Part shown: positions 1 to 64,000 of the stretch, piece by piece
Layout: every line of letters starts with the position of its first letter
How positions within the stretch are numbered: position 1 is the first letter of the stretch
Origin: a virus
Taxonomy: Duplodnaviria; Caudoviricetes
Length of the DNA stretch: 64,000 nt
Virus record (IMG/VR): IMGVR_UViG_3300014205_000002
Span: 144,265-208,264 of that record
Direction: 5' to 3' (one strand)
Notes under the pieces: model-generated
What the model saw: the letters and a program-made list of their open reading frames with translations, nothing else
What the model was told of the DNA's origin: nothing
The model's database searches: none
Program-made: the position numbers and the translations under genes

Positions 1-2
1 CC

Positions 3-1787
3 GTCATTCCTGCCACGCGTGCGGACGTTGAGCAGGCCCACACGGTATGGCAGCAGCTGACGGCGGCCGAGGCCACGGCGCGCACCCGCGCGGACGCCTG
101 GCAGGCCTTGCAGCAGCGCATCGGCCAGGAGGAGGCGCAGGGCCGGGATGGCCTGCACCGGATCGACCTCGCGATCGCCGGACGCGAGGAGAATGGGCGG
201 GCCGCCCGGCGGGACTTGGAGCGCCGGCTGGAGGAGGCGCGGACCACCGCCGCCGGTCACGCCGCCCTCGTGACCGAGCATGCGAAGGTTCAGGCCGAGC
301 TCGCGGCGGTCGAGGCGTTGCTGCCGCAGCTGGAGGCTGTGCAGCTGAACGGCATCGAGCTTCGCGCGGCGTACGACCTCCTCAAGGCCGATGGCGTGAG
401 GATCGTGGAGCGCTGCGAGGCGACGGCGGCGAAGATCACGCGGATGGACGCCGAACTCGGTCATGACGGCTGTGAGGCGACCTGTCCGCTGTGCGCGAGC
501 TCACTGAGCGGCGAGCGGCTCGCGAACCTGCGCACCCAGCTAATCCAAGAGATGCAGACCGACGCCGAAAAGCGCTGTGAGGTCGCGGAGGCACTGGCAC
601 AGGCGGAGCCGAAGCTGGAGGCGTCCCGCGCGGCCTATGTGGATTTGCGGGATCGCATCAAGGGCCAGGCCGATATCCAGCGCCGCGAGGTCGCACTGGC
701 CGGCCAGGTGAGCCAGGCGGCCGATGCCGTGAGCCTGGTCGTCTGGCTGGAGTCGGCGGCCTCGGTCCAGGAGGTGCCGGATACCGAGTTGGTCGCGCTG
801 CAATCTGAGCGTGCGGCCCTGGTGGCCGCGAACCTCGCTGTCAGCCAGGCATCGCTCGCCGAGCAGCAGGCGGTCGGACATGATGCCGCGGGCTACGCGG
901 TGTTGCGCGGGCAGCTCGCGGAGGTTGCCGAGGCTCCGGCGCGCTGGGCCGAACTCCAGCAGGCGTTGTTGGCGGTCGAGCAGGCGCAGAGCGCTATTGC
1001 CCGCCTGGAGGGCGAGCGAGAGGGGCATGTGCGCTCGGCTAGCGAGGCCGCCATCGCGGCGAACGAGGCCCGTATCCGGGCGACCAGGCACGGGGACTGC
1101 GAGCGCGAACTGGCGGCCACCCAGTCGGAGGTGATCGCCCAGCGCAACGTGGAGCGTCTGGCTCAGCAAGAGGTCGCGCGCATCGAGGCGGCGATCACCC
1201 GGGCCCAGGAGGACGCTGCGGAGCTGGTGATTCGCGAGGTGGAATGGAACCGCGCCACCGAGGATGTGCGCACGTTCAAGACGCTCGACAAGGCCTTCGG
1301 CAAGGGCGGCATCCAGGCTCATGCGATCGAGGCCGCCATTCCCGAGATCGAAGAAGAGGCCAACAGGATCCTCGGGGGCATCTGCGAAAACCAGATGCGC
1401 ATCACCCTCGTGACCCAACGCGACACCAAGGCGGGAACGGTGGTGGAGACGCTCGACGTGCGGATCGAGGACGATGCTGGCGCGCGTCCCTACGAATCCT
1501 ACTCGGGAGGCGAGGCTTTCCGTATCAACTTCGCCATCCGGCTTGCGCTCTCGCGCCTGTTGGCGCGGCGTGCGGGGGCCAGGCTGGAGACGCTGGTGAT
1601 CGACGAGGGCTTCGGTTCCCAAGACGATCAGGGGCGGGCGCGGTTGGTCGAAGCGATCAACGCCGTGTCTGGTGAATTCCGGCGTATCCTGGTCGTGACC
1701 CACATCCGCGAGTTGCGCGAGCTGTTCAACACGCAGATCGACGTCACAAAGGTGCGTGGCGTCTCCCATGTGCGCGTGGCGGGTTAG
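3..1787 (+). CDS. sbcC: SbcC/Rad50-family SMC-like ATPase, 5'-truncated by the window
   Basis: Frame is open from base 3. Long coiled coil with CPLC zinc hook, signature YSGGE, Walker B/D-loop LVIDEGFGSQD and H-loop VVTH. Confidence 0.93.
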   Translation, partial: VIPATRADVEQAHTVWQQLTAAEATARTRADAWQALQQRIGQEEAQGRDGLHRIDLAIAGREENGRAARRDLERRLEEARTTAAGHAALVTEHAKVQAELAAVEALLPQLEAVQLNGIELRAAYDLLKADGVRIVERCEATAAKITRMDAELGHDGCEATCPLCASSLSGERLANLRTQLIQEMQTDAEKRCEVAEALAQAEPKLEASRAAYVDLRDRIKGQADIQRREVALAGQVSQAADAVSLVVWLESAASVQEVPDTELVALQSERAALVAANLAVSQASLAEQQAVGHDAAGYAVLRGQLAEVAEAPARWAELQQALLAVEQAQSAIARLEGEREGHVRSASEAAIAANEARIRATRHGDCERELAATQSEVIAQRNVERLAQQEVARIEAAITRAQEDAAELVIREVEWNRATEDVRTFKTLDKAFGKGGIQAHAIEAAIPEIEEEANRILGGICENQMRITLVTQRDTKAGTVVETLDVRIEDDAGARPYESYSGGEAFRINFAIRLALSRLLARRAGARLETLVIDEGFGSQDDQGRARLVEAINAVSGEFRRILVVTHIRELRELFNTQIDVTKVRGVSHVRVAG

Positions 1788-2113
1788 ACGTCAGGGAGGT
1801 CGCCCCGCTCGGCGTAAGCGGCGCGCACCTCCTTGACGTAGCGGCGGCACGGATAGAAGTGCGGAACCGCCCGGGGCGGGAGGAGTTCCTCCTCCTTGGT
1901 CTTCGGGCGGACGAACCGCTGGGCCTTGTGGATCGTGACTCCGAAAATGCCAAAATTCCGAAACGTGACGGAAAGCCCGTCCCGCATGGCCTTGGCGAGC
2001 ACGTCCAAGAAGGCGTCCAGGACAGTCTCTACGTCCTCCTGAGAGATCTGGGCGCGGTGAGAAACAGCCTGTATCAGGCGTCTTCGTGATAACGAGGGGC
2101 CATGCTTGTTCAT
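1784..2113 (-). CDS. hup: HU/IHF-family DNA-binding protein
   Basis: LIQAVSHRAQISQEDVETVLDAFL...VTFRNFGIF...RPKTKEEELLP...VPHF matches the HU fold. Start reassigned to ATG 2113. Confidence 0.88.
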   Translation of the reverse strand: MNKHGPSLSRRRLIQAVSHRAQISQEDVETVLDAFLDVLAKAMRDGLSVTFRNFGIFGVTIHKAQRFVRPKTKEEELLPPRAVPHFYPCRRYVKEVRAAYAERGDLPDV

Positions 2114-2118
2114 GGAAC

Positions 2119-2148
2119 CATTATCCGCGCGGGTCGGACCAAGGTCAA
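2119..2148 (-). promoter_or_regulatory. sigma70-like promoter of the HU gene, probably leaderless
   Basis: TTGACC-N17-GATAAT ends 6 nt before the ATG, with no SD. The spacer contains TTGGTCCGACC. Confidence 0.6.
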
Positions 2149-2194
2149 GAACCGCTCGAAGTGAGACGGTGACTCGACCCTGCGGACTGACTGA

Positions 2195-2237
2195 ACTCTG
2201 ATTACATGTTGCATTTGTAATCAGAGTGCGGTAATGT
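2195..2237 (+). promoter_or_regulatory. Promoter with a 12-bp inverted-repeat operator upstream of the AbrB-like gene
   Basis: TTGCAT(2209)-N17-TAATGT(2232). ACTCTGATTACA (2195-2206) and TGTAATCAGAGT (2216-2227) flank the -35. Confidence 0.55.
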
Positions 2238-2282
2238 GCAAGAGTACATATAACGACGTGGTCGGCAAAAAAGGAGTGAACC

Positions 2283-2639
2283 ATGAGTCAAGCGGCAGCG
2301 CCCAAGATCGTCTGCATCTACGACTGCCAGGTGGTGAAGAACGGTCGGTCCTTGTCGGTGACGCTCCGGAACCATGTCTCAAAGGCCATGGGGCTAAAGC
2401 CTGGTGACCCCGTGCGAATCGCGGTCCGCGATGACGGGGTGCATGTGCTGGTCTTCATGGAGACAGAGATGACCAGCAACGGCGGCTCGACGACCATGCC
2501 GCGGCCGATTCATCTGGCGATGGAGGATCCGACCAAGCCGCTCCTGGTCATTCCCGAAGGCCGGCGCGTGCGGGCGAAGACGTCCTTCATTCGTAGCCTG
2601 AACGCGCGCGATCAGCGCCAGTTCAAGTTCGCCCAGTAG
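2283..2639 (+). CDS. AbrB/MazE/SpoVT-family DNA-binding protein
   Basis: VVKNGRSLSVTLRNHVSKAMGLKPGDPVRI swapped-hairpin motif, SD AAGGAG. Confidence 0.8.
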   Translation: MSQAAAPKIVCIYDCQVVKNGRSLSVTLRNHVSKAMGLKPGDPVRIAVRDDGVHVLVFMETEMTSNGGSTTMPRPIHLAMEDPTKPLLVIPEGRRVRAKTSFIRSLNARDQRQFKFAQ

Positions 2640-2640
2640 G

Positions 2641-3417
2641 TCAGATGATCTCGGGACCGCCGTCGCCCTCGCGCGGCTTGTCCGCGATCAGGCTCTGGGG
2701 GGTCTGAACCTGGAGCCTGAGGGCGAACTCTTCCATCCACTTGTCCTTGTCCTTGTCGAGCTCATACTTGAAGCTCTGCTCGGAGAACTTGTTGACCATG
2801 CCGCCGCAGGCGATCGCCTTGTCGAACAGTTCGTTGAAGTGGGCGCGCTGCTGGGCGGGCTGATCCTCATTGATGATCGCCTCAAGCTGCGGCTTGATGT
2901 AGAGCTTCATCATGTTGTGGAAGAGGTGCAGGGCCTCGCCGACCGCGGTCTTGGCGTCGACCTTCGTGTCCGACTGCTGGTTTGAGAGGAACAGCAGCTG
3001 GCCCGTGTCGAACGCCATCGCGTTGCGCATGAGCATGGCGGCTTGAGGCCGGATGTTCTGGAGCTTGTCGAGGTAGAGCGCGCGCTCGACTTCCGTGGGG
3101 AAGACCGAGACGTCGAAGAAGCAGTCCGCGTAAACCTGGACGTCGTCGATGCTGTCCTTGAGGATCTTGGCGGTGTCGGCCACGGAGCGTGTGGCGAACA
3201 GGATCACCTCGTACATCGTCCGGGTGGACTCCGAGCGGTAGATCTCCAGGGCGCGGTTGTAGGCGCGCACCTTGAGCTTGCCCTCAACGACCTGGCGCAG
3301 GGTCTGGGCGATCTTGTCGGCCTTGCTCATGACGAGCAGGCCGTCGCGCTGGGGTTCCTCTCCTGTGGCGAGCGCGACGCAGTTCCAGCGATGCCTGGGC
3401 GAGTGCATGTGGCTCAT
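2641..3417 (-). CDS. Hypothetical protein
   Basis: 258 aa, GC3-biased codons, starts 3 nt after the upstream stop. Confidence 0.75.
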   Translation of the reverse strand: MSHMHSPRHRWNCVALATGEEPQRDGLLVMSKADKIAQTLRQVVEGKLKVRAYNRALEIYRSESTRTMYEVILFATRSVADTAKILKDSIDDVQVYADCFFDVSVFPTEVERALYLDKLQNIRPQAAMLMRNAMAFDTGQLLFLSNQQSDTKVDAKTAVGEALHLFHNMMKLYIKPQLEAIINEDQPAQQRAHFNELFDKAIACGGMVNKFSEQSFKYELDKDKDKWMEEFALRLQVQTPQSLIADKPREGDGGPEII

Positions 3418-3420
3418 GCG

Positions 3421-4116
3421 CTACCCTTTCGGCTTCGGCTTGCTGATCCCTTTGCTCGCGGGCTTCCCCTTGGCCTTGGCGGCCGGGGGTTTGGTCGCTT
3501 CCTTTTTTTTAGCTGGCGGCGGAGCTGGCTCTGGCTGAGGCTTTGGTCTGGGGCCGACGGATACGCCCTTGACGCCGTTGCGATCGCGCTTGACTGCGGT
3601 GATGTTGTCGGCGTCGCCGGCGATGTTCAGCATGAAATCGGGGACGCCGTCGAGATCGACGCCGTGGGCGTTCACCTTACCAGCTCCCTTGCGTTTGCCG
3701 GGGACGTCGTTCTTGCTGGCTGGTTTCTTCGCGCCCTTGCGCGCAGGCTCGGGCACTCTGATCTCGACATCTTCGGGGCCGAGGGAGCCCTCGGGGTTGG
3801 ACTTGAGCTTGACCTTGACGCCGTTGAAGTCGCGATCGCGCAAGGGCCCCACGATCGACGAGCCCGCGATGATTGGGCAACCCTCGGTGCGCTCGTACAG
3901 GACGAAGACGTAGAAGCTATCGGGAACGACGACGTCGTCTTCTTCCTCGCGAAAGGCGTGCTTGATGCTGCCCTTCGCCATCTGTTCCTTCTGTACCAGG
4001 ATCCGCAGGGTATGACCATCTTCGGCGAGGATCTCATTGAGGATTCGCTCGCCTTTGGGGGTCATGATGTCGAGGAGTTGGCACTCCTTGCGGAGCCTGG
4101 CGCGCAGCAGGAACAT
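3421..4116 (-). CDS. Hypothetical protein with a Lys/Pro/Ala-rich tail
   Basis: 231 aa, tightly packed with neighbours, basic low-complexity C-terminus. Confidence 0.75.
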   Translation of the reverse strand: MFLLRARLRKECQLLDIMTPKGERILNEILAEDGHTLRILVQKEQMAKGSIKHAFREEEDDVVVPDSFYVFVLYERTEGCPIIAGSSIVGPLRDRDFNGVKVKLKSNPEGSLGPEDVEIRVPEPARKGAKKPASKNDVPGKRKGAGKVNAHGVDLDGVPDFMLNIAGDADNITAVKRDRNGVKGVSVGPRPKPQPEPAPPPAKKKEATKPPAAKAKGKPASKGISKPKPKG

Positions 4117-4119
4117 CGC

Positions 4120-6309
4120 CTATACGGCGGCGGCGTTCCGTCCGACCATCTGCGCGTTCACGAGATTCGCGCGGAACTTGTCGGACTCGTCGAGGATGCG
4201 CTTGCCCTCGTTCTCGGTGATGAAAGGAATCTTGCCCAGGCGCACCAGTAGCAGGATGCGGCCGGCGAGATCCTGGACGTCCTCCAGCTGGTTGCCCAGC
4301 GTGGAGTACATGGCCGCCATCTCGTCGGGTCCAAGCAGGCCCATCGCCATGGAGGTGAGCTCGTCGGCAACCTCGGCAAAGAAGGGGATGTCGGGACCGA
4401 TGCCTGCGCCGAAGTCAGCCCCAGGGGCTGCGGCACCGGGAACCCCTGGCGCACCCGGTGCGCCGTTGGAGGCGTTCGGCATCCCCGGTGCGGCCCCGCG
4501 CTGACCGGGAGGTCCAGAGGGGGCCTGGCCGGCGGGTGCCTCCTGGACGGCGCGGTTGGCATCCGGCCCGCCTGGTCCGGACTCCTTGGGCGGCTCACTG
4601 GTCTTGCGGTTGGGTCCGCTCTTGTCGGGGCTGAGATCCTTCTCCTCGCCTTCGGAGGCGGGGCGCTGGGCCGCAGACTTGACCACGCCGTAGAGCAGCA
4701 GCGCGAGGGCGAGCGGCTCACTGGCGAGCGAGGCCTCCTTGCGCAGAGGCTCCTCGGTGAGGATGGCCTTGAACGGCCGTGCCACATGGATGTCGACCTG
4801 GCGCAGGTGTTCGAGTGCGTGCTCGGGGCTGAACCCGTAGCGATTCATGAGCTGAGCGAGCAGGGGCCCGCGAGCCATGCCCTCGGAGACGGCGCGGCCA
4901 GCTTCCTGGATCGAGTACAGACCGCCGCCGCGGAGGACACGCACCTCGGTCTTCTTTGGCTGGGCTTCGATATTGGGGCCTGGATACTGGCCGCGCATCG
5001 GGTTAAGATCGATCCGCTTCGGCTGGAGCCTGTAGATCATGTAGCCCGTCTTCGGGAAGGCAATCTCGCTCTGGGACAGGCGGTAGGGGCGCTTGTTGTC
5101 GCCGAACCGCAGCGTCTCCGTAGCCTGGTAGCCGAGCGCGGGCGCGACCACCAGCGTGAAGCATCCGCCAGGCAGCTCGGTGAAGCCCCGGATCGTGAAG
5201 GGCACAGAGGCCTCGCCGGTCTGCTCACAGAGAATGAAGGCGACCTCGCCGGGCTTGAAGCTGGAGGGCTGGTAGAACTGATGCAACTCCTCGGAAGAGG
5301 TGCTGGGGCTCGGCGTGGCGTAGATCCACTGATCGAAGGCGTGACCGTCCTCCATTGCCGCAAGCATGTAGGAGCAAGGGCGGCCGTCCAAATAGGTCGT
5401 ACGGAAGGCGCGCAGGCGGCCTTCGAGAGCGTCGCTGTGGACTGCGTACCAGCCGGGCTCATTGACGGACTGCGCGCAGGGCTCGTCCTTGGGGCGCGGA
5501 TACATCTGCTCGTAGTCGCCGGCGATGCCGAAGGCGCTCTTGTCGCGGAAGTCGAGGATGATGGGCAACCCCTTCATGAGCGCGACCACATGGGCTGCGG
5601 GATCGTGACCACAGGAGGCCAGAAACTCGGCGGCGGCCTTGATTGAGATCCAATCACTGGTCTGGCCGTCGGCGGTGATGGTGGCGGTGTCTCGGTGCGA
5701 GGGATCGACAACCACTGCCGTCGCGAAGGGCTTGAGCGAGGCGGCCTTGCAGCGATCCATCAGCGCGACCATGTCGTCGAGGTGGCGCTCGACGAGGAAC
5801 TCGTCGAGGCCCTCGCAGGCGGCCTTACCGAGAAGGGTCTCGACGGCCAGGCGTGCGCCATCGCCCAGGCGCTCGGTCGCGAGCTTGACCGGCTGGGTCA
5901 TGTTCATGACGTCGGGGCGTCCGCGCCGGCGGCCCGCACCGAACATGCCCGAGTAGGGCGGCATCAGGCTCATGGCGAGGTCACCCTGGGCTCCGGGTGG
6001 CAACTTCTCGACGGGCTTGCCCAGACCGACGCCGCCTACGGCCATCGTCGCATTGACCTCGGTAAGGCGGCAGAAGCGGCTCTCGCCGTCCTCCATGCGC
6101 ATCAGGAGGTCGATGGGCTTGAGGTCGAACGAGCGCACCACGAAGGGTACGAAGGCACCGGTGAGCGCGACGACGCCGAACGCGTTACCCTCCTCGTCGT
6201 TCTCCAGGATGCGCACGAACTGCACATACGGCTCCAGGGCAGGGAACTGCTGGTTCAGCTGCTGAGCAATGACGACGCCCCATTGGGCGGGATCGAGGGG
6301 CAGACGCAT
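4120..6309 (-). CDS. Large hypothetical protein, possibly virion/head-associated
   Basis: Start reassigned to MRLPLDP (SD GGAGG). About 730 aa with a G/P/A-rich linker. The structural role is inference only. Confidence 0.65.
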   Translation of the reverse strand: MRLPLDPAQWGVVIAQQLNQQFPALEPYVQFVRILENDEEGNAFGVVALTGAFVPFVVRSFDLKPIDLLMRMEDGESRFCRLTEVNATMAVGGVGLGKPVEKLPPGAQGDLAMSLMPPYSGMFGAGRRRGRPDVMNMTQPVKLATERLGDGARLAVETLLGKAACEGLDEFLVERHLDDMVALMDRCKAASLKPFATAVVVDPSHRDTATITADGQTSDWISIKAAAEFLASCGHDPAAHVVALMKGLPIILDFRDKSAFGIAGDYEQMYPRPKDEPCAQSVNEPGWYAVHSDALEGRLRAFRTTYLDGRPCSYMLAAMEDGHAFDQWIYATPSPSTSSEELHQFYQPSSFKPGEVAFILCEQTGEASVPFTIRGFTELPGGCFTLVVAPALGYQATETLRFGDNKRPYRLSQSEIAFPKTGYMIYRLQPKRIDLNPMRGQYPGPNIEAQPKKTEVRVLRGGGLYSIQEAGRAVSEGMARGPLLAQLMNRYGFSPEHALEHLRQVDIHVARPFKAILTEEPLRKEASLASEPLALALLLYGVVKSAAQRPASEGEEKDLSPDKSGPNRKTSEPPKESGPGGPDANRAVQEAPAGQAPSGPPGQRGAAPGMPNASNGAPGAPGVPGAAAPGADFGAGIGPDIPFFAEVADELTSMAMGLLGPDEMAAMYSTLGNQLEDVQDLAGRILLLVRLGKIPFITENEGKRILDESDKFRANLVNAQMVGRNAAAV

Positions 6310-6350
6310 CCGAGGGTCCTCCAGGCTATAGTTTAGCACGGCTTCTGAGG

Positions 6351-6398
6351 CTATTATAGGGGGAGCGGCCGGATGGTCGGTCCACCGTGCCGTATAAT
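6351..6398. promoter_or_regulatory. Divergent promoter region
   Basis: TATAAT on the - strand (6353-6358) and on the + strand (6393-6398) between divergent genes. TGGTCGGTCCA lies at 6374-6384. Confidence 0.55.
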
Positions 6399-6428
6399 AT
6401 GGGTAGGGCCAACGGTCCATGAGGTGAT

Positions 6429-8030
6429 ATGCGCGACGGACGAGCTTACCTGGCGTTCATCAGCGACTTCTGGACGAGCATCTGGACCGACGCCAAGGTG
6501 CTGTCGGCGGTGATCGGCGCGCAGCACGAGATCCTTTACCGCCTGTACCTCCAGGCGGTGCGAGCGGCGGTGCCGGACTTCATCGACCAACTCCCCTTGT
6601 ACCGCGAGGACTTCTGGCATCTGATCCTTGTCGCCGAGTCGAGCCGGGTGACAGCGGGGCAGCCGACCTTCTTACTCCAGAGCGACTACCACCGCATTCC
6701 CTTCCTCTACGATCGCATGTTCGACCCGCTCGTGAGCATGCGCGAGGCCACTGACTACACGCTTGCGACCGACAACGGCGAGACGACCGTGACCTTCGCG
6801 ATCGATCCGTTCGCGCCAGGTGTTCCGCGCTTCCCCGTGCGCGATCTCGGCGACGACCGGCAGATCGTCATGTTCGCGCCCAAGGTCTACGTCGATCGCG
6901 ACGATCTCTTCGAGGCTTTCGGTCACTTCACCCGCATCGTCCAGCCGACGAGCGAGCAGTACCGCCAGCTGGTGAAGGGCGTATTGTTCATCTACGCCCA
7001 TGGCCCCGTGCTCCAGCCGCTGAACGCCGGGCTGAACCTGGCGGCCGGCTACCCGGTCAGCCGGGATCACGACAAGGTCACGAGCATCAGCGTCGATGCG
7101 GGCTCCTACGTGATCGGCACGGCCAAGGGCCACGTCTACCGAGTGCCGGACGTGGCGACCCTTTCGGTGGCGATTGGCACGATCCTCAGGCCCATGTCGA
7201 CGTTCATCCTCGACATCCGCGTCTTCGACCACATCTCCGATCCCGAGTGGTGGTCGGGCGGACCAGGGAATGTCGACCCGGCCAAACGAGTGGTGAACTT
7301 TCTGCCCGTCGACCTGGTGCCGGAACTCTCCGAGCCCCTGCGCGACGATGCGGCCGTGATCGACTACATGATGGACACCTACCTCAAGTTCAACCTGCTC
7401 GGGCTCTCGGTAAACACGCTGGCGCTCACGACCTTCAACGCGATCGAGGACTTCTTTCGTGTGCTCTACGAGGTGAAGCCGCACTACACCTCGCCCTACA
7501 CCAACGCCTTCTTCAAGGTCTCCGAGAGTTGGGCGCTGCCCCAGGAGGCGATCGAGATCGTGGCGGCGATCGATCTAACCACGGGCCTGGCGCTCGACGA
7601 CGTCGGACCCGGTGGGGCCGAGTACTGGACCTTTCCTGCTGACCTCAAGCTGAACGCCCGGCTCAGACTCGGGCCGAGGCACCGCGACATGCTCAGCCTG
7701 GAGCACACCGCCCATGACAACCCCCAGCTTGAGGCGGGCTTCGACCTGTCGCCGCGCAATGCGATCATGGGTGGCCCCGTCACGCTGAACAGCCTGCGTG
7801 TATTGGGAAACTACCCCGACGGCGGTGTGCGCGAGCGCATCACGATCGGCGTCGAGTTCGACACCGACGACACGGTCACGCTCGGCGACGATCGCGTGCA
7901 GCTCGTCATGCAGGTCGAGAACCGGCTGGGCGACGAGAGCTTTTACCTGGGCGACTCCGATTACTTCCTTGGCGAGAATTACGGGCTCGGCGTCGATCCC
8001 GTCGTCTTCGGCGACGCACTGCTGCCATGA
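6429..8030 (+). CDS. Putative baseplate/tail-associated structural protein
   Basis: 533 aa, acidic and beta-rich. YRQLVKGVLFIYAHGP...LNAGLN resembles baseplate wedge proteins (recollection). SD GAGG. Confidence 0.5.
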   Translation: MRDGRAYLAFISDFWTSIWTDAKVLSAVIGAQHEILYRLYLQAVRAAVPDFIDQLPLYREDFWHLILVAESSRVTAGQPTFLLQSDYHRIPFLYDRMFDPLVSMREATDYTLATDNGETTVTFAIDPFAPGVPRFPVRDLGDDRQIVMFAPKVYVDRDDLFEAFGHFTRIVQPTSEQYRQLVKGVLFIYAHGPVLQPLNAGLNLAAGYPVSRDHDKVTSISVDAGSYVIGTAKGHVYRVPDVATLSVAIGTILRPMSTFILDIRVFDHISDPEWWSGGPGNVDPAKRVVNFLPVDLVPELSEPLRDDAAVIDYMMDTYLKFNLLGLSVNTLALTTFNAIEDFFRVLYEVKPHYTSPYTNAFFKVSESWALPQEAIEIVAAIDLTTGLALDDVGPGGAEYWTFPADLKLNARLRLGPRHRDMLSLEHTAHDNPQLEAGFDLSPRNAIMGGPVTLNSLRVLGNYPDGGVRERITIGVEFDTDDTVTLGDDRVQLVMQVENRLGDESFYLGDSDYFLGENYGLGVDPVVFGDALLP

Positions 8031-8761
8031 GTGCGCGCCCGTTGCCACGGCTGGAAGCCTCGCTTGGTGTTTTCCTTGCCGACTGCGGGGCCACGCTCGC
8101 CACGGACAAGGTCGCCGAGAACCGCTTCCATGCGGTCACGACCTCGCAGCTGCATGCGGTCAGCGCCCAGTCCGTCGAGACCCAGGAGCGCAATGCGAAG
8201 CAGATTGCAGAGATGGTGGGCATGATGCTGGCTCCGCCCGAGGCCCTGGATACAGCGTCGGGCCCCTACGTCGGGACTTTCAATTACAACAACATCGACC
8301 CCAAGGACTTCACGGTCTTCGACGGCCGCAAGACCGTCCGTTTCAAGGGCAAGTACACCGTCGGCGGGGCGGAGATGCATGTCGGCCGGGCGATCGCGAG
8401 TCGCGTAAAGGCCCTGATCGAGTACGCCTGGACCCAGAATATCAACCTCAAGATCAACGAGGCCGAGCGCACCTACGACACCCAGTTGCTCTACTGGAAG
8501 CGTTACCAGAACACGCTGGCGGCACGCGCGGGCAGGACTCGCCCGTACCCCGGTCTCGGCGATGGCCCGATTGCCGCCCGTCCAGAGACAGGCAATCACC
8601 GCAAGGGCCTGGCCGTCGACTTTAACCTGCTCGGCAATGGCTCAAACTGGCAGAAGACCTACCAGTGGCTGCATAAGAACGCGCCCCGCTTCGGCCTCTA
8701 CAACACCTTTGAGCAGCGCGGCTTGTTCGACGCGCCTCACTGGTCTGCGAACGGATCCTAG
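8027..8761 (+). CDS. Peptidase M15-family (VanY-like) peptidoglycan peptidase
   Basis: ERTYDTQ, ARPETGNHRKGLAVD (HxxGxAxD Zn motif), WLHKNAPRFG, DAPHW. Confidence 0.85.
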   Translation: MSARPLPRLEASLGVFLADCGATLATDKVAENRFHAVTTSQLHAVSAQSVETQERNAKQIAEMVGMMLAPPEALDTASGPYVGTFNYNNIDPKDFTVFDGRKTVRFKGKYTVGGAEMHVGRAIASRVKALIEYAWTQNINLKINEAERTYDTQLLYWKRYQNTLAARAGRTRPYPGLGDGPIAARPETGNHRKGLAVDFNLLGNGSNWQKTYQWLHKNAPRFGLYNTFEQRGLFDAPHWSANGS

Positions 8762-8763
8762 CG

Positions 8764-9507
8764 ATGCCCGTTCCGCCGCACCCTGGCCTGGACTTGTTCC
8801 TCAAAGACTGCGGCGCATCACTGCCCGTCGACAAGGTGGCGGAGAATCGCCTGCATGCGGCGAGCACCCATATGCTGCGCGACGTCGGCGATGCGACGCG
8901 GGCGATTCAGGAGCGCAACGCCAGCCAGATCGCGGAGATGCTCGGATTGTTCATCTCGCCGGAGTTCGGAGCGGTCGGAGCTGGCCCCGAGTCGGTCACC
9001 GCCGTGAGCTTGGCCGAGTTCAAGCGCCGGATCGGCGGACACCCGCGGGCCTTCGTGCTGTTCCTGCTGCCGGCCGCCAGGCACATGGAGAAGCAGTTCG
9101 ACATCCCCGCCATCGTGGCGCTGGGCCAGGCGGCCTGGGAGACGGGCTGGGGGGCACCCGCCGGCGTCAAGACCTACAACCTCTGGAACCTGCGCGCGGA
9201 CGCGGCCTGGGTGAAGGAGGGTCGGCGCTACTACGACACCGGCACCAACGGCAAGTTCCGCGACTACTCGAACTTCGTCGAGGCGATCATGGACTACGCC
9301 CGCAACATGACCCGCGGCGTCAACAACCCGACCGAGAAGGGTTACTACGTCAAGGCCGTGAACGCCTACCGCCGGCACCGCTCGCCCGAGCAGTTCGTCC
9401 GCGATATCTCTGAGATCTACGCGCCCGTCTCCGACGGCAACAACAACTACGCCGGCGGCGTGCTCGGACGGATGAAAGAGATCAGGGAGATCGTGCCAGG
9501 CCTATGA
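8764..9507 (+). CDS. GH73/FlgJ-like glucosaminidase (peptidoglycan hydrolase)
   Basis: IPAIVALGQAAWETGWG, YNLWNLRA, FRDYSNFVEAIMDY and terminal YA motif. Confidence 0.85.
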   Translation: MPVPPHPGLDLFLKDCGASLPVDKVAENRLHAASTHMLRDVGDATRAIQERNASQIAEMLGLFISPEFGAVGAGPESVTAVSLAEFKRRIGGHPRAFVLFLLPAARHMEKQFDIPAIVALGQAAWETGWGAPAGVKTYNLWNLRADAAWVKEGRRYYDTGTNGKFRDYSNFVEAIMDYARNMTRGVNNPTEKGYYVKAVNAYRRHRSPEQFVRDISEIYAPVSDGNNNYAGGVLGRMKEIREIVPGL

Positions 9508-9950
9508 GAATCGTCATCCATGGCAAGCCGCCGTCCGTGAACAGCCTCTACCGGCGCGATCCCCGCGATGGTCACCTCTACATCAACAAGCGCGGCCGCA
9601 ACTACAAGAAGGTCGTCTCGGACATGTTCAAGGAACTCGCGGTCAAGCTCCCCGTACATCTGCGCGGCATCCCCTTGAAGATCACCTACGTGTTCTACTT
9701 CCGCCAACTCTGGGATGGCAAGAGCCCGGTTCAGCGCGACGCCGACGGGCCGGTGAAGTGCGTACAGGACGCGGTCACCGAGGCGCTCAAGGTCAATGAC
9801 GCCTGGATCTTCCGCGGCATCTTCGAGAAGCGCCGCGGGGACGAGCGGGCGGTGATATTCATCGAGCCCTATGTGGACGAGGGCGACGAGTTCTACATGG
9901 AGTCCTCGCCGAACGCCTCCTCCTCCTCTTCGTCTTCGGACGGAGCCTGA
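9504..9950 (+). CDS. rusA: RusA-family Holliday junction resolvase
   Basis: PPSVNSLYR and RDADGPVKCVQDA...ND acidic catalytic pattern. Confidence 0.8.
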   Translation: MRIVIHGKPPSVNSLYRRDPRDGHLYINKRGRNYKKVVSDMFKELAVKLPVHLRGIPLKITYVFYFRQLWDGKSPVQRDADGPVKCVQDAVTEALKVNDAWIFRGIFEKRRGDERAVIFIEPYVDEGDEFYMESSPNASSSSSSSDGA

Positions 9951-10168
9951 CGCTTACGGCCTGGCCGGTTGGCCGTGATCTCATGGTAGAACGAGCTGTC
10001 GAGTCCGCAGACGATGCAGAACCGGAGCGGAAACTTCGGCACCCAGACGCCATCAGGCCCCTGGGTGCAGTCGCGAGCGTCGGCGGAACACAGGGTCTTG
10101 CAGCGCTCGCAGCGGTATTCGTAGACGAATTTAAGTCCCGGGGTTTGCCGGATCCTGCGGTTGCGCAT
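9893..10168 (-). CDS. Small zinc-ribbon protein with an acidic tail
   Basis: YEYRCERC...FCIVCG, SD-like GAGAAGAGG. Confidence 0.65.
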   Translation of the reverse strand: MRNRRIRQTPGLKFVYEYRCERCKTLCSADARDCTQGPDGVWVPKFPLRFCIVCGLDSSFYHEITANRPGRKRQAPSEDEEEEEAFGEDSM

Positions 10169-10565
10169 CGCCCTCTTCTCGCCTCACGAAGTCCTTGCCG
10201 TTGAGCGCGAACCCGTCGATCCGCTGAACCTGCCGTAGAGCCGACGATGCGGCCGGCTTCGGTGCGGGTGCCGCGACGGGCGGCCGAGCCAGGCCCATCT
10301 GCTGCGCCACCTCCACCATGATCGCGAGACGCTCGGCGGTCTTCACGTCGGCGAGCGCGCAGGCCTCGTTGAGCTCGTCATGGCTGCGCATCATGAACTC
10401 GCCAGAGGTCAGATCGACCTGGATGTAGTAGAGGCTGTTGACCATCACCATACGCTGGCCGGGCAGCACATAGGTGTCGTAGCGCATGCCCGGCGTGAAG
10501 TGGTTGGGGCGGTGGTCGGCTACCTCAGACCCCACTGGTTCATCAATGGTTTCGGGTGACTGCAT
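10131..10565 (-). CDS. Hypothetical protein
   Basis: Start reassigned to MQSPET, which overlaps the upstream stop (TGATG). Confidence 0.6.
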   Translation of the reverse strand: MQSPETIDEPVGSEVADHRPNHFTPGMRYDTYVLPGQRMVMVNSLYYIQVDLTSGEFMMRSHDELNEACALADVKTAERLAIMVEVAQQMGLARPPVAAPAPKPAASSALRQVQRIDGFALNGKDFVRREEGDAQPQDPANPGT

Positions 10566-11128
10566 CAGGGGGCCTCGGGTGCTTCTAGCGCCCCAGGGAC
10601 ACTCTCTAGGTAGGGCGCGGTCACGGCGGCGATCTCCGCCAACAGGGAATGGCACGACTCGATCTGGGAGTGAGTGCGCGTGACCAGGCCTTCGTATTCG
10701 GCGATCGCCGCGTCCGTGCGACCGCGTAGTTCCCGCAGGGCAGCGCGCAACTCGCCGACCTGGGTGGCGTAGAGGACGATGCGTTCGATTTTGACGACCA
10801 GCAGTTCACTTTCACTGCTGTCGTCGCGGGCGTCCAGCAGCGCGGCTTCGGCCTCCATCATATTGCGCTCCAGTACCCGATGTTCCTCACAGAGTTTCCG
10901 GGCGCGCACGAGCGCATGGTGCTGGTGTGCGCTCAGTTCGTCCAGCACTTGCGTCTGGCTGGCTCCAGTGGTAGCGATCCGCATGACCTGCATGAGAAGC
11001 TTCGACATCATTCTTCTGACGCTAGCAGCCTCGGCGGGCTTCGGCAGAATGAAGACCATACCGTGCTCTTGGTGCTCGGAAATGGCGTTATCTGCTCGTT
11101 GGAAGGACGCGGGATCGGTGAGGGACAT
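10565..11128 (-). CDS. Helical/coiled-coil hypothetical protein
   Basis: 187 aa, SD AAGGAGG. Confidence 0.7.
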   Translation of the reverse strand: MSLTDPASFQRADNAISEHQEHGMVFILPKPAEAASVRRMMSKLLMQVMRIATTGASQTQVLDELSAHQHHALVRARKLCEEHRVLERNMMEAEAALLDARDDSSESELLVVKIERIVLYATQVGELRAALRELRGRTDAAIAEYEGLVTRTHSQIESCHSLLAEIAAVTAPYLESVPGALEAPEAP

Positions 11129-11278
11129 CTACCTGACCTCCTTTAAAGTGTCGCTGGGGTGAGGCCAACCTTTCACGCGCATTACGCGCTGCGGGGAGTA
11201 GGTTCCGTCCGTGAAACGCGTCGGCGACACGATGGCGTGTGGGCCGTACAGGCGAGCAGGATGAATGAATGGGGCCAT
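11129..11278 (-). CDS. Small 49-aa ORF not in the ORF track (MAPFIHPARL...)
   Basis: Exactly fills the gap between the thyX stop and the next ATG. AAGGAG lies upstream. Confidence 0.5.
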   Translation of the reverse strand: MAPFIHPARLYGPHAIVSPTRFTDGTYSPQRVMRVKGWPHPSDTLKEVR

Positions 11279-12769
11279 CTATTTGATCTCCTTGATGCGC
11301 TTCATAGCATCGGCATCGTCGATCGGACACACGCGCATCCGCTCGACGAGACGGGGCCACCGCTCGCCCACGGCCTGGGCCATAAGCGTGGCGGCGATGC
11401 GGTAGTTCAGATGCCCGCCGGGCTTCGTCCGCAACTCCACGAGGCTGTAGAGCTCACGGAGGTTGCAGGCGAGGATGGCGCGCTTGTTGTAGCACATGGG
11501 CACGCAGTACTGCGCCACGAGCCGGCCGCACTGGGCCTCGATGTTCTCATAGAGCGCCTGGACCCCGAGCATGGCGTTCGCCCAGCGCTCGGTCAGATCG
11601 TAGCGGCCAGCGGCTTCCGGTAGATGGAAGCCGAGGTAGGGGTCGAGCGGCTGCTCGACGTGTAGGCACATGCGGTGACGCTGGAGGTCTCGCCAGGTAC
11701 CGAAGTCCAGCGTGAGGTCGAAGGTGTGGGGGTAGAGTTCCAGCGCACGCGGTGCGCCGTCGCGCTCGCCACGGCTCTCAAAGATGGCGTTCCAGATCGC
11801 CGAGAATTGCGTCTCATTCAGGCGGGCAATTGCGAACAGGAGGCGATTGTGGTCGACATTGACGTAGGGGTAGAGCGCCTGAGCGACGATGCGCTGCTCC
11901 GGCGGCCAGGCCCCGAGCAGCTCGACAGCAGGGCTGTCGGCGTGCTGGACCTGGCGTTCAAACGCGATCACGGAGGCGGCGATCGCAGCCATGGTCTCGC
12001 GGTAGGCCACCGGGTAGGTCTTGGGTGCGACGTACTTCACTAGCGTCGGCAGCTGTGACTGAAAAGTGGTCTTGAGACCCAAGCCGAGCGCGCGGGCCTC
12101 AGCAAGGTCGTGGCTGAGCAGCTTACTCACGCTGTGCTCGACGGTGCGCGCGTTGGCGACGTAGCCGACCATCGTCGTCGCCGAGGCCGGCAAGATGCCG
12201 CGAGCGACATCGAGGGCCTTGGCGCGCAGGTTCGCCGCATAGAGTGCCTCGCTCATGTCGGGCGATCGCGTAGCTTCGCCAGCGAAGGCCGCCATCAGGT
12301 CGTCCAGGGTCTCCTGGTAGAGCGCAAACAGGCCCATGCAGTGGTCAATGTAGGCCTCGCGCAGGCCATGGAGCGTGTCGTCCAGTTCGTCTGGCACGAT
12401 GAAGCTCGTGGGCCCCCAGGGCTGGTAGCGGGTCGAGGCCTCAACGTAGGAGCCGAGCCGGCCGTCTTCAAGCGCCTTGGCACAGAGCATGGAAATGTTC
12501 TCGACGCAGGCGTGACCGGTCGCCAGCTCCGCGACCGAGGCGTGCCCGTACCCCAGCACGTACTTGTCGTGGAAGGTCGAGGCCTTCTCCTTGGTTAGCA
12601 GGCCCGCGTTCTGGCGGAAGGGCAGCGGCGATCGCGAGGTCTTGGCGAGCGCGACCGCGACCTCCTCGGGTGTGAGCAGGGTGTCGCGCCCAGGAACCTC
12701 ATGGAAGAGGTGATAGGCTTCCTGGGGCTTACGGGCGACCCGGTAGGCTTCATAGAGGGTCTTGGACAA
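11279..12769 (-). CDS. thyX: Flavin-dependent thymidylate synthase, long double-domain form
   Basis: GYGHASVAE, EASTRY, DVARGILPAS, FGTWRDLQRHR, ELRTKPGGH. Confidence 0.88.
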   Translation of the reverse strand: MSKTLYEAYRVARKPQEAYHLFHEVPGRDTLLTPEEVAVALAKTSRSPLPFRQNAGLLTKEKASTFHDKYVLGYGHASVAELATGHACVENISMLCAKALEDGRLGSYVEASTRYQPWGPTSFIVPDELDDTLHGLREAYIDHCMGLFALYQETLDDLMAAFAGEATRSPDMSEALYAANLRAKALDVARGILPASATTMVGYVANARTVEHSVSKLLSHDLAEARALGLGLKTTFQSQLPTLVKYVAPKTYPVAYRETMAAIAASVIAFERQVQHADSPAVELLGAWPPEQRIVAQALYPYVNVDHNRLLFAIARLNETQFSAIWNAIFESRGERDGAPRALELYPHTFDLTLDFGTWRDLQRHRMCLHVEQPLDPYLGFHLPEAAGRYDLTERWANAMLGVQALYENIEAQCGRLVAQYCVPMCYNKRAILACNLRELYSLVELRTKPGGHLNYRIAATLMAQAVGERWPRLVERMRVCPIDDADAMKRIKEIK

Positions 12770-13499
12770 CCTGTTTCTCCTTGGGGGCCTTGGGCGGCCG
12801 GGGGGACTTTGGTGGCTGTTTCATCGCCGAGTAGCGGGTCACGACCGGCACCGGCGGCCGGTAGACGACGAGCACGTTGGGGAAGGGGGCCGAGTCCGGC
12901 GCACCGCCGAAGAACAGTCGGCCCTTGATTAGGCGGACCTCGTCGGCCTTGCCGTCGACCCAATCGTGAAACCAGCAGGAATCGGTGCGGGCGGGCACGA
13001 GGCAAACTACCGTGCAGCCTTGCAGGCTCTCCTCGTAGGCCTTGCGCATCCAGTCGGCGATGCCGGGCACATAGAACTCGTTGTGGTGGTCGCTCTCGCC
13101 GAAGGCGGCCTCGTAGGCGGCCATGAGGCCAGGTACTTGCGCCAGTAGCTCATAGGCCTTCTTGACGCCCGGCAGGTTGGTGATGCGCATGGCGAGCCGA
13201 CCCAGGCACTTCTTCTTCTTGCAGTTCTTCACGCAGGGCTGCTCGGCGTCCCCATACGGCGGATTCATATAAAAGACCTTCGCGGGGCGTCCGCACAGCA
13301 GCTTGATCTTGTGCCAGATCTTCATCAAGCCGTTGGTTTCGCGGGTGAAGTAGACGGGGCATTTGTGGTTCAGGTCGTCGGCGCAGACGTCGACCTCGAA
13401 GCCGAACTCCTCATGGAGCGCGCCATAGAACGCGTCGGGCGTCGACCAGTTATCGGTGCTGGACGAGAACATCGCCGCCTTGTCGGTGGCGTGCGCCAT
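12750..13499 (-). CDS. Phage DNA N6-adenine methyltransferase (lambdoid/T1 Dam-type family)
   Basis: NWSTP, VDVCA, MNPPYG, VCLVPARTD, IKGRLFF, APFP. Carries a ~60-aa Cys-rich insertion. Confidence 0.9.
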   Translation of the reverse strand: MAHATDKAAMFSSSTDNWSTPDAFYGALHEEFGFEVDVCADDLNHKCPVYFTRETNGLMKIWHKIKLLCGRPAKVFYMNPPYGDAEQPCVKNCKKKKCLGRLAMRITNLPGVKKAYELLAQVPGLMAAYEAAFGESDHHNEFYVPGIADWMRKAYEESLQGCTVVCLVPARTDSCWFHDWVDGKADEVRLIKGRLFFGGAPDSAPFPNVLVVYRPPVPVVTRYSAMKQPPKSPRPPKAPKEKQVVQDPL

Positions 13500-14086
13500 C
13501 AGGCCCAGTCCTTCCCGTCGGCGGTGAGGTAGTTGCGGCGCGCCAGCTCCGTGATCACCTCGTGGGCGCGCGAGACGGGGTCATCGGCCTCAATGAAGAT
13601 CGTCTGTTCATAGAGTCCGAAATGGTCGATCGCTTCACACAGATGGTGATGGACCTCCTGAACGCCATGGAGGTGCCGGATACCGTTGTCCTCGGTGCCC
13701 TTGGAGTTGGGCGGCACCACGACGATCAGATCGTACTTCTCGGCCTCGCGACGGGCGATCTTCGCGTAGTCCTCGTTCACCGAGGGGGCCTGGTACATGG
13801 CGTAGGCGAGGAAGTCGAGCACGCCGCGATCGGCGATGAAGCGCTGGAGGTTCTGCTCGGCCTGAATCTGGGTGAACAGGGCATACCACTGAAAAGCCCC
13901 CATCTGCTCGGGCGGCACGGCGCTGGGCTTTTCATAGCCCATGGCCCGTGCGGCGGCACCCGGCCTCGACCAGGTGAGCAGATTGAGGTCGCCGTTGGCG
14001 GGCAGCCGGGCGTGCAGTTCTCGCGCGAGCGTGGTCTTGCCCCCGCCGGAGGAACCCGCGCATACGACGGATCGGAGTTTAGCCAA
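13499..14086 (-). CDS. P-loop NTPase, AAA_28/NadR-like nucleotide kinase
   Basis: GSSGGGKTT, FIADRGVLDFLAY, YDLIV, EDNGIR. TTG start with SD AGGAGG. Confidence 0.75.
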   Translation of the reverse strand: MAKLRSVVCAGSSGGGKTTLARELHARLPANGDLNLLTWSRPGAAARAMGYEKPSAVPPEQMGAFQWYALFTQIQAEQNLQRFIADRGVLDFLAYAMYQAPSVNEDYAKIARREAEKYDLIVVVPPNSKGTEDNGIRHLHGVQEVHHHLCEAIDHFGLYEQTIFIEADDPVSRAHEVITELARRNYLTADGKDWA

Positions 14087-14606
14087 GGGGGGCCTCCTGT
14101 CTGGGGTGACTCGCGCCAGCGAGCAGAGCGGCGATGATGGGCTCGGTCGCGAGCAGGCGTTCACGCAGGCCCGCGGGTGCGCGCCGGCGGATGCCGCGGT
14201 AGCGAACACAGGGGCCTTCGGGCCAGAGCGCGACGCCGCTCAGGCCGGCGTGCTGGATCGTGGCCTCTGACTCCTCGACTAGTTCGTGGAACCAGGTGCC
14301 GAGCCGGGCAACCTCTTCAATATAGAAGGCGTCACAGCCCGTCGGATGCGCGATAAAGACCTGTTGGTCGGACCGGAAGATGCAGTGCTGTTTCTCGACC
14401 ATCTGGCGGGCCAGGTTGATCACGCGCTGGCGTGTCTCGTGCTCCAGGGGCGGCATACGCGAGCGCGACGAGACCTCAACTGCGGCGAACCCCTCTTCGA
14501 GCAGGTAGGCGCGGGTGGCCGAAGCCGCCGACGCGAGGGTGTGGTCGCTCTCGTTGAAGAAGCGCGAGAACTCGCCCATGTTCGTCTTGACGGCGACCTC
14601 AATCAC
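14079..14606 (-). CDS. Hypothetical protein
   Basis: 175 aa, coupled to both neighbours. Confidence 0.6.
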   Translation of the reverse strand: MIEVAVKTNMGEFSRFFNESDHTLASAASATRAYLLEEGFAAVEVSSRSRMPPLEHETRQRVINLARQMVEKQHCIFRSDQQVFIAHPTGCDAFYIEEVARLGTWFHELVEESEATIQHAGLSGVALWPEGPCVRYRGIRRRAPAGLRERLLATEPIIAALLAGASHPRQEAPLG

Positions 14607-15175
14607 CTCACGGCCTCGGGCGGCACGCCGAGCACGAAGTCCTGGCCCTCGACCAGGCCTGCCTGGGCGAGCTGGTCGCGGACGCTCACGCCGACGGGAT
14701 CGATCCTGATCACCTCGCCGGCGGGGTCGTTACTGACGCCGAAGGGCAGCACCAGCAGCAAGGGGCTGTCGGCGGGGAAGGTTTGCTCGATGTGGCTTGC
14801 GAGTCCCTCGACGAGAATGCGCACGCATGCGAGCTTGCCCGCGGTGTTGCGGACCATGTCCTGGGTGCGCACGTAGTTGTCGGCCTTCTCATAGGTCTCG
14901 AACACGAGGATCGCGAAGGCGTCCTTGTAGATGTCGGAGACATGGGAGAAGTCGAAGCCGAGCGGCATGCGAGACTCGGCGTCGAGCAGGATCCAGCCCT
15001 TGCCGAGTTCCTCGCGACTCATGCAACAGGCCTTGAACTTCTTGCCGCTGCCGCAGCGGCAGGGCTTACGCAAGCCGAGGTCGACGGTCTTGCCTGACCA
15101 CTCGGCGGCGATCGACGGCCGCTTTGCGTCGAGGAACCAGGTGTTTTCGGGAGGTGCGGGGGGCGCGATCGTCAC
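14603..15175 (-). CDS. SEC-C motif protein
   Basis: KPCRCGSGKKFKACC. GTG start with SD AGGAG. Confidence 0.75.
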   Translation of the reverse strand: MTIAPPAPPENTWFLDAKRPSIAAEWSGKTVDLGLRKPCRCGSGKKFKACCMSREELGKGWILLDAESRMPLGFDFSHVSDIYKDAFAILVFETYEKADNYVRTQDMVRNTAGKLACVRILVEGLASHIEQTFPADSPLLLVLPFGVSNDPAGEVIRIDPVGVSVRDQLAQAGLVEGQDFVLGVPPEAVR

Positions 15176-15185
15176 GGGGGATCTC

Positions 15186-15560
15186 CTATAAGGCCTGGGA
15201 GCTGGCGAACATATCCAGCTGACCCTTGATGTGCTTGGTGCGTCGAACACGGGGCTTGCGCGTGACCGTGCCGCGTTTGATGAAGCGTGAGCAGCGAACC
15301 CTGGCGACGGTTTCAGTGGTGCCGAAGAGGGTGCTCTGCTCGCTGCTTTCGACCGATAGCTCTTTGGGTGGCGCGGGCTTGCATGAGCCGAGGGAGGAAA
15401 GGATCTTGCAGCGCCGGGTCCGGCTGCCGCCCCGCTGCGTGTCGGCGTAGGTGTAGGTGCGGTCGAAGTGACAGGCCTGACAGGGTCCACACTTCTCCAT
15501 CTGGGTGACGAGCTGGTTGATCGAGCAGTTCAGGGCCTTGGCGATCGCCGCGTGCGTCAT
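15186..15560 (-). CDS. Cys-rich basic hypothetical protein
   Basis: CGPCQACH...C...C...C. ATGA overlap with the upstream gene. Confidence 0.6.
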   Translation of the reverse strand: MTHAAIAKALNCSINQLVTQMEKCGPCQACHFDRTYTYADTQRGGSRTRRCKILSSLGSCKPAPPKELSVESSEQSTLFGTTETVARVRCSRFIKRGTVTRKPRVRRTKHIKGQLDMFASSQAL

Positions 15561-16414
15561 GTGCGATCGTTCCGCAGCGAGACCGTCGGTCGGGCCAGGC
15601 CGGGCGGCAGGGTCGGGAAGTCATTGAAGACGGCGGCGGAGATCTCGCGCGTGCCCGTCGAGATGTCGCCCGTCAGCCCCTTGGCCCGGTTGAACTCCTT
15701 GATCTTCTCGACCAGCTTGAGGTGATCCGACGTGACGTGCTCGCGGATATAGACCGTGCCGTCCATGATCGCCTCCATCCGGAGCGTGCTCATGCCGCAC
15801 TTATCGATCGCGCAGCGCCTGGCGTCGTCGGTCTTGGTGATAAAGATGCTCGGCTCCAAGTTACCAGGATCCGTCGAGTGGACGTCGAGGATGCCGTCCT
15901 TGTAGGCGTGGCCGAGACCCAGCTGTACGCAGGCTTGCAGGATCAGGGCATTGTTCGGAAGGCGGCAGTGGCACTGCGGCTCAAAGCTCGACTGCCCCTG
16001 CTTGCCGGACACGGTGAAGGTCTTGGTCTCCTTGGCGCGGTGCGGGCAGCTGAGGATCTTCGGCTCGGGCAGGCCCGCGAGCATGAGCAGCTGCTTGGTT
16101 TCGGCCACCACGATCTTGTAATCGTCGATATCGAAACCGGGGTCGAGCCCCTGGCTTTTCAGTGCCGCACCGTCGGAAATATAGGGGGCCATATCGATCC
16201 CCACGGGGGTAGAACCGTAGGTCTCGCAGAGTGCGCGAATGTGGTTGACCACCGGCCAGATCAACTCCTGCATCCCCGTCCCGAAAGGGGCGGGCGGAAT
16301 CAGGCCGGTCTTGGCGTGAATCTCCCTGGCGACGTCGGCCTTGAGGCGGCGCACCACGCCGTCGAGTTCGAAGAACACGGCCGTCTTCTTCTCGCCGAGA
16401 TAGATCGCGGTCAT
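15557..16414 (-). CDS. HAD-superfamily (GmhB/HisB-N-like) phosphatase homolog, degenerate
   Basis: AVFFELDGVV, CPH...CHCRLP. The catalytic Asp and Lys are substituted. Confidence 0.65.
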   Translation of the reverse strand: MTAIYLGEKKTAVFFELDGVVRRLKADVAREIHAKTGLIPPAPFGTGMQELIWPVVNHIRALCETYGSTPVGIDMAPYISDGAALKSQGLDPGFDIDDYKIVVAETKQLLMLAGLPEPKILSCPHRAKETKTFTVSGKQGQSSFEPQCHCRLPNNALILQACVQLGLGHAYKDGILDVHSTDPGNLEPSIFITKTDDARRCAIDKCGMSTLRMEAIMDGTVYIREHVTSDHLKLVEKIKEFNRAKGLTGDISTGTREISAAVFNDFPTLPPGLARPTVSLRNDRT

Positions 16415-16734
16415 ACATCCTCCTCGGGATGGTTCTTGGCTGGACCTCTGGTCCGACCAACCGAGCGTGAGAGCAGGAGCGTCGCCAGCCTCTGCCCAAA
16501 CAGGCCGCTGGCCCCGTTCGCGTTGACCTCCTCGATCAGGACGTCGAGCGCGAGCTGCATCAGCTGGCTCTTGTCGATCTCCTCGCGCATCTTAAGGGAT
16601 AGCTGCATTTGTACGAGCCCGAAGTCTACGAGCTGCTGCTTGGAGAAGTAGAAGGTGCGGCGGATGTCGCACTTTTCATCGACTGGCCGGCGGTAGCTGG
16701 TGGCGTCGGGAAAGCCGTAAGGGGTAGTGGTCAA
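16411..16734 (-). CDS. Small DNA-binding protein, ribbon-helix-helix/partition-adaptor-like
   Basis: RRTFYFSKQQL...IDKSQLMQLALDVL. TTG start with SD GGAGG. Confidence 0.5.
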   Translation of the reverse strand: MTTTPYGFPDATSYRRPVDEKCDIRRTFYFSKQQLVDFGLVQMQLSLKMREEIDKSQLMQLALDVLIEEVNANGASGLFGQRLATLLLSRSVGRTRGPAKNHPEEDV

Positions 16735-16750
16735 AGGAGCCTCCAACGGC

Positions 16751-16993
16751 TTAGGGGCGCGGGGCGAACATCTGCACGATGGTGGCATCCACACTGGGCA
16801 GAGCCTGTCGAATCTGGGTGGCTGCCGCGACCATGAGGTCGGCGAAGAGTAGGAACTCGGCCTCGCCATAGTAGGTTACCTGTCGACCAAACAGCACCCC
16901 AATGGCCTCGGCGTCGCTGTCATTAAAGACAGTCCCCCCCTCGTTATCAGCGATCACATCTCGGGCGGAGTCGAGCGTTTTCAGGCGGTTCAT
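16751..16993 (-). CDS. Hypothetical protein
   Basis: 80 aa, SD GGAGG. Confidence 0.65.
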   Translation of the reverse strand: MNRLKTLDSARDVIADNEGGTVFNDSDAEAIGVLFGRQVTYYGEAEFLLFADLMVAAATQIRQALPSVDATIVQMFAPRP

Positions 16994-17181
16994 CGGACCT
17001 CCGGGGAGAAAGAGGGAAAGGGGTGTCGAACATCACAGACAGTGCGACGAAACTGATGTGTCACAGTATCATCTGATGCACGCTGTAATCAAGGTTCAGG
17101 CCGTAGCTAGGCTGTAACGTTTAATCAACGATGTTAAGTTAGGCTCACCAGGCTTGATGAAGTAATATTGCGGACGGACTG

Positions 17182-17583
17182 TCAAAGCCTTTGACAAGGA
17201 CGCCCAAACGACGCCAAATGAAGACCTGCGCGATCTATCGCCTGCGCGGTTGCCTCGTCATCAAGCGTGTCGAAATTGTTACGCTTAATGAATGATAGAA
17301 TTACGTCTACGTCGTCCTCAAGTTTGCCAACCGAGGCGACATAGCCATCCCCAGGCGATTGTGCGTCGAGCGCGAGGGCCTTTTGCCGGGCATGCTCCTC
17401 GACGACGGCGAGCTTGTCGTAGAGAGAACAATCAATTTCCCGATGGCAGGCCGAGCATGTTCCCAGATGTTCGGCAAGCTCATTCTGGGCGTCGAAGGCC
17501 AGTTTCATGTGGTGGCGGACACGCTCGACGCGGCGGCACCCCAGGCACACGACTGCTGGCACCGGGGGTATGGGCTCGGACAT
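17182..17583 (-). CDS. Cys-containing hypothetical protein
   Basis: Start MSEPIPP with SD GAGGAG. CLGC and CSAC pairs. Confidence 0.6.
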   Translation of the reverse strand: MSEPIPPVPAVVCLGCRRVERVRHHMKLAFDAQNELAEHLGTCSACHREIDCSLYDKLAVVEEHARQKALALDAQSPGDGYVASVGKLEDDVDVILSFIKRNNFDTLDDEATAQAIDRAGLHLASFGRPCQRL

Positions 17584-18121
17584 AGCTCCTCCTCGCGTGG
17601 CGCATGATCGTGCGACTGTATCCACTGCGGTAGATGCCGCGACTGACCGCGCTTCCACCCATATTATAGGCAACCAAGGCCATCTCCAGCCGGGTGTCCG
17701 CAGTCGCGCGCAGGAAGCGTTTTTCGACCTGGCGCAATTCAAAGGCGAGGATGCGGCAGGAGAGGTGGGCGTTCAGCTCGGGATCCTGCCAGCGTGAGCG
17801 CGGGAAACCCTTGCGCGCGTCCCACCAGAAGGGCATGACCTGACCGAGGCCGAGTGCGCCCGCCCCGCTGACGGCGCGCGGGTTGTAGTTGGACTCCGTC
17901 CAGAAGAGGGCGGCCGCGACCATCGGGTCCAGGCGATGCCTGGCGGCGGCGCGCCGTACGATGGGTGCGTAGTAGTCGGCCTTCTCGCGAGCCAGAGCCT
18001 TGCCGTACTCAGGCAGGCACTGCGCGTAAATGTAGGCCTGGACATTGTCGGCGGCCTCGGCGGCCGCTGCCGGCATCAGTGCGAGGGCGAGGGCGAGCGC
18101 GAGGCGCTGCAAGAATTTCAT
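17480..18121 (-). CDS. Lytic transglycosylase (SLT domain) with a signal peptide
   Basis: ESNYNPRAVSGAGALGLGQVMP, AYNMG. N-terminal MKFLQR-hydrophobic-AEA. Confidence 0.92.
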   Translation of the reverse strand: MKFLQRLALALALALMPAAAAEAADNVQAYIYAQCLPEYGKALAREKADYYAPIVRRAAARHRLDPMVAAALFWTESNYNPRAVSGAGALGLGQVMPFWWDARKGFPRSRWQDPELNAHLSCRILAFELRQVEKRFLRATADTRLEMALVAYNMGGSAVSRGIYRSGYSRTIMRHARRSYVRAHTPGASSRVPGVPPRRACPPPHETGLRRPE

Positions 18122-18185
18122 GGGGTCCTCCAGTGGTTAAGGTTCGCTTGGTTTCACATTGTACCGCGCCCTGCACCCGAGAGGC

Positions 18186-18214
18186 GGGGTCTGACCAAAC
18201 ATTGGTCAGACCCC
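18186..18214. repeat. Perfect 13-bp inverted repeat made of two GGTCNGACC boxes
   Basis: GGGGTCTGACCAA-ACA-TTGGTCAGACCCC between dut and the SLT gene. TACAAT on the - strand at 18158-18163. Confidence 0.85.
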
Positions 18215-18223
18215 GGGAGGCAT

Positions 18224-18859
18224 TCAGCGCACGCCAGAGGTGCCCCAGCCACCCACCCGGTTGGACGGCGGCAGTGCGTCGACGGGCGTCCAGTCGCCCT
18301 CGACGTAGGCCTCGACACAGATCTGGGCGATGCGATCACCGCCGGTGACCCGGAACGGCCTGTCGGAGTGGTTGTAGAGCACCACGCCGATCTGCTCGCG
18401 GTAGTTGTTGTCGATCAATCCCGCACCGACCTCGATGCCCTCGTTTGAGGAGAGGCCCGAGCGACTCTCGACCACGATCTTGTAGCCGGGTGGCAGCGCG
18501 ACCTTGATGCCGATGCCGAAAGTCTTGCGGCCGCCTGCGGGAATGACGATACTGTCGGCGTTGCCCATGCGCAGAAACTCATAGCCGTCGTCGCCATTGC
18601 GGTACTTGAGGCTGTAGGCGAAGACGTCCGAGGCCACGTCGCCCGGCTGCATGGTCTTGGGCGCAGTGGCCCCTTTCATGACCACCGTGGGAATGCTCAG
18701 CTTGGGGGCGAGGCCCGCGAGTGCGACGATGGCGCGAGCCAGCTCCGGCGTGATGGCGATCGCGTCGGTGTTCAGGCTGCTGGAACCAGCCATGACCGGC
18801 AGGCGCTGGAGCGGCAACACGAGCTCGCCCTGGGCGTTGGTGTAGTGACTAGCGGGCAT
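18224..18859 (-). CDS. dut: Trimeric dUTPase
   Basis: ESRSGLS, GLIDNNYR, GDRIAQ, RVGGWGTSG. Confidence 0.93.
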   Translation of the reverse strand: MPASHYTNAQGELVLPLQRLPVMAGSSSLNTDAIAITPELARAIVALAGLAPKLSIPTVVMKGATAPKTMQPGDVASDVFAYSLKYRNGDDGYEFLRMGNADSIVIPAGGRKTFGIGIKVALPPGYKIVVESRSGLSSNEGIEVGAGLIDNNYREQIGVVLYNHSDRPFRVTGGDRIAQICVEAYVEGDWTPVDALPPSNRVGGWGTSGVR

Positions 18860-20732
18860 GGGGCAGCTCCTTGGTTACAGCGAGTCCTGCGCGCTTGACG
18901 AAGGGAAGGAACTCGGGGACGGGGTGGAGGATGCGCTCGCCGAGCGCGATCCTGATCTGGTTACCCAGATGCCAGCCGAATAGCGGGGGTACCGCATTGC
19001 CGACCTGCCTGTATTGGGCCGAGCGGGGGCCCTGGAAGACCCAGTCGTCGGGGAAACTCTGGAGCCTCGCGGCTTCGCGCACGGTCAGCCGGCGCAGCCT
19101 GCGTGGCGGCGGAGCTGGTACGATGTGGGTGTGGTTGGCCCCGCCCGAGGCGACGATCGTCTGCGCGGGCTGGTCCATGTCCTGGACGCGACCACGGCCG
19201 TTGAAGATGGTCTCGGCGGGGTTTCCGGGCCGGGCCATCAACTCCTTCGCGCGCTCCGAAGCGGGCACGATGGCGATCGCGTTGTCCTCGTGGTTGGGCA
19301 CGGGCAGCAGGTTGGCATTGCCGCAGTCCTGCTCGGCGATGATGGTCTTCGCTGGTGCGTCCCAGCTCATGGCCGGATTACTCAGCTTACCCGCGAGGGC
19401 GCTGGGCCTAGGCGGCGAGGCCGGCTCGTGGTTGGGGACGTCACCCATGATGAAGTCGACGTTACCCGAGGTGTTGATCGTGCGGCCTGGCGCATCGGGA
19501 TCGAGCAGCTTCATGCCCTGACCGACGTGCCCTGCGAGGATGGCCTCTTCATGCGTGCCCGTGTAGACGCTGGCCTCGTGGTTGGCGGGGATGGCCTGCT
19601 GGTGGTGGGCTCGTACGGTGTTGGCAGGCTTGTCCCAGGCGTGCAGGCCGTTGGGGCCGGCCCCGCGATCGGCGGCGTGCTCGATGTGCCTGATCTCACC
19701 GGGCGTGAGCGGGTGATTCACGTGGTTCTCGACCGGTAGCAGGTTCACGTTCCCCGAGCGCTGGTGGGCGATGATGCACGACGCGGGCTCGTCGAGCGCC
19801 ATCGGAGCCTTCATCGACCAGTCGCTCTCGCCGGTGAGCGCGGAGGGTACCGGCGGGGGCGCGGCCTCATGGTTCTCGACGGGGATCAGGTTGTTGGTGC
19901 CGGACTCCTGCTTGGCGATGATCGTACGCGCGACCTGGTCGAGTTCCATCGGTGGGTGTTTCTGAGCCCAGGAGCTGTCGGCGATCGCCGCACATGGTGG
20001 CGGCGGAGGAGCTGGCTCATGGTTGGCGGCGGGGGCGAACGCGGGACCGTAAGGGGCCGGCAGATCGCTGATGGCCTGACGGACCGTGACCCATCTGCGC
20101 AGCGTACCGAAGAAGCCCGGAGTGGGAGTGTCCGCATGCGTCGGCTTCGGCCAGGGGAAGAAGCTCTCGTCGCGTCGGCCGAAGAAGATCACGCGGATGC
20201 GCTTCTGGGGAACGCCGTAGTCGGCCATGTTGATCATGCGGTACTCGACGCTGTAGCCGATGTCCCTGAAAGCCTGGAGGATCACGTCCTTGACCAGAGT
20301 CTGGTCGTCGTCGGTCTTCATCGTGAGTAGCCCCTTGACGTTCTCCATGACGAAACCCCACGGCTTGGCCTCGTCGACGACCCGTACAAACTGCCAGAAC
20401 AGCTTGTTGCGCGGATCGTCCGCCTCGCGCTTGCCAGCGGTAGAGAACCCCTGGCAAGGTGGCCCGCCCACCACGAGGCGGGCCTGACCGGAAACCAGTC
20501 CTGCCGCCTCAAGGATGACCTCGGTGGGAATGGCGCAGATATCGCCCTTGAGCACGGGGATCCCCTGGCGGTTGTGGCGCAGCGTGTCGACGGCGTGCCC
20601 GTCGAGTTCGACCGCAACGCGCACGTCGAACCCCGCGGACTCCAGCCCGATATCCAGGCCCCCGGCCCCCGAGAACAGTGAGATGATCGGCATCGGCCGG
20701 TTGGTCGGACCGTGCATGGGGACGATGGTCAC
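18849..20732 (-). CDS. dcm: DNA cytosine-5 methyltransferase with an expanded, repetitive variable region
   Basis: FSGAGG, GGPPCQGFS, MENVKGL, YGVPQKRIR, RRLTVREAARLQSFPD, YRQVGNAVPP. Confidence 0.95.
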   Translation of the reverse strand: MTIVPMHGPTNRPMPIISLFSGAGGLDIGLESAGFDVRVAVELDGHAVDTLRHNRQGIPVLKGDICAIPTEVILEAAGLVSGQARLVVGGPPCQGFSTAGKREADDPRNKLFWQFVRVVDEAKPWGFVMENVKGLLTMKTDDDQTLVKDVILQAFRDIGYSVEYRMINMADYGVPQKRIRVIFFGRRDESFFPWPKPTHADTPTPGFFGTLRRWVTVRQAISDLPAPYGPAFAPAANHEPAPPPPPCAAIADSSWAQKHPPMELDQVARTIIAKQESGTNNLIPVENHEAAPPPVPSALTGESDWSMKAPMALDEPASCIIAHQRSGNVNLLPVENHVNHPLTPGEIRHIEHAADRGAGPNGLHAWDKPANTVRAHHQQAIPANHEASVYTGTHEEAILAGHVGQGMKLLDPDAPGRTINTSGNVDFIMGDVPNHEPASPPRPSALAGKLSNPAMSWDAPAKTIIAEQDCGNANLLPVPNHEDNAIAIVPASERAKELMARPGNPAETIFNGRGRVQDMDQPAQTIVASGGANHTHIVPAPPPRRLRRLTVREAARLQSFPDDWVFQGPRSAQYRQVGNAVPPLFGWHLGNQIRIALGERILHPVPEFLPFVKRAGLAVTKELPHAR

Positions 20733-20785
20733 GTAACTCTCCTCGGGAAGCCCAGTTTAGCAGAAAAGCGAGCCCTACGGAACCC

Positions 20786-21568
20786 TCAGGATCCGCTCGC
20801 GGCGATGGACAGCGCCATCATGCGTACGGCCTGAATGTGGGCCGGAATTGGTCGGTCCAGCCTTGCGGCCTCTTGCTCCTGGCGGCGCTTCTTGCGATCA
20901 GCGTAGCCGAACTCGTCCAGTGAACGGGCATCTATGCGCCAGTTGTGGCCGAACTTCCAGCCCTTCATCTGGCCCTTCTGGAGGGCAGTGAGTACATAGG
21001 CGCGCGGCCTGTCGAGCTTCTTCGCGGCTTCGGCACAACCGACCCATGCGCTGGTGTGCTGGGGGTAGATCGTTTTGAGGATTGCCAGGGCTTCCTGCGT
21101 GACGAAGGCGAACGCCCCCTCGCCATAGGCTGGCATGTTGAGCTTCGCGAGTTGGACGCGGATGCTATTGGGTGAGATGCCCAGTTCCCGTGCGACCATG
21201 GTGATATTTGGGTCTCCCTGGGCCTCTAGGGGGTTGAGTCGATCCTTGCGGATCTTCCAGGCCACCTGGCCGCCGGTAAACTTGGTGCCGAGTCGCGTGT
21301 TGATGTAGCGGGCAATCTTATGGGGCGGATACTTGCCGAGGAAGGTGTGTAGCAACTCCAGCGCGGCGGGGCGCTTCGCCCAGACGTCCTCATAGGGAGT
21401 GACTGGTACATACTTTTGCAGCGCCGACTGGCCGAAGGTGGCGTCATAGCGCTGGTTGAAGAGGGCGATTGTCTCAGCCCAGGTATGCCTGGTCCTGAGG
21501 TCGCACAGGTCGGCGATGATCGCGGGCGTCCACCGGAAGATCGCGTCACCTTTACGGGTGTGCATCAT
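20786..21568 (-). CDS. Multi-HTH DNA-binding protein with a C-terminal excisionase-like HTH
   Basis: ITMVARELGISPNSIR and AEAAKKLDRPRAYVLTALQKGQMKGWKFGHNWRI. Start MMHTRK. Confidence 0.7.
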   Translation of the reverse strand: MMHTRKGDAIFRWTPAIIADLCDLRTRHTWAETIALFNQRYDATFGQSALQKYVPVTPYEDVWAKRPAALELLHTFLGKYPPHKIARYINTRLGTKFTGGQVAWKIRKDRLNPLEAQGDPNITMVARELGISPNSIRVQLAKLNMPAYGEGAFAFVTQEALAILKTIYPQHTSAWVGCAEAAKKLDRPRAYVLTALQKGQMKGWKFGHNWRIDARSLDEFGYADRKKRRQEQEAARLDRPIPAHIQAVRMMALSIAASGS

Positions 21569-22404
21569 GGGGTTTGGTCTCCTGTTCTGGGGGACAGTGC
21601 CGGGGCAATGCCGCCGGAGGCGGCCAGGTGTTGGAGGTGCTTCCAGACGGCGTAGGCGACGACGCCGATCCGATCCTGATCGCCGGGCTTGACCTGGCCG
21701 TTTTCCAGGAGGTTGACCGTGACGCCGTTCATCGCCAACGCCTGGACGAGCTCGGGGTAGGTGGCGATCGCCGAGTATGGAATACAGGCGAAGGCGCTGT
21801 GGCCTGGGCTCGCGTACCATTCGTGGCTACACCAGCAGATCGAGCACCCCATCGAGGCCCCGCCTTTGCCGCAACGCGAACAGCTGTAGAGTGGATTGCC
21901 GCCACCGGTCATCCCTGCACCCGCGACGCTCCGGAGGACGCGCCCTTGGCAGTGGCGGCACATATGCGGCTCAACCACCCATGTAACGCGCCCCTGTGTG
22001 TCGTCGGGTATCGGAAACCCCGCGGCCATGGCCCGCTCAAAGTCGCGCCGGAGTACGATGCCGATCCGCGAGCCCTTGAGGCCGTCGTTCCAGTCGCACC
22101 CGCAGCTGCCGAAGGCTGGCCGCAGGATCGCCTTGGCCGCCTCGGGTACCGTTGGCGCATACATCGCGTTCATGTCGACACAGCGGTAGCCGTTGTCGCC
22201 CGAGCTGTAGCCGCACCAGCAGAGCTTGGTCAACTCGTCGCTCTTGCCGCACTCTGGACAAAAGAACATGCCCTCGCCGCCCAGCCACGAGAGTAGCCGT
22301 CCGCCGCAGCGGCACAGGTGAGTCGATAGCCGGTAGCGCTCAGGAGAGCGCGTCTTGCCCGGCCACATGATTGTGCGAGCGCGCACCATCGTGCCTCCCG
22401 CCAT
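21565..22404 (-). CDS. Cys-rich protein with an internally duplicated Zn-binding domain
   Basis: HLCRCGGRLL..CPECGK..CWCG is repeated as HMCRHCQGRVL..CSRCGK..CWCS. Confidence 0.7.
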   Translation of the reverse strand: MAGGTMVRARTIMWPGKTRSPERYRLSTHLCRCGGRLLSWLGGEGMFFCPECGKSDELTKLCWCGYSSGDNGYRCVDMNAMYAPTVPEAAKAILRPAFGSCGCDWNDGLKGSRIGIVLRRDFERAMAAGFPIPDDTQGRVTWVVEPHMCRHCQGRVLRSVAGAGMTGGGNPLYSCSRCGKGGASMGCSICWCSHEWYASPGHSAFACIPYSAIATYPELVQALAMNGVTVNLLENGQVKPGDQDRIGVVAYAVWKHLQHLAASGGIAPALSPRTGDQTP

Positions 22405-22507
22405 CTCTGGCTTGTTGGTCGGACCGGGAAGTGCAATCTCTTGCGCCTCCCGGTCCTGGTGGTTTCAATGAGTTGAGTTTACCCTAAAGCAAGCAGGCGG
22501 TAAACCT

Positions 22508-25021
22508 TTACTTGCAGCGCGAGTAGCCGCAGGTCGGGTTGATGCACTTGGCACAGCCCTCGCCGTGGTCGAGACGGCTGCCGCAGTCGGGGCATTCGGG
22601 GGTTTCGCCCTGATCGAGGGCGTGCAGGTTGGCGGCGTGCTGGGCGTTCGGTGCTGGCGGCAGCGGAAGCGGCAGCGCGAGGCCCAGGGCGAAGGTCACG
22701 GCCTCGCGGGGCGCGAGATCGATCGGACCACCGGACCAGGTGAGCGGCGCACGCCGGATCGCCTTGCCGATCGCATCTGGCACCGAGAGCACCTGGTTGT
22801 CGCCGAACCCCGAGGGGTCGGCCCCGCGGATGCCCACCAGGGCATGCGAAATGTCCTCGACGGGCACGCGGTGCTGGAGTGCCAGGCTGATCAGCTTGCC
22901 GATGGCCTCGCCGAACGAGTTCAGTGTGCCGCCGGAGCGCCCGATGTTCGTCACGACCTCGCGCAAGCCCTCCTCGTCGTAGTTGAGGGTGGTGTAGAGC
23001 TTGCCCTCGCCGACCTGCTTGGTCATGGTGAAGCCCGTCAGGACCTCGGGCCTGATCCGTTTGCCCGCCCGCATCTCTGCCATCAGGCTATCGAGACGCG
23101 CCTGGAGTTCGGCGAGTTGGGGCGGCGGGGCGATCGCCGCGGGGGCGGTCACCTGGGTGAGCGAGAGCGGCTGTGCCTCGCGGGAGTTGTTGCGGTACAC
23201 GGTGATGCCCTTGCAGCCCGTCTCGTAGGCCAGGTGGTAGGCTTCCTCGACGTCCGCCTCGGTCGCGCTCTCAGGGAAGTTGATCGTCTTGGAGATGGCC
23301 GAGTCGTTGAAGCGCTGGAAGGCGGCCTGGGTGTGAACGTGCTGGGCCGGGCTGATGTCGTGGGTGGTGACGAAGATGCGCGCGAGGTTGAAGAGGATCT
23401 TCATCTCGCCCGTCGTGAAGAACAGGGCCCTATCAAAGGGGTTGTCCGCCACCAACTCGTTGAGCGAGCCGTGGTAGTGAGTGTCCAGCGCTTCGAAGAC
23501 ATAGGCGATGCGTGCGTCGTCGAAGCCCTTGGCCCGGAGCGCGTCTGCGAACACGCGATCGGCGTCGAACATGTGGGTATCGGCCTGGAAGCGCTTGAAG
23601 GCCAGCGCGAAGACGGGCTCGCAGCCGCCCGAGGTATCGGCGATCATGGAGAGGGTGCCCGTGGGCGCGCAGGTCGTGGTGTTGGAGTTGCGCAGGCCGT
23701 GGATGTCGACTTCGTCGGCGAGCCAGTCGTAGCGGCAATCCTTGTGCTTGCCGGGGCGCGCGTGACGCTCCATCAGCATCTTGCGGAAGATGGCGTTGGA
23801 CTCGGCTTCGTGGCCGATGCGCGCGGGGAAGACGCCACGGGCCTTGCCTAACTCCAGGCTCTTGACCTTCGATTCGTAGTCGATGAAGCTCATGACCTCT
23901 TCGGCGAAGGCCAGGCCCTCGGGGCTACCGTAGGGGATCTGGAGCTTGAACAGCGCCCGGGCGAAGCCCATTACGCCGAGGCCCGTCTTGCGGGTGGCGT
24001 TCGAGACCTCGGCGATCTCAGGGATCGGGTACTTGTTCGCGCTGATCACGTTGTCGAGCATGTGCGCCGAGGTGTGAACGACGCCGCGCAGACGCTCCCA
24101 GTCGAAGAATGTGCAGTCGGGGCCGCCCTGCGGCATGTCCATGACGAACTGCTCCAGGTTGATCGAGCCGAGATTGCAGGATTCATAGGGGATTAGGGGC
24201 TGTTCGCCACAAGGATTGGTGGCCTCATACTTGCCCAACCAGGGCACGGGGCAATACTCGTTCATGCGGTCGATGAACACGATGCCCGGCTCACCCGTGG
24301 TCCAGGCGCGCTTGACGATCTCCTTGAAGACGGGCCGCGCGCGGATTCTGTCGGTATCCTGGCCTGTGCGCGGGTTGATCAGGTCGTAGTTGTTATCATG
24401 AACGACGGCGTCCATAAACCTGTCGGTGATCGCCACGGAGATGTTGAAGTTCGTGAGTTTGGAGAGGTCTTCCTTGTGGCTGATGAAGCTCAGGATGTCC
24501 GGATGATTGACGCGGAGGATGCCCATGTTCGCGCCACGGCGCATGCCGCCCTGCTTGATGCTCTCGGTGGCCGCGTTGAACACGTCCATGAACGAGATCG
24601 GACCCGAGCTCTCGCCCTTGGTGGACTGGACCATATCCTTGGCCGGCCGCAGGCGCGAGAAGGCGAAGCCGGTGCCGCCGCCGGTCTGGTGGATCAGGGC
24701 GGCGTTCTTGATGGTTTCAAAGATGCCCGCGAGGTCGTCGGGTACAGGCAGGACGAAGCAGGCCGAGAGCTGGCCCGTGCGGGTGCCGGCGTTCGCCAGC
24801 GTGGGTGAGTTCGGCAGGAAGTCGCCGTCCCAGAGGAGTTGGAAGAACGCCTCCTCGACGAGCGCCGTCTGCTCGGGCGTCTGGCCATGTTGCAGTTCGA
24901 CGGCTGCCAGTGTGCGCGCGACGCGCCGCATCATCTCGATGGGCAGTTCGATCAGGTTGCCTTGGGCATCCTTTTCAAGGTAGCGCTTCTCCAGTACGGT
25001 GATGCCGTTCTTGCTCAGCAT
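22508..25021 (-). CDS. nrdJ: Class II (adenosylcobalamin-dependent) ribonucleotide reductase
   Basis: PNSPTL, GQLSACFVLP, GGGTG, RRGANMG, TNPCGEQ, CNLGSIN, APTGTLS, SKTIN, KGITVYR. C-terminal TSCPD-like domain and CPDC..C..C. Confidence 0.95.
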   Translation of the reverse strand: MLSKNGITVLEKRYLEKDAQGNLIELPIEMMRRVARTLAAVELQHGQTPEQTALVEEAFFQLLWDGDFLPNSPTLANAGTRTGQLSACFVLPVPDDLAGIFETIKNAALIHQTGGGTGFAFSRLRPAKDMVQSTKGESSGPISFMDVFNAATESIKQGGMRRGANMGILRVNHPDILSFISHKEDLSKLTNFNISVAITDRFMDAVVHDNNYDLINPRTGQDTDRIRARPVFKEIVKRAWTTGEPGIVFIDRMNEYCPVPWLGKYEATNPCGEQPLIPYESCNLGSINLEQFVMDMPQGGPDCTFFDWERLRGVVHTSAHMLDNVISANKYPIPEIAEVSNATRKTGLGVMGFARALFKLQIPYGSPEGLAFAEEVMSFIDYESKVKSLELGKARGVFPARIGHEAESNAIFRKMLMERHARPGKHKDCRYDWLADEVDIHGLRNSNTTTCAPTGTLSMIADTSGGCEPVFALAFKRFQADTHMFDADRVFADALRAKGFDDARIAYVFEALDTHYHGSLNELVADNPFDRALFFTTGEMKILFNLARIFVTTHDISPAQHVHTQAAFQRFNDSAISKTINFPESATEADVEEAYHLAYETGCKGITVYRNNSREAQPLSLTQVTAPAAIAPPPQLAELQARLDSLMAEMRAGKRIRPEVLTGFTMTKQVGEGKLYTTLNYDEEGLREVVTNIGRSGGTLNSFGEAIGKLISLALQHRVPVEDISHALVGIRGADPSGFGDNQVLSVPDAIGKAIRRAPLTWSGGPIDLAPREAVTFALGLALPLPLPPAPNAQHAANLHALDQGETPECPDCGSRLDHGEGCAKCINPTCGYSRCK

Positions 25022-25983
25022 GCGTTGCCTTTCTGTATCACGGCATCAGCGGCCGCGTATGCGTCGTCGAGGGTCTCCCAGCGCGTGCGTGTCTGGAAGC
25101 CAGCCGGCTCTCTCGACGGGTTGTGTTCGCGCTCCCACTGTTCATCGTGGTTCAGTACGTAGCCGTCGCGGAGCACAACCCAGCCTTTGGCCTCGTGTTG
25201 GCCCCTTAAGGTTATGATATAGCCGTCGCCGAGGTCGATCGAATGGCGCTCTTTGAGCGGGTCTACCGGCTTTTCGCTGCTGATGCCCAGGCCGCGCCAC
25301 TCGTCGGCGATCGGCAACTTGAGCAACTCCATTAGCCTGCTCGCGTCGTCGGGTTGAATGTCCACGCCAGCGGGGCTGAACAGGCGATCGAGCACCTTGA
25401 TCAAGTGGCCGATGTAGTCGTCCGTTCGCGCGTAGTGGTCGATCAGCTGGATGCCGGGCATCGCTGAGACGCAGTCGATCCAGCTGGTGGTCTGCTCTAG
25501 GGTGGCGAGCAGATCGCCGGGATCGTTGCCGCGGAAGCTCTCCTCGGCCTTGGCGATCGCCGCACGCAGGCGCATGATCAGCGCACGTTGGGCGGCGGCC
25601 ACGGTGTTCACGAGATTGCGCTTCTCCAGCGTTGCCCAGCCGACGTTGGCCTCCGTCAGGTAGCCGCGGCTCAACTCCGTCTGGCGCACGACGGCCTCCC
25701 AGCTGGGTACGCCAGCGGGCACGAGCCCGTAGATCGAGAAGGTGCTGACGGCATTCACGAGGCCCGCGAACTGGGTGCGCAACTCCGCGACCTCCTCGGC
25801 CACGGCCCTGCCAGGGTGACGTTCATCCTGGGTTAGCGACATGCGGGGCGTGCCGCCGAGGGCGACCACCTGGGCGGCGAGCAGGTCGACCAGGCCGTGG
25901 GCGCTCATGAGGTCGAGCTCAAGTATGTCGACATAGGCTGACTGCTCAATGCCGCCTTGCAGCAGGATGTCGTTGTCGGTCAT
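25015..25983 (-). CDS. Hypothetical protein
   Basis: 322 aa, coupled to neighbours. Confidence 0.7.
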   Translation of the reverse strand: MTDNDILLQGGIEQSAYVDILELDLMSAHGLVDLLAAQVVALGGTPRMSLTQDERHPGRAVAEEVAELRTQFAGLVNAVSTFSIYGLVPAGVPSWEAVVRQTELSRGYLTEANVGWATLEKRNLVNTVAAAQRALIMRLRAAIAKAEESFRGNDPGDLLATLEQTTSWIDCVSAMPGIQLIDHYARTDDYIGHLIKVLDRLFSPAGVDIQPDDASRLMELLKLPIADEWRGLGISSEKPVDPLKERHSIDLGDGYIITLRGQHEAKGWVVLRDGYVLNHDEQWEREHNPSREPAGFQTRTRWETLDDAYAAADAVIQKGNAC

Positions 25984-27134
25984 GCCGGCACCTGGGCGAA
26001 ATGGGCCTCGATCGCGTCCGGTAGCATCAATGGGTCAAGCACACCCAGATACTGCATGATCAGCGCGGTGGACGAGCTGAGGGCGATCGCCTGCTCCAGC
26101 TGGCGTTGATTGACGAAGCCCTGGCTCCAGGCGACCATGGCCCGGGCGCTGGCCTGCGGCCCGGTGTAGGGATTGGCCTCCTGGGTCAGGCCTGCCACGG
26201 CGGCCTCCGCACCCTGGCGGTGAGCCTGTTCAACGCCCACGACCTGCCGGAGATCCTCGCTGCTCGTGAACAGGCGCTCGCGCACCTTGGCGTAGAGCAC
26301 CCGGTAGCGCGAGAGGCAGCGCATGATTCGCTCGAAGTTGGTGCCGGCCTGTTCAGTCTCGGGCTCTCCCCGCAGCGCGTCGGCGATCAGGGCGTCGCGA
26401 TACGACAAGGCATCCTTCGCCATGCCGGCCTCGGACACGGCGGCGGCCTCGCGGCTGCGGGCGATTGCAAGTTCACCGGTACTCGCGAGGGCCTCAGCGC
26501 GCACCAGCTCCGTGCTGGCCTTGAGCGTCTCGATCGCCTTGGTTAGCTGTTCGCTCTCGGCCAGTAGCTCGCAGACGCGCTGCTCGGCAGACTCCGCGCG
26601 CTCCTCTTGGGTGCGGATCTGGTCGATATACTGCGCCTCAATGGGCGTGGCTCCGCCGGTGCCGTAGGCCAGGAAGTTGTCGAGGAAAGCGTTGTAGCCA
26701 TCGCAGCTGCGGCCATTGAGTGCTTCTTCGACCATTTCCTGGCGGTCAAGTGGGAGGAGTGCTCCGTTGTAGAGGCCGTTGAGCAGGCATTCATAGTGGA
26801 GCTTGCGCAGCACGGGCTTGAGGATGGCGCTGCCCGATAGCTCGGCGCGCAGGAGCTGGTTCTCCTTGGCGAGTTGGCCGTAGCTGAGTTCGTAGTTGCG
26901 TATCGTGTCGAGCGCGCCAGCGAGGTAGCGACCAGCCTCTTCGGAACCGGCCGCGAGCTGCTTAATCAGCGCCGTGAGGTCCTGGCGGGTGAGGTGTTTG
27001 AGGTTCTCTCCCTGGTTCGTGTGGCGCTGCACCAACTCGGGGATGCCGGCGATCGCCGCCTGGACCACCATGAGCGGGCTGGTGAAGTGGCCGTTGGTCA
27101 CAACGACGGGGATGTCGGGGGTAGATTCACTCAT
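25980..27134 (-). CDS. Coiled-coil protein with a C-terminal RMF-like motif
   Basis: AHRQGAEAAVAG...NPY...AWSQGF. Confidence 0.6.
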   Translation of the reverse strand: MSESTPDIPVVVTNGHFTSPLMVVQAAIAGIPELVQRHTNQGENLKHLTRQDLTALIKQLAAGSEEAGRYLAGALDTIRNYELSYGQLAKENQLLRAELSGSAILKPVLRKLHYECLLNGLYNGALLPLDRQEMVEEALNGRSCDGYNAFLDNFLAYGTGGATPIEAQYIDQIRTQEERAESAEQRVCELLAESEQLTKAIETLKASTELVRAEALASTGELAIARSREAAAVSEAGMAKDALSYRDALIADALRGEPETEQAGTNFERIMRCLSRYRVLYAKVRERLFTSSEDLRQVVGVEQAHRQGAEAAVAGLTQEANPYTGPQASARAMVAWSQGFVNQRQLEQAIALSSSTALIMQYLGVLDPLMLPDAIEAHFAQVPA

Positions 27135-27997
27135 GAGGCTTGTAGCTCCTTGCGTTGCTTGCGCAGCATGGACTGGTAGGTGAGCACGGAACTGACGTCC
27201 GCAAAGCCCAGCTGCTGCTTGATGTCGTGGGGGTCCTGATTGGCTTCGAGGAGTTCGATGATGCGGCTCGCGCGCATCACCTGGGGGGTCAACTGGGGCG
27301 TCTGTGCGCCCGCGGCGTTGCGTACGATCAGCCAGACGACATGCCGGCTGATCATGCCGCCCTTCATACCGTAGAACATGAGGTCCTTGCGCGAGGCCGA
27401 CTTCGGGACGGCGCGCACCTGGGCGTAGGCTACATAGGCCTCTTGGGCGATCGCGTCCAGCACCAGGAGGTCGTCGCGCTCCGCACTGACGAACAGCAAG
27501 GAGCCGGACCGAAAGAGGCTCTCGCCGTCGCCGGCGGCGTTGAAGCGCATGGCCTGAATTTCACCGGGCCGTATGCCCAGCCGGAACAACTCCATGATGA
27601 AGCGCCGCGAGGTGCCGAGGTGGTAGCGCGCGCAGGCCTCGGTGATCGCATCAGGGGGGTAGAAGGCGCTGTCCTTGCCGTCTGGACTCGGCCACTCCAC
27701 GTCATGCAGCAGCGCCGTGTCCAGTTGGCCCCGCTCGATGTGGTGGCGCAGGAAGCCGCGCAGGGCGGCCCCCTTGCGTGTGGCGGTGTTCGGCCTGGCC
27801 CGGCGGCGGGTGTGGGTCATGTAAGCCGCCAGAATCTGGCTGGAGAGGTCGCCGAGATCCCGTGCGTCCGGGCAGTGCTCTGCGAGGTACTGAGTGAAGT
27901 CGGCGAGGTCCCCGCTGTAGGCGCTCGTGGTCGCGACCGCCTTGTTCTGCTCGATCAGCTCGTTGACGTAGGCCTGGGTGGACTGAACGATGTTCAC
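27131..27997 (-). CDS. XerC/D-like tyrosine recombinase with a degenerate catalytic pocket
   Basis: TTSAYSGDLADFTQYL, ALRGFLRH, GIRPGE, LTPQVMRAS, IKQQLGFAD, LTY. GTG start overlaps the upstream stop. Confidence 0.8.
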   Translation of the reverse strand: MNIVQSTQAYVNELIEQNKAVATTSAYSGDLADFTQYLAEHCPDARDLGDLSSQILAAYMTHTRRRARPNTATRKGAALRGFLRHHIERGQLDTALLHDVEWPSPDGKDSAFYPPDAITEACARYHLGTSRRFIMELFRLGIRPGEIQAMRFNAAGDGESLFRSGSLLFVSAERDDLLVLDAIAQEAYVAYAQVRAVPKSASRKDLMFYGMKGGMISRHVVWLIVRNAAGAQTPQLTPQVMRASRIIELLEANQDPHDIKQQLGFADVSSVLTYQSMLRKQRKELQAS

Positions 27998-28347
27998 AGC
28001 TTTTTTCCTCGCTCCTGGCCGATCTTGACGAGCACGTCGAAGCGGCGGCAAGCGTCCTCGAACATGGGCCCGACGACGGCGCATTCGGTGTCCTGCATGT
28101 ACAGGTTTGCGATCATGGCCTTCTGGCCCGTGGTGACGCCGTCACCGACCCAGAGCGCCCATTCCTGGTTGAAGTTGTCCTTGGTCATGGCCCTGAGCGC
28201 GTCCTCGGAGAACGACTCGATGTCGCGATCCTCTTCGGTCTCGATCGCCGCCGGGATGTCCCAGATGGGGAAGGGAACAAGAGAGCCCTTCTTCTCCTTC
28301 TTCTCCGCCGGCGCTTTCGGCTTACTGGCGACGGATCGTCTTGCCAT
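27994..28347 (-). CDS. Hypothetical protein
   Basis: 117 aa, coupled. Confidence 0.7.
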   Translation of the reverse strand: MARRSVASKPKAPAEKKEKKGSLVPFPIWDIPAAIETEEDRDIESFSEDALRAMTKDNFNQEWALWVGDGVTTGQKAMIANLYMQDTECAVVGPMFEDACRRFDVLVKIGQERGKKL

Positions 28348-28586
28348 CAGGATTGGCCCTTCTCAAAAGCGCGCTTACTGGAGCACATGCGACTGAACGC
28401 CAGCTCGATCGCGTTCTCTGGTGAGACGCTGCCCGCGCTGCCGCTGCGCCCGAGGTCATCGGCGATCATCACCATCACGCCACCCTTGGGCATGGTCGTG
28501 AGCGTGAACGCGACGATGGCGAAGGGGTAGTTGGCGGTCTTCTGAGCCAGGTGAGCGAAGTAGCGGTTGACCGACATCCACACCAC
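28347..28586 (-). CDS. Hypothetical protein
   Basis: 79 aa, coupled. Confidence 0.55.
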   Translation of the reverse strand: MVWMSVNRYFAHLAQKTANYPFAIVAFTLTTMPKGGVMVMIADDLGRSGSAGSVSPENAIELAFSRMCSSKRAFEKGQS

Positions 28587-28609
28587 CTTACGAAGATTAG
28601 TCGGGCCGC

Positions 28610-28834
28610 CTAGCGGCTACCCAGGACCCGCAGGACTCGACGCTCGGTTTGGCGATCCAGCGTTCCCGCAAAGAGCCGCCGCATCTCGTCTTCCATTCGC
28701 GCCGCTGTGGATTGTTGGTCCGACCAACGGGGGGATTCAAGTATCCCATCTACGGGGGAGAAAGGCAACGTTACGTCTACCGAAACATTGGTCGGACCAT
28801 CGTCAGAGCCGACGAAAAACGCATCACCTTTCAC
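28610..28834 (-). CDS. Small hypothetical protein
   Basis: GTG start, SD GGAGGAG. Confidence 0.55.
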   Translation of the reverse strand: MKGDAFFVGSDDGPTNVSVDVTLPFSPVDGILESPRWSDQQSTAARMEDEMRRLFAGTLDRQTERRVLRVLGSR

Positions 28835-29109
28835 TGAAACTCCTCCGTAAGATCGGGCTGGTCAAAGCTCTCGGCGGGGCGATCGCTGGGGGTGTCCGCG
28901 AGTATGACGTAGAGCGGGTCCTGGGCCCAGTTGTTTATCTCGGCTTCGGTGAAGTCATTGAGGACATCAGGCCTGTGTCCGGTAGTGAAGAGGATCGTAG
29001 CGGGCTCGACCTTGATCACTGGTGGGTTGACCACCGCCATCTCCGCAGGATTGAGGACGGTCTTGTTCGGGCCCTGCCTGCCCATGAGTTGGCGCATGAA
29101 GTCAGTCAT
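28831..29109 (-). CDS. Small protein ending SDRPAESFDQPDLTEEFQ
   Basis: Start MTDFMR overlaps the upstream stop. Carries the shared C-terminal tag. Confidence 0.65.
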   Translation of the reverse strand: MTDFMRQLMGRQGPNKTVLNPAEMAVVNPPVIKVEPATILFTTGHRPDVLNDFTEAEINNWAQDPLYVILADTPSDRPAESFDQPDLTEEFQ

Positions 29110-29323
29110 CGGCGAGATCCGGATAGGCGGCAACGAGATGGCGAACGTGCGGCCGCCGCGGCGGCTCGACCGCGGCCATGCGTACCGAGAGGTCTTGAAC
29201 GGCCTCGACGACGTTTGTGCCGGCTGGGTAGTATCCGGTGCTGTCGTCGATCTGGAGCCTGTCGGGGTTCAAGGGGTTCTCCGTTACCCATACGGTCTCA
29301 GGGCGACCATTGTCCCCGAGCAT
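29102..29323 (-). CDS. Small protein ending YPDLADD
   Basis: TAATG coupling with the upstream ORF. Confidence 0.6.
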   Translation of the reverse strand: MLGDNGRPETVWVTENPLNPDRLQIDDSTGYYPAGTNVVEAVQDLSVRMAAVEPPRRPHVRHLVAAYPDLADD

Positions 29324-29499
29324 TACAGGAACGTCTCGGTCATGTCGGGGGCGGCGAAGCTGTCGGCGGGGCGATCGCTGGGCCCAGGTCCAACCACGAA
29401 GCGCTGGGAGATGCGGGTGACGGGCATGTCGAGATGCATATTGATGGTGACCTTCTCGACCTGGTCGTCCTGGGCGTCGGTCCAGCTGAATTCAGCCAC
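29323..29499 (-). CDS. 58-aa ORF not in the ORF track, ending SDRPADSFAAPDMTETFL
   Basis: GTG start with SD GAGGAG. Hand-translated MAEFSWTDAQDDQVEKVTINMHLDMPVTRISQRFVVG... Confidence 0.65.
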   Translation of the reverse strand: MAEFSWTDAQDDQVEKVTINMHLDMPVTRISQRFVVGPGPSDRPADSFAAPDMTETFL

Positions 29500-29656
29500 A
29501 AGTCATCTCCTCGGTCAGGTCGGGGGTGGTGAAGCTCGCGGGCGGGCGCGGGCTTTTGGGAGGGAACAGCCGGTCCATCCCTTGCAGGTCATTCATCAAG
29601 TCTTCCGCGGCCTTGATCTGAGCGGACGTGACGGGGCGTTCGCGATTCGGGGTCAT
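29492..29656 (-). CDS. 54-aa protein ending RPPASFTTPDLTEEMTCG
   Basis: TGATG coupling, SD AAGGAG. Confidence 0.65.
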   Translation of the reverse strand: MTPNRERPVTSAQIKAAEDLMNDLQGMDRLFPPKSPRPPASFTTPDLTEEMTCG

Positions 29657-30198
29657 CAACGGGGCGCTCCTTGAGGCTGAGGGGCTTCTGAATCCGCGAA
29701 AGCTTGCGCCATGACCAGGCACCAGGGTACCTCCTGCATGTGGTCGGTGGCGGCCTTGATCAGCGCGGCACCGACGGCATGGTTCATGGCGTAGGGGCTG
29801 AACCCATTGATGACGGCACGCTTGCCGGCCAGGGTGAGCTTGGCATGACAGGTCGGCCCGCTCTGTGCGGTGTGGATGTCGGCGACCAGCTCCGCCATGC
29901 CCGCCTCGCGCACGACGTCCCAGAAGCCTTCGGAACAGGCTGCGTCGTACTCGATGGCCGGCATCTGGGCCTTGCACCACTTGGCGATCGCGTCGACCCG
30001 TACATCATAGACGACTGACCAGCCTTCTGGCCGCTTGATCTCGTTGATGACGCGCCCATGCAGACCTTTCATCACCTCGGCGTGCATCAGGTCGCGGGCC
30101 CGCACCCGCTTCGAGCGGCCCGTCGCGACGAGCTGCACGTAGCCGTGGGCCTTCACGCTCGCGACCACCGCCATCCGGAGGAGATCGGCGGGCGTCAT
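29656..30198 (-). CDS. Hypothetical protein
   Basis: 180 aa, coupled. Confidence 0.65.
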   Translation of the reverse strand: MTPADLLRMAVVASVKAHGYVQLVATGRSKRVRARDLMHAEVMKGLHGRVINEIKRPEGWSVVYDVRVDAIAKWCKAQMPAIEYDAACSEGFWDVVREAGMAELVADIHTAQSGPTCHAKLTLAGKRAVINGFSPYAMNHAVGAALIKAATDHMQEVPWCLVMAQAFADSEAPQPQGAPR

Positions 30199-30593
30199 AT
30201 CACCATCACCGTGAGGCCTGCCCAGGCGGGCGGGGGCTCGGCGCGGAAGCTCTCGGTCAGGTCGGGCACACTCTGGGCGATCGCCTGCGTGATCGACGCA
30301 CCCTTGGCGGCCGGTTGGCCGATCTTCGCGCCCTGGGCGAGCAGCGTCTCGCCCGTCATCGGCGGCGTCGTGAAGGACACGGCATGGCCGAGATCCTTCC
30401 AGTCCACGTCCTTGCGCAGGATCAGGCCATTGGCGAAGACCATCAGGGGGGTGAACTCAGGCGGGAGCGCGAATACGGACGTCTTGTCGTCACCCTCGCC
30501 GAGCGGAACCGGGCCGAACTGATCCAGCTTCAAGCGATTCAGTGGGATTGAGTCTTCGGCGATGCGCGTCCCCAGCACCATGGGCGTGATCAT
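30195..30593 (-). CDS. Small protein with a tail-protein-like beta domain and a PDLTESF motif
   Basis: VFANGLILRKDVDWKDLGHAVSFTTPPMTGETL and VPDLTESF. Confidence 0.6.
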   Translation of the reverse strand: MITPMVLGTRIAEDSIPLNRLKLDQFGPVPLGEGDDKTSVFALPPEFTPLMVFANGLILRKDVDWKDLGHAVSFTTPPMTGETLLAQGAKIGQPAAKGASITQAIAQSVPDLTESFRAEPPPAWAGLTVMVI

Positions 30594-31294
30594 ATCGCGA
30601 GCCCATGCTTGAGCGGGAACTGCTGGGCCACACCGAGACAGTGATAGCAGAGGTAGCTCGCCGGGTCCTCATAGCTGAGGACTTGTGCGAGGTGAGGCTT
30701 ACAGAGGGCGTCGCCGGCCTTGAGCTGGCGCTTGCGGGCGTCGCCGACCCACCTTACATTCGTGTCGACCGTAAGGTGGCCGACGCCGACCCTGGTGACT
30801 GCGAGGCTTACGCCGACAGGCAGAGCCGGCACAAGGTCGCGCAGCTTCTCCTTGCCTGCGAAGTCTTTGAGGCGATTCATCATCGCCTGGGTGTGCAGGG
30901 TGACGGCCCGTTGGGTGTCGAGGTAGCGAATGTGGGCCTCGGCGTAGGCCAAAAGCGTGGGGTAAGGCTTGGGGGCGTCGGTGGTTTTTCCGTTCGCGTA
31001 GAAGTAGCTGTGGGGGTTCTTGACGGCATCGTGAACGCCGAGCCAGTGTGCCTTCGCCTGGTCGTATGAGAGATTGTTCAGCATACTGCGAAAGCCGTTG
31101 GTCTTGGGTTTCGGCAGGCTATTAGCACGCTTGAGATAGACACCAAGCGTCTTGCCGCTGGCGTCGCAGTGGCTAGCGCTCGCGTAGCCGGTCTGCACGA
31201 GGACCTCCCCAGGACCGAATGAGCGCTTGGGGATCGCTTCGACCCAGGTAGGCGAGCTTGAGGGCGCAGAGCTGGCGAGTGACGTGGTTGGCAT
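30590..31294 (-). CDS. Hypothetical protein
   Basis: 234 aa, SD GAGGAGG, C-terminal LC..CYHC. Confidence 0.65.
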   Translation of the reverse strand: MPTTSLASSAPSSSPTWVEAIPKRSFGPGEVLVQTGYASASHCDASGKTLGVYLKRANSLPKPKTNGFRSMLNNLSYDQAKAHWLGVHDAVKNPHSYFYANGKTTDAPKPYPTLLAYAEAHIRYLDTQRAVTLHTQAMMNRLKDFAGKEKLRDLVPALPVGVSLAVTRVGVGHLTVDTNVRWVGDARKRQLKAGDALCKPHLAQVLSYEDPASYLCYHCLGVAQQFPLKHGLAI

Positions 31295-31637
31295 GGCAGC
31301 GGCCCTCCTCGGACCAATTGATCAGACTGCGTTTCACCCAAAGGTCAATGGCGTTGTGAAGCAGGTTGGACATAGCACGCAGCGTGTGGACCGCGACACT
31401 GTCGGCGATCGGGATGTCACCGCGCTTGAGGCCAGTTCGGATGGGTACGTCGGCCGGGCAGAACACGTCGTAGCTGATGGTGATCGACCGATCTTTGGCC
31501 GGCGGCTTATCTAGCGTGACGCTCCCGCTTTTGGGATCGATCATGAGGAGATTGAAGTGGTAGCCATCCCAGGTGTGGGCCCAGTCGCCGGCGTACCACA
31601 GCAGCGTCTTGCCGTCGGGGGCGAGTCCGATGCTCAC
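31173..31637 (-). CDS. Hypothetical protein with a tail-protein-like segment
   Basis: IDPKSGSVTLDKPPAKDRSITISY. Confidence 0.55.
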   Translation of the reverse strand: MSIGLAPDGKTLLWYAGDWAHTWDGYHFNLLMIDPKSGSVTLDKPPAKDRSITISYDVFCPADVPIRTGLKRGDIPIADSVAVHTLRAMSNLLHNAIDLWVKRSLINWSEEGRCHANHVTRQLCALKLAYLGRSDPQALIRSWGGPRADRLRER

Positions 31638-32084
31638 CTAGCTGTCTCCATCGAGCAGGAAGTGGGCGTCGGGCTCGACGTAGCCGTTCCAGTCGAAGTA
31701 GCACAGGCCCGCAATCATCTGGTTCTGCTGCTGCTGGGTGATGGTCTCCTGGCCGTGGTGAGCCAGGAAGCGAAACATGTGGACCATTAAGGGGACGGGG
31801 ATGCCGTGCGAGAGGGGGCCGTGATTGAGGCCGTCCTGGGGCTGCTGGGGCTTGAACGCCTGGGTCGGCTCCTCGGACGGGCCGGCTTTAATGGACATGG
31901 GTGGCTCCTTGGGGGTGAGGACCTGCTCAAGGCTAAGCTCGTTCGCGCGCTCGGCCCAGAGGCGGGAGATCCGGTTGTTGGGTTCGTCGAATGCGGCCTT
32001 GGCTGCAACCTGTTGATCCCGGCAGCCGTCGATCGCGTCCATCGTGGCCTGGGGGACGCCGAGCGCGATGCGCCGGCGCTTCAT
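31638..32084 (-). CDS. Hypothetical protein (may have an internal start at MSIKAG)
   Basis: Coupled ORF with an internal AAGGAG-ATG. Confidence 0.55.
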   Translation of the reverse strand: MKRRRIALGVPQATMDAIDGCRDQQVAAKAAFDEPNNRISRLWAERANELSLEQVLTPKEPPMSIKAGPSEEPTQAFKPQQPQDGLNHGPLSHGIPVPLMVHMFRFLAHHGQETITQQQQNQMIAGLCYFDWNGYVEPDAHFLLDGDS

Positions 32085-32260
32085 GCGAAGCGACCGAAGA
32101 CTGCTCGCCGCTGGTATTCAAGGGTGGCGGCGCTGGAGAACACGGCCCCGCCCTCGTTGATCAGTATCTCGGCGGGGATACTGGCCGCCTGCAACACCCG
32201 GCGATTCACGGCCTCGATCTCGCCTTCCATACCGCCCTGGCTTTCACTCATGAACAGCAT
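32081..32260 (-). CDS. 59-aa protein resembling a portal-protein segment
   Basis: TGATG coupling. EAVNRRVLQAASIPAEILINEGGAVFSSAATL. Confidence 0.5.
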   Translation of the reverse strand: MLFMSESQGGMEGEIEAVNRRVLQAASIPAEILINEGGAVFSSAATLEYQRRAVFGRFA

Positions 32261-32589
32261 CAGGCCTTGGGCTCCGCGTTCTTGAGTTTGTCGATCTTCC
32301 GTTGGGTCGCCTGCGTCTGGCGCACGAGAGCGTCGCGCCGGCCGGCCAGATGCAGCAGCAGCTCGCTCTTGGCGCGCTCGAACGTCGAGAAGCACTCGGC
32401 GACGTGAATCTCGTTGCCGCGGCCGGTCTCGGCCCTGACCCACTGTGTTCCGCTGCCGAGCATGCCGCGCCAGGGCTTCACGCCCGTGACGGGAACGACG
32501 CCGGTGCGGCCCTTGTTCCAGGCGAAGCAGCTGACAGGGACCTGGTTTGACTGCTGATATTCGGGGTTCCAGTTGTGCTGGGTATTCAT
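32260..32589 (-). CDS. Hypothetical protein
   Basis: 109 aa, SD GGAGG. Confidence 0.65.
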   Translation of the reverse strand: MNTQHNWNPEYQQSNQVPVSCFAWNKGRTGVVPVTGVKPWRGMLGSGTQWVRAETGRGNEIHVAECFSTFERAKSELLLHLAGRRDALVRQTQATQRKIDKLKNAEPKA

Positions 32590-32951
32590 TTCAATCCAAG
32601 CCTCCGATTGATGACGCTCGCGAGCGGCAGGTAGTAGTCGATGTGTTCGGTGGGCTCGCCTGTGCCCTTGCGCAGGCGCGGGACCGCCACGAGGTAGCGC
32701 GGCGTGGCTGACCGCAGCAGTCCCTTGATCTTACTCGCGGGCACGCATGCCGATCTGGCGTGCTCGCCATGGGGGTCGTAGACGGGTTTGCCCGCGTGTT
32801 TGGCGATCGCCTCCTGGGCGCTGGCGTGGCTGGGGATGAACGCGAGGATGGTTCCGCTTTTTGAACGCGTACAGCCGCCCGCCTGGCTCGACCACAGGGC
32901 CGCAACTCCAGGTGTAGCCCTGTTGTACTTGGCGTCGTTGTCGATTCTCAT
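32586..32951 (-). CDS. Hypothetical protein
   Basis: 121 aa, SD GAGGAGG. Confidence 0.65.
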   Translation of the reverse strand: MRIDNDAKYNRATPGVAALWSSQAGGCTRSKSGTILAFIPSHASAQEAIAKHAGKPVYDPHGEHARSACVPASKIKGLLRSATPRYLVAVPRLRKGTGEPTEHIDYYLPLASVINRRLGLK

Positions 32952-32970
32952 TGACAGAATCCTCCTCGGG

Positions 32971-33222
32971 TTAATTGGTCAGCTTCTCGACACAGGCGAT
33001 GACGTCGTCGACGCTGTTGATCTTCTCGGCTTCATCATCGGACATCTCAATGTCGAATTCGTCTTCGATCGCCATCACCAGTTCCACTTGATCCAATGAG
33101 TCCGCCCCGAGATCTTCGTCGAACTTGGCCTCGCGGGTCACGACGTCCTCATGGACACCGAGTCGCTCTGTGACAATAAACCGGATGCGGTTGAAGGTGG
33201 CGGTCTGGTTGATGGCGTCCAT
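32971..33222 (-). CDS. acpP: Acyl carrier protein
   Basis: [40 protein letters not shown], with the phosphopantetheine-accepting Ser intact. Confidence 0.95.
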
Positions 33223-33231
33223 GGGGTCCTC

Positions 33232-33489
33232 TTAGATGGTGGGTGGCTTGTGGAGCTTGACGAGGGCCAGTGAGAAGTAGAGCCAGCCAAGCGTCCAGGT
33301 GGTGACGTTCTTCCGCTTGGAGCGAGAGAACCCAGGCAGAACCCAGAACTGACCGCCGACACCAGGGGCGATCGCCCAAGTATGAAACTCCCTCACGGCG
33401 AGACCGCCTTGTCGACGGCGAGCGTAACCTTGCCCTTGACGTTTTTGACCTTCATCGGATCCTTCCCGCAGGCTGAGATCTGGGCCCAA
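33232..33489 (-). CDS. Small hypothetical protein (start uncertain)
   Basis: Fills a gap on the coding strand, Trp-rich C-half. Confidence 0.35.
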   Translation of the reverse strand: MGPDLSLREGSDEGQKRQGQGYARRRQGGLAVREFHTWAIAPGVGGQFWVLPGFSRSKRKNVTTWTLGWLYFSLALVKLHKPPTI

Positions 33490-33552
33490 CTGGCGATAAG
33501 GGCGATGCAGGCCTCGCGGGAGTTGCCTGTAACCTCCAGGGTCATCTTGTGG

Positions 33553-34377
33553 TCAGGCATTGGTCACCCAGGGGTTCTCGCCATTGGGCCCTGCGGGCAG
33601 GGAGAGATTGGCGGGGAGGCCGACGGTGTGGAATTCGTGCGGCCGCCATTCGTGGCCGCAGCCCTTGACGTGGTGCGGGCTGTGCGGGCTGCTCTGATCC
33701 TTGTCGAAGTAGGTGTAGTCCACGCAGCGGTGGGTTTTGTGCGGTATGCAGGCCCATTCTCCGGTGTCGACGTGGCGCATCCCGCAGCCGGGGCAGAACA
33801 GATGGTCGGCGATCGGCCTTGCGTGGCTGACCAACTCCCGCCAGTTGGCGGGGATGATTGGCACCTCGTCGTCGCACCACCAGGCCCCGACGCGGAAGAC
33901 CGCGAGCACGCTGTTGATGTCGTCCGCGAGGTCGCGCACCCACTTCGGCAGGTCGACCTCGGTCCAGCCCTCGGTGCAGATGTCGGGCATGTTTTCCGTC
34001 ATCTCCGCGGTGATGTGCTTGAGCAGGGGCTTGAGGTAGTCCCCGTCGAGGCGATCGCGATCGTCGTCGGGCAACTCCTGCTCGATCATGCCCAGCAGTC
34101 CCTCGGAGTTGAAGGGCAATTCGGAGTCGGCGGGGACGCCTTCCTCAAAGGGGATGAAATCCTGAATGGTGTCACCGAGGTGGCTCGCGGTCACCGAGGC
34201 GGCGCGGAAGCGGGCGATCCACGGCTCCTGGCTGTCTGGCTCAATCTCGGCGATCGCGCAACTTTCCAGGAAGGTCTGGAGGTCGCTGGAGAACTCACTG
34301 CCGCGCCGGAGGGCGATCATCTCGCCCTCTTTCCACGCGACGCGGGGGGCCTCAGCCCAGGTCGGCTCGTCCGACAC
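33553..34377 (-). CDS. Hypothetical protein with a C-terminal Cys/His Zn-binding domain
   Basis: GTG start coupled to the upstream stop. CPGCGMRHVD..HKTHRC..CGHEW. Confidence 0.65.
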   Translation of the reverse strand: MSDEPTWAEAPRVAWKEGEMIALRRGSEFSSDLQTFLESCAIAEIEPDSQEPWIARFRAASVTASHLGDTIQDFIPFEEGVPADSELPFNSEGLLGMIEQELPDDDRDRLDGDYLKPLLKHITAEMTENMPDICTEGWTEVDLPKWVRDLADDINSVLAVFRVGAWWCDDEVPIIPANWRELVSHARPIADHLFCPGCGMRHVDTGEWACIPHKTHRCVDYTYFDKDQSSPHSPHHVKGCGHEWRPHEFHTVGLPANLSLPAGPNGENPWVTNA

Positions 34378-35081
34378 TAGACCAGCTCCGCGTCGAGTTC
34401 GCACGCGGCCGGAAGCGGAGCAGCGGTCAGGCGACCAGGTGCCCATGAGCCAGCGGCGATCGCCTCACGATCGGCGAGAGTGGGCAGCTGCACCTGGCAC
34501 TCGGGGACCAGGCGCAGGATCTCTTCGCGGGTGGTCGCCGTATTGATGACGGTGCGCTTTTCGGTCATCTCCAGGTTGTAGGCGTCTGTGGCTGCCTTCT
34601 CCGCAGCCTCGAACTGGCGGTTATAGGCCTTGATTGGCTGGTTGCGATCGCGCTTGACGTGGTTGACGACGTCTTCGGAGGCGGCAGTGCCGTCGCTGCC
34701 GCTGTGGTTGATCATCAGGGTGCCCGAGCTGTGGACAGCCATCGGTGCGGCCTGGTAGCCATAGGTCTTGGCGACGGACTGAGCGAGTGCGAGGACAGCA
34801 TCGAGGGCAATCTTGTACTCGGGCGTCAACGCAATCTCCGCCTGGATGTCCTTGAGAACCTCCGAGGTCTGGAGCAACTTCTGGCACTGGGAGACCGGCT
34901 CTGGGCGCTTACGCAACCGGAACAACTCCATCATCTGGGCGCGCTGGGCCTGGGTCAGCCGGCCCTCCTTCATGAGCTTGAGCTCGGCCTTACGCAGGTC
35001 GATCTCAGCCAGGCGAATGCGGGTCTCGTCGCTGGGCTGGGCGACGGCGAGGGCGGTGGAGGTCTTCTTCGGGGTGGCCAT
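34377..35081 (-). CDS. Helical hypothetical protein
   Basis: 234 aa, SD GAGG. Confidence 0.7.
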   Translation of the reverse strand: MATPKKTSTALAVAQPSDETRIRLAEIDLRKAELKLMKEGRLTQAQRAQMMELFRLRKRPEPVSQCQKLLQTSEVLKDIQAEIALTPEYKIALDAVLALAQSVAKTYGYQAAPMAVHSSGTLMINHSGSDGTAASEDVVNHVKRDRNQPIKAYNRQFEAAEKAATDAYNLEMTEKRTVINTATTREEILRLVPECQVQLPTLADREAIAAGSWAPGRLTAAPLPAACELDAELV

Positions 35082-35106
35082 CGGGTACCTCTGCGGCGGG
35101 TGCCGC

Positions 35107-35138
35107 TGACAGAATGAGGGGGAGCGTGTGGCGATCGC
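35107..35138 (-). promoter_or_regulatory. Bipartite motif GCGATCGC-N14-CATTCTGTCA, copy 1
   Basis: Intergenic, upstream of the 35081 start. Same layout at 36769 and 38331. Confidence 0.65.
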
Positions 35139-35346
35139 GGGTTAGGTGCCGGGGATGCGCAGTTGCTGACCGGCAACCGTGACAACAATGGGGGTGCGGG
35201 ACTGCAAGTTCGCGAACAGGGCCTCGAACTCGGGAGTTCCTCGCCTGGCCTGGATGTCGATGGAGAACTCCATCACCTCGTCGGGCAGTGGTCTGTCGTC
35301 GCGATCGCTCCATGAGGCGCGAAAGACGAGAGGAGCCTGGGCGTCC

Positions 35347-35847
35347 TCAGGCCATCACCATGCGGGCCGAGGTGTACTTCTTATAGAGCGGGTGGTTGGG
35401 CTGGCCGGTCTTGGAGAGCCCATCAAGCGAGTGCAGGAGGTGCTCGCTCAGGAGTTTGCGCACGGCCTTGTCACGATTGAGGAGCTTGCCGTGGTTGCCC
35501 CAGGCAGCGATCAGGAGCTGACTGTCGTTGGCGGCCTTGAGGATGGCGGCGTTGTTGCGGGGGCCAACGCAGTCGATCTCGTAGGCATTGTCTTTGAGGA
35601 CGGCGGGGCTTGTCTCGCGGTAGGCGAAGAGGTTCGCGACGGTGATGCCGCCGTAGCCCCATTTGTCCGCGAAACCCATGCACTTGCGAATGGTGGCGTC
35701 GTCGACCTCGGCGTCAGCGGTCGATGGGTTGAGCATAATGAAGCCGACGAGACCGGCTTCCGGCTTCCAGATACGAGTCAGGGCGTAGCGATACAACCCA
35801 GACTCGCAGAGGTCGGCGGTCTTTGTGATGACGGTGTCCTTTTCCAA
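35347..35847 (-). CDS. DUF1643-family protein
   Basis: YRYALTRIW, FIMLNPSTAD..DDATIRKC, NLFAYRET, IAAWG, PNHPLY. Confidence 0.88.
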   Translation of the reverse strand: MEKDTVITKTADLCESGLYRYALTRIWKPEAGLVGFIMLNPSTADAEVDDATIRKCMGFADKWGYGGITVANLFAYRETSPAVLKDNAYEIDCVGPRNNAAILKAANDSQLLIAAWGNHGKLLNRDKAVRKLLSEHLLHSLDGLSKTGQPNHPLYKKYTSARMVMA

Positions 35848-35852
35848 GGTGG

Positions 35853-36494
35853 CTAGTACCTTTCTCTCTCGGCTGTGAAGCCGCCGTTCCCGCAGTTAAA
35901 GCAGAGCGTGCCTTCGACCTGGACCTTGCAGTAGTGCATGACGTTGCACTCTGAGCAGCGTCGCCATTCGGTCCCAGGCTTTGGCCCAGGCTCTCCAGGC
36001 AGGCGATCGCGGATGGGCTTCATCGGGTAGGTGGGCGGGAACGGCGGTGCTACAGGAAAAACGTAGGGGACCTTCTCCACCACGAACTCTTCGGGGGCAA
36101 GGAGCGCGGGGCGATCACCCCGAGCGTTGCGCCAGATTAGCTCATGGAGGACTGCGTCCACATCGTCGGGCATGCGCGCCTCCATGTGCTTGAACACGAC
36201 GTCAGCTACGGCCACCTTTCCGGCGATATCAGTGGGCAAGATCGGCTGAGGTGGCGGTATCTGGGGTGGTGGAGGTGCTTGGCGCTGGGTGAGCAGAGCC
36301 CGCATCTCGTCGACGGTGACACCCAGGCCCAGTACGGTCTTGGCGGTCTTGGCGTGAGCGACCTGCTCGCGCCGCAGGGCTTCGGTGAGCGTGGCGATCG
36401 CCAACTCGGCCGTGGCTACGTCCCCAGCGAGTTGGGCTGCACGGCGCTGCGACTGGACCGCACGCCGATCCCATTGCACGCTGAGTGTAGACAT
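35853..36494 (-). CDS. Hypothetical protein, coiled coil plus C-terminal Zn ribbon
   Basis: CSEC...CFNCG. Confidence 0.65.
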   Translation of the reverse strand: MSTLSVQWDRRAVQSQRRAAQLAGDVATAELAIATLTEALRREQVAHAKTAKTVLGLGVTVDEMRALLTQRQAPPPPQIPPPQPILPTDIAGKVAVADVVFKHMEARMPDDVDAVLHELIWRNARGDRPALLAPEEFVVEKVPYVFPVAPPFPPTYPMKPIRDRLPGEPGPKPGTEWRRCSECNVMHYCKVQVEGTLCFNCGNGGFTAERERY

Positions 36495-36754
36495 TACGCT
36501 TTGACCTCCGACGCGCTGAACTCGATGAAGTTCTCGACGAACTCCGGCCCCATTACGATGGCCTTGTTCGCCAGGGCGGAGACGATGTCCAGTTGGAGCA
36601 AGGCGGCATCGCGGTAGTGACCGATGGGTGTGCTCTCGACGATGGTGTCGTAGAGCTTCTTGACCTGGGCGCGAACCGCGGTGATCGCAGCGACATCAGC
36701 TTGCGTCGGCGCTTGGTAGTCATGAGGGTGGCGGCCGGCGTAGGATTGGGTCAT
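36494..36754 (-). CDS. Acb2/Tad1-like helical-hairpin protein (candidate nucleotide-signal sponge)
   Basis: HDYQAPTQAD..ITAVRAQVKKLYDTIVESTP..RDAALLQLDIVSALANKAIV. SD GAGGAG. Confidence 0.55.
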   Translation of the reverse strand: MTQSYAGRHPHDYQAPTQADVAAITAVRAQVKKLYDTIVESTPIGHYRDAALLQLDIVSALANKAIVMGPEFVENFIEFSASEVKA

Positions 36755-36768
36755 ATGGTGCTCCTCGT

Positions 36769-36800
36769 TGACAGAATGTGATCGACTCTATGGCGATCGC
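36769..36800 (-). promoter_or_regulatory. Bipartite motif GCGATCGC-N14-CATTCTGTCA, copy 2
   Basis: Intergenic, directly before the SD of the 36754 gene. Confidence 0.65.
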
Positions 36801-36802
36801 TT

Positions 36803-37162
36803 TCAGGGGGTGATGGGGTTTCCGTTGGCGTCCCGCAGGAAGAAGTAGAGCTTGCTCTTATCGGTGTCGCTGATCGACACGCAGATGGCACCCAGGCCTT
36901 GGAGTGGGCCCTCGTCGAAGATGCCGAACAGGCCGTTGAGGACACCGAGCAGGCCCACCACATAGCAGTGCTCGTCCTGCTGGGTAGCAACATTGACGAC
37001 GGTGCTGCTCTTTGCGACCTGGACTGTTGGGTGATCCGCCAACTCCAGGGTATTGACGCGGGTGCGGATCTCGACCAGGTTGTGGATCGCTCCTGGATCC
37101 AGGCTGGCGAGCTCATTCAAGAAGCGCACTAACTCGGCGAGCGTGACGGAGGGCTTGATCAT
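36803..37162 (-). CDS. Hypothetical phage protein
   Basis: 119 aa. LADHPTVQV..VGLLGVLNGLFG. Confidence 0.7.
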   Translation of the reverse strand: MIKPSVTLAELVRFLNELASLDPGAIHNLVEIRTRVNTLELADHPTVQVAKSSTVVNVATQQDEHCYVVGLLGVLNGLFGIFDEGPLQGLGAICVSISDTDKSKLYFFLRDANGNPITP

Positions 37163-37165
37163 GGC

Positions 37166-38305
37166 CTAGTAGCCTTCGTGTTCGTGGATGGTGTAGTACT
37201 TCGTCGCGAGCATGGCCGGACCAGGCTCAAGGACCACGTCTTCATCGGGGTCGTCCTTGAGGATTGAGTCCCGCTCAAGCTCGGCTGAGGCCTTGCTTGG
37301 GCAGGTCATTGGCGAACTCTGCCGAGGGCCCACTTTGTAGGTTTGGAGCGTGGTGTTGCCGCATTCGCTGTGGAGCGCGCCGCCCGCGCCGACGCCCGTC
37401 CGAACGACCCAGCAGCCGGTGCGAATTGGCACCATTAGATTGCAGTGGAGGCAGCGGATTCCCTCCAAGCGCCCATGGCCGAAGACCGAGTAGCCAACAC
37501 CCTCGTCGGTCTCGGCCGCACGACTGAGCGCCTTGCTATGAAGGTTGGCAGCAGCGGCATCGAGCCCGTACTGCTCGTGTGGCACGGGTGCCTCGACGCT
37601 GTATGAGTCGCCCTTGGCATAGTCGATACCGATCACGCTCTCGGCGTTGAGGGCGATCGCGTCGATCTTCTCGGCACCAGGCAGGACGAAGCAGGCTGAC
37701 AGCTGTCCAGTGGGCTTGCGCCTGGGCAGGAGGCGATCGTCCACGCCGTAGAGGGTGAGCAATGCGAGGTCGCCGCCGGCGTGGTAGGTGACCTCGACCT
37801 GGGGGCCGCCCTCGACCTCGTGCTCGGCGTCGAGTATCTCGATGCCCTGGGTCTTCATGAGGGTGACCAGACGCTTGGCCTGTCGAACCATTCCCGCAGG
37901 GTCGATGCCGATGTGAATGAAGCTCTCACTGGAACGCGCGCCCGCTTCAATCTCAACGGGGACGAAGCCAGCTCCGGTGAGCAGCTGCCAAGTTCTGAGG
38001 ATATTGGCAGGCACTTCGTCGTGGGTGATGGGCTCCGCGAGAACGATGGCGCAGTCTTCCTCGTCGGTGCCCTCGAAGTCGAGCGCGTAGCACTCGTCGG
38101 CGATCGCGATGACCGCCTCCGCGCGCGAGTTGATCTTGCTGATGCGATCGTTGGTGATGTGGCAGTAGACCTTGCCCACTTCCTGAATGGCCGTGTGGTA
38201 GTCGAACAGCTCGCGCATCACCTTGTCGGGGTCGAGTCGGCCCGTCGCCGGGTCTTCCACGAGGGGCTTCCAGAAGCTGGCGTAATTCTTCTCGTAGTCT
38301 TGCAA
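37166..38305 (-). CDS. Mosaic hypothetical protein containing an RNR active-site peptide
   Basis: TTG start, SD AAGGAG. Internal TGQLSACFVLP. Confidence 0.7.
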   Translation of the reverse strand: MQDYEKNYASFWKPLVEDPATGRLDPDKVMRELFDYHTAIQEVGKVYCHITNDRISKINSRAEAVIAIADECYALDFEGTDEEDCAIVLAEPITHDEVPANILRTWQLLTGAGFVPVEIEAGARSSESFIHIGIDPAGMVRQAKRLVTLMKTQGIEILDAEHEVEGGPQVEVTYHAGGDLALLTLYGVDDRLLPRRKPTGQLSACFVLPGAEKIDAIALNAESVIGIDYAKGDSYSVEAPVPHEQYGLDAAAANLHSKALSRAAETDEGVGYSVFGHGRLEGIRCLHCNLMVPIRTGCWVVRTGVGAGGALHSECGNTTLQTYKVGPRQSSPMTCPSKASAELERDSILKDDPDEDVVLEPGPAMLATKYYTIHEHEGY

Positions 38306-38330
38306 TCCGGGCTCCTTTGGCTCTTGCTGC

Positions 38331-38361
38331 TGACAGAATGTGGCAGGTGCGAGGCGATCGC
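38331..38361 (-). promoter_or_regulatory. Bipartite motif GCGATCGC-N13-CATTCTGTCA, copy 3
   Basis: Intergenic, upstream of the 38305 start. Confidence 0.65.
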
Positions 38362-38368
38362 GCTCCCC

Positions 38369-38875
38369 TTACTCGCCGGTCTCGGGAAGTTTGGTCGTGC
38401 CGTCCTTCGGCAGGCGCTCCACGATGCGCCTGAACACGCGCTCCAGTCGATCCGACTGTTCAATTAGACGAGCCGCCTCGATGGCGTGGTGGCGCGCTTC
38501 CGGGCTGGCGTTCTCCGAGATGACGGCGAAGGGAGCCATGTCCGTCGAGTAGACCTCGCAGAGCGTGACGGCGAACTCCGCCTCGTCTCGCGTCAGCATG
38601 GCATACCCCAGCGTGTTGCCGTTTGCGCGGCCTGACGACTCAGCTACGTCCTGCTTGCTCATTGTCTGAATGGTCCAGTGGTACACATCGGCCGGTAGTC
38701 CGAACGAGTGGTCTTTTCCCTTGAAGATGACCATCCCTGGTACGACCGACAGGCCAATGTGGCTTGGATGCGGGTCCGACGGAAAGATTTCCGTGATGTC
38801 CTTGTAGTCCGTTTTCAGGGCCTTGCAGACGACTTTTACGGGCATATCCAGGGTTCCTTTCGGTCGCTTAATCAC
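38369..38875 (-). CDS. Hypothetical protein
   Basis: First gene of the leftward block. Start may be MPVKV. Confidence 0.65.
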   Translation of the reverse strand: MIKRPKGTLDMPVKVVCKALKTDYKDITEIFPSDPHPSHIGLSVVPGMVIFKGKDHSFGLPADVYHWTIQTMSKQDVAESSGRANGNTLGYAMLTRDEAEFAVTLCEVYSTDMAPFAVISENASPEARHHAIEAARLIEQSDRLERVFRRIVERLPKDGTTKLPETGE

Positions 38876-38898
38876 CGGTCGACCGGGGGCGCTTAGGG

Positions 38899-38942
38899 AT
38901 TATACGCCTATGTGCGACAGGAAGCAAGCAAGGTGGTATAAT
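38899..38942. promoter_or_regulatory. Divergent sigma70-like promoters at the strand switch
   Basis: - strand TTGCTT-N17-TATAAT (38927-38899). + strand extended -10 TGGTATAAT (38934-38942). Confidence 0.7.
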
Positions 38943-39042
38943 CCGGGCGTATTCACCGGCAGACCCGTGCGGACCGTTGGTCATACCACGCGCACAATCA
39001 ATGGATCAGTGTAACTCTGACGACAGAGAGGATGTGATTGCG

Positions 39043-40308
39043 ATGGATCATCGCGTACAGCTCCGGACCATGGTCGTAACCGAGGGCGAGGCCCTGCTCG
39101 ACCTCAAGGATCGCCTGGTCTCTCCGACCGCGCGGTTCCACACTCTGGGTGCTCAAGCAGGCGACCTTGTGGATCTGATTGGGCCAAGCGGGCAGCACGC
39201 TGCTGGTCGGATTCTACGGGTGGTGAGCGAGACCACGCTCGTGATCGAGGGCCAGCCCGAGATGGGCTTCGGCGCGCTGTTCGGCGGCGACCCACGGGAA
39301 GACGGAGTTGGCGATGAGATTGTCGTTCAATGCACGGTGGTACGGTTGGTTGCCGAGCCCTGCCGCCACTGCGAGGAACAGGGCGTTCCCGCCGAGTCGG
39401 ACCATCGCCACTGTTTGTCCTGCCGGGAGCGCATCCCGCTCGCTCGCGACACCCGCTACGCCAACTGTGACGTGTGCATCCGGGGTATGCGCGCGCGTCT
39501 GGTCGCGGGCAACGCGATCGACCAGGAGTACGCGATGTTCAACGGCAAGTTGAAGGTCAAGGTCCACGCCCGAACGGCGGAGGAGGGCGACTTCGTCCAG
39601 GAGTGGCAGGACCACTTCCAGCGCGAGCTGGGTGGGCGCACGACTGCCTACTTCCTCGACGAGGTCGCGAAGGCCTGCCTGGCTGTGGTGCTCGACGACG
39701 ATGGCAACGGCAACCGGCCGATGGCCGTGGTCGAGGATCCCGATCTCGACGCGAAGATCGCGGTGGCGCTCGCGATGAAGTTCTTCAAGGATCAGCGCGA
39801 GAGCCGCTACAAGCTCACGCTCTCTTGCATGAGCCGTCTCGACAAGCTGGTCGAGGAGGCCTGCTTCTACCGCATCGTCGAGAAGGACACCAAACAACAG
39901 GTCGAGGCCCTGGCCGAGCAACTCTGCACAAGCACGGGGCCAGTGACCGGTGAGGTTGAGCTCTGGGATGGGATGGAACGCGTGACCTTCTGGGATCCCA
40001 CCAAGGAGCTCAGCGACGAAGCCGACGGCTACGCCGAGACCATGATCGCCGCCTACCTCGCCAGCTCCCGCGGTGTGCTTCATATGTCGGACGCCCGCAA
40101 GACGTTCACCAAGACGGTCTGTCGCTTGGCCTGCCGCTTCGTGGGTGATTCCAAGGTGAGCTACCAGCCGACCGGCGACTTCAAGCAGCGGCTGGGTTAC
40201 CTGCTGTCGCTGCCGCTACCGCTCTACTATCTCTACATGACTGCGGCGAACGTATGGGATCGCCGGGTGCTGCGCGCAGGGAGCCCCGAAGTCGTGGGAA
40301 ACTCCTAA
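39043..40308 (+). CDS. Putative tail assembly chaperone (gpG-like) with N-terminal extra domains
   Basis: Ends GTG GGA AAC TCC TAA, containing slippery GGGAAAC. Three CxxC pairs in the N-half. Start could be 39001. Confidence 0.55.
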   Translation: MDHRVQLRTMVVTEGEALLDLKDRLVSPTARFHTLGAQAGDLVDLIGPSGQHAAGRILRVVSETTLVIEGQPEMGFGALFGGDPREDGVGDEIVVQCTVVRLVAEPCRHCEEQGVPAESDHRHCLSCRERIPLARDTRYANCDVCIRGMRARLVAGNAIDQEYAMFNGKLKVKVHARTAEEGDFVQEWQDHFQRELGGRTTAYFLDEVAKACLAVVLDDDGNGNRPMAVVEDPDLDAKIAVALAMKFFKDQRESRYKLTLSCMSRLDKLVEEACFYRIVEKDTKQQVEALAEQLCTSTGPVTGEVELWDGMERVTFWDPTKELSDEADGYAETMIAAYLASSRGVLHMSDARKTFTKTVCRLACRFVGDSKVSYQPTGDFKQRLGYLLSLPLPLYYLYMTAANVWDRRVLRAGSPEVVGNS

Positions 40309-40751
40309 AGACGTCGGCGGGATACCTGCGGGCGCAGGCGTTCAAGCGGGGGATTGCGCTGCCCCCGCGCGGAAGCGCCGGCGACGTCTATATTCAGTTC
40401 CTCATGCGCTCTGAGCTCGATCGCGAGGCAGCCCTGGCCCAAGCCATGATCTATAAGAGCTGGGCCCTAGCCGGAGGGGAAGGCGGCAAGCAGATGGCGG
40501 ACAATGCGGGTAAGGCCTACGAGTCCTACCTGGGTCTGACTTACCCCTGGCAGGCCAACGTCAAGCAGAACAAGGAGAAGCAGCAGCTCAAGGTCCTGGA
40601 GAAGTTCATGCGAGCCTTCGGCGTGGGCCAGGTGGTCGACGAGGCTCAGACTCGCGCGTCAGACGTAACGCCAGAAAATCCGCGCAGCAAGGGCTCCATG
40701 GCCGCGCAGAAGCTCAAGGACATGTTCACCCCAAAGAAGAAGGAGACATAA
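40296..40751 (+). CDS. -1 frameshift extension (gpT-like) of the upstream ORF
   Basis: The -1 frame is open through the slippery site (GKLLKTSAGYLRAQAFKRG...) and has no convincing SD/start of its own. Confidence 0.6.
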   Translation, partial: GKLLKTSAGYLRAQAFKRGIALPPRGSAGDVYIQFLMRSELDREAALAQAMIYKSWALAGGEGGKQMADNAGKAYESYLGLTYPWQANVKQNKEKQQLKVLEKFMRAFGVGQVVDEAQTRASDVTPENPRSKGSMAAQKLKDMFTPKKKET

Positions 40752-41023
40752 TGCAGGCGATCGCCATCTTCACCGACCAGGAGCACCTCGCTTATTTCAA
40801 GGGCTACGAGGATCGGTTCAGTGTGTTCAGCGGTGCGCGCGAGGGCTGGGTGCGCGCGAACTTTACCAAGGCCGAGGCGGAGGCGGTCCTGCTTAAAAGC
40901 GGGTTGGTAATCGCGGGAGGGGCATTCGACCTCGGGCTGACTACAGACATCCACACCAGGGCCGGTGAGCTTATTGGGACGGCACTTCCATTTATTGGTC
41001 AGGATGCCCAGCAAGCCTGCTAG
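40751..41023 (+). CDS. Hypothetical protein
   Basis: TAATG coupling, SD AAGGAG. Confidence 0.65.
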   Translation: MQAIAIFTDQEHLAYFKGYEDRFSVFSGAREGWVRANFTKAEAEAVLLKSGLVIAGGAFDLGLTTDIHTRAGELIGTALPFIGQDAQQAC

Positions 41024-41058
41024 ACATACAACCACTGGTTAGGGTAGAGTAAAACAAC

Positions 41059-41075
41059 CAATGGTCTGACCATTG
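41059..41075. promoter_or_regulatory. Perfect palindromic operator CAATGGTC-T-GACCATTG
   Basis: Lies between a TAGACA...TAGAGT promoter-like pair and the GGAGG SD of 41090. Confidence 0.75.
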
Positions 41076-41089
41076 CCTCGGAGGTTCGG

Positions 41090-41347
41090 ATGCGCCCCAT
41101 CGCCACAATTGTCGCCATTCTCCTGTACTTGCTCGTCAGCCAGGTCGCTGCGATTGCCTGGCTCGCGCTCGTGGGGGGATGGCTCCTGTGGCGCTACGCG
41201 CGATCGCAGGGTGGTAACTGCTCATGCTGCGGTGGCGACTACGTGGTCGAGTACGGCCCCGTCTTGAAACACAAGGGCGAGCACTACCGTCTGCGCTGCA
41301 CCATCTGTTCCTCGCGAACCTGGCTGGGTGTTGGTATGTCGACATGA
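41090..41347 (+). CDS. Membrane protein with a Zn ribbon
   Basis: Hydrophobic N-half, CSCC...CTIC. Confidence 0.65.
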   Translation: MRPIATIVAILLYLLVSQVAAIAWLALVGGWLLWRYARSQGGNCSCCGGDYVVEYGPVLKHKGEHYRLRCTICSSRTWLGVGMST

Positions 41348-41583
41348 GCGAACCTGGGCCCTGCTGTTCGATCTGCAAGGACCTTGGCAGCGTGGTCGAA
41401 AAGGTTCACGGCCAGATCGTGCCAATCGAGCGCGAGAGCGTTGGTTGGCCGTACACGGCGATTGTGAAGCGCTGCCCGGTGTGCAGCCGTTGGTATCAGC
41501 GCCTCGCCAGGGCGTTCGCCCAACGGCTGTGTCGCTGGGCGAACGACTGCACAATCAGACAGTTCCACGCTTTCAGGCGATAG
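41344..41583 (+). CDS. Small Zn-ribbon protein
   Basis: ATGA coupling, CSIC...CPVC. Confidence 0.55.
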   Translation: MSEPGPCCSICKDLGSVVEKVHGQIVPIERESVGWPYTAIVKRCPVCSRWYQRLARAFAQRLCRWANDCTIRQFHAFRR

Positions 41584-41733
41584 ACACGTTGGTCGGACCA
41601 GGTGGGCGGATGCGCACTTTCGTTAGGAAGTCACGGCAGCATGTCTCAACGCAGTCAGTGGACTCTCGGGATCGACGGATCGTCTCAAGCCGGAGCGAGA
41701 CCGCACTTAGGCGGCGAACGGAGCGTCGCAGCG

Positions 41734-42030
41734 ATGTCAAAGCATGTCATATTTACCGCGTGTGTCGTCGCGGCCCTCGCAAGCGGGGCGATCGCATTCC
41801 AATACCTGCGAGAGCGCAAGCCTTCGACGCTCAAGCGGGAGGTCGATGACCTGGCGCTGACGCGGGCCTTTGCGCGCGAGTTGCTACACCGCTGCCCTCG
41901 CTGTACTCACCGAATGACGATGGCCCGGCTGGCCCATGTGACGACCGAAGGGGTCAAGCGGATGGTCTGGTGCGAGGCCTGTGGATACCAGTCCGCCATG
42001 CCCGAGCGCTTCTACGGAGCCAAGCCATGA
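41734..42030 (+). CDS. Membrane-anchored Zn-ribbon protein
   Basis: TM helix, CPRC...CEACG. Confidence 0.65.
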   Translation: MSKHVIFTACVVAALASGAIAFQYLRERKPSTLKREVDDLALTRAFARELLHRCPRCTHRMTMARLAHVTTEGVKRMVWCEACGYQSAMPERFYGAKP

Positions 42031-42335
42031 ACATCTATATCTTCATCTTCCTGGTGACGGGCTACGCCCTGAGCTACGGAACTCTGATCGCCTGCGACAT
42101 CCTTGGTTACGGAACGTCAAAGGAGGCCGTTTACGCCTTCTGCGCCTATTGGGTGTTCAGTTCGACCATCATGGTCTGGGGCTTCTGGGCCTGTTTCATC
42201 CGTGACCGCAAGAACACGCGATACCGCTGCCCGAACGACGGGCTACCCCTCTCGAAAGTCACCCAGTTCGCCCCTGAGGAGTGGATCATCCGCTGCCCGA
42301 AGTGCGACTACACCGAGCGGCGCTTGCTGCCATAG
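42027..42335 (+). CDS. Two-TM Zn-ribbon protein
   Basis: Two hydrophobic helices, CPND...CPKC. Confidence 0.65.
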   Translation: MNIYIFIFLVTGYALSYGTLIACDILGYGTSKEAVYAFCAYWVFSSTIMVWGFWACFIRDRKNTRYRCPNDGLPLSKVTQFAPEEWIIRCPKCDYTERRLLP

Positions 42336-42345
42336 AAAGGACCTC

Positions 42346-42723
42346 ATGAGTTCACAGGTTTTGTGGATGGGCAACCTCAAGCCCGGCCAGAAGCGCGAGG
42401 GCCCTGCCTTCGGCATGGGTACCCTCGTATCCGGCAGCGGCAGTACCACGGCGAGCGCGATGCTCGACTTCTACGCCGAGATGTCCCAAGTCGAGCCAGA
42501 CGTCCCGAACCACAAGCCGATCTGCGCGCAGTCGCTCACGCCCGTCGAGTTGGAGTTGATCGACGTTCAGTGGCCCGAGGGGCACTGTGGTGGCCGGGTG
42601 TCGATCGCCAATACCTCTGGCGAGGAGATCGAATTCAACGTCGCGTTCACCGTCTTCTCGCGCGAGGAGGTCGTGGCGCAAACGCTTGCGGCTATCGCTC
42701 GCCACAAAGGTGAAGGCCTGTGA
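42346..42723 (+). CDS. Hypothetical protein
   Basis: Start MSSQVLW, SD AAGGA. Confidence 0.65.
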   Translation: MSSQVLWMGNLKPGQKREGPAFGMGTLVSGSGSTTASAMLDFYAEMSQVEPDVPNHKPICAQSLTPVELELIDVQWPEGHCGGRVSIANTSGEEIEFNVAFTVFSREEVVAQTLAAIARHKGEGL

Positions 42724-43724
42724 CCAACAATATGATCATCATCGGTGGAGGCCCTGCCGGCTACACCGCGGCCATCTATGCTGCGCGCGCAGGCCTGGAG
42801 CCTCTCGTCATCGAGGGGCCTCGTCCAGGCGGCCAGCTGACCATCACTACAGACGTGGAGAACTATCCAGGCTTTCTGGAGATCACAGGGCCGGAGCTGG
42901 TGCAGCGGATGCGTGAGCAAGCGGCGCACAACGGCGCGCGCTTCATGACCGACACCGTCCAGCGAGTCGAGTTCGGCAGCCACACCCACAAGGTCGAGAC
43001 GGTCAGCGAGCAACTCGCCGCTCATTCGATCATCATCGCCACAGGGGCCAATGCGAAGTGGTTGGGCATCCCCGGCGAGCAAGAGTACATGGGTAAGGGT
43101 GTGTCCGCCTGTGCGACCTGTGACGGGCCCATGCTCTCGCGGATGCTCGGCCCTGACGCCAGGATCGCAGTGATCGGCGGGGGTGATACCGCGTGCGAAG
43201 AGGCGCTCTACCTTGCGGGCTTACCTGGCTTCGGCCTCGTCTATCTGGTGGTACGCAGGGGTGAGATGCGCGCTTCGCGGATCATGCAGCAGCGCGTAAT
43301 GAACCACCCGAAGATCCACATGATCTGGAATCGCGTGCCCCTGCGCTTTGAGGGCCACGAGACCCTGGAGTACCTAGCGATCACGGTACCCGACTGCCCG
43401 GGCGGACCTGGCCTCGGCGAGAGGCTCCATATCAAGGCAGCCTTCGTGGCGATCGGCCATGAGCCTGCCACGGCCTTCCTCAGGGACCAGGTCATCCTTG
43501 AAAACGGCTACATCATAACTGGTCATCACGGCCAGGTGGCCAGACACCAAGGGACGTTCAGCAATCCCGACGGCCCCTTCATTCCTGGCGTGTTCGCCGC
43601 CGGCGATTGCGTCGATCATGAGTTCCGCCAGGCGGTCACGGCGGCGGGGATGGGGTGCAAGGCAGCTATGCTCGCCGAGCGCTACCTCTCAGCGATGGAC
43701 CCCTTCCCCCTCACCACAACCTAG
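42720..43724 (+). CDS. trxB: Thioredoxin-disulfide reductase
   Basis: IIGGGPAGYTAAIY, GGQLTITTDVENYPGF, CATCDG, GGGDTA, GVFAAGD, RQAVTAAG. Confidence 0.95.
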   Translation: MTNNMIIIGGGPAGYTAAIYAARAGLEPLVIEGPRPGGQLTITTDVENYPGFLEITGPELVQRMREQAAHNGARFMTDTVQRVEFGSHTHKVETVSEQLAAHSIIIATGANAKWLGIPGEQEYMGKGVSACATCDGPMLSRMLGPDARIAVIGGGDTACEEALYLAGLPGFGLVYLVVRRGEMRASRIMQQRVMNHPKIHMIWNRVPLRFEGHETLEYLAITVPDCPGGPGLGERLHIKAAFVAIGHEPATAFLRDQVILENGYIITGHHGQVARHQGTFSNPDGPFIPGVFAAGDCVDHEFRQAVTAAGMGCKAAMLAERYLSAMDPFPLTTT

Positions 43725-43737
43725 GAGGATTAATCCA

Positions 43738-44400
43738 GTGGAAACAACCAAGAGTGGTCTACCTATTCACACCGGCACGGGAACGCCCGAGGCCTACCTC
43801 GTGGGCGACATCTACGCCCACGCACTTGGCAACGCAGTGCGCCAGCTCCTGTTCATCATGGATGGCAGCACGCCCGGGGAAGAAGCGGTCGCAGCCGAAG
43901 TCATGGAGCGCCTCAAACTGGCGGGCGATGACATCGTCCGGTCGACCACGACGGACAATGGCGAGGTGCAGTCGAGCCGCGCCAACGTCGACTACACCGA
44001 CGCCTGGGGCGGCATCACGCTCGCCGACGGTCGCTCCGTTTGCCCTGACGGGAAAGGCAGCGTGGAGATCCGCACCCCCGAACCGAAGGCAGACATTCAC
44101 TACATCAACCCCCTGTGTGAGCGGGGCCCGGTGGCCTGCGAGGTGGTTGGCCTGACCCCCTCATACGATGAACTCAAGGAGGAGCGGGACACCGCTCGCC
44201 ATCTGTTCAAGATACAGAACGACCAGGTTGGCAAATTGGGTGACTACATCAACCTCGCCCTGACCTGCACGGACCCGACGGACGTCCAGGCGCTTCTCGC
44301 CGAGGCGATGGCTCCTGAGCCAACGGAGCCCGTTCGGCGTGATCGCCATGACGCCAGCATCTACTCAAAGATCAAGAACAGCAACCGCGGTTACGCCTGA
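43738..44400 (+). CDS. Hypothetical protein
   Basis: GTG start, SD AGGAGG. Confidence 0.65.
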   Translation: METTKSGLPIHTGTGTPEAYLVGDIYAHALGNAVRQLLFIMDGSTPGEEAVAAEVMERLKLAGDDIVRSTTTDNGEVQSSRANVDYTDAWGGITLADGRSVCPDGKGSVEIRTPEPKADIHYINPLCERGPVACEVVGLTPSYDELKEERDTARHLFKIQNDQVGKLGDYINLALTCTDPTDVQALLAEAMAPEPTEPVRRDRHDASIYSKIKNSNRGYA

Positions 44401-45068
44401 TGTACTACTGCCTGACATGCGGGACAAGCCTTTCCCGTATGGAGCTTCATTCCAACATGCAGTTCACGCCCTGTACCACCGATGGCTGCGGCGGTGAGTT
44501 GCTGTTCCTGGATGACATGGTGGCCGAAGCCGTCGTCCTGCTTAACGGCAAGGGCTATGCGACCGGCGATTCGTGTGGCGGCCACTTCGGTCGAGACGTG
44601 ATCTCGTTCTACGTGAGCTTCGCGGAGGGTAGCACCCCTCCGCTGGCCGCGCTGCCCGATGACTTCGTGGTTGTGTCGCGCGATAGGGACAGTATCCACA
44701 CCCGCCACAAGGATTGGGCTGATGGCCCACAGACGCCGCAGGTCATGCGTGTCAGTCAGACGTTCCTGGCGTGGGTCATCACCCTGCCAAAAGCCAACGA
44801 GCAGGGGGAGGTTGGCGTCATACCTGAGGCGTTCTGGCGTGTAGTCGAGGGCGTTCATCAGACTTACTGCGCCCGTCAGGTCGCGCTGCGCGGCCCGTTC
44901 CCATCGGTCCAAGATGCTGCCGCAGACGCTACGGCGCAAGGCTATAAGTTCGGCGAAGTCGAGTTCATAGACGGCCAGTCGCGCGAGGTGGTCGACGTGC
45001 CGATCCTACCAACCCCCCAAATGAGCTTCATTCCCCCCATTCCCTTGGAGGTTCAGCCCCTTGCGTAA
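44400..45068 (+). CDS. Hypothetical protein with an N-terminal Zn ribbon
   Basis: CLTC..C...C, LNGKGYAT..SCGGH. Confidence 0.65.
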   Translation: MYYCLTCGTSLSRMELHSNMQFTPCTTDGCGGELLFLDDMVAEAVVLLNGKGYATGDSCGGHFGRDVISFYVSFAEGSTPPLAALPDDFVVVSRDRDSIHTRHKDWADGPQTPQVMRVSQTFLAWVITLPKANEQGEVGVIPEAFWRVVEGVHQTYCARQVALRGPFPSVQDAAADATAQGYKFGEVEFIDGQSREVVDVPILPTPQMSFIPPIPLEVQPLA

Positions 45069-45309
45069 CTCCTTCTCGCACCAGGCCTCCCTCGCCATAG
45101 CTGTAGGCCTCTCCGCGATTGCCAGCATGGTTGCACCACCACCGCCGCAGAGTTTCCGTGAGACCCAGGGCTATAGCCGCCCAAGCTATGGTCGCGGGCA
45201 CAGCGGATCCAAGAAGGGCATCAACGTCGAGTGGCGTCGCCATAAGAATCGCCTCGCCAGGGCCGCCCGCAAGATCAATCGTCGCATCAAGCGCGGGATG
45301 CGGGCCTAG
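45061..45309 (+). CDS. Small basic protein
   Basis: TTG start, SD GGAGG, Arg/Lys-rich tail. Confidence 0.55.
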   Translation: MRNSFSHQASLAIAVGLSAIASMVAPPPPQSFRETQGYSRPSYGRGHSGSKKGINVEWRRHKNRLARAARKINRRIKRGMRA

Positions 45310-45537
45310 ATGAAGAAGGGCCCCCAGAGCCTCTGCGACCTTGGCCCCTGGTTGGCAAAGGCGCTGACGTTCAAGCGGGGGCCTGGCTTCAAGTCGATCG
45401 GATTCGGCTGGTCGGTCGAGCGAGGAGCTTGGAAATGCCGTATCATCTACGGACAGCAAGCGTATGAGGCTGAGGATGTCAAGCTCACCTCTGCGCTGAC
45501 CAAGGCCCTGGACGCCTTATTGAAACGACCTCTGTAA
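45310..45537 (+). CDS. Hypothetical protein
   Basis: Abuts the upstream stop. Confidence 0.55.
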   Translation: MKKGPQSLCDLGPWLAKALTFKRGPGFKSIGFGWSVERGAWKCRIIYGQQAYEAEDVKLTSALTKALDALLKRPL

Positions 45538-45563
45538 CCCCCTGAGTATGAAAGGAATTCATC

Positions 45564-45959
45564 ATGCCCGATCCTGAAAACGCCCCCGCGCCCGATGTCG
45601 AAACCAAGTCGTTGGGCGACACCCTGACCGAAGCTGGTGAGGCGATCGTCGAAGCGATCGTCGAGGCGGTCGAGGCGGTCACCGATGCTGTAGACGAAGC
45701 CTTCGGCAGTGGCAGCACGACGCAGCCAGCGCCCATCAAGGAGGGCGACCTCGTCAACTACTCGCTCGACTTGGACAGCCCCTACGCCGGCCAGGTGCGC
45801 GGCGCGATCGTGGTCAAGGTCTGGAATGCGACCTGCCTGAACCTGCGGGTATTCGCCGACGGCACCAACGACTATCCGCCCAATGTGTCCGACTGGAAGA
45901 CGTCGATCGTCGAGGGTGCACCTGGTGCTCCGCGGACCTGGCACCGCAAGGGCGTATAG
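45564..45959 (+). CDS. Hypothetical protein with an SH3-like C-terminal domain
   Basis: EGDLVNY..AIVVKVW..LNLRVFADG..W. SD AAGGA. Confidence 0.65.
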   Translation: MPDPENAPAPDVETKSLGDTLTEAGEAIVEAIVEAVEAVTDAVDEAFGSGSTTQPAPIKEGDLVNYSLDLDSPYAGQVRGAIVVKVWNATCLNLRVFADGTNDYPPNVSDWKTSIVEGAPGAPRTWHRKGV

Positions 45960-45962
45960 GTT

Positions 45963-46229
45963 ATGCCCAAGAAGCCTGGCCCCGAGAAGGGCGATCCACG
46001 CATGGTTGAGGCTGGGAAAAAGGGCGGCGCGATCATGCGCGAGCGTGGCCCTGAGTTCTTCCGCGAGATCGGCAAGAAAGGCGGCCAGGCGACAAAGGAC
46101 AAGCATGGGCCGGACTTCTTCTCCAAGATTGGCAAGAAGGGCGGACAGTCCATGAAGGCGGCTCGCGGCTCAGAGTTCTTTGCGGACATCGGCCGCAAGG
46201 GCGGGGCCACCGAGCGCAAGAAGTCGTGA
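45963..46229 (+). CDS. KGG-repeat stress-induced protein (GsiB/YciG-like)
   Basis: Four ~20-aa repeats of the form G.EFF.EIGKKGG. Confidence 0.88.
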   Translation: MPKKPGPEKGDPRMVEAGKKGGAIMRERGPEFFREIGKKGGQATKDKHGPDFFSKIGKKGGQSMKAARGSEFFADIGRKGGATERKKS

Positions 46230-46606
46230 GCGCCGAACCTGGACAGATGACCGTCAGCCGCTGGCTCCGCCTGGAGCTGGCGGCCCAGGTCAGCACCCAG
46301 GTGGACGCCTGCGTCCTGTTAGAGGCGATCGCCCGACAGATACGCGTGACTTCAAACTGCTCACTCCGGTCCGACCAACCGCCCACGGAGGAGCAGGTCT
46401 CCTATCACCTCAACATGACGGGGCCCACGTTTCACGCCAAGTCCATGTTGCGGCTCGACATCATAGGCGTGGGCGATCGCGCAGCCATCGACGACCAGAT
46501 TAACACCATGCTGGGGCGGCTTATCAAGGCGGTCGACCAGGCGTACAGCGGGCACACAGGGCTGGCGCTCAGCGTCAAGGCCCTGCGCCACCCCGAGGAG
46601 GAATAA
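46226..46606 (+). CDS. Hypothetical protein
   Basis: GTGA coupling. Confidence 0.55.
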   Translation: MSAEPGQMTVSRWLRLELAAQVSTQVDACVLLEAIARQIRVTSNCSLRSDQPPTEEQVSYHLNMTGPTFHAKSMLRLDIIGVGDRAAIDDQINTMLGRLIKAVDQAYSGHTGLALSVKALRHPEEE

Positions 46607-46607
46607 G

Positions 46608-47285
46608 ATGCCATGTGAACGCTGTGGCGGTCGCGAAACAAATGCGCTCGCCGTTCCGCTTTGCGGTTTCCGCAGGCTGTGCGAGGTCTGCGTCTTCGCG
46701 CTGGATCATGGCGAAGCCCCCAGCCTCGCAGAGGCGGTGGCTGAATGCGAAGAGGAGCATGACGGCGAGGAGATCGAGCTGATCACGCTCACCTTCGACG
46801 ACGGCACGCACCAGGACTACATCCTGCTCCAGCAGGAGGTGGTCGACGGCGAGACCTATTGCGCCATGCTCGCGACGCGCCCTGAGGACGACGCTTCACC
46901 CGAGATTGAGGAGATCGTGGTCGTCAAGGTTCTCAACCCTGGCGAGGAAAACGAGCAGTTCGTCAATCTCACCGAGGTCGAGCTACTCAAGGCACTCGAC
47001 GCGATCGGTGTCGGCACCACGGCGACCAACCAGCGCGCGACGATCACGCTCGGGCCTGAGGCCACCTGGCTCGCGCTCGACAACCCGATCTGCGAGTACA
47101 TGATGCTGCTGCCGCGGATCGAGTGGCCCAATTCTCTGCCGGGGCATCACTTCGCGAAGTCGCGCTCGGAAGGCACGATCTACGAGTTCTGGGCCGGCCG
47201 GGGCGAGCAGGGTCAGCCGGGCTATATGGTGCGCGTCGAGGATATGGGAAACGCCTTCACCTCGCCCGAGGAGATGGGCCTGTGA
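46608..47285 (+). CDS. Protein with a central DUF1292-like domain
   Basis: ITLTFDDGTHQDYILL..VDGETYCAML..EEIVVVKV..FVNLTEVE. N-terminal CxxC pairs. Confidence 0.6.
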   Translation: MPCERCGGRETNALAVPLCGFRRLCEVCVFALDHGEAPSLAEAVAECEEEHDGEEIELITLTFDDGTHQDYILLQQEVVDGETYCAMLATRPEDDASPEIEEIVVVKVLNPGEENEQFVNLTEVELLKALDAIGVGTTATNQRATITLGPEATWLALDNPICEYMMLLPRIEWPNSLPGHHFAKSRSEGTIYEFWAGRGEQGQPGYMVRVEDMGNAFTSPEEMGL

Positions 47286-47578
47286 CCTTCAAGAAGTCGT
47301 TCATCGACGCCCTCGTATGCACCCTGGTGATTGGCCTCGCGCTGTGGTACTGCCGTGCGAGCGATCGCCTCGACCCCGAGACGATGCAGGCCATCTACCT
47401 CGCGATCAGTATTACCTGGGGTGTATTCGCGATGCGCTGGAGTCTGCTTCCGCGCTGTGCTCAGTGCGGCTCGGCGCGCATCACCATCTATGGGGGCGGA
47501 CTCAACCCCCAAAGCCCGATAAAGGCCTGGTACCACTGCGACGTCTGCAATCACCGGGGCAGCGCCCCGAGCAGCTAA
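47282..47578 (+). CDS. Two-TM Zn-ribbon protein
   Basis: GTG start with SD GAGGAG, CAQC...CDVC. Confidence 0.6.
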   Translation: MTFKKSFIDALVCTLVIGLALWYCRASDRLDPETMQAIYLAISITWGVFAMRWSLLPRCAQCGSARITIYGGGLNPQSPIKAWYHCDVCNHRGSAPSS

Positions 47579-47589
47579 AGGAGAGCTTC

Positions 47590-47922
47590 ATGTTTAACAA
47601 GGTGTTCGGCCGAAAGAAGAAGATCGACGCACCAACGGTGAGTGTCTACGAGACGTTCATGCTGCTGCCCAACCAGAGCATCGCCCGCGAGGTCGCCATC
47701 CCCAAGGAGCTTCAAGGCAAGCGCCTCAAGGGCTTTATCGGCACTTCCATGGCCGCCCAGGTCAACGTCAACCCCGGCACCGAGCCCACCGGCGACGATC
47801 AGATCGCCCCCGACCACCCGCTGGAGGTCGACCTTGAGCTGGGCAAGGGCAAGGTCGTGTTCTGGCTCCAGAACCTCGGCGAGGTAAAGGCCGCCGGGTT
47901 CGTAATGCTCACGGCACGGTAG
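47590..47922 (+). CDS. Hypothetical protein
   Basis: Start MFNKVFG, SD AAGGAG. Confidence 0.65.
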   Translation: MFNKVFGRKKKIDAPTVSVYETFMLLPNQSIAREVAIPKELQGKRLKGFIGTSMAAQVNVNPGTEPTGDDQIAPDHPLEVDLELGKGKVVFWLQNLGEVKAAGFVMLTAR

Positions 47923-47925
47923 CGC

Positions 47926-48384
47926 TTGGGCGCGCGAAAGCTCACCTGGGAGGATGTCCGGGAGATTCGGCGGCGCAGCCGCGAAGGCGAGACCCTCGCG
48001 GCTCTTGCCCGGGAGTACGAGGTCTCAAGCGTTTGCGTCCATGGGGTAGCGGTGGGGAGAACTTGGCGCAACGACCCCGAGATGGGGGCTTTTCCGCTCA
48101 AAACCGATCTCCGCAGTACTGGACAGCCGCGCATCAAAGATCACGAGGCCAACTTCAAGAGCAAGCTCCGAATTGAAAACGACTGTTGGATCTGGGCCGC
48201 GGGCCACGGCAACGGAAGTCCTGTGTTCTGGGTCAACCAGGCCTACCACCTCGCATACCGCTTCGCATACGAGATGGCCGTCGGCAAGCTTGGGCCCGGC
48301 CAGAAGCTCTACCGAGCGTGCGCGAGTAAGTCCTGCGTCAACCCCGCGCACTACACCTTCCAACGAATGAGGAGATCGCCATGA
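47926..48384 (+). CDS. HTH plus degenerate HNH endonuclease-like protein
   Basis: KLTWEDVREIRRR..LAREYEVS and CWIWAAG..AYRFAYE..CASKSCVNPAH. Confidence 0.7.
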   Translation: MGARKLTWEDVREIRRRSREGETLAALAREYEVSSVCVHGVAVGRTWRNDPEMGAFPLKTDLRSTGQPRIKDHEANFKSKLRIENDCWIWAAGHGNGSPVFWVNQAYHLAYRFAYEMAVGKLGPGQKLYRACASKSCVNPAHYTFQRMRRSP

Positions 48385-48863
48385 CCCAGGCGCGCACGAG
48401 TGCGGCGGCACTCCACCACATCATCGCCACGGGGCTCGTATCCAAGCAGCGCACGGAGGTCTTGGAGGCGCTGTTTGAGCACGGGCCATGCACCGCCCGA
48501 GAGCTACAGGAGCTAGCCTTCGCTGGACGGGACTTCGCCCACAAGCGACTGCCCGAGCTACGCAGCCAGCATGTCGCAGAGGAGCTTGGCACGCGCGTCT
48601 GTCGCTTCGGTGGCGAGAGCGCGACCGTCTGGGATGTTGCATCCGGGCCAGTCGTGAAGTACGAGTCGCCGCCGACGGCAGCCGAGCAATTGGTCGAGGT
48701 GCGTGTTACGATTGAGCGCATCGCCGAGCTCACCAAGGCCCTGTTTGAGGGACGCCATCAGGGCGTTCCGTCCTACCAATTGCGGGCACTGGGCGAGGAG
48801 CTCAATCAGCACCTGGTGCAACTGGGGCACCCAAGCATCCCCGTATTCTGCTTCGCGCTCTGA
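48381..48863 (+). CDS. Winged-helix DNA-binding protein
   Basis: QRTEVLEALFEHGPCTAREL..HKRLPELR..GTRVC. Confidence 0.6.
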   Translation: MTQARTSAAALHHIIATGLVSKQRTEVLEALFEHGPCTARELQELAFAGRDFAHKRLPELRSQHVAEELGTRVCRFGGESATVWDVASGPVVKYESPPTAAEQLVEVRVTIERIAELTKALFEGRHQGVPSYQLRALGEELNQHLVQLGHPSIPVFCFAL

Positions 48864-48921
48864 CCCGTTGGTCGGACCGCTCGCATCACCCGAAACCCAC
48901 ATCACCCGAGAGGAGGCCCCT

Positions 48922-49926
48922 ATGGGCAAAGGCATTGGTTTCACCGTACTGTGCGGCAAGGTCGCGGAAACGCCGACCTACGCAGCGCCCGCCGGTCCCG
49001 AGACGGAGCACCAGCTCCAGTTCTACCTGAACGTCCCGAACTACCGCAAGGACCCCACGCATCCAGACGGCGGCTTCTGGGAGCCCAACGTCATCCTCGT
49101 ACGCGCCCGTGGTGCGTTTGTCGAGCGTTGGTCTGGCATCAAGAAGGACGAGCGTCTGCTGATCGAGGGCACATTCGAGAAGCAGACCTGGTCCGACAAG
49201 GGCGATCTGAAAGACGACGGTCAGCCGCGCAAGAAGTCGTTGCTGTTCGTGCGCGCCACCACGATCAAGAAGGGTGGCTCCGACAACTTCAATACGGTCG
49301 TCCTGCTCGGTCGTGCGGGTGACAAGCCCGAGATCAAGTACTTCGACAACGGCGGATCGCTCGCCAGGCTCCCGCTCGCCATCAACGTGTGGAACCGCAA
49401 GAAGCAGGAAGAGGAAGCCTGCTGGATCGACGTAGAGGTCCAGGGCAAGAAGGCCGACGGCAACAAGAACCGTGCGGAGTCTGCCTCCGAACACGTCACA
49501 AAGGGCTCGATGATTGCGATCCAGCGCGGCCTGCTCGTCACCCAGACCTGGGACAACGAGCGCACCGGCAAGCGCGAACGCAAGACCTTCGTCAAGGCCT
49601 TCGACTGGCAGTTCGAGGGAGCCAAGGGCTCAGGGGCAGGTGGAAACACCGACGACGGCGCTGGCTACGATTTCCCGCCCGACGAGGAGTATCCCTTCGG
49701 CGAGGACGGCAGTGCGGCCGAGCCAGGCCGCACCTACGGGGTTGGCGACCATCGCGCGCAGCCTCCCGAGGACGGTGGCTCTGGTCGCTACCCCTATGGA
49801 GGTGGAAACCCAGACGCTCCGCCAGGCAGCCGCTACGAGCGACTGGCGGGTGGACCCAGCGACCCCAACAAGACCCCCAACGGCCTGCCGCGTGATCCTG
49901 GCGTCGATGACGACATCCCATTCTAG
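48922..49926 (+). CDS. ssb: Single-stranded DNA-binding protein with two OB folds
   Basis: Two OB-like halves (LCGKVAETP.. and NTVVLLGRAGDKPEIKYF..), Gly/Pro tail, C-terminal DDDIPF. SD GAGGAGG. Confidence 0.9.
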   Translation: MGKGIGFTVLCGKVAETPTYAAPAGPETEHQLQFYLNVPNYRKDPTHPDGGFWEPNVILVRARGAFVERWSGIKKDERLLIEGTFEKQTWSDKGDLKDDGQPRKKSLLFVRATTIKKGGSDNFNTVVLLGRAGDKPEIKYFDNGGSLARLPLAINVWNRKKQEEEACWIDVEVQGKKADGNKNRAESASEHVTKGSMIAIQRGLLVTQTWDNERTGKRERKTFVKAFDWQFEGAKGSGAGGNTDDGAGYDFPPDEEYPFGEDGSAAEPGRTYGVGDHRAQPPEDGGSGRYPYGGGNPDAPPGSRYERLAGGPSDPNKTPNGLPRDPGVDDDIPF

Positions 49927-50123
49927 TGCCAGACTCGACCGCTCACCCCTCCCCGCTCGCCAGCTCCGCCCCGGAACCAACCGGGGCGGACTTGGCTTGG
50001 GCTACCGGTCTCCTGCTGATCAGCATGGTGGCATTCTTCGTCGTCGGCATCATCCGAGGCACGCAGTTCAACACGCCACCCGAACGACCGACTGACCAGA
50101 TTGAGAACGACGACGTCCCGTGA
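49926..50123 (+). CDS. Small single-pass membrane protein
   Basis: One hydrophobic helix, TAGTG coupling. Confidence 0.5.
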   Translation: MPDSTAHPSPLASSAPEPTGADLAWATGLLLISMVAFFVVGIIRGTQFNTPPERPTDQIENDDVP

Positions 50124-50205
50124 CGGCGATCCATCCATGGTGCCGTCACGAGACGTCACCCATTGCCGTCACGTGACGGCGGCGTCTGAGACGTCACGTG
50201 ACGGC
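50112..50205. repeat. Array of four 16-bp palindromic boxes, consensus GMCGTCACGTGACGKC
   Basis: Boxes start at 50112, 50142, 50165 (perfect palindrome) and 50190. Confidence 0.85.
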
Positions 50206-50261
50206 ACCGGGTGGATCGACCGAGGCCCGTAGCCCTCTATCATAAGCGTAGGAGGTTGGTC

Positions 50262-53200
50262 ATGGCCGAGCAGAACCCACAGGAGATTCCCTACAAGGTC
50301 ACGATCGACGAGTCGGACGTCCAACGGGCGATCAACGCCGTCGAGACCGCTGCCGCCCGTGCGGCCAGCTCCATCTCGGGCCTCTCCGCCAACGTCACTG
50401 GGGCGATCGCCAACCAGGCGGCAAACCTCGGTCACGGCCCTGCGGGTTCTGGCGGCGGTAACGCCTTGATGCCGGGCCTCACCGCCCACATGCTCGCGGG
50501 TCCAGCGGCACCCTACGACCCGAGGGCGACGCTCGCTCGCGACGCGATGATGCAGCAGTACCTCGCGATGGGGGCGAGCCCAGGCGGCATGGGCGCGGGA
50601 CTGACGACGCCTTTCGGCGATCCGACCATCAACGTCTTCCGCCAGCCTCAGGCAGCACCAGCATTCCAGGTCCCCCTGGGCTTCCTCAGCTCGTACGCCC
50701 CGCCGGGCGCGCCCGGCGATCCCCGCCGCGATCGCATGGTGTTCGGGCAAGGCGAAGGCTCCATGGTTGATCTCGGCTGGATGGTCGGCGGCCGACTCAC
50801 GACTGGGCGCATCGCCAACGACAACCTGGAAGATCGCATGTTCCGCAACATCGATCGCCGCGCGCAGTTCTTCGGTCAAAACCTGCAAGACGTCGAGACC
50901 TTCATGGCGTCGGATGTCGCCGGTGGCTTCACGGGCGGCGCGATGGGTGCCTTCGCCGGCAACTTCTTCGGCGGTCCCGTGGGTGGCCTCGCGGGCGGCA
51001 TCGTCGGCGGCGTGGTCGGGCAGGGCCTCGGCAACCTCACAGCTGCGACACTGGGGCGCATCTCCAAGCCCTATGAGGAGATGGCCCAGGACTTCCGGAC
51101 GCTCACCTCTCCCTTCATTCGCGGCGAGAAGCTCGGGGGAGGCATCTCCAATCGCGAGACCTTCCAGGTCCAGCGGGAGCTGGCGCAGAAGCTCTCGGAG
51201 GACAACTTCTTCAACCAGCAGGAGTTCCAGGAGATCGTCAACGTCGCCGGCGAAACCGGGGCATTCCGCTTCACGGGCTCGAAGGATCAGGCGCTTGACG
51301 CGATCACCAAGATGGGCGAGAGCGTGAAGACGCTCTATGCGCTGGGCGTGAAGTCGAAAGAGATGCTGTCCGAGATCGACAAGTCGCTAGGGGCCTTCGG
51401 CATCAACCCCGGCCAGAGCCCAGGCCAGACCGCGAACTTCTTCCAGGCCATGGCGGTCAGCGCGCAGAGCGCCGGCATCTCGGTTTCACAGATGACCACG
51501 GCGGCCGCGCCGGCCGGCCAGCTGTTCGCCTCACAGGGCATCGGCATGGCCGCTGGCGCGCGCATCGGTGCGCTCAATCAGGGTATCGCCGGCGACCTTT
51601 TCCGCAGCCAGTCGCTGGGGGCGTTCGAGAACGCGTACTACGGCGGAACCGAGGGCTTCGGCCAGAAGCTCACGACAGGCACCGCCGCGATGCTACGCAC
51701 CCCCGTGGGGCAGTCGCTGATCGCCTCGATGATGGCCCCCGGCATGGACAACCTCAAGCGCATGATGGCAGGCGAGACGATGGACATTCCCGACATCCTG
51801 TCGGGCGTGGGCAGCTACGCAAGCAACCCCGGCAAGTTCCTCGGCATGCAGATGCTGATGCCCAAACTCACCCAGCAACTCGGCCCCGAGGTGCTCCAGA
51901 TGGGCATGATGAATACGCAGATTCAGCAGTTCCGCAACATCACCGGCAACCAGAGCGGGCCGCTCAATCCCGAGGAGTTCATCGGCATCATGGCGCGCGT
52001 CAACGGCCTGACCGAGGACGAGGCGATGGCCCAGTACGATATGCTGACAAACGCGGGAACCGCCGCGCGTGGCCTGCGCCGATCGGCCCAGGATCAGATG
52101 GGCATCGCTCGCGTCGAGGCAATGCGCAGCCCCGGCATGGAGCGGTTCTTCTCCAAGCTCTACGACCGGACAATCGGACAGTTCGGCGCGAACGTGTCTG
52201 CGGACCTGGGCGAGTTCAACGCCAACATCGCCCGCAATATCAACCGCTTCGTCACCGGCACCTATGACTACGAACTCGGCGGAACCGGACGCGAGGCTCT
52301 CGACAACCCGATGGCGATCCGATCCCAGTCGCTGGAGGCTGCCGACTTCCTGGAGGAGTTGGGCTTCACGTCGAAGCCCAAGCGCCGATCGTCCGAGGAG
52401 ATGCAAACCAGTCACACTGAGCAGACCGTTGCGGACGCTTTAGGCAGCCCGCTCGTCGAGGTCCACTTCACCGAGATGGCCCTCGCCGCCGGCGAGAACA
52501 AAGGCCAGATCGCGAGCTATGTCGACCAGATTCGCGGAGCCGGTACCGTCACAAAGCGCCTCGATTCGCGGACCAGCTCCGAACTCCAGATGCTCGCCGA
52601 GGAGGCGACGGGCCTCAGCGGCATCGAGGCGATCGCCAAGGCCAAGACCGACACCAAGGCCAACGTCAACTTCGATCGCGTAGCCCGCGGCAAGGGCTTC
52701 GACGTGGGCGACATCAACGCCTTCCTCGGCCTGGGCTTCGTACAGGTGGGCGTCGACGACGTTCCGCCCACGCTCGGTGGACCCAGCGTGAACCTCGCGA
52801 ACGTGCCGCGGCCGCAACGTGAGCGGACCACCGAAGAGAAGACGCGCGGACGTGTGCTTGATGATCTGCGTGGCCGCAGTGGCCTCGCCGATCAGCGCAC
52901 TCGGGACATGGTCAAGCGCATGGTGGATGCGGGCGAGATCACCGAGGCAGATGGTCGTGGCTTCTTGGATCCAAACGCTCAGTCGACCTCGCGAGTTCCT
53001 AGCCGTATAAATAAAACGATCGATACTGAGACCCAGAACCGTTTGACGAACCTGGCCTATGACGAGGTAGTCAAGAGCCTGGAGGAGTTCCAGGTCGAGA
53101 ACATGGACGCCATCAGCGGCATGCGTAGCTACGCTGAGGGGCGCGATAGCTCGGTGAGCCAGATGGCCGACAACGCTGCGGCCACCATCCTCGGCACGCG

Positions 53201-54704
53201 CGGCCGCGATGAACTGAGCTCCTATGTGGTCACCCAGGGCAAGGGTGCCGAGCTAAAGACGCTGGAGAACTTCGCGCCGGCGTTCTTCGGCGGCAAGCCC
53301 TACGCCGAACTGAGCGCCCATGAGCAGGCCCAACTAGGCGCGAACGTCGCGTCGCTCGCGGGCAATGATATCGGCGCGAACACGGGCGGCCTCAGGGCTT
53401 TGGTCGCGGGCGCGCCCAAGGCGGTGAAGTCCGTGGGCATGCTGAACCTGGAGAAGCTGGAGCAGGATCGCGTCGACATCCTCAATAGCCTCGGCGGAAG
53501 TAGTGCGCTAACTGGCTCCGACGTTCGGCGTGCGCTGGAGGTAACCGGCAAGGAGCGCTTCATCAACGCAGAGGTAGTAAGCGAGATGTCGATCCAGCAG
53601 ATGGCGACCGAGTCGGCGGATGGTGTCGACTTCTCGCGGCGCTTAACCGCGGCCGGAATCACCGACAAGGTTGCCCAGGAGTTGGGCATCGACGTGAATG
53701 CCTTCGTGAAGGATCGCGCGGGCTTCATTGAGGAGCGCATGGCGCGCGTCAACGCGGCGATGTCGAAGACCTCGGAGGGCAACCGCGGCAAGCTACTCAA
53801 GGCCCAGGCCGAGATTCAGAAGACGGGCTTCGCGGGCATGGGCGATGCCGACGAGGCCAAGATCTTCCAGGCCACCACGAAGTACCAGGGCTACCTGTTC
53901 GACCTGGAGAAGGTTGCGGGTAGCTCGATCGACACGCAGACTCGCGAGCGCATCAAGCAGCGCCTCAAGGGCGACTCGATTGGGGGCGAGAAGCTAGGCG
54001 ATCTGCTCTCGCACTTCAATGAGGCGCGTGGCGATCGCTCAGACGGTATCACGTCGCTCACCGAGGCCCTACTCAAAGACCCAACGGCGATGGGTGACCT
54101 GGGCGTTTCAAAGGGCTTCCTGGAAGCGGTGAGCGGAGCCACGGCAAACCTGGAGTCCGGCGAAAGCATCAGCGTCGACCAGGCTGCGGCAATCTTCAAG
54201 CAGACGATGCCAGAACTCAAACCTGACCAGTTGAAGCGCCAGTCTGAGAAAGAGGCCAAATACCTTGATGGGTTGAGCCCCGAGGATCGCAAGCGCCAGG
54301 GCATGGAGTTCTTGCGCGGCGGCGTCACCCAAGCGGTCACCAACGGCTCGACTGCGGACTCACGGACGGGGGAGAACCTGGCGGGCGGCATCCTCAGCCC
54401 CGAGAGCCTGCAAGGCATCACCCGAGCCATCGAGCAGCAGAACGAGGTCGCCAAGTCACTGGAGAAGATCGCAAGCCAGTTCGAGGGCGGCTCCGTCAAC
54501 GACATGGTTGCGCAGATCGGCGAACTTAAAAAGTCCGTCGGGCAGAATGGAACCTTCCCTCAGGCGGTGGACAAGTTCGCCGAGACGATCGACAAGCTTA
54601 CCCGCACACCCTTGAGGGCGACCGTCGAGACGGTCCGGGGCGCGAGTGGCGGTGGTGCAGGTCGACCGCCAGCTGGGGCCGAGCGCCCGCCAGGAAGCAA
54701 GTAA
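50262..54704 (+). CDS. Tail tape-measure protein
   Basis: About 1480 aa, A/G/M/Q-rich and helical, with a Gly-zipper hydrophobic stretch. Precedes tail/baseplate genes. SD AGGAGG. Confidence 0.75.
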   Translation: MAEQNPQEIPYKVTIDESDVQRAINAVETAAARAASSISGLSANVTGAIANQAANLGHGPAGSGGGNALMPGLTAHMLAGPAAPYDPRATLARDAMMQQYLAMGASPGGMGAGLTTPFGDPTINVFRQPQAAPAFQVPLGFLSSYAPPGAPGDPRRDRMVFGQGEGSMVDLGWMVGGRLTTGRIANDNLEDRMFRNIDRRAQFFGQNLQDVETFMASDVAGGFTGGAMGAFAGNFFGGPVGGLAGGIVGGVVGQGLGNLTAATLGRISKPYEEMAQDFRTLTSPFIRGEKLGGGISNRETFQVQRELAQKLSEDNFFNQQEFQEIVNVAGETGAFRFTGSKDQALDAITKMGESVKTLYALGVKSKEMLSEIDKSLGAFGINPGQSPGQTANFFQAMAVSAQSAGISVSQMTTAAAPAGQLFASQGIGMAAGARIGALNQGIAGDLFRSQSLGAFENAYYGGTEGFGQKLTTGTAAMLRTPVGQSLIASMMAPGMDNLKRMMAGETMDIPDILSGVGSYASNPGKFLGMQMLMPKLTQQLGPEVLQMGMMNTQIQQFRNITGNQSGPLNPEEFIGIMARVNGLTEDEAMAQYDMLTNAGTAARGLRRSAQDQMGIARVEAMRSPGMERFFSKLYDRTIGQFGANVSADLGEFNANIARNINRFVTGTYDYELGGTGREALDNPMAIRSQSLEAADFLEELGFTSKPKRRSSEEMQTSHTEQTVADALGSPLVEVHFTEMALAAGENKGQIASYVDQIRGAGTVTKRLDSRTSSELQMLAEEATGLSGIEAIAKAKTDTKANVNFDRVARGKGFDVGDINAFLGLGFVQVGVDDVPPTLGGPSVNLANVPRPQRERTTEEKTRGRVLDDLRGRSGLADQRTRDMVKRMVDAGEITEADGRGFLDPNAQSTSRVPSRINKTIDTETQNRLTNLAYDEVVKSLEEFQVENMDAISGMRSYAEGRDSSVSQMADNAAATILGTRGRDELSSYVVTQGKGAELKTLENFAPAFFGGKPYAELSAHEQAQLGANVASLAGNDIGANTGGLRALVAGAPKAVKSVGMLNLEKLEQDRVDILNSLGGSSALTGSDVRRALEVTGKERFINAEVVSEMSIQQMATESADGVDFSRRLTAAGITDKVAQELGIDVNAFVKDRAGFIEERMARVNAAMSKTSEGNRGKLLKAQAEIQKTGFAGMGDADEAKIFQATTKYQGYLFDLEKVAGSSIDTQTRERIKQRLKGDSIGGEKLGDLLSHFNEARGDRSDGITSLTEALLKDPTAMGDLGVSKGFLEAVSGATANLESGESISVDQAAAIFKQTMPELKPDQLKRQSEKEAKYLDGLSPEDRKRQGMEFLRGGVTQAVTNGSTADSRTGENLAGGILSPESLQGITRAIEQQNEVAKSLEKIASQFEGGSVNDMVAQIGELKKSVGQNGTFPQAVDKFAETIDKLTRTPLRATVETVRGASGGGAGRPPAGAERPPGSK

Positions 54705-55126
54705 TGCGACTGTTCAACGCGGCGTCAACCAACCTCGATCGCTACAACCCCAACTGGGAGAAGGGGCTGGAGTTGGGCGACCTCGCGCAATGGCTGGTCA
54801 ACTGGAAGACCGGCACGGAGATCCTCGATCTCTATCTGGAGTGCCAGGCGCTTGCCCTCGTGGAGAACCCCGGCTACTGCCATCGCCTGCCAGGCCGGCC
54901 CGACCCCACCATCCCGCCGTTCCGGGCCCGCGCGAAGTGCCTCGCCGGTGCAGCCTGGGTGGCGCTTGAGCCCGAGGTCGCTGGCCAGCTCGTCGCGGAC
55001 ACGGTGGTCGCGAAAAAGGCCAAGCGAATGGTCGTCGACATGCAGCGCGCCCAGGACGAGAAGTGCTGGGCGGTATTGGGGCTGCTGCTCACGTTTGAGG
55101 AGTTGATGTTCCCCTTGCCCCTATAA
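54704..55126 (+). CDS. Hypothetical protein
   Basis: TAATG coupling to the tape-measure gene. Confidence 0.6.
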   Translation: MRLFNAASTNLDRYNPNWEKGLELGDLAQWLVNWKTGTEILDLYLECQALALVENPGYCHRLPGRPDPTIPPFRARAKCLAGAAWVALEPEVAGQLVADTVVAKKAKRMVVDMQRAQDEKCWAVLGLLLTFEELMFPLPL

Positions 55127-55145
55127 TACCCTCGGAGGCGGCGAG

Positions 55146-58100
55146 ATGACCATTGACAACACTGCGATCACCACGGAGTTGCAGGCTCAGTACGCGTCGG
55201 ACAAGCCCGCCTCGTATGCCCATTACGCGCTGCGCCTGATCGAGAAGCTCTACAAGGCGCGCCAGGTCGAAGAGACACCCGTTGAGGCGTCCTTGACGGC
55301 GCGCATTCAGGTCGAAGAGGTCGCCTCCGGCATCGTCACCGTCGAGGCGCTCCTGCGCGAAGATGTCGCCTACGCCTATACGTCGGCTGCGGAGCTGCGC
55401 TCGCAGGCCAAGCTCGCGCTGGTGATGGCGAGCAGCCAGGCGCTGACCTTCGCGCATGAAGCGGGCGACGGTTACGTCACTGTCACCGGACCGAACCTTC
55501 CGACTGCGGGCATCGAGGCCGGCATGTACGTGAAGGCCAAGGTGCGCGGCGGTTTCCCTCGGACCAAGGGCGTTCAGGTGATCGCGAAAACCGGGGAGGG
55601 CACAAAGTGTCGCGTCGAGGCCAAGGTCTCCGAGCGCGCCATCAGCGTCGGGCGCATCGACGGCACCTTCGCCTACGGCAGCGTCGAGTGGCCGGTGGCC
55701 TCGGCCACCTCCGCGACGGCCATTCGCTTCGTGGGGCAAGCGTTCGCGGACATCGAGAAGCCCGGCGTCGACTTCACCGACAAGGTTGCGGCGGGCGACA
55801 TCGTGCGCGTGCTCGCGCGGGCTGCGGCCCCGGCGACCGTCAACCCTGCCTTCGTGGGCTACTACACGGTGATCGCTGCGGGGTTGAGCTTCGTGCGTGT
55901 CTCCGCCACCCGGCTCACGCGCACGAGCGAGGGCGTCTATGCGGTGGAGGTGCCGGCGGCCGCGATGCCCGAGTTTGAGGACAACGTCGACGTTCAGGTG
56001 GTGCGCACACGCCAGGACGTGACCTACCTGCGCGATGCCGGCGAGACCTTCGCGGGCATTGGGGCGGACGACTGGGTTAGAAACACGCAATCGCCACGCA
56101 AGGTCTTCAAGGTGCTGGAGCGGCTCAGCTCGGGGTTGCTGCTACTGGAGAACAAGCAATACACCGGAAACCAGGCCCCCTACACCCTCGTCGGGCCCGT
56201 TGGGTCGACCTTTGGCACCAACCTCTGGAACTACGGCATCTACCGGGCTCCGCTCGGCAAGATGGCGATCTTTCGCATCACCGATCCCGATGCCAACTTC
56301 AACTACGTGCGCGTTGGCGACATGGTGAAGCTCAAGAACCGCTCGGGTCTGCTCGATCCCACCGCCAACACCAGCAAGGTGCCGGGCATCTACAAGGTGG
56401 CGTCTGTCCCCAGCGCGAACGTCATCAACCTGGAAAGCACGCGCCACGATCAGGTTGGCAACCAGTTCGTGGCCGATGGCACCTTCTACGAGACCTTCAA
56501 CGACAATGCGGCCTATGAGGCATACCGCTTCGCCCAGGCATTCCCGCACGCCGCGCTCTACAAGGTGACGAGCGTGGGCGCTGGCTACGTGCGACTCCAG
56601 ATGAACTTCTTCAACGGTTATGCGGGCTATGCGGGCGTCTTCACGCAGGGCGGGGCTGTTGACGTGTTTGATGACGTCATGGATGCGGACTTCCTGCGTG
56701 TCCATGATGATGCGCTCGCGCTGATCGCGGCCGGAACCACCCTCAACGTCAAGATTCAACCAGGCGACTACATCACGCTCGTGCGGCGCACCGTGGCACC
56801 CGCGACCCAGCGTGCGGGCACGGGCGACACCTTCCGCGTCGCCAGCTCCCCGCGCAAGGATGTCCTGCTGCTTGAGCGACAGAGGCTGCGAGGGGACTTC
56901 ATCGACGCAGGCGCTCGGCGCGCACCATACCTGACTTTCGGTAGTCAGCTAACGGGCGAATGGGCGGATGCCTGCGACTTCACGGCTACCCGCGTATTCC
57001 CTGGCGAGTACCGGTTTGCGCTCGCGACCGTGGAAACCGGCGGGCCACTCCAGGGCTTCTTTGCGGCCGCGCGCGCCGGCGACTACATGGAGGTAGCCAG
57101 TGGGCCTGCGCAGACGATCGGGGCCTGGATGGTCGAGGCAAAGGTGAGCGACAACCAGTTGCGCCTCAAGAAGGACGCGCTTTTCAGTCGACTCGCCGAC
57201 GTCTTTACGCCAGCCGTCCAGACCATCAGCCCGTTTCGCGAGAACCTGCCCATCGTCATCTCGCGCTACGCGGATCATGTCACCGAGATGTACCTGGAGC
57301 GAGCGGGCGGCTGGGGCGACGCGACGATCTGGCTCTACAACGACTCCAATCATGACGTCTTCACCTTCGTCTACGACGGGGTTGAGCGCACCTTCGCCAG
57401 CATGGCGATCGTCGGCAACATACTGTACCTCCATCCACGCTTCGTGACGGGCTCAAATGGAAGCTACGTGCTCGGCGCGCTCAATGCGACGGCGTTTGCG
57501 ACCGAACTCGTGCAGGTCACGCGTATCCGGCCGGTCGAGGATCTCGACATCACGAATGCCTACCTCAACATCTTCCGCACGCTGATCCTGCCCAACGACA
57601 AGCGCCAGGTGCTAGACAGGATGGTCAATGCGATCGTGCCGCCGAACGTGAGCGATCGCTACAGCGACACCATGCTCGCGGCCGCACGCATGGCTTGCGA
57701 TCAGGTTAGCTACATCTCGGATACCGCTGTGTCAGTCAAAGGCTCCTCCATCTCGCCTTCTGTCGCCCGTGACGCACTGCCACCCTTTGAGTTTCAGCCA
57801 GACGAGGTCCTGCTGAAACAGGACGCCTTCCAGCAGGCTGTTGCGGTCGCCGTGTCCGTCGACTTCGATCCTGGCTACCTCGGCAAGACGTTCTCCGAAC
57901 TCAAGGATCTGTACGTCGACGCCAGACTGCGCGAGGACGGGTTCACCGCGCTCTCCGCCTACGCTGCCGCAGCCGGAGTACCTCCAGGGGTTCGCCGAAT
58001 GGAGCTGGCGCTCGCGGCGGTGGGCAAGATGTTCGTCGCCAAGAACCAGGACGCCGTCGAGTCGGCATTGCGCCAGCGCAACCGCGCCGATCTGATCACG

Positions 58101-59555
58101 AGCTTCAACAACCAGATCACCAACCTGAAAGCCATCGTCGCGAGCTTGCTTCCCGCAGGCTTCGCCAATGCCGATCGCATGTTCGTCAAGGACGACCCGA
58201 TACCGATCGCCGACTCCCTGTTGTTCCTGATCCCATTCACCACGCTCGGCAAGATCAAAAACCCCTCCGCCCGCGAGCGACGCGATGCGCTCAAGGGCAT
58301 GATCTCGGTGCCGGCCGATCGCACGCTCCGGGCGAAGCGCCGCAGTTATGCACTGCGCAAGAACCACGCCAACAAGTGCGCGACGAGCGCAGAGGACACG
58401 ACGCGCCACCTCACGGTCGCGACGGATCCGGCGATCGTCACTGCCTTGTCGAGCGCACTCAGCGTCTTCCAGAGCTGCACGACCAGCCAGGGCGCGCTGG
58501 CTGACGACATCGGTGAGGACCTCGACGCCCAGGGCTCCGAACGGCCCGAGATCTTTCCGTCCGTCGACCCCAACGACCAACAGGCCTTCTCCCAGAGCTA
58601 CGCGAGCGTGGACACGCCCCCAGCGGCCCAGATGCAGCTGGTGGTTCGCCCGACGCCGGCCGTGCCCTTCCCATCGACCGCAGCGCAGCCCGTGGCTGCC
58701 GACGCGGCCGGCGGAGACGGCGTCATCGTGCCGGTCGTGCGGGACGGAAATATCACCAACCTGTTCGACAATGACGTGCAGGACTTCCGACAGACGGGCA
58801 TCGTGCTACCGCTCGACTTCCTTGACCAGGACCCTGGCAAGAACAACCGCGATCGCCTGAGCTCGATCTTCCTCGTCGACAGCAACGGCACACCCGTGAG
58901 CAACTTCGCCATGAAGGCAGCCGGCAAGCCACGCACGAACGTCTATAACCACTTCATCCTCCAGAAGTGGGACGAGACGCACATCGAGAAGGTCCAGCTG
59001 CAAGACACGCTGGGGGACGGCTTCGTACTGAACACCTTCGGCGCAGCCCCGCAGGCCTGGAGCCTGTCTGGCGTGCTGCTCAACGATATCCTCAGCGATC
59101 AGCTGGTGCGCTTCCGCGATCTATGGGACTCGGACTTGCGCGCCTCGAAGCTCGCGAAGAACGGCTACAAGATGGCGATCAACGTGCCTGCCGCTGGCAT
59201 CATCGTGCTGGGCTACGGCATCAACCTCCAACTCTCCGTCGACGCCAACGGAAACGAGGGCCTGGTGCCCTTCGCCATGCAGTTCATCGTGGCGCGCTGG
59301 TACCCGCTACCGCTGATCAACCACGTGGACGCGAACAAGATGGGGATCGCCCGCAAGCTCACCGAGATGAACGGCGGTCGCGTGTTCTCCCGGCTGCGTC
59401 CAGCCGGCCAGCCGGCGAAGGCTGCACTTGCAACCCCCCGCGCGAGCAACCTGCTCGACTCGGCCAAGGCCAAGGCCGGCGAGGCCCTCACGAGCCTGCT
59501 CGATCCAGGCCTGCGACAGAGTGTCAGCGGCCTCGGCATCAACTTCTTCGGGTAG
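55146..59555 (+). CDS. Large tail/baseplate structural protein
   Basis: 1469 aa with repeated beta modules (xGDxV..GxYxV). The C-terminal FILQ..E..IEKVQL..T.G..FG..P..SGVLLN domain resembles tail-tube/baseplate initiators. TATAAT and GGAGG lie upstream. Confidence 0.6.
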   Translation: MTIDNTAITTELQAQYASDKPASYAHYALRLIEKLYKARQVEETPVEASLTARIQVEEVASGIVTVEALLREDVAYAYTSAAELRSQAKLALVMASSQALTFAHEAGDGYVTVTGPNLPTAGIEAGMYVKAKVRGGFPRTKGVQVIAKTGEGTKCRVEAKVSERAISVGRIDGTFAYGSVEWPVASATSATAIRFVGQAFADIEKPGVDFTDKVAAGDIVRVLARAAAPATVNPAFVGYYTVIAAGLSFVRVSATRLTRTSEGVYAVEVPAAAMPEFEDNVDVQVVRTRQDVTYLRDAGETFAGIGADDWVRNTQSPRKVFKVLERLSSGLLLLENKQYTGNQAPYTLVGPVGSTFGTNLWNYGIYRAPLGKMAIFRITDPDANFNYVRVGDMVKLKNRSGLLDPTANTSKVPGIYKVASVPSANVINLESTRHDQVGNQFVADGTFYETFNDNAAYEAYRFAQAFPHAALYKVTSVGAGYVRLQMNFFNGYAGYAGVFTQGGAVDVFDDVMDADFLRVHDDALALIAAGTTLNVKIQPGDYITLVRRTVAPATQRAGTGDTFRVASSPRKDVLLLERQRLRGDFIDAGARRAPYLTFGSQLTGEWADACDFTATRVFPGEYRFALATVETGGPLQGFFAAARAGDYMEVASGPAQTIGAWMVEAKVSDNQLRLKKDALFSRLADVFTPAVQTISPFRENLPIVISRYADHVTEMYLERAGGWGDATIWLYNDSNHDVFTFVYDGVERTFASMAIVGNILYLHPRFVTGSNGSYVLGALNATAFATELVQVTRIRPVEDLDITNAYLNIFRTLILPNDKRQVLDRMVNAIVPPNVSDRYSDTMLAAARMACDQVSYISDTAVSVKGSSISPSVARDALPPFEFQPDEVLLKQDAFQQAVAVAVSVDFDPGYLGKTFSELKDLYVDARLREDGFTALSAYAAAAGVPPGVRRMELALAAVGKMFVAKNQDAVESALRQRNRADLITSFNNQITNLKAIVASLLPAGFANADRMFVKDDPIPIADSLLFLIPFTTLGKIKNPSARERRDALKGMISVPADRTLRAKRRSYALRKNHANKCATSAEDTTRHLTVATDPAIVTALSSALSVFQSCTTSQGALADDIGEDLDAQGSERPEIFPSVDPNDQQAFSQSYASVDTPPAAQMQLVVRPTPAVPFPSTAAQPVAADAAGGDGVIVPVVRDGNITNLFDNDVQDFRQTGIVLPLDFLDQDPGKNNRDRLSSIFLVDSNGTPVSNFAMKAAGKPRTNVYNHFILQKWDETHIEKVQLQDTLGDGFVLNTFGAAPQAWSLSGVLLNDILSDQLVRFRDLWDSDLRASKLAKNGYKMAINVPAAGIIVLGYGINLQLSVDANGNEGLVPFAMQFIVARWYPLPLINHVDANKMGIARKLTEMNGGRVFSRLRPAGQPAKAALATPRASNLLDSAKAKAGEALTSLLDPGLRQSVSGLGINFFG

Positions 59556-59564
59556 GAGATCCCC

Positions 59565-61013
59565 ATGCTCGCCATCAGCTTCAACCCCTGGGCCGTGGGC
59601 TCGACCCTCGCCCGCGTGTTCTATCAGGTACTCGATCCGCTGGGTGACGGGATTGCCCAGGTCGCCTACAAGATCTACCGTGACGGTGAGGAGCCACCAA
59701 CCTGGCTGGTTACCGGGGCGGCCTCCGCCGAGCTGAGCATCGACGTCACGAACTACACCGGCGTGGTTCACGTCAAGGTGCGAGCCACGGACTTCTCGTC
59801 GGTGGCTGCCGAGGACACCTCACAGGGGAGCGTGGCGAACTTCGTGACGCCAACGGCCCCTGACTGGGTTAGCTTTCGCGGCAAGGCCGCCATGTCGATC
59901 ACCTTCGTCTGGGGGGCCGATCTCGTCAGCCCCACCGTGACGAGCTGGCGAGTGATCGGTTACAACCACGACGGTCAGCCGAGCATCCTCGCAGACAAGC
60001 CCGTTGGCGAGCGCGAGGCGGCGATCGCCACCGACACGAGCCTGCTGTACCAGGTGCGTGTCTACGGCGTGACGACCCAGGGCCAGCTCTCCGCACCGAG
60101 CCCGGTCCTGACCGTGAGCCCCGACCCCTTCGGCCCGCAGATCTTCCTGGAGCCCTGGACCCTCAATGCCCTGCGGGCGGAGATGGGCTACGGCATCGCC
60201 ACCGGCGGCACGCTCAGCTTCATCCATTGGTCGGTCACGCGCTCGGACGGATTGCAGGACTCGGGCTACGGCCTGGCTCAGGGCCAGTTCGGCATCGACA
60301 CCGTGAACTTCGTGGGCACCGTGTACTTCACCGTGACGGCGATCGACAACCAGGGCCGCGCGACCACGGTCACCTCACAGGTCACCTTGTTCAACCGTCC
60401 GCCCCTGGCTCCGAGCGTGGTCATCGAGGAGGTCGGCATCCACTTCGTGCGCCTGCGGGTAAACCCTGCGGTCGAGCCAGACATGGCGATCGCCGCCGTG
60501 CGCTTCTATGGCCCGGACGGCCCGGTCGAGGTCGGCTCGCCGTACGTCCACACCTTCGCGGATCTGGCCTCCTCGACGCGCTACCTGATCGCCGCATCAA
60601 GCATCAACCCAGACGGCGTGGCCGGCCCCGCATCGCTGCCGGCGGATGTGACGACGCTCGTCGACCCGTTCGCGCCGCCGCCTGGCTCAAACGCGATCAC
60701 CGAGCTCCTCGCCGAGCGCGTCGCGAACATGATCACAGGCGACGTGCGCGCCTACCTCCTCCAGCTGTCGACAGACACGCGCATCCGTGCGCCGCTCGCG
60801 CTCCAGGTGGTCGAGTCGCCCGTGGGCATGGACTCGCTGCTGGAGTTGTTCCGGCCGATCGCCTCGGACTTCGGCGCGATCCTGCGTCGCGAGACGCGCG
60901 ACTCCGCGAGCTACGACGCCTCCGAGCTGATTGACAAACTGCCAGACCCCTTGGAGAAGCTGATCGTGTATGCCGAGCGCCTGGCGTACGGCAACATCTG
61001 GAACAAGGGCTGA
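59565..61013 (+). CDS. Fibronectin type III/Ig-like domain virion protein
   Basis: YQVRVYGVTTQGQLSAPS, FTVTAIDNQG, LASSTRYLIAASSINPDGVAGPAS. Confidence 0.7.
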   Translation: MLAISFNPWAVGSTLARVFYQVLDPLGDGIAQVAYKIYRDGEEPPTWLVTGAASAELSIDVTNYTGVVHVKVRATDFSSVAAEDTSQGSVANFVTPTAPDWVSFRGKAAMSITFVWGADLVSPTVTSWRVIGYNHDGQPSILADKPVGEREAAIATDTSLLYQVRVYGVTTQGQLSAPSPVLTVSPDPFGPQIFLEPWTLNALRAEMGYGIATGGTLSFIHWSVTRSDGLQDSGYGLAQGQFGIDTVNFVGTVYFTVTAIDNQGRATTVTSQVTLFNRPPLAPSVVIEEVGIHFVRLRVNPAVEPDMAIAAVRFYGPDGPVEVGSPYVHTFADLASSTRYLIAASSINPDGVAGPASLPADVTTLVDPFAPPPGSNAITELLAERVANMITGDVRAYLLQLSTDTRIRAPLALQVVESPVGMDSLLELFRPIASDFGAILRRETRDSASYDASELIDKLPDPLEKLIVYAERLAYGNIWNKG

Positions 61014-61048
61014 GCCCCCATGGTATCCTCGGATCGAGGTGACGACCG

Positions 61049-64000
61049 ATGCCTGTAACCAACATCCCGACCCCGGTGGTCGCCATCCCCTTCGACGGAC
61101 GGAACGCCGTCTACATCGAGGGGGTTTACTGCGCGTTCTCTCAGGTCCAGCTAGTCACCGAGGATGGCACCGTACCCCGCCTCCAGCTGACCATCCCTGC
61201 GACCGAGGAGATGGTGACGCTGCCGCGCCGCGCGCGCGTCCACGTCATGCATCGCGAGATCATCAAGGACGAGTGGGTCTGCCTGATGGAGGCGGAGGTC
61301 GTACGGCGCGGCTGGCAGAAGAACGACTCCAACCGCGATCTGTACTTTGAGGCGGCCCATGTAGTCATCCACCTCGACAGCTACTCGATCCAGAGCCTCG
61401 ACCCCGCCCAGGCCACCATGGCGGCCATGCGCGGAACCGACCTGACCACCCCCACGATGGGGGCGGCGCTCGGCAACATCATGGAGTTGCTGCATCCGGA
61501 TGCTGTACTCGCGGAGCTGGCGCTCCTGGGCATCACCATCAAGCAGAGCGAGATGACGTTCGCCCACTGGACGATCGCCGCCTATCAGCGCTACACCAAG
61601 CTAATCGAGGCCTCGCGGGTCCGGAACAGCTACTCGCACCGCGCGACCCAGTTCCACCGCCTGTTCGACCGGGTGGTCACGCCAGACCCCGCACTGATGA
61701 AGTGGGACGAGTTCTACACCACGCTCATGAGCATGGTATTCACGCAGAGTGCTCAGGGCTTCGGCGGTGAGATCAGCTTCTTTCAGCTGATCCAGACGGT
61801 CGCCCAGCACTTCCTCTACAACGTCAGCGTGGTGCCGAACGCCGAGCACTACAAGCACCAGATCCAGGTGCGGCCGCAGACCTTCTTCAATGCGATCCCG
61901 CGCTGCAATGTGGTCTACCCCAGTCTCTCCGAGAACATCGACTTCATGGAGAACCTGGAGACCAAGCCCACGCGAATGATGGCGCAGTTTCTGCCGCTCG
62001 GCACGAGCCCGAGCCAGGACCTCACGGCGCTCGCGCGCTACATCACCGTGTACGGCCCGAACGAGCTCCAGTGGCGCTGGAAGAACATCAATAAGGCCCT
62101 GACCGCCGGCGGCACGAGCCAGGCTGGCGTCGCCAACGTTGACGCCACCACCAAGGCGCTCACGGTGACAGCCCCGAAAGACGGCATCCCCTTCCTCACG
62201 CGCGAGGAGGATCAGCGCGGTATCCGCTCGGAGTCCTATGCGATCCCGCCGACCCTGAACGCCGCGATCATGGCGCTCGTCCAGAAGGGTCCGGCGGTCG
62301 AGGAGGACAGCCCCCTGCCCACGCCTGAGGGCGACGATGCGATCGGCAGCCAGGCCTTCACCATGCTGCGCGCCGACGACGAGGGCAGTCGCATCACGAA
62401 GTACTGGTCCTTCCTCTGCATGGCGCTCGGTGACGGCAACGGCATCGATCCGAAGAAATTCGCGGGCCCCTACAAGAAGCTCGGCCAAGGCCTGGTGGTT
62501 GCGCCGACCAAGGGGCGTTTCGTGGGTCAGCCGCTCATGCGACCCCGACGCATCACGATCATGGGGCTCAAGATCCCCGTACGCTACGGTGAGGGCAAGA
62601 ACTACAAGCCGGTGCTGAACGTCGAGCCCTTGCAGGCCGCTGGCGTAAACTATTACATCGACCGCAAGGGCACCATCATCCAGGTCCTTCCCAGGCGCTA
62701 CCATCTGTTCTCCGAGCCCGTGGCGCTGCCCCTAGGGGTGGTCGTCCAGGGCGTGAGCAACGAAGAGGCGCGCCTGATCAACCTCCAGATGCCGCCCAAG
62801 AACCTGAGCTTCAAGGCCTCGGCGGCGCTCGCGAAGGCGAACTTTACGGCCTTCATGCAGGCCCCCTGGCCGGCCGCACTCACGGCTGCGGGTAAGGGGC
62901 AACCCGTTGGCGGGATCATCAACCAGGTCTTCTTTGACTCAGCCTGGGTCGCTGCGAACGTCCCCGAGGGCATGCACTTCATTATGGAGGATGCGAAGTT
63001 CGACAAGATCGCCCCCGGCGACGAGGTGACGATCGCGAGCTACTCGCCCTCGGGCGGGCCCACGCGACAGGAGACCGGCATCAAGGTCGTCGAGAAGCTC
63101 AAGGTGGGCACTGTCTACTGGATCAGGCTCTCGCGTGCAGTCATCAAGCGGGGCGACCAGGTGGCCTTCAAGATCGTGAACACGCTGGCTCCGGACACGG
63201 GTGCGACCACGGCGAAGCCCTGGCTAGTCATGGGTCAGGCCCCGGCTGCCGGCGCGCCGACCTTGCCGACCTCGACCCTCAATCGGATCGACGATCCGAT
63301 TCGCGAAGAGAGCAAGGTCACGGGCGGCAACCACTTCAACCTGGTGATCGGCCTGGAGTTGGAGGACAAGGCCTCTCAACCCACAAAGGAGCAGATCGTC
63401 GCGGCTGGCTTCCTCACGGCTGTCGTCCGCGAGTTGTCGGGCGACAAGGCCGGCACCGCCAAGCAGAAGCTGAACAGCGAGAGCGCCCGGGGTGTACGCA
63501 TCCCCTTGTCAGCGGTGCGCCAGGCCAAGGACTACTTCTCGACGTCGGGATACCCCTATGCGGAGCTGGGGGGTGCGGTGGTGCAGATTCGCTCCGAGGC
63601 GGCGATCATCGGCAATCGCCTCTATGCCGACTTCAATCGCTTCGACGAGGGCCTGCGCAAGGGTGGATTCTCGCCACTCGCAGACAAGATCGAGGTACCG
63701 TCCGAGGTGGCGGACTCAACCCTCCAAGCGGACATCAACGCTGGCTCTGTGGTGCAGCGTACGTCGGCGATCGCCAACAGCGCCAGCGCAGGCAAGGACG
63801 CAGTGACGGTGTCACGCATCGATCTCGACACCCAGAGCATGGCGTACTTCATCGACAAGTACGCCGCAGCCCTGGTGAACTTCCAGTTCTACAACGTGCG
63901 CTTCGGGCCCCAGGCCTTTGCGATGAAGATGGTCTTCAACCCCTACATGATCGTGGGTTACCCCTCGCTGATCCTCGATGACTCAGACGCGCGCTACCAT
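61049..64000 (+). CDS. Baseplate hub-like protein, 3'-truncated (absent from the ORF track)
   Basis: ATG 61049 with SD GAGG. Segments I translated are in one frame, from MPVTNIP..VYIEGV..LQLTIP to FNPYMIVGYPSLILD at the window end. Contains an amidase-like segment. Confidence 0.65.
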   Translation, partial: MPVTNIPTPVVAIPFDGRNAVYIEGVYCAFSQVQLVTEDGTVPRLQLTIPATEEMVTLPRRARVHVMHREIIKDEWVCLMEAEVVRRGWQKNDSNRDLYFEAAHVVIHLDSYSIQSLDPAQATMAAMRGTDLTTPTMGAALGNIMELLHPDAVLAELALLGITIKQSEMTFAHWTIAAYQRYTKLIEASRVRNSYSHRATQFHRLFDRVVTPDPALMKWDEFYTTLMSMVFTQSAQGFGGEISFFQLIQTVAQHFLYNVSVVPNAEHYKHQIQVRPQTFFNAIPRCNVVYPSLSENIDFMENLETKPTRMMAQFLPLGTSPSQDLTALARYITVYGPNELQWRWKNINKALTAGGTSQAGVANVDATTKALTVTAPKDGIPFLTREEDQRGIRSESYAIPPTLNAAIMALVQKGPAVEEDSPLPTPEGDDAIGSQAFTMLRADDEGSRITKYWSFLCMALGDGNGIDPKKFAGPYKKLGQGLVVAPTKGRFVGQPLMRPRRITIMGLKIPVRYGEGKNYKPVLNVEPLQAAGVNYYIDRKGTIIQVLPRRYHLFSEPVALPLGVVVQGVSNEEARLINLQMPPKNLSFKASAALAKANFTAFMQAPWPAALTAAGKGQPVGGIINQVFFDSAWVAANVPEGMHFIMEDAKFDKIAPGDEVTIASYSPSGGPTRQETGIKVVEKLKVGTVYWIRLSRAVIKRGDQVAFKIVNTLAPDTGATTAKPWLVMGQAPAAGAPTLPTSTLNRIDDPIREESKVTGGNHFNLVIGLELEDKASQPTKEQIVAAGFLTAVVRELSGDKAGTAKQKLNSESARGVRIPLSAVRQAKDYFSTSGYPYAELGGAVVQIRSEAAIIGNRLYADFNRFDEGLRKGGFSPLADKIEVPSEVADSTLQADINAGSVVQRTSAIANSASAGKDAVTVSRIDLDTQSMAYFIDKYAAALVNFQFYNVRFGPQAFAMKMVFNPYMIVGYPSLILDDSDARYH

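Follow-up and report, generated by a model that had tools for sequence, protein, structure and literature searches.

Genetic context of the small genes

The window analysed here is the whole 64,000-nucleotide stretch IMGVR_UViG_3300014205_000002:144265-208264, which is the final 64 kb of the 208-kb genome of an uncultured, myovirus-like phage (64% GC) recovered from a landfill metagenome. Between 28.8 and 33.0 kb, 12 small genes follow one another on the minus strand and are translationally coupled. Using an independent gene caller and a second assembly, the predicted products were 92, 73, 58, 54, 180, 132, 202, 154, 148, 59, 109 and 121 aa in length (hereafter g92, etc.), and in a codon-usage test the in-frame score was positive for each of the 12 called genes. 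None of the 12 could be assigned a significant Pfam or PHROG function. The block is located more than 100 kb away from the head and tail genes, outside the structural modules, and is adjoined by genes for nucleotide metabolism. In the nearest relative, G001, the RNR gene is present and the small-gene block is absent. The block is best explained as a lineage-specific accessory operon that is transcribed leftward together with the nucleotide-metabolism genes, though this explanation, taken jointly with the role suggested below for a shared peptide, is held with about even confidence.

Five of the small genes, described below, encode proteins with a common C-terminal tag. Within this tagged cluster lies g180 (29656..30198, minus strand), a 180-aa ORFan that lacks the tag. 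Further ORFans on the same strand are g202 (30590..31198), g154 (31173..31637) and g148 (31638..32084). The gene caller assigned a GTG start to g202, with an ATG at 31294 also possible, and g202 overlaps the end of g154. A gene for a XerC/D-like recombinase was also found 1 kb from the tagged cluster.

A non-coding spacer (28578..28830, minus strand) separates g92 from the next gene (76 aa, 28347-28577). A 74-aa ORF containing SDDGPTNVSVDVTLPFSP (28610-28834), which the first-pass annotation had likened to a tail-sheath segment, was rejected as a gene, as it was not called by the gene caller and had a coding score of -0.29. The GC3 of this ORF is 0.60 versus 0.76-0.88 in the neighbouring genes, and no frame of the spacer (28578-28830) scored positive in the coding-score test. 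Two of the six exact copies of the palindrome TGGTCNGACCA in the window fall inside this ORF, the downstream copy at 28716..28726 and the upstream copy at 28789..28799, both belonging to a dispersed element, and the upstream copy translates to the 'DGPTN' of the quoted peptide. With up to one mismatch allowed, the palindrome occurs 18 times in the window versus 2.15 expected, and many copies sit 20-40 nt upstream of start codons. A promoter-like sequence, TTGCCT-17 nt-GATACT (28768-28740), is located between the two palindromes, with 8 of 12 matches, below the threshold of the scan. The supposed sheath segment is the translation of a putatively regulatory spacer that carries two copies of a genome-wide palindrome.

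A C-terminal peptide shared by five predicted proteins

The products of g92, g73, g58, g54 and g132, which form an adjacent family, have in common a proline-rich tail with the end P-D-[LM]-[TA]-acidic. The tail consists of an unstructured linker, P-S/P-x-R-P-x-x-S-F-x-x, followed by P-D-[LM]-[TA]-[ED]-[EDTS]-[FM], and this tag is at the C-terminus of four of the five proteins and 16 residues before it in g132. In g92 (28831..29109, minus strand), a 92-aa mini-protein whose ATG overlaps the stop codon of g73 (ATGA), the C-terminal tag is PSDRPAESFDQPDLTEEFQ (28834..28890). The 73-aa product of g73 (29102..29323, minus strand) ends in a degenerate tag, ..PPRRPHVRHLVAAYPDLADD (29105-29167), that was recovered by the tail HMM at E 6.5e-8. 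The products of g58 (29323..29499, minus strand; 58 aa) and g54 (29492..29656, minus strand; 54 aa) carry the tags PSDRPADSFAAPDMTETFL (29326-29382; E 9e-5 to the g92 tail) and SPRPPASFTTPDLTEEMTCG (29495-29557), respectively.

The motif PD[LM]TE occurs four times in the six frames of the 208-kb genome versus 0.09 expected in coding sequence, and all four occurrences are in a coding frame in one 1.7-kb cluster; g73 joins the set when the motif is relaxed. An HMM built from the tails alone retrieved exactly the five tagged ORFs (E 2e-13 to 6.5e-8), with no other ORF below E 0.07, and the tag was found nowhere else in the genome or in any database searched. The tagged proteins were without relatives among 5.8 billion proteins, in IMG/VR (one chance match) and in JGI metagenome contigs, and are known from one genome; the sole database record for g92 is its own.

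No similarity outside the tails could be detected when the bodies of the tagged proteins were compared by sequence, whereas in three copies the last 19 positions include nine that are invariant. Five otherwise unrelated proteins of one phage share a C-terminal peptide. The codons for the conserved residues vary between copies, with CTT, CTG or CTC for L, ACG or ACC for T, GAT or GAC for D, TTT or TTC for F and CCC or CCG for P. Judged from the sequences, the tag is conserved as a peptide, beyond any likeness at the DNA level. However, the tails of g92 and g58 begin with the same 18 nt, which include the genome's over-represented octamer GCGATCGC, and part of the likeness between tails could have arisen by recent gene conversion or represent a DNA-level repeat. 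Between g54 and g58, the ACC-GAG-GAG of the tail also provides the following gene with its ribosome-binding site. The tail of g92 has been retained with no gene following, so there the GAGGAG does not have to serve as a ribosome-binding site.

A tail-fibre type domain encoded by g132

In the g132 product (30195..30593, minus strand), residues 23-92 (30318-30527) form one beta-sandwich; the tail after it is disordered and contains the tag core PDLTESF (30246-30266). The first-pass annotation had recognised a tail beta-domain in this ORF (VFANGLIL..DVDW..VSFTTPP.TG), and this was confirmed. An exhaustive phmmer search gave 46 matches at E<=1e-3 (best 1.3e-12, residues 25-92) to a tandemly repeated domain of ~65 aa present in 3-6 repeats per matched protein, and the matched proteins also bear Phage-tail_3, Mtd_N, Phage_T7_tail, DUF2460, DUF4183, Ig_GpJ_C and collagen regions. 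The same domain was detected with a derived HMM, and by hhalign (E 6e-4), in the phage's own tail-fibre-like proteins of 344, 388 and 560 aa. The g132 product itself reached no Pfam family at the curated threshold, and DUF4183, CBM_X2, DUF2460 and Phage_T7_tail drew weak matches from just 6-14 of 70 homologous repeats.

An AlphaFold2 model (70 sequences) has eight strands and pLDDT >94 over residues 30-90, and residues 93-132, at pLDDT 53-78, lack secondary structure. The fold was found in phage B2, the T5/DT57C neck, CBA120 TSP4 and R4C (VIA Z 9.5-8.0) and in T7 gp17 (Z 7.4), with residues 23-92 superposing at rmsd 1.6-2.5 A over 62-69 residues (Z 7.4-9.5). In BFVD, 21 matches at E<=1e-3 were obtained, mainly to fibres and tailspikes, and all Foldseek matches in the PDB were weaker than 1e-3. 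The g132 product is thus a free, single beta-sandwich of the tail-fibre/tailspike anchor type. It has the fold of the N-terminal domain of T7 gp17, the N-terminal domains of CBA120 TSP4 and the R4C baseplate protein, and the sequence pattern of the tandem repeats, with Phage_T7_tail, DUF2460 and DUF4183 (F-ENA) as Pfam kin. Unlike such anchors, it is a single domain in a 132-aa protein that lacks an attached fibre, spike or repeat, its gene is outside the structural modules, and it bears the tag of the cluster.

Comparison of the other small genes with virion proteins

All of the peptides quoted in the first-pass annotation were located in the sequence, on the minus strand, but most of the other resemblances to virion proteins proposed there did not hold. 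No match to the phage's own sheath protein (genome coordinates 59427-61481, PHROG 279) was seen at E<=10 when all six-frame ORFs were compared by BLASTP at word size 2, and the claimed sheath fragments had no Pfam or PHROG match. In g58, nothing above chance was found. For g92 (NDFTEAEINNWAQDPLYVILAD), also proposed as a sheath segment, there was no sheath match (E 24), and the likeness is instead to the portal protein and is moderate. For g73, in which a fibre repeat had been suggested, matches were no better than expected by chance, whether in the genome (p 0.7) or in Pfam and PHROGs, and the tail beta-domain suggested for g154, which contains IDPKSGSVTLDKPPAKDRSITISY, gave only sub-threshold values (hmmsearch E 9.2, hhalign probability 0.4%, DUF2460 E 0.28). 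As the sheath, fibre-repeat and g154 proposals fail, describing the region as an array of fragments overstates its contents. The broader suggestion that pieces of virion proteins are encoded by small genes at a distance from the structural modules holds firmly for g132 and tentatively for g92 and g59, whereas four of the seven look-alikes fail.

Residues 52-75 of g92 (DFTEAEINNWAQDPLYVILADTPS; 28885..28956, minus strand) resemble residues 349-372 of the phage's own portal, the end of the clip helix and the loop. The BLASTP E value was 0.059 across the genome, and the significance of the shuffle test (p 0.013) was lost on correction for 12 queries. With hhalign and a 65-sequence portal profile, the pair, which was picked post hoc, scored 31.9 (E 4e-4) and none of the 316 controls exceeded 22.6; HMMER was not significant (E 3.7). 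The head of g92 may tentatively be said to carry a copy of the conserved clip helix-loop.

The g59 gene (32081..32260, minus strand) encodes a 59-aa ORFan in which a portal helix had been proposed (RVLQAASIPAEILINEGGAVFSSA). Residues 12-43 (32132-32227) show some likeness to portal residues 387-416, the stem helix and tunnel loop, with an hhalign score of 19.0 (E 0.03) that was reached in two of 90 shuffles and by one of 76 real small ORFs. The likeness is weak (p about 0.02; HMMER E 23), and g59 perhaps resembles a portal segment near that matched by g92.

Possible role of the shared peptide

The explanation favoured here for the shared tail is that it is a short linear docking tag that would bring different small heads to one common partner. 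The tag would dock, and the partner would probably be part of the machinery for virion assembly or packaging and not a host component. That different small heads, some of them like virion proteins, carry a common docking tag is a reading of the sequences to which we give roughly an even chance.

Docking tails of this kind are known in other phages. The tails of T4 gp43, gp33 and gp55 bind the gp45 clamp, and the acidic tails of T7 gp2.5 and gp4, which end in F, bind T7 DNA polymerase. In those cases, as here, unrelated proteins of one phage share a similar short acidic/hydrophobic end after a flexible linker, and there it docks on one hub. In contrast, the carriers described here are five tiny tandem ORFans, the S-F-x-x-P-D-L-T-E-E-F motif is dissimilar, and the hub is only proposed. 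Encapsulin cargo-loading peptides and the sequence that targets T4 internal proteins to the capsid are also short shared peptides on a flexible linker, which address small proteins to one shell or assembly. However, the T4 signal is N-terminal and cleaved off and the encapsulin peptides have other sequences. The block itself recalls the hyperplastic regions of T4 and the host-takeover module of SPO1, which are clusters of small, fast-evolving early genes in large phages, in that it consists of dense, coupled, same-strand small ORFans absent from relatives, but neither a common C-terminal tag nor pieces resembling virion proteins are known from those regions.

An extension of the docking-tag explanation, considered improbable, is that the tagged mini-proteins, perhaps with g59, form a kit of assembly-interface mimics whose small heads would copy the docking surfaces of virion proteins (the anchor sandwich of g132, the clip helix-loop of g92 and the stem/tunnel segment of g59), with the tagged ones delivered to a single partner. 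Such a kit would control the timing of packaging and tail attachment or prevent these steps, for this phage or for a rival, or would conceal portal-type patterns from sensors of the host.

Alternatively, these could be ordinary fast-evolving accessory ORFans, with the five tagged genes being decayed tandem paralogues whose ends are least diverged or homogenised by gene conversion, the tail having no docking role, g132 being a common Ig-like domain and the portal likenesses due to chance. The tandem placement, the 18-nt identity of two tails and a 58-nt repeat family are consistent with this, as are the failure to find homologues in protein databases or metagenome contigs, the presence of the beta-sandwich in pilins and spore appendages, and the HMMER values for g92 and g59. 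However, decay would have to leave bodies with no similarity beside terminal positions invariant in three copies and synonymous codon differences at conserved residues, and chance sits poorly with an hhalign score for g92 far beyond those of the 316 null comparisons, making this explanation rather unlikely. An element acting at gene junctions as DNA or RNA, either a translational-coupling cassette made up of a ribosome-binding site and an overlapping stop/start or a recombination hotspot that shuffles small genes, with the peptide as a by-product, would account for repeats exactly at gene 3' ends, for GAGGAG 6-8 nt ahead of the next start in two cases and for an octamer 16.6-fold over-represented and found within two tails, and the recombinase gene 1 kb away would fit. 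Against this, conserved residues vary at third positions, g92 keeps its tail with no gene to couple, the g132 motif is 16 codons ahead of the stop and the g73 tail retains P-D-L-acidic with quite different nucleotides, and this possibility is given little credence. It is very improbable that the tail is a C-terminal degron or timing signal, read by a protease or adaptor and limiting protein lifetime. This would be a special case of one partner reading the tag and suits a C-terminal position after an unstructured linker and a hydrophobic final residue, but the endings past the core vary (FQ, FL, MTCG, none, +16 aa), which is unusual as C-terminal degrons depend on the last residues, and no protease is encoded nearby.

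The first-pass annotation had proposed that the small proteins are pieces of virion proteins and serve as decoys that occupy defence sensors of structural proteins (Avs, CapRel or DSR2) or as dominant-negative blockers of competitor assembly. Taken to include early synthesis of the pieces, this proposal appears unlikely. The free anchor-type domain of fibres and tailspikes in g132, the resemblance of g92 and g59 to the nearby portal segments 349-372 and 387-416, and the position of the genes beside nucleotide metabolism and off the structural modules are in keeping with decoys, and portal monomers trigger Avs4 (bioRxiv 10.1101/2025.11.14.688446), which also counts in favour. However, four of the seven likenesses failed, including every sheath claim, the portal-like stretches of 24-32 residues are far below the fold that a pattern-recognition sensor would bind, and the beta-sandwich is generic and no known trigger. 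We know of no precedent for fragment decoys, and this counts against them. Terminase is sensed by Avs1-3, and DSAD1 is a phage inhibitor of DSR2. What is shared with the sensing of portal by Avs4 and of terminase by Avs1-3 is a theme only, namely that portal is a known trigger and two ORFs have portal-like stretches. Known inhibitors such as DSAD1 are not fragments of the trigger, unlike the proposed decoys.

Much of the genome of large phages is given over to tiny genes whose role is unknown. The shared tail provides a practical handle on five such genes at once, as the tag could serve as a common bait for naming the partner. If the heads are not mimics, the case shows that likenesses of short peptides can easily mislead, one of the seven being a translated DNA palindrome. 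If the heads are truly mimics, they would represent a novel means by which a phage controls or sabotages assembly or escapes sensors of structural proteins.

Phage genome and relatives

The virus record (208,264 bp, of which the window is the final 64 kb, with a GC content of ~64%) carries direct terminal repeats and encodes ~250 proteins, and the same phage sequence was recovered when one landfill-metagenome run was assembled independently. Among the sequencing runs listed as containing the phage sequence, this DNA run, which is probably the source, was the only one, and none was of RNA. The large terminase (45198–46994), major head protein, tail sheath and baseplate wedge protein are encoded at genome 45–81 kb. 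The terminase is no more than 27% identical to that of any GenBank phage, megablast of the small-gene region against GenBank phages gave no match, and a search of metagenomes using the sheath as query also gave none. Judged by the terminase, the nearest relative is IMGVR_UViG_3300035703_000034 (56% identity); it also includes a ribonucleotide reductase (RNR) gene, and was found to have neither the tail motif described below nor g132 nor the small-gene block. Searches of IMG/VR for related loci, using g180 and the recombinase, found none.

The octamer GCGATCGC is the most over-represented palindromic 8-mer of the whole genome (120 copies against 7.2 expected; 16.6-fold), and GGCGATCGCC (43 copies against 0.7 expected) and GATC (1998 copies against 691 expected) are also in excess. 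Together these excesses are the HIP1 signature known from cyanobacteria; the sample here is a landfill metagenome.

The small-gene block

The small ORFs noted in the first-pass annotation (genes are named here by the length of their products in aa) lie on the minus strand at genome 172.9–176.5 kb, in a leftward block that also encodes RNR, thymidylate synthase, a DNA methyltransferase and an SbcC-like protein. Between the gene for an acyl carrier protein and window position 28831 there are twelve small genes, encoding 121, 109, 59, 148, 154, 202, 132, 180, 54, 58, 73 and 92 aa, and an independent gene caller returned exactly the same set. Stop and start codons of neighbouring genes overlap (ATGA, TGATG, TAATG, GTGGCTGA), GC3 ranges from 0.76 to 0.88, and the codon-usage log-odds are positive in frame for all twelve.

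The small ORFs, among them those in which the first-pass annotation had seen fragments of sheath, tail, fibre and portal proteins, gave no significant match to Pfam or PHROGs apart from that of g121 below; sub-threshold matches of g54 (phrog_29345, E 0.03) and g180 (phrog_6144, E 0.07) were to families with no assigned function. Within the block, a significant family match was obtained for g121 alone (window 32586–32951, minus strand), residues 18–51 of which match phrog_11941, a family of unknown function (E 1e-5). Comparison of g132, g92 and g154 with the PDB using phmmer gave chance matches only. In the ESM Atlas, g180 gave a poor model and no usable match, and g202 (also as g234, its form from an alternative ATG start) scored 0.86 to integrase arm-binding clusters, which is under the trust level. 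The gapped 30-bit match of g234 to an SNF2-like protein and the match of g154 to a 291-aa protein were unconvincing, and were dropped.

The overlap of g154 and g202 (window 31173–31294) is 26 nt if g202 starts at the GTG at 31198 and 122 nt if it starts at the ATG at 31294, and the coding signal changes frame near 31270, at this junction; the two genes may have the longer overlap or form a frameshifted fusion. Directly upstream of the block, the 83-aa acyl carrier protein (window 32971–33222, minus strand; PP-binding, E 8e-12) has no recognised partner enzymes nearby. A XerC/D-type tyrosine recombinase (window 27131–28084, minus strand), with Phage_integrase and SAM-like N-terminal domains both just above threshold, is located between the small-gene block and the RNR gene of this large, lytic-looking phage.

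A shared C-terminal tail

Three genes have a direct repeat of 58 nt at their 3' ends, and the C-termini of g92, g58 and g54 conform to P/S-x-R-P-x-x-S-F-x-x-P-D-[LM]-T-E-[ET]-[FM]. The sequence PDLTESF occurs in g132, 16 residues before the end, and g73 ends in YPDLADD. Across the six frames of the whole genome, the motif PD[LM]TE has four occurrences where 0.09 would be expected, each of them in the tagged cluster, and an HMM of the tail matched only the g92, g73, g58, g54 and g132 ORFs. As conserved tail residues are encoded by different synonymous codons in different copies, and g92 retains the tail with no gene downstream of it, selection appears to act on the tail peptide. At the DNA level, the first 18 nt are identical in two of the tails and include the over-represented octamer GCGATCGC, and GAGGAG in the tail also forms the ribosome-binding site at one junction.

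Neither the tail nor the tagged proteins had a relative in 5.8 billion proteins, in IMG/VR (DNA pattern) or in JGI metagenomes. The word-indexed protein search, with g92 and with a profile of the five tails, returned only the phage's own proteins, and the tail alignment gave 109 pattern matches in JGI metagenomes, none of them a relative. The DNA pattern for S-F-x-x-P-D-L-T-E-E had one match in IMG/VR, which is attributed to chance because its frame is non-coding and it lies opposite glycosyltransferase genes. A literature search for the tag string found nothing relevant. A RiPP precursor with a conserved follower peptide was considered, and was dropped as no modifying enzyme was detected nearby.

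A second short peptide common to unrelated proteins in this genome is TGQLSACFVLP, 11 residues of RNR (window 24746–24778), an identical copy of which lies within a 379-aa protein (window 37166–38305) that is unrelated in other respects.

g132 is a virion-type beta-sandwich

An exhaustive phmmer search of 1.84 billion representatives with g132 identified 46 proteins at E ≤ 1e-3 (best 1.3e-12), and in all 46 the domain matched by g132 residues ~25–92 is present 3–6 times, with the repeat consensus E.P.G.IDG.NT.F.L..P...SL.V..NGLLQ..G.DYT.SG.TITF..AP..GD.L.A.Y. The best matches also bear Phage-tail_3 with Rcc01698_C, Mtd_N, Ig_GpJ_C, collagen repeats, Phage_T7_tail, DUF2460 and DUF4183. When an HMM built from these repeats was run on the phage's own proteins, the domain was found in proteins of 344 aa (genome 35498–36529, minus strand; E 4e-9), 560 aa (66680–68359, plus strand; E 1.5e-6) and 388 aa (34331–35494, minus strand; E 6.6e-6). 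These three, probably proteins of the tail fibres or associated with the baseplate, go unrecognised by Pfam and PHROGs. The domain was not found in the other small ORFs, including g154, for which a tail beta-domain had also been claimed.

The AlphaFold2 model of g132 (70 sequences) is an eight-stranded sandwich at residues 23–91 (pLDDT >94) with an unstructured tail. It aligned at Z 9.5–8.0 and rmsd 1.6–2.4 Å over 64–69 residues with phage B2, the T5/DT57C neck, N-terminal domains of CBA120 tailspike-4 and the R4C baseplate, and at Z 7.4 with the N-terminal domain of the T7 tail fibre; nearly all of the best 50 rows are virion proteins. In BFVD, 21 matches at E ≤ 1e-3 were mainly to fibres, tailspikes and depolymerases and included a few free-standing phage proteins of 90–157 aa. 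The sequence, HMM, structural-alignment and BFVD results therefore bear out the tail beta-domain that had been read in g132 from sequence alone.

g92, g59 and the phage portal

Pfam and PHROGs give no annotation for an ORF of 698 aa (genome 70250–72343, minus strand), which is the portal protein. This ORF had an Atlas feature score of 0.98 and TM 0.5–0.7 to portal clusters, and its AlphaFold model (pLDDT 80.5) had portals as all 50 of its best Foldseek matches, those of T4 and lambda at E 1e-8. Its 120 homologues (28–82% identity), several on contigs of 130–204 kb, mark out a clade of large, uncultured phages.

When the ORFs taken for structural fragments were compared by highly permissive BLASTP with all ORFs in the six frames of the genome, none matched the sheath. 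Though g92 had been read as a sheath segment, its E value to the sheath was 24 and its best match in the genome was the portal (20 residues, 8 identical and 14 similar). The matched portal residues, 349–372, are the end of helix 344–360 together with the loop DPLYIMLSPIP, whose sequence hardly varies within the closest portal clade; from the canonical order of portal elements and the modelled secondary structure, they would lie in the clip. Aligned with a 65-sequence portal profile using hhalign, g92 residues 52–75 scored 31.9 (E 4e-4), and 22.6 was the highest score in 240 shuffles and among 76 real small ORFs taken from other parts of the genome. The post hoc choice of the pair, the BLAST shuffle p of 0.013 for one of 12 queries and the HMMER E of 3.7 speak against the match. 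Nucleotide identity was 53% overall and 17/21 in the DPLY[VI][IM]L core. On these sequence comparisons, the similarity has a roughly even chance of being real.

A portal helix had been predicted beforehand in g59, which does align to portal residues 387–416 (stem helix and tunnel loop), but 2 of 90 shuffles and 1 of 76 controls scored at least as high as its hhalign value of 19.0, and this likeness is weak. The supposed sheath segment of g58 and fibre repeat of g73 gave no match above chance.

A regulatory spacer at 28578–28830

The 74-aa ORF at window 28610–28834, another supposed sheath fragment, has GC3 of 0.60, a coding score of -0.29 and no positive frame, and the independent gene caller placed no gene in the 253-nt gap at 28578–28830. 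This gap carries two of the six exact window copies of the palindrome TGGTCNGACCA, 73 bp apart; the palindrome is 8-fold over-represented and elsewhere lies 20–40 nt upstream of start codons. Between the two copies is a weak promoter-like TTGCCT-17-GATACT (minus strand), under the threshold of the promoter scan. From these sequence features, the layout of the spacer resembles that of an operator-promoter-operator unit serving the genes downstream of it (76 aa, 117 aa, recombinase and RNR). Given the low GC3 and coding score, the absence of a called gene, the two palindromes and the promoter-like element, the peptide SDDGPTNVSVDVTLPFSP results from translating a regulatory spacer and is not a sheath fragment.

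Interpretation

A decoy or dominant-negative function of the small proteins, proposed in the first-pass annotation, can be put forward as a hypothesis only. The best-supported account is of a small family of tagged mini-proteins with different heads and one disordered C-terminal docking motif. The motif would dock the different heads, following the principle of the clamp-binding tails of T4 and the acidic tails of T7. One head at least, and perhaps a second, is similar to a virion docking surface, and this points weakly to an assembly-related partner.

Follow-up and report, generated by a model that had tools for sequence, protein, structure and literature searches.

HIP1, the octamer GCGATCGC, has to our knowledge been without an accepted function for about 30 years, and the locus described here raises the question of whether a phage uses individual copies of it as part of a promoter. 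In three consecutive short intergenic gaps between early genes of a 208-kb genome, HIP1 precedes a second box, CATTCTGTCA, with 13 nt (one copy) or 14 nt (two copies) between them. The phage belongs to an undescribed jumbo lineage and comes from a landfill metagenome, whose DNA run is the one sequencing run listed as containing its sequence. We analysed a stretch of 64,000 nucleotides holding the three gaps (the window), the complete genome and two relatives, R1 and R2. Judged from its sequence and distribution, the motif is a real, conserved, lineage-specific regulatory element. On the reading we favour, to which we give a probability of roughly 0.48, its copies would form a minor set of internal promoters peculiar to this lineage, or failing that of sites controlling transcription initiation.

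Motif copies at the head of an early operon

A pattern scan for GCGATCGC-N13/14-CATTCTGTCA returned exactly three matches, all on the minus strand (M1–M3, Table 1), compared with none in 100 dinucleotide shuffles, and the complete 208,264-bp genome has no others; they are the three copies named in a sequence-only reading of the window. The further spaced copies which that reading expected from a whole-genome scan did not turn up, and the next-best matches in a mismatch-tolerant scan have at least three mismatches and all lie within coding sequence. M1 starts 7 nt past the stop codon of the operon's first gene, M2 and M3 start 2 and 3 nt past a stop codon, and the three end 25, 14 and 25 nt, respectively, 5′ of the start codons of genes of 379, 86 and 234 amino acids (TTG 38305, ATG 36754 and ATG 35081), within the 14–25 nt first estimated. 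The spacers of M1–M3 are unrelated in sequence and vary in length by 1 nt, which rules out recent duplication and is the pattern expected of a two-domain reader such as a sigma factor. An extended form of HIP1 with an extra C, GCGATCGCC, is usual in the motif.

Table 1 Coordinates of motif copies, promoters and genes (window positions unless marked)
Feature	Position	Strand	Remarks
M1, GCGATCGCC + 12-nt spacer + CATTCTGTCA	38331..38361	-	
M2, GCGATCGCC + 13-nt spacer + CATTCTGTCA	36769..36800	-	
M3, GCGATCGCC + 13-nt spacer + CATTCTGTCA	35107..35138	-	
Lone ATTCTGTCA, no HIP1 box	32952..32960	-	Between Shine-Dalgarno GAGGAGG and ATG (32951) of 121-aa gene
Further copy, CACATTCTGTCA, no HIP1	genome 40874-40885	-	Intragenic, outside the window
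Canonical sigma-70-type promoter, TTGCTT-17-TATAAT	38899..38927	-	Head of 46-gene minus-strand block holding all the window's copies
Divergent partner promoter	38914-38942	+	
Acb2/Tad1 hairpin family gene, 86 aa	36494..36754	-	Immediately downstream of M2
C5 cytosine DNA methyltransferase gene	18849..20732	-	Same operon, ~14-18 kb downstream of motifs
Dam-family N6-adenine DNA methyltransferase gene	12750..13499	-	Same operon

The invariant core of the motif is the 9-mer ATTCTGTCA. As noted earlier, it also occurs alone before the start at 32951; this copy adjoins the ATG and so cannot be a promoter for the 121-aa gene, and its function is doubtful. Counting those of R1, there are nine copies, found within ORFs as well as in intergenic gaps. 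Every one of the nine reads in the sense direction of a transcribed operon and has a conserved strong promoter upstream, and they cluster in one orientation in the promoter-proximal part of long operons; four sit 25–28 nt 5′ of start codons. The promoter at the head of the operon is itself conserved, reading TTGCAT-17-TAAGAT in R1 and TTGCAT-17-TATAAT in R2. The genome's abundant promoter-like class has another motif, cccTATAATaacctcgga, and the intergenic motifs of the phage fall into no fewer than three distinct classes.

The gene that follows M2 had been called Acb2/Tad1-like. The protein's own Pfam match is weak (E 0.012); family membership is borne out by its homologues, 14 of 17 of which match PF24729, and by their profile, which matches PDB 9ptq, ‘Acb2 homolog’, at E 8e-5. 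It is likely an anti-CBASS/Thoeris nucleotide sponge.

Conservation in related phages

R1 is a syntenic relative with about 40–70% protein identity, a coding nucleotide identity of 68.5% and flanking genes at 27–52% amino-acid identity. ATTCTGT(C/T)A is kept at all three orthologous junctions, and 60 kb of R1 sequence has just 4 occurrences of the heptamer ATTCTGT, each in sense orientation and all within 4 kb. The junction orthologous to M1 (copy a) reads GCGATCGCC-N13-GATTCTGTTA, 25 nt before an ATG, and the junction orthologous to M2 keeps GATTCTGTCA with no HIP1 box. The orthologue of M3 (copy d) reads CCGATCGCC-N9-GATTCTGTCA, with HIP1 mutated and, by a 4-nt spacer indel, 4 nt closer, followed by a similar downstream leader. 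Copy c is no more than 8 nt away from its gene, or falls inside it. The lone 9-mer at 32952 is not conserved, the corresponding R1 gap reading GGGAAGAAG.

The fourth R1 copy (b) is intragenic, with both boxes at the correct spacing. It uses TAT, which makes up 5% of Tyr codons, and TCT, which makes up 2.3% of Ser codons; the joint probability of that choice is 0.0003. This rare-codon spelling indicates selection on the nucleotide motif itself and places the downstream box under strong selection. There are at least four evolutionarily separate units (M1/a, M2, M3/d and b), one of them built within a coding region. HIP1 at the orthologous junctions is perfect once, near-perfect once and lost once, no better than background, and 7 of 33 coding HIP1 sites are conserved between the two phages, indicating fast turnover.

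The motif is conserved under selection in R1, non-random and strand-specific. In the more distant R2 it is absent although the operon architecture is the same, and exact-pattern scans of viral, metagenome and genome collections gave single unrelated matches only, in about chance numbers; the family is, on these comparisons, lineage-specific, tiny and private to two related phages. A tiny family with chance-level matches elsewhere is also what a coincidence, or a non-functional remnant of local duplication, would produce, but the boxes are perfectly conserved between unrelated spacers, orthologous sites are kept and one copy is written in rare codons. These comparative data effectively refute an accidental origin, which we regard as extremely improbable.

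HIP1 at a fixed distance from the 9-mer

HIP1 is about tenfold over-represented in the window, with 52 sites compared with 5.3 ± 2.0 in shuffles, and R1 and R2 are likewise HIP1-rich. Genome-wide there are 120 sites, 114 coding and 6 intergenic, and three of these 6 belong to the motif. HIP1 stands 14–15 nt upstream of the 9-mer in five of the nine copies, including three of the four intergenic copies of this phage, an arrangement that none of 200,000 randomisations reproduced when HIP1 was set to its local density. The association of HIP1 with the 9-mer at fixed spacing is non-random. HIP1 is absent from the lone copy at 32952, the intragenic copy at 40874 and R1 copy c, and displaced in R1 copy d; missing or displaced in four of nine copies, it is not obligatory and looks like an auxiliary upstream element. 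A search for another partner motif at a fixed offset from HIP1 found none. With 114 of its 120 sites coding and no second partner motif, HIP1 in general is not a promoter element in this phage.

These numbers bear on the possibility that ATTCTGTCA alone has a function, be it as a promoter or something else, and that the adjacent HIP1 is no recognition element but a by-product of whatever process makes HIP1 hyper-abundant in phage and host. The copies without a correctly spaced HIP1, the quick turnover of coding sites and the tolerance by R1 copy d of both a 4-nt spacing change and a box mutation fit such a view, as do the absence of a HIP1-TSS link in cyanobacteria (PMC5861425) and the dispute over a HIP1-binding factor (PMC6331805). 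Set against this, the offset shared by five copies is far beyond chance, HIP1 is carried by at least four evolutionarily separate units, one of them inside a coding region, half of the few intergenic HIP1 sites fall in the motif, and no other sequence keeps a fixed HIP1 offset. We consider a solitary role for the 9-mer rather unlikely.

In cyanobacteria, the same octamer shows no association with TSSs or promoters (PMC5861425), and Sll1130, put forward as a repressor acting via GGCGATCGCC (as cited in PMC6331805), is disputed as a HIP1-binding factor, the claim not having been reproduced (PMC6331805). RNAP ChIP peaks centred on some HIP1 sites inside transcripts have been reported for Synechococcus elongatus (PMC3219970). 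The sequence-only reading took a promoter role for HIP1 to be new; a regulatory role had already been put forward, and contested (Sll1130; PMC6331805, PMC5861425). HIP1 is hyper-abundant here too, and the phage encodes counterpart methyltransferase types; what differs is that a handful of copies keep a constant distance to another conserved box. The sole hint of a cyanobacterial context comes from one sigma-like protein of the phage, whose best match, a weak one, is to cyanobacterial group-2 sigma models.

Promoter, RNA signal or regulator site

From the arrangement of the boxes we infer promoter activity, a TSS position, a pairing of factor and box, HIP1 as the upstream element and any methylation effect. 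Copies in the promoter-proximal 4–6 kb of the long early operon would drive modules of small early or anti-defence genes. NATTCT, the first part of ATTCTGTCA, would act as a −10-like element (A at position 2, T at 6), with the TSS a few bases past the box and leaders of about 10–25 nt. The HIP1 nonamer GCGATCGCC, 12–13 bp upstream of NATTCT, would be an auxiliary recognition box replacing the −35, read by a phage sigma-like protein or a putative activator, much as the MotA box is recognised in T4 middle promoters.

This geometry departs from that first proposed, a −35/−10 pair with CATTCT as the −10. The spacing is short for such a pair, HIP1 is unlike a sigma-70 −35 (at most 2 of 6 positions in common with TTGACA), and a sigma-70 consensus scan called no site at the three gaps. 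The leading C is not conserved, being G or T in R1, and the core ATTCTGTCA leaves NATTCT as the possible −10, with A2 and T6 kept in 9 of 9 copies, C, G or T at position 1 and 3 of 6 positions matching TATAAT. The interval from GCGATCGCC to NATTCT is 12, 13 and 13 bp here and, in R1, 13 bp for copy a and 12 bp for copy b, which suits the activator box of T4 middle promoters, centred near −30 and 12 ± 1 bp from the −10 (PMC2988021), better; R1 copy d, at 9 bp, is the exception.

T4 middle promoters are likewise bipartite, with a phage-specific box of 9–10 bp in place of the −35, and likewise lie in the prereplicative early region downstream of host-type early promoters. They differ in needing an excellent TAtaaT −10, where here NATTCT is followed by an invariant GTCA, in numbering about 60 as opposed to 3–4 copies, and in their box, which here is a host-type HIP1 palindrome; moreover, searches of the complete genome for MotA (PF09158) and AsiA (PF09010) homologues gave no match. 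The phage does encode transcription proteins of its own: a 1955-aa RNAP beta-beta′ fusion with an intein, a 616-aa beta′ C-terminal part (identified by Pfam Rpb2_6 and Rpb1_1-5 and PHROG RNAP beta families) and two sigma-like proteins, one with a sigma region 2 and one with a sigma region 3/4, so that the phage sigma factor which the sequence-only reading suggested looking for has candidates. In jumbo phages with RNAPs of their own, early operons are typically preceded by a conserved stretch of roughly 10 nt whose centre is near −10 (PMC7598289). In phiKZ and AR9, whose multisubunit RNAPs are phage-encoded, early promoters are short (about 10 nt), relatively AT-rich, almost invariant and variable from phage to phage (PMC7598289), similar to the motif here. 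In contrast to those phages, a single beta/beta′ set was detected, the phage has true sigma-like proteins and a canonical sigma-70-type operon promoter, and the motif family is much smaller and has an upstream box.

We favour the promoter reading because three perfect copies exist with no degenerate ones and none in shuffles; because the sites carry no RNA structure, Rfam family or terminator; because the 9-mer is kept at three orthologous R1 junctions and in the rare-codon intragenic copy; because the HIP1 offset is fixed at 14–15 nt in a geometry like that of T4 middle promoters; because the phage has sigma-like proteins and an RNAP, and jumbo phages so equipped show an early motif of about 10 nt; and because the four copies at 25–28 nt before start codons suit short leaders. 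The proposal of a phage-specific promoter class stands as far as the motif is non-random, bipartite with a ±1 spacer, orientation-specific and present at orthologous junctions in R1, and is weakened by the optional HIP1, whose conservation does not exceed background, by the absence of the motif from R2 and by NATTCT, which makes a poor −10. The 4-nt shorter spacing of R1 copy d would normally inactivate a spacing-dependent promoter.

A single orientation downstream of a strong sigma-70-type promoter suits an RNA-level signal equally. In the polycistronic early mRNA, AUUCUGUCA, preceded by GCGAUCGCC, could be a single-stranded site for a sequence-specific endoribonuclease or for an RNA-binding protein, which would act on early mRNAs by processing, destabilisation or translational control, in the manner of T4 RegB, which cleaves early messages. 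RegB-type early mRNA control is established in T4 (PMC2988021), and its sites are likewise short signals in early-transcript intergenic regions near ribosome-binding sites; they are GGAG tetranucleotides within the Shine-Dalgarno, whereas here a 9-mer and a second box lie upstream of it. All nine copies are on the sense strand below conserved strong promoters, some inside ORFs, and those 25–28 nt before start codons would suit a processed 5′ end. The ATTCTGTCA box is predicted to be mostly unpaired in regions no more structured than shuffles (folding z-scores −0.4 to +1.8), with no conserved hairpin, Rfam family or terminator found at the sites. An invariant 9-nt recognition sequence with a second box at ±1 spacing would be unusual among known endoribonucleases, however, HIP1 is a DNA palindrome and methylation target for which we know of no RNA role, and the surroundings of the sites yielded no candidate nuclease or RNA-binding protein. 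An RNA-level signal is, in our view, unlikely.

The motif might instead bind a phage or host regulator and have no promoter activity of its own. As an operator, roadblock or pause site it would stop or pace transcripts reading through from the sigma-70-type promoter upstream; as an ops/nut-like site it would load an elongation factor. Promoter-proximal clustering in one orientation would fit, as would the intratranscript RNAP peaks in S. elongatus (PMC3219970) and the proposed repressor Sll1130 (cited in PMC6331805), although the Sll1130 claim could not be replicated (PMC6331805). Operators do not typically have an asymmetric second box or a flexible spacing, and antitermination needs just one site per operon. 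An ops/nut-type site in particular finds no support: the phage has no NusG/RfaH-like gene (no NusG NGN domain was found, in a search whose positive controls did match), and the sites have neither a conserved hairpin nor an Rfam match. We judge a pure regulator site improbable.

Returning to the promoter reading, in its boldest form HIP1 itself would serve as the upstream element of a promoter, recognised by a sigma-like protein or activator of the phage and methylation-gated by the phage's own Dam-type and C5 enzymes; this too seems improbable. Dam-methylation-sensitive promoters with GATC in a promoter element include IS10 transposase pIN and phage P1 cre. Likewise, the motif's HIP1 box contains GATC and CGATCG, placing GATC inside the putative upstream element, with a cognate-type methyltransferase in the same genome. 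The Dam-family enzyme, which has orthologues in R1 and R2, is a candidate modifier of the GATC core, and the C5 enzyme of the CGATCG core; cyanobacterial methyltransferases act on both (PMC4390886, PMC6105098), and in T4, base modification within a promoter box can silence or enable promoters (PMC2988021). Encoded further along the operon, the two enzymes would modify the core as infection proceeds and switch the early anti-defence promoters off or on, making a self-timing circuit and giving single HIP1 copies a defined molecular function for the first time.

For HIP1, the locus is a small, sharply defined case, kept in two phages at a fixed distance from an invariant box and rebuilt within a coding region. 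The intein-bearing RNAP fusion, the two sigma-like proteins and the several intergenic motif classes make the phage of interest for transcription regardless. If HIP1 is a promoter element here, the phage would have co-opted a palindrome of host type that is hyper-abundant, perhaps together with its methylation, for the timing of its early and anti-defence genes, the Acb2-like sponge gene among them.

The motif at the head of a leftward operon

The three perfect copies of the motif, M1–M3, each a HIP1 box (the cyanobacterial octamer) followed by the downstream 9-mer ATTCTGTCA, all fall in the opening 4 kb of a minus-strand block of 46 genes (window 131-38875). The sequence-only reading had placed three copies on the minus strand here, and a pattern scan with GCGATCGC-N(10-18)-CATTCTGTCA confirmed them as the only three matches in the window, with 0 in 100 shuffles. 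The further spaced intergenic copies that the reading looked for did not materialize: the scan of the whole 208,264-bp genome gave M1–M3 only, and, when mismatches were tolerated, all next-best sites carried at least three of them and were coding. Each copy starts 2–7 nt past the upstream stop codon and, within the 14–25 nt first read, ends 25, 14 and 25 nt (M1, M2 and M3) ahead of a start codon, before a good Shine–Dalgarno sequence. Because the spacers, of 13 or 14 nt, are unrelated in sequence, the copies are not recent duplicates.

The 9-mer occurs five times in the genome: in M1–M3, in the lone box reported before the 32951 start, which indeed lacks HIP1, and in one intragenic copy, CACATTCTGTCA, which matches M1 and M2 over 12 nt in sense orientation, uses rare codons and lacks a HIP1 at the usual distance. 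HIP1 itself is enriched about tenfold, with 114 of 120 sites coding; of the six intergenic ones, three belong to this motif. We found no other sequence at a fixed offset from HIP1, and the pair is the sole consistent gapped dyad across intergenic regions. Three of the four intergenic boxes have HIP1 at the 14–15-nt offset, an outcome that 200,000 randomisations at local HIP1 density did not reproduce once. ATTCTATCA, which differs from the box at a single position, lies at 17293-17301 (−), inside a non-coding, AT-rich gap (16994-17479) of an unusual length, 486 nt.

The block is headed by a divergent gap with canonical sigma-70-type promoters on both strands. The leftward one, kept with a similar spacer in the relatives R1 and R2 described below, is likely to be a host-RNAP immediate-early promoter. 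The gene that opens the operon is found at the same place in all three phages and is conserved in sequence (48% and 25% identical). Its product has no recognisable family, an AlphaFold mean pLDDT of 44.5 and no usable match in an Atlas search, and is a candidate immediate-early regulator. Genes flanking the motifs are mostly orphans, the exceptions being a DUF1643 protein, an acyl carrier protein and the 86-aa gene after M2. The last does belong to the Acb2/Tad1 hairpin family, as first read; some homologues are fused to larger proteins (246–255 aa), and its product is likely to act as a cyclic-nucleotide sponge against CBASS/Thoeris.

Coordinates of the motif copies and associated features (window positions unless another sequence is named)
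Feature	Position	Strand	Sequence or context
M1	38331-38361	−	before 379-aa gene
M2	36769-36800	−	before 86-aa gene
M3	35107-35138	−	before 234-aa gene
Lone 9-mer	32952-32960		ATTCTGTCA, between Shine–Dalgarno and ATG
Intragenic downstream box	genome 40874-40885	−	first gene of another long leftward operon
R1 copy a			GCGATCGCC-N13-GATTCTGTTA, 25 nt before 379-aa gene's orthologue
R1 copy b			GCGATCGCC-N12-TATTCTGTCA, inside 440-aa orthologue (single gene)
R1 copy c			GATTCTGTCA, without HIP1, before Acb2-like orthologue
R1 copy d			CCGATCGCC-N9-GATTCTGTCA, 28 nt before 234-aa gene's orthologue
Leftward promoter	38899-38927	−	TTGCTT-17-TATAAT
Rightward promoter	gap 38876-39000	+	GCGACA-17-TGgTATAAT
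Operon's first gene, ~158 aa	38369-38845; L051:9328-9813; L066:6238-6726	− (window)	
86-aa Acb2/Tad1 hairpin family protein	36494-36754	−	after M2
Dam-family N6-adenine methyltransferase	12750-13499	−	motif-bearing operon
C5 cytosine methyltransferase	18849-20732	−	motif-bearing operon
RNAP beta-beta′ fusion (N-terminal part), 1955 aa	genome 9898-15765	+	LAGLIDADG intein; locus L012
RNAP beta′ C-terminal protein, 616 aa	genome 20065-21915	+	separate gene; locus L013
Sigma-like proteins (two genes)	genome 61957-62919; 4937-5647	+; +	
cccTATAATa(a/c)c(c/t)tcgga	6340-6428; 55120-55127; 17663-17670	both; +; −	~10 sites elsewhere in genome
TTGGTC(N)GACCAA	2132-2142, 14364-14374, 16450-16460, 18188-18212, 20701-20711, 22415-22425, 28715-28798, 41589-41599, 46368-46378, 48868-48878		

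Conservation of the two boxes in relatives

A search with the C5 methyltransferase found a syntenic relative, R1 (an 80-kb Logan contig; 72% identity), and a more distant one, R2 (a JGI contig of ~204 kb; 45%). R1 was compared over 60 kb obtained by contig walking, which are collinear with the window (proteins 27–89% identical, aligned coding DNA 68.5%) and include a matching divergent gap whose promoter is TTGCAT-17-TAAGAT. The motif is present at 3/3 orthologous junctions in R1, which strengthens the case for the original copies. A fourth copy, b, is intragenic and encodes ...AIANGWEYSVS... with TAT and TCT, which account for 5% and 2.3% of usage in their codon families (joint probability 0.0003). 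The ATTCTGT heptamer occurs in the 60 kb of R1 in copies a–d only, all on the sense strand.

At the three orthologous sites, 9/9, 9/9 and 8/9 positions of the 9-mer are kept, against an expected identity of ~55–68%, and the base ahead of it varies (C, G or T); by this comparison the 9-mer is under strong purifying selection. HIP1 is perfect at M1/a, has one mismatch and sits 4 nt closer at M3/d, and is absent at c, which makes it, on the same alignment, more labile than the 9-mer. The two phages share 7 of 33 coding HIP1 sites, and none of 6 in the neighbouring genes; orthologous retention alone is therefore not proof of HIP1 function. What argues for HIP1 as part of the element is the 14–15-nt offset, fixed in five copies (at least four separate units), together with the building of a HIP1 and 9-mer pair within a coding region.

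R2 shares the operon head, with TTGCAT-17-TATAAT as its promoter, as well as the conserved opening gene and an orthologue of the 234-aa gene, but shows no trace of the motif; the element is therefore specific to the sub-lineage of this phage and R1. G001, a terminase-based relative, is a 106-kb fragment without the motif region and is uninformative on this point. Exact and loosened scans of viral, metagenome and genome contigs returned single matches only, in about chance numbers and sharing no proteins with this phage. The 379-aa protein has no IMG/VR match and found only itself in a 5.8-billion-protein set, the 86-aa protein found only itself by word index, and the 274/276-aa alignment against IMG/VR returned nothing.

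Genome setting and other intergenic motifs

The virus record is complete at 208,264 bp with direct terminal repeats, and the window is its right-hand 64 kb (144265-208264). The genome, from a landfill metagenome, has a G+C content of 64% and 270 genes covering 93% of its length by rough in-house gene calls. A search of sequencing runs found its sequence in the source DNA run only and in no RNA run. No isolate is closely related to the phage: a megablast search of known phages came back empty, and the terminase is at most 27.5% identical to that of any isolate. One beta/beta′ set alone was detected. The search for a phage sigma factor proposed in the sequence-only reading turned up two sigma-like genes in addition to the RNAP, none of them linked to the motif. 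The 320-aa protein matches sigma-70 region 2 only, and the 236-aa protein matches regions 3–4, with cyanobacterial group-2 sigma models as its best NCBIfam hits; both genes have homologues in G001.

Other motif classes accompany the bipartite element. The main promoter class of the phage is probably cccTATAATa(a/c)c(c/t)tcgga, which lacks a conserved −35 and occurs in roughly a dozen intergenic copies; CCCTATAAT-type sites are present in R1 and R2 and not in the G001 fragment. The palindrome TTGGTC(N)GACCAA, a candidate operator for a conserved regulator, or hairpin, often occupies larger intergenic gaps, sometimes in pairs, and is frequent in R1 and R2 too. CGCACAATCA adjoins start codons at 38991-39000 (+), 22368-22377 (−) and one site elsewhere, with no obvious Shine–Dalgarno sequence, and may be a special translation-initiation context. 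At genome 90340-93675, short AT-rich gaps carry TCAAT(A/G)(C/T)(T/A)... and then CATTGAAAGGAG directly ahead of start codons, which makes up a third class of intergenic motif.

Proposed promoter function and its alternatives

A promoter interpretation of the motif is plausible and partly supported, and we put its probability near one half. The most economical reading is putative promoter function at the DNA level, because the two boxes are separated by a sequence-free spacer flexible by ±1, NATTCT, the −10-like hexamer, keeps both key −10 positions, the upstream nonamer 12–13 bp away has exactly the geometry of a T4 MotA box (PMC2988021), the implied leaders would be short, M1–M3 show no hairpin, terminator or Rfam family, a result that also led us to reject readings as such RNA elements, and the phage encodes its own sigma-like proteins and RNAP. 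Phages with their own RNAP typically have an early motif that is short, invariant and particular to the phage (PMC7598289). The T4 middle-promoter system is ruled out, since neither MotA nor AsiA was found in the genome.

The original proposal of a phage promoter class with HIP1 as its upstream element thus stands in part: the arrangement is non-random and conserved in R1, but M1–M3 fail a sigma-70 consensus test and HIP1, possibly a −35-like element, is not obligatory. Confidence stays near one half because HIP1 is missing from some copies or incorrectly spaced in them, and because copies that all lie in sense orientation behind a strong promoter fit an RNA-level signal, such as RegB-like processing or a binding site, equally well. 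Other readings were rejected. An antisense promoter on the plus strand, with TGACAG as −35, has no usable −10 downstream; an antisense small ORF from the ATG in TGACAGAATG meets an immediate stop in M2; iterons, a pac site or parS are a misfit with 1–2 kb spacing and a single orientation; and as to a T7-type class II pause signal, the phage yielded no single-subunit RNAP in a search whose control was uninformative.

What makes a putative methylation switch of the HIP1 box attractive is that genes for both types of methyltransferase lie further down the operon that carries the motif; both enzymes are kept in R1 and R2. In cyanobacteria, enzymes of these two types methylate the GATC and CGATCG cores of HIP1, and GATC and CGATCG methyltransferases have been tied to HIP1 (PMC4390886, PMC6105098). 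HIP1 has been proposed, and contested, as a transcription-factor site for Sll1130 (PMC6331805), 41 HIP1 sites coincide with RNAP ChIP peaks in S. elongatus (PMC3219970), and a genome-wide study saw no relation between HIP1 and TSSs (PMC5861425). We found no report in the literature of HIP1 in phage promoters. On its sequence features, the element is best classed among phage-specific bipartite promoter-like motifs, as a new variant.

Follow-up and report, generated by a model that had tools for sequence, protein, structure and literature searches.

The locus raises the question of whether a bipartite motif, repeated in gaps between minus-strand genes of a phage, is a promoter, and whether HIP1, the 8-mer GCGATCGC that forms its upstream part, has a role in it. 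An earlier note on the window (the whole 64,000-nt stretch of DNA that was analysed) had described three intergenic sites with spacers of 13 or 14 nt, placed 14–25 nt before start codons, and a lone word before the start at 32951. We observed all of these at the positions given there, with the spacers measured as 14, 14 and 13 nt and the distances to the starts as 25, 14 and 25 nt (Table 1).

Table 1. Sites and neighbouring features of the leftward operon.
Feature	Position	Strand	Details
Canonical sigma70-type promoter	38899–38927	-	TTGCTT, 17 nt, TATAAT; read from sequence; heads the leftward operon with all four sites
First operon gene	38369–38845	-	158 aa; no family in profile scan
Site A	38331–38361	-	GCGATCGC, 13 nt, CATTCTGTCA; predicted +1 at 38328; stop of 38369–38845 ends 7 nt before, TTG of 37166–38305 starts 25 nt after
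Gene after site A	37166–38305	-	379 aa; 440-aa orthologue in relative L037
Site B	36769–36800	-	GCGATCGC, 14 nt, CATTCTGTCA; predicted +1 at 36766; stop of 36803–37162 lies 2 nt before, Acb2/Tad1-like gene starts 14 nt after
Acb2/Tad1-hairpin-like gene	36494–36754	-	86 aa; directly after site B; candidate nucleotide-signal sponge
Site C	35107–35138	-	GCGATCGC, 14 nt, CATTCTGTCA; predicted +1 at 35104; stop of 35142–35273 lies 3 nt before, gene 34377–35081 begins 25 nt after
Gene after site C	34377–35081	-	234 aa; no known function; conserved across phage family
Acyl carrier protein gene	32971–33222	-	upstream of site E; served as host clue
Site E	32952–32960	-	lone ATTCTGTCA without upstream HIP1; Shine-Dalgarno on one side, ATG of 32586–32951 on the other

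The Acb2/Tad1-like gene that the earlier note had placed directly after one copy is indeed there, its product resembling the Acb2/Tad1-hairpin family at a Pfam E-value of 0.012, which falls short of the cut-off; Atlas features gave 0.89 and the TM scores were 0.70/0.92, and a PDB sequence search with the Acb2-like pair returned no significant match.

The window is part of a complete phage genome of 208 kb. Rpb2 and Rpb1 Pfam domains indicate that the phage has its own multisubunit RNA polymerase, with genes for both beta and beta'; the phage sigma factor that the earlier note had suggested looking for was found twice over, as two sigma70-like proteins (genome positions 4937–5647 and 61957–62919), and Pfam scans also revealed three DNA methyltransferases. 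An assembly slip is excluded because a Logan contig from what is probably the source run, which is not independent evidence, matches the region without differences; one joint, from 37712 to 28000 in one contig, was taken as an edge artefact. The host is probably a high-GC, non-photosynthetic lineage of Cyanobacteriota; comparing 40 kb of phage DNA with 47 genomes gave no convincing spacer-like match, the short matches being left uninspected. For comparison we used the two closest relatives (L037 and L038, the nearer one at 68% nucleotide identity; the relative's contig was compared up to 59 kb) and a family-level relative, G311; several other searches for relatives returned none.

The three sites are real and not a product of chance. 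The bipartite pattern had 0 matches in 100 dinucleotide shuffles. There are five copies of ATTCTGTCA in the genome, four of them on one strand inside 5.4 kb (p = 3.5e-5). With the local HIP1 density taken into account, the chance of HIP1 lying 13 or 14 nt from a core is 0.0044 per site; it does so at three of the five genomic copies (p about 1e-6, with sites treated as independent) and is absent upstream of the other two. A whole-genome scan, which the earlier note had named beforehand as a test of its reading, went partly against it: the remaining 144 kb held no further bipartite copy even with two mismatches allowed, and none of the 3–4 existing copies precedes polymerase or replication genes. 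At the sites we detected neither a hairpin above shuffle level nor a terminator.

HIP1 itself is abundant in this phage, with 52 occurrences in the window and 120 in the genome (576 per Mb). Relative to base composition the 8-mer is over-represented 17-fold and its 10-mer extension 58-fold; relative to synonymous codon shuffles, genome-wide, the figures are 2.5–5 fold and 7-fold. The density of HIP1 between genes is no higher than within genes. A regulatory role for HIP1 was once proposed via Sll1130, though it is disputed and was not reproduced (PMC6331805), and a genome-wide study found no association with promoters (PMC5861425). HIP1 has had no accepted gene-level function so far. The few HIP1 sites whose distance to a rare conserved word is kept constant, and this in several phages, offer a short, mutable test substrate with predicted starts.

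Both closest relatives carry the element at the same junctions. In seven aligned copies from the three phages both words are invariant and the spacers are unrelated. CGATCGCC and ATTCTGTYA do not vary; the CATTCT that the earlier note had taken as the -10 unit is not the conserved unit, because its first base is C, G or T. Five copies combine an intact HIP1 with a 13–14 nt spacer of scrambled sequence. One of these (L037:8115–8145, spacer 13 nt) lies inside the coding sequence of the 440-aa orthologue, where it uses a TAT and a TCT codon; TAT encodes 7 of 155 Tyr residues and TCT encodes 7 of 329 Ser residues. In three orthologous copies the core is perfect, while the palindrome is broken and the spacer is 10 nt (site C, around L037:11130), 18 nt (site A in L038; the L037 orthologue, 7083–7114, has 14 nt) or about 144 nt (site B in a relative, with a 52-aa ORF between the two halves). 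All three mis-spaced copies begin with CCGATCGCC, a variant that accounts for about 10% of sites of this kind (Fisher p = 0.018; the copies being paralogous, p-values overstate their independence, and both this test and the gene-content test below were picked after the data had been seen). The site E word is absent from the orthologous junction of a relative. Each of the 10 copies found is in sense orientation, 9 of them are within the first 6 kb of the operon, and two core copies fall in the first codons of genes. G311 has no such site, although it encodes both sigma orthologues and shares the late-type motif.

Gene content differs between phages at all three cassette junctions as compared with two of nine others (p = 0.045, for one genome pair). 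The 28 nt following the core at site A of a relative resemble the leader of the non-orthologous site C in the present genome (z = 6.2), a joint best score among this genome's leaders; such a paralogous match points to duplication. Site A here looks as if the stretch separating two GCGA copies, 122 nt apart in the relative, had been deleted. Additional local leader repeats were seen in this genome and in G311.

The reading we favour, with slightly less than an even chance of being right, is that the sites are duplicates of a short gene-leader cassette with an internal promoter, spread over the hypervariable stretch close to the promoter of a single early operon, and that HIP1 serves them as an auxiliary box near -30. 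Each full cassette would most likely consist of an internal promoter and a 12–23 nt leader with a ribosome-binding site. The core ATTCTGTYA would span the -11 A and the -7 T as well as the discriminator, and the predicted start is a purine 7 nt past the putative -7 T; all five well-spaced copies have a purine at that point, and purine-C-purine occupies -2/-1/+1 in each. The box derived from HIP1, GCGATCGCC, has its centre near -30 and could be an auxiliary contact for sigma region 4 or for a phage activator, helpful and not obligatory. Cassettes of this kind would restart transcription of small host-interaction genes, the Acb2/Tad1-like gene included, downstream of the host-type promoter heading the operon (comparable sigma70-type promoters occupy the equivalent place in three relatives), and would also mark junctions of gene gain and loss. 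Even as mere shuffling cassettes they show that early host-interaction genes are exchanged in this RNA-polymerase-encoding phage family.

Several observations weigh against a promoter. The match to a sigma70 -10 element is poor, because -12 is T in one copy only, and a scan for the sigma70 consensus (TTGACA-like and TATAAT-like elements 16–18 nt apart) did not call the sites. A core that is perfect at spacings of 10, 18 and about 144 nt must function without the box or do something else. Site E, wedged between the Shine-Dalgarno and the ATG, fits a repressor better than a promoter. HIP1 sites in general show 20–30% conservation in any case. The earlier note's promoter reading keeps its footing where the motif is retained in two relatives, with 13–14 nt spacing in five copies and a purine-C-purine start, and loses it at the orthologous copies with other spacings. 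The extension to a phage-specific promoter class, with no spaced copy elsewhere in the genome, two HIP1-less cores and no motif in G311, was not borne out: a fixed new promoter class would call for more copies and for less variation in spacing.

A number of other candidates were rejected. The core is unlike GGACHTTGAYAA, found at the Nus boxA position in the rRNA leaders of three candidate hosts (identified by eye). A host regulon was discarded, with 0 bipartite sites in 47 genomes of the candidate host class; in high-GC genomes the core occurs 0–2 times per genome in unrelated contexts. Pattern matches in public data (4 and 14 viral contigs, 7 genomes, 16 metagenomes), all single and unrelated, were treated as chance. 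The reverse strand read as a TTGACA -35 fails because there is no -10 at constant distance. A Pho box is marked by an 11-bp tandem repeat, and none is present at the sites. Pairing with the ribosome and a conserved RNA structure were also dropped, with no consistent 16S complement, no shared fold across the copies and no match in Rfam.

The strongest competitor to the cassette reading, possible but rather unlikely in our estimate, is that ATTCTGTYA is an asymmetric site for a phage regulator acting after initiation, either a stoperator-like roadblock on DNA or an mRNA site near translation starts, the adjoining HIP1 being merely inherited with a duplicated leader. The constant sense orientation, the perfect core in box-less or wrongly spaced copies, the copy between the Shine-Dalgarno and ATG, the two in first codons and the clustering just downstream of the early promoter would all be expected of such a site, and stoperators are likewise asymmetric, intergenic and orientation-dependent (PMC9283540). 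However, this leaves unexplained the 13–14 nt spacing in five copies with scrambled spacers and the link between spacing and palindrome. No copy overlaps the head promoter at 38927–38899, the five sites compare with more than twenty in L5, no cognate repressor was seen among 10 small candidates, and neither a shared RNA fold nor a consistent complement in the 16S rRNAs of the three candidate hosts was found.

We consider it unlikely that the sites are recombination junctions or relics, i.e. that a HIP1-containing leader was duplicated and that HIP1, kept by genome-wide selection, fosters the gain and loss of genes there while playing no part in transcription. Such a scenario would agree with the genome-wide HIP1 enrichment (2.5–7 fold, without intergenic excess), with the gene content shifts at all three junctions and the deletion-like GCGA pair at site A, and with the other local leader repeats; methylated HIP1 boosts recombination in Synechococcus 7002 (10.1101/2024.09.10.611283). 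The operon holding the sites encodes an XerC/D-like recombinase. Tyrosine-recombinase sites carry inverted arms, but the sites here have none. Moreover, a neutral 9-mer would not stay intact at 68% nucleotide identity, rare-codon intragenic copies included, and spacer length is constrained in five copies.

We regard as improbable the idea that methylated host HIP1 serves a phage sigma factor or activator as its upstream promoter element, with early counter-defence genes switched by the methylation state of phage DNA. If true, it would give HIP1 a specific gene-level function, in a phage of the non-photosynthetic sister group of cyanobacteria, and the state being read would be that of incoming or newly replicated phage DNA. 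Slightly less probable still is the strict version of a dedicated promoter class, a phage sigma factor needing a HIP1 -35 and a CATTCT -10 with a methylation switch at GATC/CGATCG: the spacing in five copies, the phage's polymerase, two sigma factors and three methyltransferases, and the finding that 28 of 29 genomes from the candidate host class encode Dam-family methyltransferases, would suit it, but all copies are confined to one 6-kb cluster, the first base varies, mis-spaced and box-less copies retain the core, and the motif is absent in G311 despite conservation of both sigma factors.

Among known systems, T4 middle promoters, with a box 12 ± 1 bp from the -10 (PMC2988021), are similar in having a 9-bp non-TTGACA box near -30, about 12–13 nt from the -10 region, and in their position within operons already served by an early promoter further upstream; this spacing is present in five copies (12–13 nt from the 9-mer) and absent in the three orthologous and two box-less ones. 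The T4 promoters number about 60, match TATAAT strongly and depend on the known MotA/AsiA, whereas here there are three full copies per phage with a poor -12 base, mis-spacing is tolerated and the palindrome used as a box occurs throughout the genome. No MotA/AsiA-like pair was seen among about 40 proteins scanned with Pfam. The PeSL cassettes of T4-type phages RB49 and phi1 (PMC2839356) are also short repeated regulatory cassettes in hyperplastic regions at junctions of gene gain and loss, but they carry a strong sigma70 promoter with a terminator stem-loop and form mini-circles; the sites here have no consensus sigma70 promoter and no hairpin. Stoperators of Cluster A mycobacteriophages (PMC9283540) are, too, asymmetric words oriented along transcription in short intergenic gaps; they are 13-mers at more than twenty sites, promoter operators included, with a known repressor. 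The word here is a 9-mer that occurs at 4–5 sites, is missing from the head promoter and is paired with a box at some distance. In Cluster K (PMC3203893) the asymmetric SAS repeat, of putative function, stands just before starts, a subset having an extra upstream element (ESAS) at variable spacing. SAS includes the Shine-Dalgarno and ESAS is a 17-bp inverted repeat, while here the core may be upstream of, downstream of or far from the Shine-Dalgarno, and its partner is HIP1. The mReC phages (PMC7481178) share a tailed-phage-sized genome of over 200 kb and encoded beta and beta', these being the traits compared; the words 'promoter' and 'sigma' are absent from the main text of that paper. Finally, as in cyanobacteria (PMC4390886, PMC5861425, PMC6331805), both the HIP1 8-mer and its 10-mer extension are over-represented here; unlike in cyanobacteria, the carrier is a phage and its inferred host is non-photosynthetic. 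HIP1 is also enriched in genomes of non-photosynthetic, high-GC Cyanobacteriota and of the phages that probably infect them, which bears on the time of origin of HIP1 and may outweigh the motif itself.

Three bipartite sites, in which a HIP1 box (a palindrome common in cyanobacterial genomes) precedes a core of the form ATTCTGTYA, were found where an earlier note had described them; shuffled sequence contained none. All three are intergenic, with a stop codon 2-7 nt before and a start codon 14-25 nt after. The lone core that the note had placed upstream of the 32951 start (site E) was also located; it separates the Shine-Dalgarno sequence from the ATG. HIP1 is common locally, and at this density the chance of its occurring at 13 or 14 nt is just 0.0044 per site; thus, the pairing of HIP1 with the core is not due to chance. 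The whole genome contains five copies of ATTCTGTCA, four of them in the window cluster, within the initial 6 kb of a leftward-running operon made up of small genes. The further spaced copies that a full-genome scan was to reveal did not appear: relaxed searches gave no other convincing bipartite copy. As a repeated element the motif was found in none of the other public contigs scanned.

Motif copies, promoters and other features
Feature	Location	Strand	Box-core spacer (nt)	Remarks
Site A	window 38331-38361	-	13-14	
Site B	window 36769-36800	-	13-14	
Site C	window 35107-35138	-	13-14	
Site E	window 32952-32960			lone core
Fifth ATTCTGTCA copy	L010:874-882 (genome 40874-40882)	-		inside 359-aa gene, sense strand, without HIP1 upstream
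Relative, site A			14	HIP1 intact
Relative, in-gene copy	inside 440-aa gene		13	HIP1 intact
Relative, site B			~144	52-aa ORF between halves
Relative, site C			10	
Third phage, site A			18	within first codons of another gene
Head promoter of leftward operon	window 38927-38899	-		canonical TTGCTT-17-TATAAT
Overlapping divergent sigma70-type promoters	window 38899-38942			head promoter and rightward extended -10, the latter preceding 39043-40308
TGGTCNGACCA palindromes	window 38978-38988, 41062-41072, 41590-41600, 28716, 28789, 18187-18213			many more genome-wide
Ribonucleotide reductase, ThyX, thioredoxin reductase, KGG-repeat stress protein	window 22508-25021, 11279-12769, 42720-43724, 45963-46229			

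By walking a Logan contig we obtained the syntenic operon of a nearer phage (sigma identity 73%, mean protein identity 55%, nucleotide identity 68%). In 59 kb of this relative ATTCTGTYA has four copies, all sense and all inside the syntenic operon. The in-gene copy uses the rare codons TAT and TCT, and the same residues, Tyr-Ser-Val, are encoded here without the motif. Invariant words across copies are CGATCGCC and ATTCTGTYA; the base preceding ATTCT may be C, G or T, so the CATTCT proposed earlier as a -10 element is not a conserved unit. The fixed -35/-10-like spacing held in part: five copies have 13-14 nt, while three mis-spaced copies keep the core. GCGATCGC is kept in all five well-spaced copies; the three mis-spaced ones all begin CCGATCGCC, a variant that accounts for ~10% of sites of this kind (post hoc test, p = 0.018). 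G311 is a complete genome related at family level, with a mean identity of 42% across 94 genes. Orthologues of both sigma factors are present there, as are the CCTATAAT motif and an enriched 10-mer, and no ATTCTGTYA-like site was found in it.

At site A of the relative, the core is followed by 28 nt that resemble the leader of the non-orthologous site C here (z = 6.2), which points to duplication of leaders as whole units. Gene content differs between the two phages at all three bipartite junctions versus two of nine other junctions (p = 0.045), the extra ORFs in the relative being of 43, 52 and 133 aa.

The sites may well be internal promoters forming cassettes with their leaders, a reading that we hold tentatively and whose steps are deduced from sequence. 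With NATTCT read as -12 to -7, A would fall at -11 and T at -7, the positions on which sigma70-family proteins depend most. In this register each of the five well-spaced copies would read purine-C-purine at -2/-1/+1, and the leaders of the four that are intergenic would be 12-23 nt long. The HIP1 box would be centred near -30, comparable to T4 middle promoters (PMC2988021). The box cannot be obligatory, since the core is perfect in mis-spaced and box-less copies; without it the core would act as a long -10-only signal. The same facts fit a repressor site or an mRNA site, which site E favours; we consider this appreciably less probable. A recombination relic, consistent with the gene turnover at junctions and with the recombination effect of methylated HIP1 (10.1101/2024.09.10.611283), would leave the conserved core unexplained and seems unlikely. 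A rigid, methylation-switched promoter class, the strict form of what the earlier note proposed, is very improbable.

The phage genome is complete (208,264 bp, direct terminal repeats, 64% GC), the window being its final 64 kb, and its sequence is present in a landfill metagenome run. It encodes RNA polymerase beta and beta' subunits, C5, D12 and T1-type Dam methyltransferases, an XerC/D-like recombinase and, in answer to the suggested search for a phage sigma factor, two sigma70-like proteins. A single 1955-aa frame joins beta to the beginning of beta' and includes an intein and a LAGLIDADG domain (L008:9898-15765), the remaining part of beta' being encoded at L009:65-1915. Promoters similar to the head promoter occur in three relatives. 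The genome is strongly depleted in TGGCCA, GTGCAC, TTCGAA, CTGAAG and CTCATC, which suggests host restriction targets.

The top leader motif genome-wide is CCTATAATA, without a -35 (e.g. window 6300-6430) and common to G311, with GGCTGATAATTCC in its place in genome G001; it probably serves the phage polymerase as its late promoter. Leaders of CATTGAAAGGAG type form another local repeat family, in a different cluster of small genes (L012:9700-14000, genome 89.7-94 kb). In G311, GGGACCACC occurs seven times, always on the + strand near gene starts (e.g. L070 near 143919), and is a possible analogue of the HIP1-core motif. Repeated leaders are a habit of this phage family, and the HIP1-core motif is therefore less unique. 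The TGGTCNGACCA palindrome, found too in the relatives and G311, is intergenic in seven of nine perfect matches and resembles FadR/GntR-family operators.

HIP1 in the phage is 2.5-7 fold above synonymous-codon shuffles, with equal density between and inside genes. The 10-mer GGCGATCGCC reaches 206 per Mb; a Leptolyngbyaceae genome has 96, and three genomes from outside the cyanobacteria (Myxococcales, Burkholderiales, Acidimicrobiia) have 24-29. Among 301 Cyanobacteriota genomes, several of 67% GC gave the best matches of the phage acyl carrier protein. Four high-GC candidate hosts (G110, G131, G020, G035) are without reaction-centre genes and have GGCGATCGCC at 83-262 per Mb; a fifth high-GC genome, G017, has just 6. 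The phage ribonucleotide reductase matches one candidate host at 66% identity over full length, and controls at 29-43% in partial matches. From GTDB class structure we take this group to be Sericytochromatia. No convincing spacer match was found when 40 kb of the phage was compared with 47 genomes. A host signal was rejected: 47 genomes of the candidate host class gave no bipartite site, and the core was present 0-2 times per high-GC genome, in unrelated contexts. In a distant relative (L060:8660-8780) a single intergenic gap contains two GGCGATCGCC copies separated by ~60 nt, with GGTTCT 13 nt beyond the first, an arrangement that may be chance. Gloeobacter is without HIP1, and we found no published report of HIP1 in high-GC Cyanobacteriota without reaction-centre genes; GGCGATCGCC there is relevant to HIP1 origin.

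A regulatory role of HIP1 was claimed, then disputed (PMC6331805), and a genome-wide study saw HIP1 without promoter association (PMC5861425). The HIP1-core element is real and conserved in a narrow phage clade. Stoperators and boxA have defining features that its sites lack; so do T4 middle promoters (PMC2988021) and PeSL, although the well-spaced copies are like the former in geometry and the sites are like the latter in position and gene turnover.
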